Shown here: positions 1 to 20,000 of the stretch, piece by piece
How the letters are laid out: each line of letters opens with the position of its first letter
Position numbering within the stretch: position 1 is the first letter of the stretch
Virus record (IMG/VR): IMGVR_UViG_3300025141_014349
DNA length: 20,000 bases
From: an uncultured virus (IMG/VR IMGVR_UViG_3300025141_014349)
Taxonomy: Duplodnaviria; Heunggongvirae; Uroviricota; Caudoviricetes
Direction: 5' to 3' (one strand)
The notes under the pieces: generated by a model
Seen by the model: the letters and a program-made list of their open reading frames with translations, nothing else
The model's database searches: none
What the model was told of the DNA's origin: nothing
Program-made: the position numbers and the translations under genes

Positions 1-36
1 TGATTCCTTATCCAAATGGATAGGAGAGAGATATAA

Positions 37-381
37 ATGACATCTCGGTTTGATAATAGGACAATAGTGAGGAATCAGAATGAAATGTATAAACCTCTTT
101 TGAAAAAGAGAGGCATTAAGTTTATAAATCAGTATAAAAGTGCAAGACTATCCTTTCCCACTCCGCGCGAAAGAGCGTCCCTCAAAGAAGTGGATTACGC
201 ATGGAAAGCAGGCGATAAGTATTTCAAGTTAGCACATAGATTTTACGGGGACGCTAGTTTGTGGTGGATCATTGCTTGGTATAACCACAAACCCACAGAA
301 GCAGATGTCCGCCCAGGTCAAGTAATTACTATACCATTGCCGCTAGATGCGATACTGCCTCTTTTGATGCGCCGCCGCTAA
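37..381 (+). CDS. LysM-like domain phage tail/baseplate protein (tail X / wedge-like)
   Basis: C-terminal LysM-like pattern YAWKAGDKYFKLAHRFYGDASLWWIIAWYNHKPTEADVRPGQVITIP; purine-rich AGGAGAG upstream; directly precedes a baseplate-hub-like gene, as in myovirus tail modules. Confidence 0.8.
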   Translation: MTSRFDNRTIVRNQNEMYKPLLKKRGIKFINQYKSARLSFPTPRERASLKEVDYAWKAGDKYFKLAHRFYGDASLWWIIAWYNHKPTEADVRPGQVITIPLPLDAILPLLMRRR

Positions 382-397
382 GGGGAGGGAAATTCAT

Positions 398-3049
398 ATG
401 GTTGGATTCGCCCACGAAGGATCTTTTGGAACTAAGTTTGAAGAAAGCACCGATAAAGAGAAAGGTGTTGATAAAAAACCCGCTGGTGAGATTAAGAAAA
501 AATTATCTCAATCAGAGATAGATAAGTGCATTAAGGACGCCAGGGATACAGAGGCGTGGACAACGTGTGTAACGAAGAAAGCCGACGAGTGGCTTACCTG
601 GCAATCGGGCGCAGAAGAGCATTGCGACGAAGAGAGCGCTGATAAGTGCGCAAAGGGTGTTGTTCCACGGAAAAAGAAAACTCTGAATGCTGAGAAGGTT
701 CGCAAGGAAAAGGGACAATCTGAACAAAGTTATTTATTACAAAATCTAAGTACCATTTCGAAAGACCGGCAGACATCGGACACCCCTCACGAGTCTGAGT
801 TCCCCAATTTGATTTTAGTGAAGGGCGTCGAAGGTAATCTAACTAATGTAATGTCGTGTAGTCGAAAGTTGGGACCTCTCTTGAATGCCAGTCCTCTAGA
901 ATTGTCCTCCCTCATGCCGAGTATTCGTATTTTTAAAAAATATTTGAGTCCCGGTCCTGAACACGAGGCCGACCAAATGGATGAATTTAGATTTGCGGAT
1001 TCTCTGCGGGTAGGAGATCTCACCGCACCCACCAGCATATACGGTTCGGGGGTTGGTCTCAAAAGTTTTGAGTGGAAAACAACGGGGACTGATGCATACA
1101 CAGCTCCGCGCACGCTGATGGCGACTCTCAAATTGCATTTCCAAACTATAGATGATTTACTGCCGCCAGATGCTGACCAGTGTGACTACGGTCCTAAGTG
1201 GGTAGATCTTATTATTCAAAAAGGAAGATCTCAGACTGCCAAAATCGCCAGTCAGAAATGCGACTTTGAAGAAACGCCGGCACAAAAGGAAAATAAGTGC
1301 GAAGACATAAACCCGAACTTTATGGATTACACCATAATGGTAGAGGTGGGATATGTTTATGCCTCAAACAATGAATTAAGTGATGCATTGAAAGACGCAG
1401 TTAACACTTCCCGAGTGATGCTCGCGCTGTCTCTACGCTCACATCGATTTTCTTTTCGAGACAATGGTTCTATTGACTTAGAAATTGAATACCAAGCATG
1501 GTATGAAGGAGTCACAGACACCTATAAGACTGATGTGTTTAATCTCGCCAGCAACGGAACTAATCCTATTGCTAAAAAGATCACAAAATTGGAAACTATG
1601 AAGATGCAGACACAAAAGAGCATCTCATCCCCCCAGGGACTTGCTTGCGATATAAAAGAAGCAAAATCCACCCAGAAGAGTACGGATGCTTTAGAAAAAG
1701 AAATGTCAAAAATCCAAGAGGACATTGAAAAAACGACGAAGGAAATAGATGAGCAGAAAAAAAATCTCAGGGCATCCAATTATGGTTCTTTTGTTCAATA
1801 TCTAATAAGGCAGAAGGCACTCTTTTCCATGACGGTTCGAAACTCTTGGTATGTACGTGGGCAGTTGCCCAAGAATCGAAGCACATCTAAGACATTCGAC
1901 AAGAGACCAGTGAAGAGGGGATATAGAAGAGTTTATTATTTCTTTTTGGGAGATCTTATAAACTTCATATCCAATGCGCTCCCAAACTATGGAGAATTGA
2001 CGGGATTGCCATCCAATGCAGAAGCAGTGGATAGAAATTTTGAAATAGTTCTTGGGGATATGGAATATTTAGATTGGAAAATTTTCAAAAAAGAAGTGTC
2101 CGAGGCAACAAGTTTTGCTAATTTGACACAGGAGCAAAAAAATGATATTGTTAGCACCAGTCGTAAGAATGAAAATTTAGCGTATCTTCCCATCTCTCTT
2201 GATTTGTATAGCGTATGGTTCGATAAAAATGTGAAGAATGGCAACACAGTGTGGACTTTTCACAACTATATCAATGCCCTTTTAGATCAGTTGCTCAAAG
2301 GTACACTCCAATCTCGCGCCGGCGACGAAATTGGCACCGACGCAATGCGCCTTTATAACGAGAGGAAAAGAGTAAGGCGCGGCATTTTAACGGGGAGAAA
2401 CTCTCTCTTACAAAGGGGGAGAGTGGTTTCCCAACCCAATAGTGTGGTAAATAGTTCGGGCGAAAACCGCATCTATATTGATCCCACCCTTAACAGCGGA
2501 ATCAGCACCCAATACCTTGTCCTTTCTGCTACTAGTCTTCCGTTCAGTTCTACCAACATTGACGAGGTGGCAAATATAAAAGAAGGCATTTATCACTTGA
2601 AGATAGGTACCGACGCTGGTATCGTTAAGTCTATAGATTTCAAGAGAACAGACAAGGGACACATCAGGGATTGGAACATTATGAAAGCCTACAACACTGG
2701 GGATACGAGTGTGGGCGCCATCCTCGAACCTTACAATGCCACTGTACGATTGTTTGGGTCTGCCTTCTTTCAACCTGGTCAATACGTGTATCTTAACCCT
2801 GCCACTCTAGGATCTGCCGATGCTTATACGCGGTTGTCGTTGGCGAGAAAATTGGGGTTGGGGGGATTTTATTTAATTACATCGGTTTCGACAGTAGCAG
2901 AGGAAGGTAAACTAGAGACTGTTCTAGATTGTGCATTCGAGTATTATGGGAATCTGCCTGGGGATTCGCCATTTGGGCAAGCGACTTCTACTATTTGGTC
3001 CACAGTTCCCTATCAGGATATAGAAAATCCGGAAGGAACCATAGCATAA
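398..3049 (+). CDS. Large virion protein, probable baseplate hub (gp27/GpD-like)
   Basis: 883-aa ORF with GGAGGG RBS; C-terminal YNATVRLFGSAFFQPGQYVYL...GLGGFYLITSVSTVAEEGKLETVLDC resembles the last beta-barrel of baseplate hub proteins; central coiled coil (~aa 390-460); follows the LysM gene. Confidence 0.55.
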   Translation: MVGFAHEGSFGTKFEESTDKEKGVDKKPAGEIKKKLSQSEIDKCIKDARDTEAWTTCVTKKADEWLTWQSGAEEHCDEESADKCAKGVVPRKKKTLNAEKVRKEKGQSEQSYLLQNLSTISKDRQTSDTPHESEFPNLILVKGVEGNLTNVMSCSRKLGPLLNASPLELSSLMPSIRIFKKYLSPGPEHEADQMDEFRFADSLRVGDLTAPTSIYGSGVGLKSFEWKTTGTDAYTAPRTLMATLKLHFQTIDDLLPPDADQCDYGPKWVDLIIQKGRSQTAKIASQKCDFEETPAQKENKCEDINPNFMDYTIMVEVGYVYASNNELSDALKDAVNTSRVMLALSLRSHRFSFRDNGSIDLEIEYQAWYEGVTDTYKTDVFNLASNGTNPIAKKITKLETMKMQTQKSISSPQGLACDIKEAKSTQKSTDALEKEMSKIQEDIEKTTKEIDEQKKNLRASNYGSFVQYLIRQKALFSMTVRNSWYVRGQLPKNRSTSKTFDKRPVKRGYRRVYYFFLGDLINFISNALPNYGELTGLPSNAEAVDRNFEIVLGDMEYLDWKIFKKEVSEATSFANLTQEQKNDIVSTSRKNENLAYLPISLDLYSVWFDKNVKNGNTVWTFHNYINALLDQLLKGTLQSRAGDEIGTDAMRLYNERKRVRRGILTGRNSLLQRGRVVSQPNSVVNSSGENRIYIDPTLNSGISTQYLVLSATSLPFSSTNIDEVANIKEGIYHLKIGTDAGIVKSIDFKRTDKGHIRDWNIMKAYNTGDTSVGAILEPYNATVRLFGSAFFQPGQYVYLNPATLGSADAYTRLSLARKLGLGGFYLITSVSTVAEEGKLETVLDCAFEYYGNLPGDSPFGQATSTIWSTVPYQDIENPEGTIA

Positions 3050-4276
3050 ATGAAAATTAGTTTCGGCGCCAATGATTTGCTAGCAAGCGCCTCGTTTGAT
3101 CAGCGCGTTCAATACCAAGACAATTACCCAGAGGGCATCAGAAACTATCGTGCCATAGACTATTGGTATGACGATGGGAATTATGGGAGACTCAATAGTG
3201 TCGGGGATCCAGTGTACCCTTCGGAGGCAAACCTCAAGCAACTAAGAGGAACTGGCGATAATGTATGTTATGTGTTGAATTTTGTGGCAGATGCATTTGA
3301 GGCGCTCCGTAATGCAGTGCGCTTTCAGCAGTCGAAAAATAATTTAGTCAACATTGGAGGAACTCCTTTCGAATTGGTGGCGTCAGCAGGATGGGTTAGT
3401 CTGAATGTCGCCTACACTCGCCACGCGCAGCATTTTTATGGGACTCACCTTTATCCTCATCTCTTGACGCCCACTGTTTCTGAAGATATTGTAGACTTTG
3501 ATGATTTCATTGAGGCGTTTACACAATTGGCGGACCAGGCGCTCTTGGTGACTCCGTTCACTAAGACTGAATATCTTATGAGTAAAAATTCCTCTCCGCT
3601 GATGAGCGGACTGGTGATCGAACTAAGTGACCTTTACGATCACGGAAGCGATCTAGAGAAGATAACTGATTTTATAAACAGTAATAACTTTGAAGTATAT
3701 AGAGAGATAGCGAACCTGCATGGGTTTGCAGTTGACAGGAACGCGCCCTGGAGACTCGTTGCGCTTCCAGGGTATCCTGCTATGCAGCGCTTCATGTCAA
3801 AGTATGGGGTAACTCTAAAGACGCTTTTTAAGAAGTATTATTATACTTCCTACTTTCTGGATATTCCAAGCATGAAATCCCATCTCTTTCAATATTATCA
3901 AGCGTTCACTACAGACTCTCCTGAGGTCCGCGTTCCCATTGTACGCGAGATGGGAGACAAAAAAATTAGCTTGACAAAGGTGATCCCGCGTGCTACACTG
4001 TCTCTTCAGGATTTTTTAGAAAAGTATAATAATTTATTTTGGATTCGTTTGTATGTTTATGTAAGGGCAAAGGAAACCAATCGCGATTGGAATCAATATA
4101 AGTTTGATCATATCGTGAAAGAAGCGAGTGATTTTTTTACTTATTCGACTGAGGCGGCAGCGTTTAAGTTCATCAATAAAGAGGTAAGAAGGTTCCCCTC
4201 GGACCAATTGGTCCCTTACCGTCGAGGATCCTTTAGGTTTAAAAGAAAGCGCAAATATCGTGAAGAGAATAGATAA
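3050..4276 (+). CDS. Hypothetical phage protein (408 aa, aromatic-rich, basic C-terminus)
   Basis: Long ORF starting right after the upstream stop (TAA|ATG) and overlapping the polymerase start; no recognised motif. Confidence 0.8.
   Translation: MKISFGANDLLASASFDQRVQYQDNYPEGIRNYRAIDYWYDDGNYGRLNSVGDPVYPSEANLKQLRGTGDNVCYVLNFVADAFEALRNAVRFQQSKNNLVNIGGTPFELVASAGWVSLNVAYTRHAQHFYGTHLYPHLLTPTVSEDIVDFDDFIEAFTQLADQALLVTPFTKTEYLMSKNSSPLMSGLVIELSDLYDHGSDLEKITDFINSNNFEVYREIANLHGFAVDRNAPWRLVALPGYPAMQRFMSKYGVTLKTLFKKYYYTSYFLDIPSMKSHLFQYYQAFTTDSPEVRVPIVREMGDKKISLTKVIPRATLSLQDFLEKYNNLFWIRLYVYVRAKETNRDWNQYKFDHIVKEASDFFTYSTEAAAFKFINKEVRRFPSDQLVPYRRGSFRFKRKRKYREENR
3971..3999 (+). promoter_or_regulatory. Sigma70-type promoter inside the 408-aa ORF, upstream of the polymerase gene
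   Basis: TTGACA (3971-3976), 17-nt spacer, TACACT (3994-3999), extended -10 TG at 3991-3992, A-tract upstream. Confidence 0.6.
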
Positions 4277-5459
4277 TGTTTTTACTGTTTTAGATTCAAA
4301 GAAAGAATGTTTAGGATATTATTATAGTGGCGATATAGCACCCGAGAAAACTCAAGATCAGTTTATAACATGGGATTACAAATCAGATTTTCATGAAGAT
4401 TATCTGGAGTATACTCAGTTATATGCCTTGGGCAAAACTCTTGGTGAAATATGTCCCCCCCACCTACAAGAAGAATGGGCCCGCCTCCAGAAGAAGAGAG
4501 CATCGTTTCAGAATGCACTTTGCACCGCGAAGGTGGACATGAATAGCGTCTGTGCCTATGACGTAATACCTCAGTGGTTTTTGAAGGAATACTCTCAAGT
4601 CAAGTGCGACATCATAGAATGGGTATATGAAAAAATAGAGCGCCCTTCCAATTATGATAAGATGCTTGGGCTAGAGAGACTCTTTGATGAGATAAAGTCC
4701 AATCCTCTGAGGGTTGACTTGGGGGCAATGAAAGGGGACGTGTCTTCCATGGTGGTGAGGCAAAACTTGAAGAAGTTGAGGGGGGCATCCAATTCAATAT
4801 CTTATAACCAGCACGGATCTATCACGGGTCGCCTTACTCTAGAGAGAGATAGTTTTCCTATTTTGAACCTTCCTAAGAATTTTAGAAAAATACTAAAACC
4901 AACTAATGATTTCTTTGTGGAGTTCGATTATAACGCAGCAGAACTAAGAACGCTGTTGGCGACCATGAACATCGAGCAACCGATGGAGGATATACACGAC
5001 TGGAATAGGCGCCACATCTTCAGAGATGGGTGCACCCGAGAAGAGGCGAAGAAGAGAGTCTTTGCATGGTTATACAATCCAGACTCCAAAGATGATTTGC
5101 TGAATCAATCCTATGACCGAGATGCAGTGCTCTCTAAGTATTGGGACGGCACGAAGGTGACAACTCCGTTTGGAAGGGAAATGGAAGCGGGCGAACATTA
5201 CGCTCTAAACTATATCATTCAGAGCACAACCAGCGATCTGGTTTTAGAGCAAGTGCTCAAAGTGCGCGAATTTCTTAAGGAATCCGATTCGAAAATAGTT
5301 TTTTTGATTCACGATAGTTTTGTGCTTGACATTCCCGCCGAAACGCGCTATAATATACCGGAGATCAAAAACATATTTGCGTCTAATCGCTTCGGAAAGT
5401 ATAGGGTTGGAGTAAAGGTGGGAAAAGATTTTGGTAGCATGAAGGAGATTGCTGTATGA
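4260..5459 (+). CDS. polA: Compact family A DNA polymerase (no recognisable exonuclease domains)
   Basis: GSITGRLT, motif A FDYNAAELR, DIH, motif B REEAKKRVFAWLY, TTPFGR, ALNYIIQSTTSD, motif C LIHDS; GTG start, exact start uncertain. Confidence 0.9.
   Translation: MKRIDNVFTVLDSKKECLGYYYSGDIAPEKTQDQFITWDYKSDFHEDYLEYTQLYALGKTLGEICPPHLQEEWARLQKKRASFQNALCTAKVDMNSVCAYDVIPQWFLKEYSQVKCDIIEWVYEKIERPSNYDKMLGLERLFDEIKSNPLRVDLGAMKGDVSSMVVRQNLKKLRGASNSISYNQHGSITGRLTLERDSFPILNLPKNFRKILKPTNDFFVEFDYNAAELRTLLATMNIEQPMEDIHDWNRRHIFRDGCTREEAKKRVFAWLYNPDSKDDLLNQSYDRDAVLSKYWDGTKVTTPFGREMEAGEHYALNYIIQSTTSDLVLEQVLKVREFLKESDSKIVFLIHDSFVLDIPAETRYNIPEIKNIFASNRFGKYRVGVKVGKDFGSMKEIAV
5326..5354 (+). promoter_or_regulatory. 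Perfect-consensus sigma70 promoter inside polA, upstream of the tubulin-like gene
   Basis: TTGACA (5326-5331), 17 nt, TATAAT (5349-5354); about 100 nt upstream of the ATG at 5456. Confidence 0.75.
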
Positions 5460-6301
5460 TGAATGTGGTGGGCATAGGAAAGGCGGGGTGCCGCATCGCT
5501 GGATTGCTGGATGAGTACCCTCAGTACGATGTCTATAAGATAGATGTTGGTCTGAAGAAAGCAGACCGCGTTTTCCCCATAACAAAACGGTCCTCTCCAA
5601 GCGAATATGAGGAAAAATTTTCGAAGAGGATTTTTTCAGATCTAAAAAAAATAAAAGGCAATGTTCTTCTTATAGTGGGAGGTGGGGGATCCATCTCATC
5701 CTGTACTCTTAGAGTGATGGAGGCATTGCGCCACAATACGATGGAATTGGTGTACGTCAAACCTGACCCTTCTTTTCTTACTGAATCAGGCATTATTTTA
5801 GATAAAATTGTATTCAATGTATTGCAAGAATATGCGCGCTCAGGACTTTTGGAAAAACTCTACATTGTTTCTAATGGTGAGATCGAAAAGGTTATAGGGC
5901 AAATTCCTGTTTCTCGATATTATCAAAAGATAAATGAGATAATTTCTTCCACATTGCACATGATTAACGTATATAAGAACTCAACGCCCGCACTTTCCAA
6001 CATTAAAGAGATTAGTGGCATTTCTCGGATTTCTACCATAGGCATTGGGACTTTCGAGAAGATGCGAGATCAGATGTTTTATCCTATTGATTATGTGGGC
6101 GAAAAAGTTTATTATTTTGCTATCAACAAAAAGCAACTGGATAAGGATGAAGAATTATTACCTAAGATTAAAATAAGAATAAAGCAGGAGGACTCAACGA
6201 TTAGAACTAGTTTTGGGGTGTATCCCACCCCATATGATGAAAACTATATTTATATTTTAGCAAACACCAAAATCATACAAGGAGTAAATTATGATGAGTA
6301 A
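5456..6301 (+). CDS. Divergent tubulin/FtsZ-superfamily protein (PhuZ/TubZ-like)
   Basis: N-terminal NVVGIGKAGCRIA (FtsZ VIGVGGAGxN-like loop), LLIVGGGGSISS at the position of the GGGTG[S/T]G signature, VYVKP, LYIVSN (cf. LIVIxN), N-containing helix YYQKINEIIS; AAGGAG RBS; ATGA overlap with the polA stop. Confidence 0.7.
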   Translation: MMNVVGIGKAGCRIAGLLDEYPQYDVYKIDVGLKKADRVFPITKRSSPSEYEEKFSKRIFSDLKKIKGNVLLIVGGGGSISSCTLRVMEALRHNTMELVYVKPDPSFLTESGIILDKIVFNVLQEYARSGLLEKLYIVSNGEIEKVIGQIPVSRYYQKINEIISSTLHMINVYKNSTPALSNIKEISGISRISTIGIGTFEKMRDQMFYPIDYVGEKVYYFAINKKQLDKDEELLPKIKIRIKQEDSTIRTSFGVYPTPYDENYIYILANTKIIQGVNYDE

Positions 6302-6575
6302 GATTTATACAGGAATGTTTCGTAAGAAAAATAATGATTTGAGGCATATGACTTTTGTTAAGTTAGATGATGTACCGCCACCCTTTTTGGAATCCAAGAT
6401 GAAAGGATCTGACGCAGATCGTAAAATGTCTAACGGCATGGAACTGGTATGGGATCTTGATCAGGATAACTTCCGCGTGTTCAATTGGGAATCCGTGGTT
6501 GGGCAGATTCGAGAGATTGAGATGAGCGAAGATGAAAAAAATAAGATTTTTGCGAATAAAGTCTTGACAGATTGA
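6291..6575 (+). CDS. Small SH3-fold WYL_2/DUF2693-like protein
   Basis: Pattern FRKKNNDLRHM...VWDLDQDNFRVFNW resembles the FxKxxGxxRxM...VWDxxxxxWRSF pattern of phage DUF2693/WYL_2 proteins; AAGGAG RBS. Confidence 0.6.
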   Translation: MMSKIYTGMFRKKNNDLRHMTFVKLDDVPPPFLESKMKGSDADRKMSNGMELVWDLDQDNFRVFNWESVVGQIREIEMSEDEKNKIFANKVLTD

Positions 6576-6592
6576 GTTGGGCGTGGTATGAT
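6564..6592 (+). promoter_or_regulatory. Sigma70-type promoter for ssb-tRNA-recA
   Basis: TTGACA (6564-6569), 17 nt, TATGAT (6587-6592), extended -10 TG; AAGGAG RBS follows before ATG 6622. Confidence 0.8.
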
Positions 6593-6621
6593 GTCAGCAT
6601 CGTTTATAAAGGAGAAAATTA

Positions 6622-7356
6622 ATGGCGATTGATATGAAAAAAATGCAAAGTAAATTAAATAATCTTAAGGCACGGGGTGGTGGGAATTCTTTTTGGAAAC
6701 CTACCGATGGCGTGCAAACGATTCGCATTCTTCCGACTGAAGATGCTGATCCTTTTAAGAGCTTTTATTTCCATTACAACATTGGAAAAGAAAATGGATT
6801 TCTTTGTCCAAATAATAATTTTGGCGATGATTGCCCTGTTTGTAGTTTCGTGAAGAATCTTTACCGTGAAGGTGACGATGAATCTCGGAATATGGCACGG
6901 CAATTGAACGCTAAGAGTCGTTTCTTCTCGCCCGTCTTAGTACGTGGTGAGGAGAGCGAGGGTACCCGCGTTTGGGGATACAGCAAGACTGTGTATGAAA
7001 CTTTACTTAGTTTAGTGCTTAATCCTGAATACGGGGATATCACTGATCTGGAAACCGGCGTGGATCTAGATCTTCATTATGGTAAACCGCCGGGCGGTCA
7101 ATTCCCCGTCACTAAGTTGACCCCCCGCCGCCAGTCTAGTTCACTTTGTAAGGAACTAACTGACGACCGATGCAAGGAACTTTTAGACAGTATTCCTGAC
7201 TTTAGTACCTTGTTCGAAAGGAAGACCACAGCGGATGTACAGAAAATGTTAGATGAACATCTGGCAGGTGATAACCCCGAAGGTTTCTCACGGGAAACGC
7301 AGAAGTATACTTCAGATTCGGATAAGGTGGATCAAGCATTTAGCGATCTACTTTAG
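6622..7356 (+). CDS. ssb: Single-stranded DNA-binding protein, T4 gp32-like
   Basis: FWKP...TIRILP, putative Zn ligands HY...CP...CPVC, YGDITD, acidic/hydrophobic C-terminal tail DSDKVDQAFSDLL; adjacent to RecA. Confidence 0.85.
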   Translation: MAIDMKKMQSKLNNLKARGGGNSFWKPTDGVQTIRILPTEDADPFKSFYFHYNIGKENGFLCPNNNFGDDCPVCSFVKNLYREGDDESRNMARQLNAKSRFFSPVLVRGEESEGTRVWGYSKTVYETLLSLVLNPEYGDITDLETGVDLDLHYGKPPGGQFPVTKLTPRRQSSSLCKELTDDRCKELLDSIPDFSTLFERKTTADVQKMLDEHLAGDNPEGFSRETQKYTSDSDKVDQAFSDLL

Positions 7357-7372
7357 GAACCCCTCCCACGGG

Positions 7373-7403
7373 GAGGCACAGGGTTATCAGGTGCCTCATT
7401 TTT
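7373..7403 (+). terminator. Terminator-like hairpin between ssb and tRNA-Glu
   Basis: GAGGCAC-(11 nt)-GTGCCTC followed by ATTTTT; overlaps an alternative hairpin at 7358-7385. Confidence 0.45.
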
Positions 7404-7476
7404 GTCTCCATCGTCTAATGGTTTAGGACTCTGCCCTTTCACGGCAGAAATAGAGGTTCAAATCCTCTTGGAGGCA
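7404..7476 (+). tRNA. trnE: tRNA-Glu(UUC), CCA not encoded
   Basis: Acceptor GTCTCCA/TGGAGGC, D arm GTCTAATGGTTTAGGAC, anticodon stem CTGCC/GGCAG with TTC at 7438-7440, T arm AGAGG-TTCAAAT-CCTCT, discriminator A7476. Confidence 0.93.
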
Positions 7477-7501
7477 TATTATTTACATGAAAGGGGATTC
7501 T

Positions 7502-8620
7502 ATGAAAAGACCTAAACCTAAGGCAGGTAAATTGAGCATTAGCGAAATGCGCAATTTGATCAACAAAAAGGCTGGCATGCCCGTAGCGCATGACCTTACT
7601 GCCGAGAACCCCACCGAAGTAAAAGATTGGATCCCTACGGGATCGACGTGGCTAAATGGCATTGTGTGCCGAGGAAGATCAGCGGGCATTCCTGTGGGGA
7701 AGTTGACCGAAATCGCGGGAATGGAGTCTAGTGGAAAGAGTTATATGGCGGCACAAATTGCATCTAACGCCCAGAAAATGGGAATTGATGTAATATATTT
7801 CGATGCGGAGTCCGCCATTGATCCATCTTTTCTTGAGCAAAGCGGTGTAGATTTAGCAAATATGTTATACTTGCAGGCGATCTCAGTAGAGTTTGTACTA
7901 GAAACTATAGAAGATCTCCTCAAAACGAACGACAATAAGATGTTGTTTGTTTGGGACTCTTTGGCACTTACCCCAGCGGTTAGCGATGTGGAAGGCACTT
8001 TTAATCCGAATGAGTCTGTGGCGGTTAAAGCGCGCGTACTGGCGAAAGGCATGTCTAAGTTGGTGGTCTCTTTGGCGAATGCTCAATCTACGCTCCTCGT
8101 GCTCAATCAGTTGAAAACGAACCTTCAGGTTCAGAATCCAAAGTATGCGACTGACAGCGAAAAGTATGTTTGCCCAGGCGGCAAGTCAATGGCATATGCA
8201 TATAGTTTGCGTATTTGGTTAACGGGAAGACGAGGCGCCAGCAGTTTTATTTTAGACGACAAAGGGTATCGAATTGGAAACGAAGTCAAGGCACGACTAG
8301 AGAAGTCCCGGTTTGGGACTGCGGGTCGTATATGTAATTTTAAGATCATGTGGGGAAGAGATATAGGTATCCGTGATGACGAGAGTCTCTTTGAAGCAAT
8401 CAAGAGTTCTGAGCATCTCAAAAACAGCGGACCTTGGTGGACCCTCGTTTATGCCGACGGGACGGAAGAGAAATTTCAGGTAAAAAAATGGATAGATTTC
8501 ATGCAGCGCCAAGAGTTTCGCGCGAGAGTGATGCAACTATTAGACGAAGAGGTTATTCTCAAGTTTGATAAGCGCCTGGTGGAAGCAGATCGATTTTATG
8601 AAGCGGAGGAAGAAGAGTGA
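7502..8620 (+). CDS. recA: RecA/UvsX-family recombinase
   Basis: IPTGS...GIPVGKLTEIAG, Walker A GMESSGKS, YFDAE, Walker B LFVWDS, LNQLK, PGGK; start set at ATG 7502 behind AAGGGG (ORF track starts at 7487). Confidence 0.95.
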   Translation: MKRPKPKAGKLSISEMRNLINKKAGMPVAHDLTAENPTEVKDWIPTGSTWLNGIVCRGRSAGIPVGKLTEIAGMESSGKSYMAAQIASNAQKMGIDVIYFDAESAIDPSFLEQSGVDLANMLYLQAISVEFVLETIEDLLKTNDNKMLFVWDSLALTPAVSDVEGTFNPNESVAVKARVLAKGMSKLVVSLANAQSTLLVLNQLKTNLQVQNPKYATDSEKYVCPGGKSMAYAYSLRIWLTGRRGASSFILDDKGYRIGNEVKARLEKSRFGTAGRICNFKIMWGRDIGIRDDESLFEAIKSSEHLKNSGPWWTLVYADGTEEKFQVKKWIDFMQRQEFRARVMQLLDEEVILKFDKRLVEADRFYEAEEEE

Positions 8621-9108
8621 GTGGTACTACTTTTTTTCTATGTATGGTAGTGGTTCAAATGGACTATACTTACGACCAAGCAAAGACGGCGTGTGACTTG
8701 ATGCCCATTATCGAGCAGGAGTCCTATAATAACAATATAGACCCAGGATTAGTGGTATCTATTATCCACGTAGAGAGCGCGTGGCGCCCAAACGCTGTTA
8801 GTGCTAGGGGTGCGTGCGGATTGATGCAACTCGTCCCCACATCCCATCGTACGCCCTCTGGGAAGGTATATAGTTGTAGGCAGTTGAAAGATCCGGCGCT
8901 GAATATTCGCTTGGGAGTAGAGCACCTCAAGAAGTGGATAGATTTAGCGAACGGGGAAATGCCGCTAGCGCTGTGTGTCTATCATAGAGGACCTAAGTGT
9001 TTTGAAGATCCATCTTATCACTATATTGAAAAAGTAGTATCTGTGTATGGTCGGTTCATATCAGAGGTGGTCGCTCTAGGAGGATCTTATGAAGAAGGTG
9101 GCGGATGA
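8617..9108 (+). CDS. Lytic transglycosylase (SLT domain)
   Basis: IIHVES (catalytic Glu), NAVSARGACGLMQL, LKDPALNIRLGVEHL, ALCVYHRG (cf. ALAAYNAG); GTGA overlap with the recA stop. Confidence 0.9.
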   Translation: MSGTTFFLCMVVVQMDYTYDQAKTACDLMPIIEQESYNNNIDPGLVVSIIHVESAWRPNAVSARGACGLMQLVPTSHRTPSGKVYSCRQLKDPALNIRLGVEHLKKWIDLANGEMPLALCVYHRGPKCFEDPSYHYIEKVVSVYGRFISEVVALGGSYEEGGG

Positions 9109-9280
9109 TTTTATAAAATCGCTTCGAGAAACTATCTCAATTGCTATTGAGGCGCACGAGTTGATGATTGCTGATGTATCAAAAGCATCTCAGAAGGTGA
9201 AGCGTCTCCAAAAGGAGAATCAGAAGTTGAAAGAAAAGCTGGCGGCACTGCAAAAGAGTGCGAAAGAGAAAGAAGAATAG
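9089..9280 (+). CDS. Small coiled-coil hypothetical protein
   Basis: AGGA RBS; heptad-like KVKRLQKENQKLKEKLAALQK; fills the gap between the SLT and exonuclease genes. Confidence 0.65.
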   Translation: MKKVADDFIKSLRETISIAIEAHELMIADVSKASQKVKRLQKENQKLKEKLAALQKSAKEKEE

Positions 9281-9281
9281 A

Positions 9282-10259
9282 ATGAAAAGATTGATGGTTA
9301 TTGACGGGAATAACGCTTTCATTAGACATTATATAGTCAACCCTTCCATCTCCACCAACGGGCAACCAATTGGTGGAATTGTTGGGTTTTTGCGTGGATT
9401 ACAAAAGTTGAGTCGCATGATCCGCCCGGATGGAATTGTGGTGGTGTGGGATGGTGCAGGTGGCAGCAAGAAAAGAAAGTCCATGGTGAAAACCTATAAA
9501 GAAGGAAGGAAACCAGTTAGACTCAATAGAAATATTAGAAATCTAGACGACAACGAGGAGGCAGAAAACGCCATGTGGCAACAGTTGAGGGTGGTAGAAT
9601 ATCTCAATGAAACGCCCGTAGTTCAGTTTGTCTTCCCTGAAGTAGAAGCGGATGATGTGATCGCGCAGACGTGCCTCCTGCCGGAATTTAAGGAGTGGCA
9701 GAAGGTGATAGTGTCGAGTGATAAAGATTTTATTCAATGTTGTGATTCCAACACCATTCTTTACCGGCCAATTCAAAATGAGATTCTGAATGAGCGTGAA
9801 ATAGTAGAGCAGTTTTCTATTCATCCCACCAACTTTGCGTTGGCACGAGCAATTGCAGGAGACAAATCAGATAACCTTCCGGGCGTTTCTGGTATAGGAT
9901 TGAGTACAATTGCCAAGCGACTTCCAATGATCCAAGAGGGGAACACTTTTCTGTTGAGCGATTTGGAGCATGAGTGTCACAAGAAGGTCGAGGAAGGCAC
10001 CAATCTGACGTTTTACGGTCGCGTCTTGGATAACCTGAAGTTGATTGGATTGAATTATAAGGTCATGCAGTTATATAGTCCTTCGATATCCATCCAGACA
10101 GCACAAGTCATCAGTTCAACATTTGAGTCCTATGACCCACAATTTAGACAAACAGAAATAATAAAGATGCTGTTTGCGGATGGGTTCCCTCAAGTTAATT
10201 TAGATGATATTTATGGTGTGTTTAAGAGAATCGTCCGCGAGAGCAAAGAAACTTCTTGA
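9282..10259 (+). CDS. 5'-3' exonuclease / flap endonuclease (Pol I N-terminal domain or T4 RNase H-like)
   Basis: LMVIDG, VVWDG, YKEGR, EADD, SSDKDFIQ, AIAGDKSDNLPGVSGIG (helix-hairpin-helix); start set at ATG 9282. Confidence 0.93.
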   Translation: MKRLMVIDGNNAFIRHYIVNPSISTNGQPIGGIVGFLRGLQKLSRMIRPDGIVVVWDGAGGSKKRKSMVKTYKEGRKPVRLNRNIRNLDDNEEAENAMWQQLRVVEYLNETPVVQFVFPEVEADDVIAQTCLLPEFKEWQKVIVSSDKDFIQCCDSNTILYRPIQNEILNEREIVEQFSIHPTNFALARAIAGDKSDNLPGVSGIGLSTIAKRLPMIQEGNTFLLSDLEHECHKKVEEGTNLTFYGRVLDNLKLIGLNYKVMQLYSPSISIQTAQVISSTFESYDPQFRQTEIIKMLFADGFPQVNLDDIYGVFKRIVRESKETS

Positions 10260-10284
10260 CAAAAATACAAAATCGGGTTATGAT
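10256..10284 (+). promoter_or_regulatory. Sigma70-type promoter for the helicase-RNR genes
   Basis: TTGACA (10256-10261, contains the upstream TGA stop), 17 nt, TATGAT (10279-10284). Confidence 0.8.
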
Positions 10285-10313
10285 CTATTAAGAATTAAAA
10301 GACGGGGAATAGT

Positions 10314-11669
10314 TTGATCGATGAAGAAAAAAAGACATTTGGTACGTTTGGGAAATCGTTCCAAGAAGCATTAGCAAAATTGATTTTGGAAGATTCCAAA
10401 TTTGCATCCCAAATCGGAGAAGTCTTGGATATAAATTTCTTCGAACTGAGATACCTTCAGAATTTTGTGAAGAAGGTGTACGCTTACAGAGAGGATTACA
10501 CTACTCACCCTAGTCGCGACACCTTTGAGAGTATGCTGAAGAGCGACTCTGGTGGCGCCCATGAAGCAGTAAGAAAACAGGTAAGAGATTTCTACGTTAG
10601 AGTGGTTTCCGGGCGTACCGGAGATGTGGATGAAGAATATGTAAAGACCAATTCGCTAGATTTCTGTAGGAAGCAGAAATTACAAGAAGCAATGCTGCAA
10701 AGTGTCAATCTTATGCAGAACTCTTCTTTCGATGAAATCAGTAAAATCATCAACGACGCGCTGAAGTTGGGTCTTAACACAGATTTTGGATATGATTTTA
10801 TTGAAGATTTCGAACAGCGCTATCAACTGGTTTCTCGACACCCCATTACTACCGGTTGGGCGGAAATAGATAAGATTTTACGAGGTGGATTGGGGAGCGG
10901 CGAGTTGGGCGTAGTGATTGCTCCCACCGGAGTGGGCAAAAGTATGGTATTGACCAGACTGGGCGCCAAAGCCATACAGGCCGGAGAGACCGTAGTTCAC
11001 TACACTTTGGAACTCCAAGATGTGAGTGTGGGAAATCGATACGATAGTTGTATTACGGGCATTCGTCTCAATGACTTATTTAATCAAAAGGATGAGATCT
11101 TAGAAGAGATTCGCGAGATTCCTGGCAGACTGTTGATTAAAGAATACCCTACAAAATCGGCCACGACGAAGACCATTCGCAATCATCTAGAGAAGCTTCA
11201 GCAGCGCGATATTGACATTGGAATGGTAATTGTTGACTATGGAGATATTTTAAAACCTATTTTTCATTCAAAAGAGAAAAGGGATAATCTCGAAACTATT
11301 TATGAAGAGTTGAGGGCAATTGCGCAAGAGTTCGAATGCCCTGTTTGGACGGCCTCCCAGACCAACAGGAGTGGAATAAACGCTGAAGTTATAACCATGG
11401 AATCTATAAGCGAAGCATATTCAAAATGCTTTGTAGCGGACTTTATTTTTTCAGTTTCGAGGACGGTTGCGGACAAAATGAACAACACCGGTAGAATTTT
11501 TATTGCTAAAAATCGTAATGGCATCGATGGGGTGGTATATCCAATCTTTATGGATGCTGCCAATGTAGATATCAAAGTTCTCCCTCAAATTAATCTCACT
11601 TCCAGCGACGATAAACTGAGTGCTATTCAAGAAAAATATAAAGAGTGGCGCGGCACACAAAACACATAA
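10314..11669 (+). CDS. dnaB: Replicative DNA helicase, DnaB/T4 gp41 family
   Basis: ITTGW..ID..L.GG, Walker A APTGVGKS, YTLE, IKEYPT, IVDY, WTASQTNR, IAKNRNG; TTG start after GGGGA. Confidence 0.93.
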   Translation: MIDEEKKTFGTFGKSFQEALAKLILEDSKFASQIGEVLDINFFELRYLQNFVKKVYAYREDYTTHPSRDTFESMLKSDSGGAHEAVRKQVRDFYVRVVSGRTGDVDEEYVKTNSLDFCRKQKLQEAMLQSVNLMQNSSFDEISKIINDALKLGLNTDFGYDFIEDFEQRYQLVSRHPITTGWAEIDKILRGGLGSGELGVVIAPTGVGKSMVLTRLGAKAIQAGETVVHYTLELQDVSVGNRYDSCITGIRLNDLFNQKDEILEEIREIPGRLLIKEYPTKSATTKTIRNHLEKLQQRDIDIGMVIVDYGDILKPIFHSKEKRDNLETIYEELRAIAQEFECPVWTASQTNRSGINAEVITMESISEAYSKCFVADFIFSVSRTVADKMNNTGRIFIAKNRNGIDGVVYPIFMDAANVDIKVLPQINLTSSDDKLSAIQEKYKEWRGTQNT

Positions 11670-11692
11670 ACTAAAAAGGAAGGGGAGCAATT

Positions 11693-13549
11693 ATGGAGTT
11701 GTCAAGTAAAATTTTGAGTGATATTACTGTTTACATGAAATATGCTAGGTATTACGAGGATGAACAGCGAAGAGAGACGTGGGAAGAGTTAGTAACGAGA
11801 AATAAGGAAATGCATTTGAGAAACTATCCTCAACTGCATAATGAGATCGAGAAGGCGTATCGACTGGTTTATGAGAAGAAAATTCTCCCATCGATGCGTT
11901 CTTTGCAGTTTAGTGGTCGACCAATCGAGATTTCTCCCAATAGGATTTATAATTGTGCTTTTCTTCCCATAGATGACTGGCGCGCGTTTAGTGAGGTGCT
12001 CTTTCTGCTGCTGGGCGGCACCGGCGTAGGGTACAGCGTGCAGCGTCATCATGTCGAGAGACTCCCCGACATCCGAAAGCCCAACCCAGAACGAAATCGT
12101 CGATATCTTATTGGAGATAGTATTGAGGGGTGGGCCGACGCAGTAAAGATTCTAATGAAATCTTATTTTTTTGGCACCCCTACTATCAATTTTGATTTTA
12201 GTGACATACGCGCCAAGGGTGCACAATTAGTTACAAGCGGTGGCAAAGCGCCCGGTCCCGAACCCCTCAAGACTTGTTTACGTCAGATTAAAGGTATCCT
12301 CAACGAAAAGAAAGATGGAGATCAACTGCGATCATTAGAAGTGCATGATATCATTTGCCACATTGCAGATGCAGTTTTAGCAGGCGGAATCCGCCGCGCT
12401 GCTCTGATTTCATTGTTTTCAGCAGATGACGAAGAGATGATTGCTTGTAAGTATGGCAATTGGTTTGAGAGAAACCCGCAGCGAGGAAGATCTAACAACA
12501 GTGCAGTTTTACTGAGACATAAAATAGATCGAGAGTTCTTTGATAACCTATGGGAAAAAATTAAATTAAGCAACAGTGGAGAACCAGGCATTTATTTTTC
12601 TAACGACAAGGACTATGGAACTAACCCGTGTTGCGAAATAGCGCTCCGCCCATTCCAGTTTTGTAACTTGTGTGAAGTTAATTCTTCCGATGTGGAAGAT
12701 CAAGAAGACCTCAACAACCGCGTTTCTGCTGCTTCTTTCATTGGCACGTTGCAGGCAGGATATACTAATTTTCATTATTTGCGCTCCGTATGGCAGCGCA
12801 CAACGGAAAAGGAAGCATTGATTGGCGTAAGCTTAACTGGAATCGCCTCCAGGAGGTTGGAAGACCTAAATCTGAAAGAGGCAGTACAAGAGGTTAAGAG
12901 AGTCAACGTTGAGACTGCGGAGAAGATTGGCGTCAACACTGCCGCTCGTCTTACCACTATTAAACCAGCGGGAACAACGTCTTTGGCGCTGGGATGCAGT
13001 TCGGGCATCCATGCGTGGCATAATGATTATTATATCCGCCGCATTAGGGTTGGTAAAAATGAGTCTATTTATCCTCACCTTGTGGCAAACCACCCAGAGC
13101 TGGTTGAGGATGAATACTTTAGACCTCACGACACGGCAGTGATTGCGGTGCCACAGAAAGCACCGCAAGGCGCCGTATTGCGACACGAATCTGCCTTCAC
13201 GTTGCTGGAAAGAGTAAAGTGGTTTTACGAGAAGTGGATCAAACCAGGACATCGCCGCGGCCAAAATACTCACAATATTTCTGCTACTGTTTCGCTCAGA
13301 GAAGATGAGTGGGACGAGGTGGGAGAGTGGATGTGGGAAAACCGCCATTGTTATAATGGACTTTCTGTGCTTCCTTATTATGGTGGTTCCTACAAGCAAC
13401 CGCCCTTTGAAGATTGCGATAAAGAAAGTTATGAACAAATGATGGCGTCTTTGAGCATGGTGGATCTCACGAGGATCAGCGAAGTGGAAGACAACACGGA
13501 CCTCAAGGGAGAACTAGCATGCCAAGGTGGCGCCTGCGAGATAAGATAA
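11693..13549 (+). CDS. nrdJ: Class II (adenosylcobalamin-dependent) ribonucleotide reductase
   Basis: KYAR...RETW, LPSMR, YNCAF, GTGVG, GGIRRAA, GEPG, TNPCCEI (thiyl Cys), TTIKPAGT, C-terminal CQGGAC; no beta-subunit gene adjacent. Confidence 0.9.
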   Translation: MELSSKILSDITVYMKYARYYEDEQRRETWEELVTRNKEMHLRNYPQLHNEIEKAYRLVYEKKILPSMRSLQFSGRPIEISPNRIYNCAFLPIDDWRAFSEVLFLLLGGTGVGYSVQRHHVERLPDIRKPNPERNRRYLIGDSIEGWADAVKILMKSYFFGTPTINFDFSDIRAKGAQLVTSGGKAPGPEPLKTCLRQIKGILNEKKDGDQLRSLEVHDIICHIADAVLAGGIRRAALISLFSADDEEMIACKYGNWFERNPQRGRSNNSAVLLRHKIDREFFDNLWEKIKLSNSGEPGIYFSNDKDYGTNPCCEIALRPFQFCNLCEVNSSDVEDQEDLNNRVSAASFIGTLQAGYTNFHYLRSVWQRTTEKEALIGVSLTGIASRRLEDLNLKEAVQEVKRVNVETAEKIGVNTAARLTTIKPAGTTSLALGCSSGIHAWHNDYYIRRIRVGKNESIYPHLVANHPELVEDEYFRPHDTAVIAVPQKAPQGAVLRHESAFTLLERVKWFYEKWIKPGHRRGQNTHNISATVSLREDEWDEVGEWMWENRHCYNGLSVLPYYGGSYKQPPFEDCDKESYEQMMASLSMVDLTRISEVEDNTDLKGELACQGGACEIR

Positions 13550-13575
13550 TTTTGAGTATATTTAATTTTTTAGAC

Positions 13576-13604
13576 TTGACAACCAATAAAATTTGATGTA
13601 TAAT
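13576..13604 (+). promoter_or_regulatory. Perfect-consensus sigma70 promoter
   Basis: TTGACA (13576-13581), 17 nt, TATAAT (13599-13604), AT-rich UP region; AAGGAG RBS before ATG 13634. Confidence 0.88.
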
Positions 13605-13633
13605 AGGTTTACGCACAGAAAAGGAGATTAGTT

Positions 13634-13915
13634 ATGGCAACTAACTTAAAGGTAGTAAGCACAGTTGAATCAACTGACACTGAAAAAGAAGAGAAAATCG
13701 TAGATTATATAAAATCTATAAAAGAATTAGAAGAAGCGATGGAACCCTACAAAGAACAAAGAAGAGATCTTAAGAAGAACTACGTCGAAAACGGGTGGCT
13801 CACAAAAGAAGAGATAAGTACCGCAGTAAAAGCGTTTAGGTTGATGAAGGGAGAAGTAGATTTAGATCAGATGAGAGATTTCTTTAATCTTTATGAAAGG
13901 ACGAAGGTGATTTGA
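13634..13915 (+). CDS. Small helical protein, possibly dsDNA-binding (T4 DsbA / GapR-DUF2312-like)
   Basis: IVDYIKSIKELEEAMEPYKEQRRDLKKNYVENGWLTKEEISTAVKAFRL resembles the long helix-G-helix pattern of that group; strong promoter and RBS. Confidence 0.5.
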   Translation: MATNLKVVSTVESTDTEKEEKIVDYIKSIKELEEAMEPYKEQRRDLKKNYVENGWLTKEEISTAVKAFRLMKGEVDLDQMRDFFNLYERTKVI

Positions 13916-14248
13916 ATGACACAGGAAGCGCTTGTCCCTCTCAACCGACATGTATTGCTAGAAGATGTGGAACCAACAGAGAAGGAAACTTCGCCGGTTC
14001 TGATACCGGAAGACTATAAGATGGTCAAAGAGTTCGGGATTTATCGAGTAATAGAATCTGCGCTCAATTGCGAAAATTATTTTGCCGAAGGGCAGTTGGT
14101 GGTGGTGGAAGAGAACATGTTGCGCCAGATAGATTTGGGGACTAATAAGAAATATTATATTATTCCTGAGAACTTAATTGTGCTGCGTTCTGGACCGGTC
14201 ACTCTCAAGCGCGAAACGCCGCAAGGCGCCCCATTCAATGAAGACTGA
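13916..14248 (+). CDS. groES: GroES-like co-chaperonin
   Basis: LVPLNRHVLLE, mobile-loop-like TEKETSPVLIPE, EGQLVVV, YYIIPENLIV follow the Cpn10 strand order. Confidence 0.7.
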   Translation: MTQEALVPLNRHVLLEDVEPTEKETSPVLIPEDYKMVKEFGIYRVIESALNCENYFAEGQLVVVEENMLRQIDLGTNKKYYIIPENLIVLRSGPVTLKRETPQGAPFNED

Positions 14249-14294
14249 TCTCACATTTCGGTTTCCACTGACGCACGCCGCTACTCCAAGAGAA

Positions 14295-15017
14295 ATGAGG
14301 AAGAAAAAGATTCACCTCTATGGCGACGGAAAAGGTTCAGTAGAATATGTGGAACACATGGGCAGCGATTTATCCGTGGTAAATTCTGCTCGCGTTTCTT
14401 TCGGTGTGCATAAAAAAAAACTAAACGAAGACGATAAGAAACTTATCTCTTATTTGGTGAAGAACGGTCATACCTCCACACTTGAACATTGCAGCATAAC
14501 AATGCGCCTTACTGTTCCCCTCTTCGTCCGCTCCCAACACCACAGGCATCGAACTTGGTCGTACAATGAGATCTCACGGAGGTATACCGATGTGGATATT
14601 CAGTTTTATGAACCGAAAGAGTTCAGGACTCAACATGATAGCAACAGGCAGGCAAGCAATGTGGGGGACACTAGCGATCCTATCGTGGCATGGAATGAGA
14701 AGTCTTTTCCTGAAGGAGGTGGTCTGCCCGTATACGCCAGCGGCATAACTAGAGAACACCACAAGGAATCTATGCGAGTCTATCAGAGTTTACTTGACGC
14801 TGGCGTATGCCGCGAGCAAGCGAGGGGAGTGCTACCGCAGAACATGTATACTCAATATTATGGCACAGTAAATCTAAATAATTTGCTAAAGTTCATTGAT
14901 TTGCGAACCCACGAAGGAGCGCAATGGGAGATACAGAAGGTTGCCGAAGCATGTTTGGAAATAGCAACTGAACTGTTTCCTATTACAGTGGGCGCATATA
15001 GAAAAGAGAGGAAATGA
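14295..15017 (+). CDS. thyX: Flavin-dependent thymidylate synthase
   Basis: NSARVSF, GHTSTLEH, signature RHRTWSYNEISRRY, REQARGVLP, LRTHEGAQWEI; start uncertain (ATG 14238 or 14295). Confidence 0.95.
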   Translation: MRKKKIHLYGDGKGSVEYVEHMGSDLSVVNSARVSFGVHKKKLNEDDKKLISYLVKNGHTSTLEHCSITMRLTVPLFVRSQHHRHRTWSYNEISRRYTDVDIQFYEPKEFRTQHDSNRQASNVGDTSDPIVAWNEKSFPEGGGLPVYASGITREHHKESMRVYQSLLDAGVCREQARGVLPQNMYTQYYGTVNLNNLLKFIDLRTHEGAQWEIQKVAEACLEIATELFPITVGAYRKERK

Positions 15018-15784
15018 TTGTTCCGCACTACAATAAGATTATTGTAGGGGGATCTTTGGCAGCACTGCTCTACGCGTATAAAAATAAAATACCTGTAGTG
15101 TGGGTTAGTCCCAGGATCCCCTCGTTCTTTGAGGTGGATGAAAGAGGCAACAGTAAGCAACAACTGTGGCACAAATTAGCGTTTCAACTATCTTTGTCCG
15201 GCACCGCACCGATGGCACCCGGCGGTACAAGTATTAGGGTAGAGGATAACAATATCCTAAAACTCTTTACGGATGGTCCCTTCTTTGCTACGCTTCGATT
15301 CGGCGAGTTGATCGTCTTCGATGACACTCAGTTGGAAGGGTGGGACAACGAACTTGGGCGCGCCAAAAAGTATCGTGTTCTTGATTGGATTAACGATAGG
15401 CAAAGTTCACCCCACAAGGTCGAAAAGATGATCAGCGACGACGACTTGGCTAGAGAGGTTTATTTTTATCCCTCTCATCGGATAGACGGCAATTGGAGTG
15501 GCAAGAAGGATATGGTAGCGGTTTCTTATTTGAACCGCAAGCAAATTGATAGCGTGGAATATTGTGATACTTATGTGAGATTTAAGGTTTTACACATGAT
15601 GAAAGAAGCGGGCATACGTGGTCCAAAAAATGGCGTGAACAAGAAAGATCCCACCAAGCATAATTATTTATCCGTTAAAATAGAGACGGCGAGACGAGAG
15701 GTAGAGACAATCATAATTCCCCCCTTCGACGAAGACGAACTCTTACAAGATTTTGAATTGAGGAATCGGTATCTGGATGGATAA
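15014..15784 (+). CDS. Hypothetical protein with degenerate N-terminal Rossmann (FAD/NAD-binding-like) motif
   Basis: KIIVGGSLAALLYA...IPVVWV resembles the beta-alpha-beta GxGxxG unit but lacks glycines; overlaps the thyX stop. Confidence 0.55.
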   Translation: MIVPHYNKIIVGGSLAALLYAYKNKIPVVWVSPRIPSFFEVDERGNSKQQLWHKLAFQLSLSGTAPMAPGGTSIRVEDNNILKLFTDGPFFATLRFGELIVFDDTQLEGWDNELGRAKKYRVLDWINDRQSSPHKVEKMISDDDLAREVYFYPSHRIDGNWSGKKDMVAVSYLNRKQIDSVEYCDTYVRFKVLHMMKEAGIRGPKNGVNKKDPTKHNYLSVKIETARREVETIIIPPFDEDELLQDFELRNRYLDG

Positions 15785-16724
15785 GAAACCGAGTACAACA
15801 ACTTATTATAATTTGGTGGGCATTGTCCCGGTAGCAGCGCAACCATTAGATTTTAAATTCCCTTGGCACGATAGTCTAATTCCCATTGGGAATAATTATC
15901 TTGCAGTTGAACGAAGTGTATACGAGTGCGCCGTCGCTGGTTGCGAGAGCATATGGGTGGTGTGCCATAAAGAAATGCAGTCTTTGATCCGCCATCGTTT
16001 GGGCGACAGAATATGTGATCCCACCACCCTCCCAGTTATTAAGAGTCACTTTGTAAAGCACGCTTCGGAACATATAAAATATATACCAATATATTACGTT
16101 CCCATACATCCCAAAGATAGAGATAAGAGGGACTGTCTTTCATGGAGCATTGTTTATGGTTCAATGCGCGCGTTTTCGATATCAAAGATGATAAGTAAGT
16201 GGACAGTTCCTGATAAGTATTATGTTTCTTTTCCTTATGGAGTCTACGATGCCCTTCAGATGAAAGAGCATCGCACGCAAATATCTAGCAAGAAAAAATT
16301 CTATCTGTCGCACAAGGGAAAGACAATAAAGGACGGCGAGTATCTTTCTTTTACTTTTGATGCGAAGGACTGGAAAGAATTTAGAAGAATCATTCGAGGC
16401 GGAACGGGGAAGTATGAACCAGGGTCTTATTTTGATGAAGAGTCCCGCACCATAAAGGGAGATGTTCTTCCTGTAAATGAAAGGCATGACGCGAAACACT
16501 ATTCCCTAGAAAAGGTTTTCGGGTGGTTAGATTTGGAAGATCACAATACGGCGGAGTGTAAATCATATTATAAGATTGACAACTGGGAAGGTTATTGTAC
16601 CTATATGGGGACCGATGTCGCAAAGAATCTAAAGAGACCCAACTACACCCTTAAGTATCACGAACATAATCCATTTGGAGTAGACCGGGAAGAAATCGTA
16701 GGCAACGCTGAAGAAACTTCTTGA
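15777..16724 (+). CDS. Divergent sugar-nucleotidyltransferase-fold protein
   Basis: LVGIVPVAA...SLIPIGNNYLAVERSVYECAVAGCESIWVV follows the NTP_transferase N-terminus (GIILAGG..LLPI....AGI.EI.IV) but lacks GGxGTR and PK. Confidence 0.55.
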   Translation: MDKKPSTTTYYNLVGIVPVAAQPLDFKFPWHDSLIPIGNNYLAVERSVYECAVAGCESIWVVCHKEMQSLIRHRLGDRICDPTTLPVIKSHFVKHASEHIKYIPIYYVPIHPKDRDKRDCLSWSIVYGSMRAFSISKMISKWTVPDKYYVSFPYGVYDALQMKEHRTQISSKKKFYLSHKGKTIKDGEYLSFTFDAKDWKEFRRIIRGGTGKYEPGSYFDEESRTIKGDVLPVNERHDAKHYSLEKVFGWLDLEDHNTAECKSYYKIDNWEGYCTYMGTDVAKNLKRPNYTLKYHEHNPFGVDREEIVGNAEETS

Positions 16725-16749
16725 CAACCTTCGCAAAGTGTGGTATAGT
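16721..16749 (+). promoter_or_regulatory. Sigma70-type promoter for tRNA-Leu and the beta-barrel gene
   Basis: TTGACA (16721-16726, contains the upstream TGA stop), 17 nt, TATAGT (16744-16749), extended -10 TG. Confidence 0.8.
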
Positions 16750-16772
16750 GTAGGCAGATTTTGAAAATGGGA

Positions 16773-16858
16773 GCCGGGATGGCGGAATTAGTATACGCAA
16801 GGCACTTAAAATGCCTCGATCTTTGATCTTGCCGGTTCGAGTCCGGCTACCCGTACCA
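16773..16858 (+). tRNA. trnL: tRNA-Leu(UAA), CCA encoded, non-canonical acceptor stem
   Basis: Anticodon stem AGGCA/TGCCT with TAA at 16807-16809, variable arm GATC-TTT-GATC, T arm GCCGG-TTCGAGT-CCGGC, A discriminator plus CCA; acceptor GCCGGGA/TACCCGT has two mismatches. Confidence 0.85.
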
Positions 16859-16949
16859 TATATTAGGGTGGACTGTGACATATAGCAAAAAAATAAAACG
16901 ATATGCCGCAAAAAAATTACAGACGATTCTGAGTAAGGAGAAACTTCTA

Positions 16950-17495
16950 ATGAAAAAACTATTACTAATAGCAGCAATGCTATTCTGCTTTCCTACGTAT
17001 GCGCAGGAAAAGAGCGATTACTTTGGACTGGGTGCGGCCACCGGTGCAACTAGCGGTGTGGGACTGACTCACAAAGGTTATTTAAACGATTTCGGATACC
17101 AATTAACTTTGGGTGCATTTGGTTCGCCCAATGATATGTTGATGGGATCAGTTGGCGGTAACTTGAGTTATACATTCGCTAAGATGAAATATGCGCGCCT
17201 CTATGGATTGGTGGGGGTAGGTACCTTCTTTAATCGCACCGCACATCATGAATACGAAATGTGCGATTGGAATCAGATTACTCAAACAGATGAGAACTGT
17301 GTTACGGTACCGGAAAGGTTCACCCATGGCGCCATAGCTAATGTTGGCGCGGGTTTAGGGATTGAAGTCTTATTTTGGGACACAGTGGGCGTATCCTTTG
17401 ATGTTCCTCTCTCAACTAGTCTAGGAATAGGCGATGGGGTGGAACTACTTGGTTTCTTCCCGATCCCCAATCTTTCTTTGGTTTATTACTTTTAG
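16950..17495 (+). CDS. Outer-membrane beta-barrel protein with Sec signal peptide
   Basis: AAGGAG RBS; signal peptide MKKLLLIAAMLFCFPTYA; alternating Gly/hydrophobic strands; terminal LVYYF beta-signal. Confidence 0.75.
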   Translation: MKKLLLIAAMLFCFPTYAQEKSDYFGLGAATGATSGVGLTHKGYLNDFGYQLTLGAFGSPNDMLMGSVGGNLSYTFAKMKYARLYGLVGVGTFFNRTAHHEYEMCDWNQITQTDENCVTVPERFTHGAIANVGAGLGIEVLFWDTVGVSFDVPLSTSLGIGDGVELLGFFPIPNLSLVYYF

Positions 17496-17524
17496 GAATC
17501 TATTTATAAAGAAGAGGCGCACCT

Positions 17525-19195
17525 ATGAGCATTAAACACTTAGTGGAATTTGTCGAAAAAGAAATTTCTGAAAATCTCGATCTAAAGAAAGAATCTCCAT
17601 CTGATGATTTTTTTCCTGTCACTTCCTTGGTGGAAATGATTGATAAGGAAATTGGGCGACTTTCATTGCTGATGGAGGAAGTTGACGAATCGGGCAACCT
17701 AGATATAGACGCTGCTTGGCATAGTATCCCGCTCCCTACGCTATCGGAACTGGGATGGGCAGACCCGCGCAAGAAGAAGGGAAAGATTGCCAACGAAACT
17801 AGATCTGAAATGTCTAATTATTTGTCCACCATTACCGAAGGCGCGAATACTCTAGAAGAGAGGATTGGGTTAATTCAAAAATTCATGGACAACGCCGCTG
17901 AGACAGCTAAAGATATGAATTTGTCCGAGGTATTAAGTTTCTTAGTGTTTTATAAAACTCTTACTTATATTATTTCTGATTTTAATAAAGCAACTGCTGG
18001 ATTTTTGTTTGAAGCATTGCTGGGAGTCTTAACAGGAGGGCAACAGATTCCTGCTAAGGGTTCGGGAGGGGGCGAGACAATTGCCGACTTTAAATATAAG
18101 ACGGGCAAGAAAGGACAGGGAACCTTAAGATATGTTAGTTTGAAACTCTTAACAGAAGGGGGAACCACCATCGACGGTTCTTTTAGTGATCTGATTAATG
18201 ATTTATCTAAAACTGGATCTATGCAGTATGTGGTCGTCCTCAAAGACTTGGAAGGAAAGGGTGAAAAAACACAGGGTCAACTTAAGTTTTGGCAATTTAT
18301 CTTTGATCGCTCCTCCATCCTCAGACTCCTTGGACGTTCTACGGATGGGAGAAGGTGTTTACAAATAGCTAATAAAGCATCTCGTGCGATGTTAGATGGA
18401 GGAGCACAACACCACACTCAACTGAAGTGGGTAGAATATATAGACCAAGATCATATCAAGGCAGCTCTTCAGGGACACGGTAATTCATATTCAATAGATC
18501 AGAAATTAAAAGGGGTTGGTAGGATTTCCTTGGAAGATGCTAAGAAGATAGATCTCGAAAACGGAGTTCCACTCAAAAACATTCACCAAATAAATAATTA
18601 TTCTAAAATGCATCCCGAAGATTTTGATCCAGAATCGCGTCATAACTTTCCCGCCAAAACCTATGAGTATTTGGCGCGAGAGTGGCGCCAATGGAACCAG
18701 AACGCTGACACCGAAAGCGTAGCGATGAAAAAAGTAGTTGGTCGCATTAATGCGAAGAAAAACAATACATCTAAATTTAGATTTTTGAGTTTCGATCAGT
18801 CTCAAAAACTATTAGAAGGGTTAGATGGCAAGGAATTTTGGGATTTCATCAAAAGATATTCGAATGGATATTTAAATACTAAGCGGTTTCTTCTGACACA
18901 AGACCAAATGATAATGGACGAAGACACTACAGATGTAGGAACTTTGAGTGTTGGTCGAGAGAAAGTGCGCGGTGCGCTTCTAGAAATTATAACCGATGTC
19001 AACCAGCAGATGTTTAAAATTTTTCGGACCATGGGAACTCTCTCGACAACACTGCGTGAATTTTTTATGGAAGAAATGAATGGCGAAAAGGGCAAAGCGG
19101 CAAAAAAAGCTGCGCAGCAGGTCTATGAGGAGACTCAAGAACTAATTACTAAGCGAGGAACAGTTAGAAAATCCTCAAGCAAAGGGAGAAAATAA
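17525..19195 (+). CDS. Hypothetical protein with possible PD-(D/E)xK-like nuclease core
   Basis: 556 aa; AGFLFEALL...TIADF...YVSLKLL pattern; acidic helical N-terminus; GAGG RBS. Confidence 0.5.
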   Translation: MSIKHLVEFVEKEISENLDLKKESPSDDFFPVTSLVEMIDKEIGRLSLLMEEVDESGNLDIDAAWHSIPLPTLSELGWADPRKKKGKIANETRSEMSNYLSTITEGANTLEERIGLIQKFMDNAAETAKDMNLSEVLSFLVFYKTLTYIISDFNKATAGFLFEALLGVLTGGQQIPAKGSGGGETIADFKYKTGKKGQGTLRYVSLKLLTEGGTTIDGSFSDLINDLSKTGSMQYVVVLKDLEGKGEKTQGQLKFWQFIFDRSSILRLLGRSTDGRRCLQIANKASRAMLDGGAQHHTQLKWVEYIDQDHIKAALQGHGNSYSIDQKLKGVGRISLEDAKKIDLENGVPLKNIHQINNYSKMHPEDFDPESRHNFPAKTYEYLAREWRQWNQNADTESVAMKKVVGRINAKKNNTSKFRFLSFDQSQKLLEGLDGKEFWDFIKRYSNGYLNTKRFLLTQDQMIMDEDTTDVGTLSVGREKVRGALLEIITDVNQQMFKIFRTMGTLSTTLREFFMEEMNGEKGKAAKKAAQQVYEETQELITKRGTVRKSSSKGRK

Positions 19196-19196
19196 T

Positions 19197-19577
19197 ATGA
19201 AACTCACCACCGAAAGTTTGAGAAATCTAGTCAAAGAAGTTCTTGACGAAGATGAAGACAAGTTAGAAGAAGACGGAGACGTATTTCCACCTCCCCCCGA
19301 TGAGCAAACGGTCGAAGAGGCAGAAGAATCTCTCAAGCATGATCAAACAATTGTGCGATTTTATGAGGGGTGTGGCCACGAAGATCATGAATCAGAAGAC
19401 AAGGGAGACGTAGCGGGATTAGCTGCACGTGCTTTTGCTGCTTTGCATGATTTGGCAACCGCCGCTGGCGCAGAGATCTCTACTACGGTTTCCGCAAATG
19501 AAGCTCCTGACGAAGAAGAGCACTCAAGTGAACTAGATGCAATAGTTCGCGAAGAAGTGTTGAAAATATTTAAGTAA
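19197..19577 (+). CDS. Acidic hypothetical protein, possible head/prohead core protein
   Basis: AGGGAG RBS; very Asp/Glu-rich; terminal helices SLRNLVKEVLDE and LDAIVREEVL. Confidence 0.65.
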   Translation: MKLTTESLRNLVKEVLDEDEDKLEEDGDVFPPPPDEQTVEEAEESLKHDQTIVRFYEGCGHEDHESEDKGDVAGLAARAFAALHDLATAAGAEISTTVSANEAPDEEEHSSELDAIVREEVLKIFK

Positions 19578-19590
19578 AAAACAATTTGAT

Positions 19591-19632
19591 TTAGCGTATT
19601 GCGCTAATAATGCTGCGACCTCTAGGTCGCAG
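19591..19632. repeat. Two tandem inverted repeats in the intergenic region
   Basis: TTAGCG-tattg-CGCTAA (19591-19607) and CTGCGACCT-ct-AGGTCGCAG (19613-19632). Confidence 0.7.
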
Positions 19633-19654
19633 TTTAACTATAAGAGGTAATATT

Positions 19655-19894
19655 ATGGATAAAGTAACAGCAGCATTGAATAAAGTCGGTGACATGTTTC
19701 GAGCAATTACTGGCGCTGGTTTGGCACTTTTGGCAACCGCCGTCGTTGTGCAGGTTCTTTTCGGACCAAATGCACCGTTTTTGCCAGTAGATGTTGTCGG
19801 AGGAATCGTAGACATCACTAAACAATTGGGCAGTGAAGGTCTTGTCGGTTTAGCAGCAGTTGGAGTGCTGCTTGCTTTGTTTAGCAAAAAATAA
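19655..19894 (+). CDS. Small membrane protein with two hydrophobic segments
   Basis: AAGAGG RBS before ATG 19655; hydrophobic AITGAGLALLATAVVVQVLF and GLVGLAAVGVLLALF; basic C-terminus. Confidence 0.75.
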   Translation: MDKVTAALNKVGDMFRAITGAGLALLATAVVVQVLFGPNAPFLPVDVVGGIVDITKQLGSEGLVGLAAVGVLLALFSKK

Positions 19895-19920
19895 CTCAAT
19901 GAATGAATAATAAATTAAGG

Positions 19921-19947
19921 AAGAGGGCGCATGCCCTCTTTTTTTTT
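19921..19947 (+). terminator. Rho-independent terminator
   Basis: AAGAGGGC-GCAT-GCCCTCTT followed by a T run to 19947. Confidence 0.88.
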
Positions 19948-19958
19948 CTAATTAATAC

Positions 19959-20000
19959 ATGAAGACTGGATCGCTTGTGACCTATAAATGTTATAAAAAT
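19959..20000 (+). CDS. Possible start of a small gene truncated by the window edge
   Basis: ATG 19959 opens MKTGSLVTYKCYKN with no stop before the edge; follows the terminator and a CTAATTA motif. Confidence 0.35.
   Translation, partial: MKTGSLVTYKCYKN

Follow-up and report, generated by a model that had tools for sequence, protein, structure and literature searches.

A predicted tail-less tubulin-like protein in the conserved replication cluster of a large uncultured T4-like phage lineage

The window considered here is the whole 20,000-nucleotide stretch of DNA from an uncultured member of the Caudoviricetes (IMG/VR record IMGVR_UViG_3300025141_014349). Its replication genes and the promoters accompanying them are arranged as follows:

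3971..3999, plus strand: sigma70-like promoter with TG, 10/12 consensus match, 5' of polA
4260..5459, plus strand: mini-polA ORF, 399 aa; family-A DNA polymerase, assigned to the divPolA1 type
5326..5354, plus strand: sigma70 consensus promoter, perfect 12/12, within the 3' end of polA and about 100 nt 5' of the tubulin-like gene
5456..6301, plus strand: tubulin-like ORF, 281 aa; tubulin/FtsZ fold predicted
6291..6575, plus strand: WYL_2-like ORF, 94 aa; Sm/SH3 barrel, optional insert
6564..6592, plus strand: sigma70-like promoter with TG, 11/12 consensus match, for the SSB gene
6622..7356, plus strand: SSB ORF, 244 aa; T4 gp32-like single-strand DNA-binding protein
7487..13549, plus strand: remainder of the replication cluster, with RecA/UvsX, 5'-3' exonuclease, DnaB and class II ribonucleotide reductase

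The overlaps between neighbouring genes described in the first-pass annotation were confirmed, polA and the tubulin-like gene sharing ATGA at 5456-5459 and the tubulin-like and WYL-like genes sharing 11 nt at 6291-6301; the SSB gene starts 46 nt past the WYL-like stop codon, and its product matches both the Pfam gp32 family PF08804 (E 1.4e-14) and phrog_1192 (E 5.3e-21). Late structural genes, recognised by Pfam and PHROG matches, are located directly upstream within the window. Promoter sites scoring at least 11/12 appeared upstream of polA in 26/64 relatives, compared with 0/168 control windows, and upstream of the SSB gene in 37 of 85, which probably has its own transcript start in the window, given the sigma70-like promoter at 6564-6592. 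Upstream of the tubulin-like gene such sites were found in 10/80 relatives, nine of them at the same place as 5326-5354. Part of this promoter is forced by coding, since its -35 box falls on the codon for Asp357, which is invariant in PolA.

The mini-PolA was recognised by Pfam (PF00476, E 8e-13), and its model aligned with 379 residues of the Klenow fragment (Z 20.7), so that the 399 aa span the whole of that fragment. The polymerase motifs are intact, residues D223, R260, K264, Y272, H351 and D352 of motifs A, B and C being invariant in 93 sequences, while the proofreading 3'-5' exonuclease domain is likely dead: at the putative Exo I and Exo III sites, whose placement was inferred, Asp12 is kept and lysines stand where acids are expected (Lys14, 96%; Lys115, 93%). 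These features correspond to divPolA1, a type with a short thumb, an inactivated exonuclease and an active palm (PMC11348598), to which we assign the enzyme on the basis of a profile match to gp001 of the cultured relative immuto (probability 97.5) and of gene order, gp32, RecA, exonuclease and DnaB lying downstream as in divPolA1 loci; putative membership of the published cluster, which includes MK892784, MK892766 and MK892584, rests on the same two grounds. Of the candidate undescribed module, novelty resides in the tubulin family, for which we found no published description; the mini-PolA had already been published. Yutin et al. (2024, PMC11348598), who describe this locus in Immutovirus-related phages, do not use the word 'tubulin' in the main text, and neither 'tubulin' nor 'FtsZ' occurs in three of the supplements. 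A second polymerase, DnaE, was encoded in 4/5 and 14/17 related records and was not found in the 74%-complete genome G000; a family-B polymerase was rejected as the replicase (0/5 genomes). The mini-PolA likely works alongside DnaE. According to PMC7824862, c-st and the other jumbo phages of group 3.2 likewise use DNA polymerase III.

The tubulin-like family is large, with 884 representatives at 50% identity and an estimated 2,100 or so IMG/VR stretches carrying it, and its position is constant. The SSB gene was found downstream of the tubulin-like gene in 85/85 relatives, PolA upstream in all 76 whose locus extends far enough, and RecA after SSB in 66 of the 67 showing both; conversely, when relatives were anchored on PolA, the tubulin-like gene was present in 63/63. 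Spacing is usually tight, with fewer than 150 nt between the tubulin-like and SSB genes in 68/85 relatives and fewer than 100 nt between PolA and the tubulin-like gene in 53/76. The synteny that the first-pass annotation proposed to test is conserved in the order PolA, tubulin, SSB, RecA, and the tubulin-like gene belongs to the core of this cluster in a large uncultured T4-like lineage. The neighbourhood by itself is weak evidence of partnership, for a gene of about 100 aa intervenes between PolA and the tubulin-like gene in 17 relatives, and immuto runs divPolA1 and SSB without this tubulin-like gene, two unrelated genes filling the slot. The possibility that these immuto genes, gp002 and gp003, are halves of a split tubulin was rejected.

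Relatives of the 281-aa protein were not found in the 50,697 GenBank phage records and, in a single-protein scan, from GTDB genomes. A search of the cultured phages immuto and Mel-JY01 with the family profile gave no match either, a blank that excludes only the tubulin-like family, since the same profile missed PhuZ in 201phi2-1. No description of the family was found in the open-access literature; a recent FtsZ/tubulin survey (PMC9871819), in which the words 'phage' and 'virus' do not occur, lacks its branch.

As for the WYL-like gene, the first-pass annotation had seen in it a candidate adaptor within a four-gene module. The likeness of the 94-aa protein to WYL_2 (PF10902; E 0.0049) reached 17.6 bits, under the Pfam gathering score of 26.7, and among relatives' proteins three scored 15.7-21.2 bits and a fourth gave no match; it is backed by an Atlas feature and by structure neighbours carrying WYL_2 (TM 0.6-0.79). 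The gene occupies the locus in 14/85 and 18/60 relatives, was not found anywhere in two of three near-complete genomes, and was gained or lost five times on the tubulin tree, three of these events being forced by strongly supported branches. This patchy presence and the repeated gains and losses led us to reject an obligatory adaptor; the WYL-like gene is a passenger. Nor did the four genes hold together as a unit, the WYL-like gene being optional and the block making up the leading end of a general set of replication genes.

Sequence comparison gave no clue to the fold of the 281-aa protein, which had zero matches in Pfam, PHROG and NCBIfam and no tubulin signal in the PDB when searched by sequence and by profile. 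The family profile gave no tubulin signal against PhuZ and aligned in register with FtsZ at a probability of 2.5, which is not significant alone. The AlphaFold2 model (pLDDT 94.6), on the other hand, matched FtsZ in Foldseek with E 1.6e-14, TM ~0.7 and 13% identity, and its residues 1-278 aligned with CetZ, TubZ, FtsZ and tubulins at Z 16-25. Within the superfamily the structural Z scores ranged from 14 to 25, against at most 11 for unrelated Rossmann folds, the best matches being archaeal CetZ (24.8; rmsd 3.2 over 257 residues) and bacterial FtsZ (21.9), with TubZ at 18.7-22.7 and PhuZ chains, at 16.4-16.8, the weakest among full-length tubulin matches. The tubulin/FtsZ fold anticipated from the sequence is therefore borne out as a prediction: a compact two-domain structure, in which an N-terminal nucleotide domain and a C-terminal activation domain are joined by H7. 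Helix H8 is predicted to be missing, since the stretch that links H7 (152-174) to the following long strand (192-198) contains no helix in the one monomer model; beyond residue 171, where the FtsZ alignment ends, the register was counted from H7. A homodimer prediction with GTP and Mg scored 0.00, uninformative either way.

Motifs were surveyed in 138 sequences, namely 137 representatives at 50% identity and the query. The T1 GxGxxG loop was present in 112/138, the central T4 glycine Gly76 in 131/138, T6 Asn140 in 77% and H7 Asn160 in 81%, with [YF]xxxN in H7 in 77/138, and these pocket residues aligned with T1, T4, Asn165 and Asn186 of E. coli FtsZ. The T4 signature GGGTG(S/T)G, searched as GGG[TS]G[ST], did not occur in any of the 138, the T3 GxG loop was found in 13, and the T7/H8 catalytic acid pair in three in the PhuZ register and in none in the FtsZ register. 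The family thus retains residues that bind phosphate and guanine and is without the usual GTP-splitting ones. The kept T1 loop, T4 glycine, Asn140 and Asn160 make binding of GTP or GDP likely, while hydrolysis through the usual polymerisation-triggered route likely cannot take place, and GTPase activity would be low. An unusual catalytic route is possible, given acidic residues at position 185 (Glu in the window) in 63/138 and at 188 in 71/138, and Glu49 and Glu52 near T3, conserved in 88-89%. In 134/138 sequences at most 13 residues follow Gln275, so that no C-terminal tail exists. Gln275, Arg191 and the family motif QEYARS are invariant and sit outside the nucleotide loops, as would suit a monomer that senses guanine nucleotides or a structural protein that carries no nucleotide, for instance one of the virion or of packaging, either of which would owe its place among replication genes to history; the late structural genes directly upstream would be consistent with this too. 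Such a role is nonetheless improbable in our judgement, as the T1, T4, T6 and H7 pocket residues remain conserved and the gene is flanked by early-type promoters.

The characterised phage tubulins form filaments for positioning or partition, as described in PMC3678025 and PMC13282480. The first-pass annotation, with PhuZ and TubZ as the known cases, envisaged a cytoskeleton-linked DNA-positioning or replication-factory system. A cytomotive filament moving or positioning phage DNA or capsids would here have to be tail-less and to rely on non-standard catalysis, by the Glu185/Glu188 region in trans or by the conserved acids Glu49/Glu52 in cis. Two intact tubulin domains and genomes of 170-204 kb are in keeping with it. 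With PhuZ of the Chimalliviridae the family shares a phage-encoded tubulin fold and the Tyr-x-x-x-Asn spacing of H7; unlike PhuZ, it is without the D187/D190 pair, T3 GXG, H11 and the acidic knuckle tail, whereas PhuZ, according to 10.1101/311498, requires the long C-terminus, D187/D190 and T3 GXG (catalytic residues were taken from that source and the 201phi2-1 sequence). The TubZ proteins of phage c-st and Bacillus plasmids, which belong to type III partition, share the fold; compared with Bacillus TubZ, the window protein is about 100 residues shorter and is without tail, flanking repeat array and TubR-like neighbour. No tandem or iteron-like (centromere-like) array was found at 3000-8000, and no conserved small gene that could be a TubR candidate adjoins the tubulin-like gene in relatives. 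Chimallin was found in 0/5 plus 0/4 genomes (seven different, three at least 90% complete) by a single-sequence search that may miss distant chimallins and in which the 201phi2-1 positive control worked; the phage multisubunit RNA polymerase family PF00562 was found in 0/9 genomes (controls 14/14), and the 201phi2-1 RNA polymerase subunits matched nothing in G000 or G003. The T4-like, non-nucleus character suggested earlier is instead supported by a T4-type capsid and portal, by promoter sites matching 10-12 of 12 consensus positions and by a T4 gp55-like late sigma factor. A host search was uninformative, the GroEL of a relative being at most 49% identical to that of many phyla. With the acids, T3 GxG and tail missing family-wide, no nearby repeat array and PhuZ as the weakest full-length match, the positioning proposal is weakened, and we regard a moving filament as rather doubtful.

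Alternatively, the protein could inhibit host division: as a subunit with a nucleotide-bearing top face and a defective T7/H8 bottom face, it would block further growth of host FtsZ filaments by capping them at an early stage of infection. PMC8936486 suggests that FtsZ grows at the bottom end, where T7 is exposed, and reports mutants of the bottom face as toxic; CetZ, TubZ and FtsZ are the nearest folds, and a strong sigma70-like promoter lies just 5' of the gene in 10/80 relatives. However, the top face is also unlike that of FtsZ, with 11-16% identity (the range for CetZ and FtsZ alike) and no T3 GxG. Compared with CetZ and FtsZ, the signature motif and the catalytic loop are lacking as well. 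The fixed place in the replication cluster (63/63) would be easier to reconcile with a core role in replication than with takeover of the host, and we consider the capping of FtsZ unlikely.

The reading that we tentatively favour, at a confidence a little short of even, is that the 281-aa protein has little GTPase activity and no dynamics and serves the replication and recombination proteins of the phage as a scaffold or partner. Probably expressed early from sigma70-like promoters, it would likely bind GTP or GDP with little hydrolysis and may act at the replication site, static rather than as a moving spindle; a static helper is likely because the usual GTP-splitting residues are missing.

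What is new here is the tubulin family, the mini-PolA being already known as divPolA1. The characterised PhuZ and TubZ are dynamic GTPase filaments associated with a phage nucleus or with partition, whereas the window family appears to have lost the dynamic parts and kept the nucleotide pocket, and so offers a small natural test of the tubulin fold without hydrolysis. It is large, none of the sequences scanned was recognised by Pfam, PHROGs or NCBIfam, and it marks a common uncultured phage lineage. It may perhaps represent, with slightly less confidence for than against, a third kind of phage tubulin, and a very widespread one: a pseudo-GTPase without a tail, part of the core of a T4-like, non-nucleus lineage, that has abandoned dynamics and forms a scaffold for the replication centre or complements divPolA1 with its shortened thumb, or alternatively terminates host FtsZ chains. 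If true, either role, as replication scaffold or divPolA1 partner or as FtsZ chain terminator, would put the tubulin fold to a use new among viruses.

The four ORFs of the first-pass annotation are present in the window sequence as it described them, with the ATGA overlap at 5456-5459 and the 11-nt overlap at 6291-6301.

4260-5459, + strand, mini-PolA
5456-6301, + strand, tubulin-like protein of 281 aa
6291-6575, + strand, WYL_2-like protein of 94 aa
6622-7356, + strand, gp32-like SSB

PolA and SSB gave firm Pfam matches, the WYL_2 match fell under the Pfam cut-off, and the 281-aa protein had no match in Pfam, PHROG or NCBIfam, nor against the PDB by sequence. Its AlphaFold2 model, built from 97 sequences (pLDDT 94.6), matched FtsZ with an E of 1.6e-14. 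In a comparison of this model with 48,161 representative chains, tubulin-superfamily proteins filled all of the top 17 rows, with Z scores of 24.8 for CetZ, 22.7 for Bacillus TubZ, 21.9 for FtsZ, ∼20 for tubulins, 18.7 for c-st TubZ and 16.4-16.8 for PhuZ, unrelated folds beginning at Z 11. These matches back the tubulin/FtsZ fold initially proposed, which, like the loss of helix H8 discussed below, is a prediction from the model. In the ESM Atlas, which includes the 281-aa sequence, an automatic tubulin/FtsZ name is already attached to one viral cluster close to it, so the fold has been auto-labelled for some family members. The published phage tubulins in the consulted parts of PMC7824862, PMC13282480, PMC12484599 and PMC12625630 are of the PhuZ and TubZ types, besides one FtsZ-like gene in phage G; a survey of FtsZ and tubulins (PMC9871819) makes no mention of phages, and the consulted part of PMC5414002, on FtsZ polarity, offers no prediction here. 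Since no description was found in the portions of the open-access literature covered, the family appears by that literature to be an undescribed type of phage tubulin.

The mini-PolA, in turn, matches an already published type, divPolA1. The sections consulted of Yutin et al. 2024 (PMC11348598) describe this class in 14 phages related to immuto, with an active palm, a truncated thumb and a dead exonuclease, replication genes conserved downstream and a second polymerase present; those of PMC10201439 contain no resembling PolA class. The window PolA profile matched gp001 of immuto, a cultured Flavobacterium phage (probability 97.5), its catalytic motifs are invariant across 93 sequences, and the 399 residues of its model span the whole Klenow fragment. 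Tubulin goes unmentioned in the searched main text and text supplements of PMC11348598, and in immuto two unrelated genes occupy the slot of the tubulin-like gene.

The tubulin-like family comprises 498 proteins at 90% clustering and 884 at 50%, with an estimated 2,100 or so stretches in IMG/VR. Gene order was followed in two mutually overlapping samples biased to near relatives, one anchored on tubulin (116 loci from two scans, with the best 80 of 572 kept in the second, grouped at 90% identity into 85 clusters) and one on PolA (best 80 of 586; 63 IMG/VR clusters). SSB lies 3' of the tubulin-like gene in 85/85 clusters and PolA 5' in 76/85, the remaining nine loci stopping within 524 nt upstream; by first-start ORF calling the tubulin-like ORF overlaps PolA in 41/76. 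RecA follows SSB in 66/67, and all 63 PolA-anchored clusters carry the tubulin-like gene. The WYL-like gene occurs in 14/85 tubulin-anchored clusters, always between tubulin and SSB, and in 18/60 PolA-anchored ones; it went undetected throughout two of three near-complete genomes searched, and its distribution over a fast tree of the tubulin (84 rows, one short row omitted) calls for five events of gain or loss. Thus, the PolA-tubulin-SSB order of the proposed module was upheld and its WYL-like member proved sporadic, so that conservation extends to the replication cluster as a whole and does not single out a four-gene module. In 17 relatives another gene of about 100 aa separates PolA and tubulin (L004:7693-8001 in one relative's locus, and 16 other loci; about 100-130 aa); it starts with KLVRDxIP, has no Pfam or NCBIfam name and may resemble MazG-like nucleotide pyrophosphatases. 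Directly upstream of polA, two genes of 883 and 408 aa (398-4276), kept in the relatives with loci extending far enough, have no Pfam or PHROG name.

Sigma70-like sites, in agreement with the promoters suggested at first, precede PolA, SSB and the tubulin-like gene, the last-named site (12/12) lying inside the 3' end of PolA. In relatives, sites of at least 11/12 occur before PolA (26/64), tubulin (10/80), SSB (37/85), DnaB (21/40) and RecA (2/67), vs 0/168 control windows; not every relative has the PolA-internal site, which overlaps the codon for an aspartate that is invariant in PolA. The check for centromere-like repeats revealed no repeat array at 3000-8000. After SSB, a hairpin and then a T run (7366-7477 region) are visible in the sequence and missing from the terminator scan, followed by tRNA-Glu(TTC) at 7403-7477.

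The window forms the terminal part of a viral record (G000) of 134.5 kb that is 74% complete. Besides ribosomal protein S21 and a gp55-like late sigma factor, this record encodes capsid, portal, terminase, protease and sheath of T4 type; among cultured phages, immuto comes nearest by capsid (37%), followed by Microcystis phage Mel-JY01 (36%). Together with the lack of detectable chimallin in the relatives' genomes searched, this bears out a T4-like and probably non-nucleus phage. RNA polymerase beta was found in 0/9 relatives' genomes and PolB in 0/5 relatives. The S21 gene (G000:C1:84394-84594) adjoins the prohead protease, as in 5/5 relatives tested. The record also carries an Hc1 histone-H1-like protein (C1:76098-76286), a 1047-aa protein fusing an Mre11/SbcD-type nuclease with an SMC/SbcC ATPase (C1:71519-74662), and two large clusters of sugar-nucleotide, sialic-acid (NeuB), glycosyl-, sulfo- and methyltransferase genes (C1:12000-36000 and 86000-93200), suggesting glycosylation of virion or host surface.

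DnaE is present in 4/5 relatives of 170-204 kb and in 14/17 related records, most of them fragments, and was not found in the 74% complete G000. Two conserved genes of 256 and 315 aa (15014-16724), with no family match, directly precede DnaE in relatives; DnaE and then dUTPase lie 3' of the 315-aa gene in 4/4 relatives inspected, with ClpP too in three and a 556-aa gene following in two. In DnaE's place the window has about 800 nt (16724-17525) with only tRNA-Leu(TAA) (16773-16858) and an outer-membrane-barrel-like gene. DnaE has either moved into the missing 26%, been lost or been affected by mis-assembly; a loss would leave the mini-PolA as the sole phage polymerase.

The nucleotide pocket of the tubulin-like family is partly kept, as judged from 138 sequences (the query plus the 137 of 149 representatives that passed a length filter of 260-320 aa) whose alignment is in register with E. 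coli FtsZ across residues 4-171. T1 GxGxxG is retained in 112/138 and Gly76 in 131/138, with Asn140, Asn160 and Asp30 at 77%, 81% and 69%; the GGG[TS]G[ST] signature is found in 0/138 and the T3 GxG in 13/138. According to the consulted parts of PMC8936486, 10.1101/311498 and PMC3678025, GTP hydrolysis in FtsZ and PhuZ depends on two T7/H8 aspartates of the next subunit; with positions numbered from the asparagine of H7, the acid pair is complete in 3/138 sequences (PhuZ register) or 0/138 (FtsZ register). The Asn160-Gly196 stretch has 37 residues in 132/138, vs 41 in FtsZ Asn186-Gly226, Gly196 being the probable equivalent of Gly226; in 84/138 one of its positions +24 to +28 is a proline, and it is modelled without helix H8. 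In 134/138 the chain ends at most 13 residues past Gln275, hence without H11 or an acidic tail. The dynamic parts of the tubulin fold are not conserved. Acids at positions 185 (63/138, the window's protein included) and 188 (71/138), as well as Glu49 and Glu52 (88-89%), count against a loss of dynamics. An atypical dynamic filament is a somewhat unlikely alternative. A capper of host FtsZ would agree with the toxicity reported for bottom-face FtsZ mutants in the part of PMC8936486 consulted, but does not fit the divergent top face of the protein, and we consider it unlikely; a monomeric sensor or structural role is very unlikely. The most conserved non-glycine residues, Gln124, Arg128, Ser129 and Gln275, are family-specific. 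Gene order, family size and loss of motifs are direct observations, the functional steps inferences throughout. We tentatively favour a protein that would bind nucleotide, be GTPase-poor and non-dynamic, and might serve these phages' replication and recombination proteins as a scaffold or partner.

Follow-up and report, generated by a model that had tools for sequence, protein, structure and literature searches.

The window analysed here is a 20-kb stretch of DNA, which forms the final part of a 134.5-kb virus record that is rated 74% complete and carries T4-like head, portal, terminase, sheath, tube, baseplate and late sigma genes. The best-matching sequencing runs are marine metagenomes, and 3 of the 24 listed contain at least half of the words. 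At positions 5456–6301 the window encodes a 281-aa protein, hereafter minimal tubulin, which is located between a short DNA polymerase and a single-strand DNA-binding protein (SSB). The arrangement of this region is as follows.

3971–3999, + strand: sigma-70-like site, 10/12 with TG, upstream of the polymerase and within the preceding gene
4260–5459, + strand: short family-A DNA polymerase of the divPolA1 type, 399 aa, motifs A, B and C invariant
5326–5354, + strand: sigma-70 consensus without mismatch (TTGACA-17-TATAAT), within the 3′ end of the polymerase gene and 130 nt upstream of the tubulin ATG
5456–6301, + strand: gene of the minimal, tail-less protein with predicted tubulin/FtsZ fold, 281-aa ORF
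6291–6575, + strand: optional 94-aa gene with a weak WYL_2/Sm-like match (E 0.005, below cut-off)
6564–6592, + strand: sigma-70-like site, 11/12 with TG, before the SSB gene
6622–7356, + strand: gp32-like SSB, first gene of an SSB-UvsX-exonuclease-DnaB-RNR block

The ATG of the tubulin gene and the stop codon of the upstream polymerase share 4 nt, and an AAGGAG ribosome-binding site lies 8 nt 5′ of the start. The gene is real and under purifying selection, with dN/dS values of 0.054–0.136 in seven of eight pairs, the remaining pair being saturated. Its relatives number 498 at 90% clustering, the family comprises 883 clusters at 50% identity, and the stretches of IMG/VR that carry it amount to about 2,000 by the tool's estimate. 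Nearly all members are 265–300 aa long, and the sole source name seen for them is "hypothetical protein". No longer or fused form was found among 7,997 candidates of 526–2,000 aa, which is weak evidence, and an internal TGA flagged in one relative (G022) is a natural stop. The elements of the 281-aa protein are listed below; element names and FtsZ numbering derive from profile alignments and secondary-structure reading, not from model coordinates.

Residues 4–15: T1
Residues 75–82: eroded T4
Residues 124–130: family patch QEYARSG, at the end of H5
Residue N140: T6
Residues Y155, N160 and H168: H7
Residues 176–190: eroded T7/H8
Residues R191 and Q275: further single residues

To describe the fold, we used an AlphaFold2 model of minimal tubulin built from 113 sequences (pLDDT 94.6, pTM 0.92). 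The model spans an N-terminal Rossmann-like GTP domain, the core helix H7 and a C-terminal α/β domain. Specifically, H6 is present at residues 140–147, while residues 175–224 contain no helix, with H8 and H9 between H7 and H10 replaced by loops. From the H7 Asn to the S7 Gly the protein has 36 residues, where E. coli FtsZ has 40 and the intact tubulin of these phages, described below, has 41. The top Foldseek match of the model is FtsZ (E 2.5e-14, TM 0.72). A second structural aligner that does not lean on Foldseek matched it to CetZ with a Z score of 24.7 (rmsd 3.0 Å over 256 residues, range 1–278), followed by TubZ (22.6), FtsZ (21.9) and tubulins (20–21), while PhuZ scored 16.5–16.6 and dehydrogenases came next at 10.8. 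In a repeat comparison CetZ, FtsZ and TubZ differed by about 2 Z units. Additionally, the ESM atlas yielded clusters of this family that contain only viruses, together with a viral cluster resembling TubZ (TM 0.87). The best match is therefore not a Rossmann enzyme, as unrelated folds score 10.8 or less, and PhuZ lies 6–8 Z units under CetZ, FtsZ and TubZ.

Sequence comparison presents a different picture. Searches of Pfam, PHROG, NCBIfam and PDB sequences with the protein or its profile gave no match, and neither TIGR00065 nor PF00091 matches the 281-aa protein; weak PF00091 matches occur in 8 of 113 relatives (best E 0.0055). No match to minimal tubulin was found in 50,697 GenBank phage records, and identity to the wider superfamily is 10–16%. 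The proposal of the earlier note that the gene encodes a tubulin/FtsZ-like protein is thus borne out by the predicted structure and not by the sequence libraries. As judged from the model, the 281-aa protein belongs to the tubulin/FtsZ superfamily but to no named subfamily, and it is farthest from PhuZ; minimal tubulin is not PhuZ.

The structures of CetZ, FtsZ and TubZ (PDB 3zid, 4b45, 2r6r, 4ei7, 3m8k) have the same two-domain fold as the model (Z 22–25, rmsd 3.0–3.7 Å, 256–275 residues), and at 12–16% identity the T1 glycines, the T5 Pro, the T6 Asn and the H7 aromatic and Asn residues are kept. Unlike these proteins, minimal tubulin has no GGGTG[ST]G signature, no T3 GxG and no GxxNxDxxD T7 loop; its model is devoid of H8, H9, linker and tail, it has the QEYARSG patch of its own, and no partition or divisome genes were seen next to its gene. 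The FtsZ linker and conserved C-terminal peptide are lacking. TubZ comes with a C-terminal tail, a neighbouring gene for a TubR-type DNA-binding protein and centromere repeats, whereas minimal tubulin is tail-less and its small neighbours are MazG-like or WYL_2-like, both by weak matches. PhuZ (phiKZ, 201phi2-1, Goslar; PDB 3zbq, 3rb8, 9pm9), which was compared by structure and by one sequence, is likewise a phage-encoded, compact member of the superfamily. In the available text of 10.1101/311498, PhuZ has no H6, retains the T3 GxG and the catalytic aspartates D187/D190, and at its C terminus ends in a long helix with a tail; the accessible parts of PMC3678025 and 10.1101/311498 tie the tail to filament stability. 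In contrast, the minimal tubulin model contains H6, and only 6 residues follow Q275 where PhuZ has the long helix H11 and an acidic tail. PhuZ is typical of phiKZ-like phages that bear chimallin; the phage studied here appears T4-like instead, as judged by the head, portal, tail and late sigma genes of the 74%-complete record.

Next, residues were counted over 304 non-identical full-length family members. Conserved T1 Gly, T5 Pro, T6 Asn and H7 guanine-binding residues are hallmarks of the superfamily according to the available text of PMC8456036. The guanine-side residues are largely kept in the family, including G8 (303 members), G11 (282), G76 (284), P103 (244), N140 (272), Y/F155 (274) and N/D160 (283); five pocket residues are jointly present in 241 members, and N140 and N160 are both missing in some. 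The T1 glycine loop reads VVGIGKAGCRIA (residues 4–15) and the T4 position reads GGGGSISS (residues 75–82), as the earlier note had it. The GGG[TS]G[ST]G signature occurs in none of the 304, the consensus being G-[SAG]-G-x-[IV]-S-[GA]; its fourth Gly is never present, with Ile or Val instead, and its Thr/Ser is found in 39. The T3 GxG is found in 13 members. The canonical T7 motif, for which the earlier note saw no clear sign in the window's protein, is absent from nearly the whole family, as [ND]xDxx[DE] occurs in the T7 segment of 2 members, and H8 is not in the model. In a manual register, FtsZ D209-F-A-D212 lines up with a remnant, N182-I-K-E185, whose position 185 is an acid in 137 members. 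No member has a long C-terminal tail; 1–7 aa follow the invariant Q275 in most of them, in line with the tail-less 281 aa first noticed. By zone, conservation is lowest in T3 (0.30) and T7/H8 (0.34), intermediate in T5 (0.49) and highest in T1 (0.75) and QEYARSG (0.81). In the available portions of PMC8456036, PMC3678025 and bioRxiv 10.1101/311498, the T7/H8 acids are tied to hydrolysis and the T3 GxG to γ-phosphate and longitudinal contact. Together, these data support the idea that the protein stands for a separate phage clade within the tubulin/FtsZ superfamily, one whose phosphate-binding site has been rewritten. The static filaments and the dominant-negative FtsZ mimic suggested at the same time fare worse, since T3 and T7/H8, the loops of head-to-tail contact, are the least conserved zones.

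The gene order is rigid. In 80 loci seeded by the tubulin gene it runs LysM baseplate gene, two unnamed genes, short PolA, tubulin, SSB, UvsX, exonuclease and DnaB. As the immediate upstream neighbour, 49 of these loci have PolA and 16 a MazG-like gene of 103 aa; immediately downstream, 61 have SSB and 13 the 94-aa gene, together 74 of 80. Conversely, tubulin lies downstream in 79 of 80 loci seeded by the polymerase, of which 54 have sequences new to the tubulin-seeded set, and the single miss ends 6 nt past the polymerase. The gap between polymerase and tubulin is 40 nt or less in 53 of the 79 loci, while other genes stand between them in 26. The MazG-like gene (e.g. L004:7694-8008) is inserted there in several branches, often overlapping both neighbours; its assignment is weak, with 1 of 4 tested matching. 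We also considered a TubR-like identity for the inserted small gene, and it looks MazG-like instead.

The upstream polymerase fits the divPolA1 description in the available text of PMC11348598 (Yutin et al. 2024). As in the locus described there, it is a short PolA with an intact palm, in T4-like phages of 155–190 kb that have a second polymerase and the same replication genes after it. All 58 divPolA1 sequences compared from our lineage share motifs A, B and C without change, and the gene order is the same as in Immutovirus, while the similarity to the Immutovirus type protein is a weak tblastn match (26%, E 2e-4). In the N-terminal part of the polymerase (window 4260–4600), residues C17, C65, C98, D12, K14 and W38 are invariant in the 58 sequences, and this set could be a metal site in a presumably dead exonuclease domain. 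DnaE is encoded in 18 of 35 related records, most of them fragments, which weakens the candidate explanation that the short polymerase is the sole replicase and needs tubulin for processivity. No DnaE was found in the 134.5 kb of the source record, where it may lie beyond the end, and no PolB or gp45-type clamp was found in five records. A T4 gp55-like late sigma factor is present, with neither gp45-type clamp nor PolB found beside it (G000; G001, G002), and relatives use DnaE.

Cultured members of the divPolA1 group differ at the tubulin position. Immutovirus and Microcystis phage Mel-JY01 have divPolA1 and the same block without tubulin, and an unrelated 150-aa protein fills the slot; this protein directly follows PolA in 73 of 82 Immutovirus-like loci, and two complete records contain no tubulin. 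Seven larger records of a sister lineage also have divPolA1 without minimal tubulin, with variable small genes behind the polymerase. The 150-aa family (L082:1346-1801, L083:5813-6256, L092–L171) is very large and unnamed, with an HRKKESNT motif; 7,992 of 8,000 candidates scored. Its fold prediction reached a pLDDT of 39, and the atlas gave no match. We rejected the idea that it is a piece of tubulin or its strict substitute, as there is no profile similarity and 2 of 80 loci carry both, in the order PolA, tubulin, 150-aa protein, SSB. These two loci suggest that the tubulin gene entered the slot once and was then kept. The available text and three supplements of PMC11348598 contain no word on tubulin, FtsZ, TubZ or PhuZ. 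A full-text search, with most subscription journals outside its scope, found no published account of the minimal tubulin family, and the supplements of other papers could list such genes.

The promoter-like signals, which are consensus matches and not mapped promoters, point to the time of expression. Of 57 loci, 52 have a sigma-70 site 5′ of the polymerase, compared with 8 of 129 background windows. The site at 5326–5354 is one of four perfect sigma-70 sites on the + strand of the genome. Eleven of 58 polymerase genes contain the internal site with at most one mismatch, where synonymous recoding that keeps the same residues would be expected to give 1.8, and all 11 loci also have one upstream of the polymerase; on the tree (quick version) the groups with an internal site require at least four gains or losses. 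This pattern suggests that host polymerase may transcribe the module early and that some lineages may have extra output for tubulin and later genes. The polymerase–tubulin pair as the end of a late tail operon, or as a virion part, was rejected as the main reading on account of the 52 of 57 sites 5′ of the polymerase.

A second, intact tubulin was observed in relatives; like the fixed place between divPolA1 and SSB, it does not figure in the earlier note. One related record encodes a 364-aa tubulin with intact T1, T3, T4 and T7 (G002:C1:103,386-104,480; L173:1027-2121). In this family of 345–410 aa, the T4 signature is present in 75 of 80 and a DxxD T7 in 80 of 80, and the gene is found at many different genome positions. 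The proteins (L173, L175–L254) have an acidic N-terminal extension and no long tail, and belong to marine T4-like phages of 165–280 kb. They are nearest CetZ and FtsZ by sequence and have no match in the GenBank phage set; this undescribed-looking family is a candidate spindle outside phiKZ-like phages. Intact tubulin is also the best profile match of the minimal family (hhalign 87%, E 3.7e-6, residues 4–178), whereas a proteobacterial FtsZ profile of 26 sequences reaches 6%, and it is plausible that minimal tubulin descended from an intact-type gene. Both genes occur together in 8 of 35 intact-tubulin records, including 3 of the 4 near-complete ones. The intact gene is found in 1 of 20 records picked by the minimal gene, most of which are fragments; a 184-kb record with a rating of complete lacks it, and 7 larger records have it without the minimal gene. 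Where an intact tubulin is encoded in the same record, the ordinary filament role could be filled by that other gene.

Tubulin-family proteins are defined by GTP-driven filaments. Minimal tubulin quite probably forms no canonical dynamic filament. The kept G8, G11, G76, P103, N140, Y155 and N160 suggest that it still binds guanine nucleotide, while the usual hydrolysis and head-to-tail assembly appear to have been lost. The kept pocket, the lost catalytic and assembly loops, the missing tail, the strict retention and the independence from the intact paralogue together point to a pseudo-GTPase with a new job. Our preferred reading, which rests on the model and stays tentative, is that a GTP-binding, hydrolysis-dead, non-treadmilling tubulin may have been reused as an early replication helper. 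The protein would be expressed early in infection and would help the replication module beside the mini-polymerase divPolA1 and SSB; a new invariant polar patch (Q124, E125, R128, S129, H168, R191, Q275) may hold the remodelled lower face or bind a partner. That partner might be a replication protein or the fork, and the nucleotide might serve as a structural cofactor or as a sensor of the (d)GTP pool. More doubtful is the wider form of this proposal, in which a tubulin outside the cytoskeleton would be the first of its superfamily to serve a DNA replication machine, as a nucleotide-bound subunit or as a sensor, and would be a fixed core gene of a very large ocean phage group whose members can carry an ordinary second tubulin for filaments.

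The replication-helper role appears the most likely of the readings considered because the gene keeps the same position between divPolA1 and SSB, often with an overlap, and lies behind putative early promoters. Tubulin is not an obligate polymerase subunit, since divPolA1 occurs without it in Immutovirus, Mel-JY01 and the seven sister-lineage records. The separate internal promoter in 11 of 58 loci suggests that tubulin output exceeds that of the polymerase, which is easier to reconcile with a protein made in bulk than with a 1:1 subunit. A complex prediction for polymerase and minimal tubulin, run without controls, scored 0.00 and carries no weight in either direction. Gene order is rigid across the whole block, baseplate genes included, so that adjacency may be history only.

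Bulk expression would also suit the foremost rival, an unlikely one, in which the protein assembles by itself and without hydrolysis into a static filament or lattice, held by a remodelled interface, that serves as scaffold for the replication centre. The entire two-domain fold and the guanine pocket are kept, an invariant patch lies on the lower face, and in the available text of 10.1101/2023.02.24.529968 a PhuZ mutant that is dead for hydrolysis polymerises whatever the level of induction. The canonical contact loops T3 and T7/H8 are, however, the most variable zones, H8 is missing from the model, and there is no C-terminal tail, which PhuZ uses for holding its filament.

Ranking after this reading, and likewise unlikely, is a dominant-negative cap, whose nucleotide face would bind the T7/H10 face of FtsZ in the manner of MciZ, MinC and MipZ; no further subunit could then join, and division would stop early in infection. 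A kept nucleotide face and a lost lower face make up the geometry of an end cap, known inhibitors aim at the same FtsZ face (available text of PMC9897490), the host-type promoters point to early expression, and no phage tubulin partner is needed. Such a mimic should nevertheless retain T3 and T5, which are poorly conserved here (0.30 and 0.49), the profile is barely FtsZ-like (6% in hhalign), and host-takeover genes, in our judgement, do not usually occupy a constant position among replication genes.

A dynamic GTPase filament with rewired catalysis, which would position DNA like PhuZ or TubZ, is improbable. In this scheme E49 and E52 would act near the nucleotide, and E125/R128 or E185 would be supplied by the next subunit. 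The conservation of these residues (E52 acidic in 300 of 304 members, E49 in 281, R128 in 302) and the acid at the D212-like position in 137 members agree with it, but the γ-phosphate contacts (T3 GxG, T4 Thr) are gone, N140 and N160 are lost in some members, the tail is absent, no TubR-like neighbour was seen, and some genomes carry intact tubulin in addition. Least probable is that the protein nucleates the intact tubulin or co-polymerises with it, like γ-tubulin or an α/β pair: the co-occurrence in 8 of 35 records and the 87% profile match speak for it, yet the intact gene moves around the genome, is missing from the complete 184-kb record and from 19 of 20 minimal-gene records (most of them fragments), and stands without the minimal gene in seven larger records.

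Minimal tubulin represents a large family missed by standard libraries, in which the fold and guanine pocket are kept and the hydrolysis and assembly elements shed, and which its phages never lose. Whatever its role, it would show a use of the fold without dynamic polymerisation. The protein is small, easily expressed and easily tested, it can serve as a marker for a lineage of abundant marine phages of the T4-like type, and the unexplained divPolA1 gains a candidate partner.

The only match in 185,579 genomes is a phage contig in a bin labelled Legionellales (PBLX01000020.1), which contains a whole phage replication and baseplate block; this phage DNA is likely mis-binned, and the label was not taken as evidence on the host. 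Further along the window, a lytic transglycosylase is encoded within the replication block (8617–9108), followed by a GroES-like gene (13916–14248) and a gene resembling an outer-membrane β-barrel by a weak match (16875–17495), the last of which hints at a Gram-negative host. Elsewhere in the source record, very large unnamed proteins of 2,950, 2,123, 1,518 and 1,235 aa without PHROG match lie among the baseplate genes (G000:C1:36,370-66,927), and two long clusters (G000:C1:12,000-32,400 and 86,100-93,200) contain sugar-nucleotide, glycosyl-, methyl- and sulfo-transferase genes.
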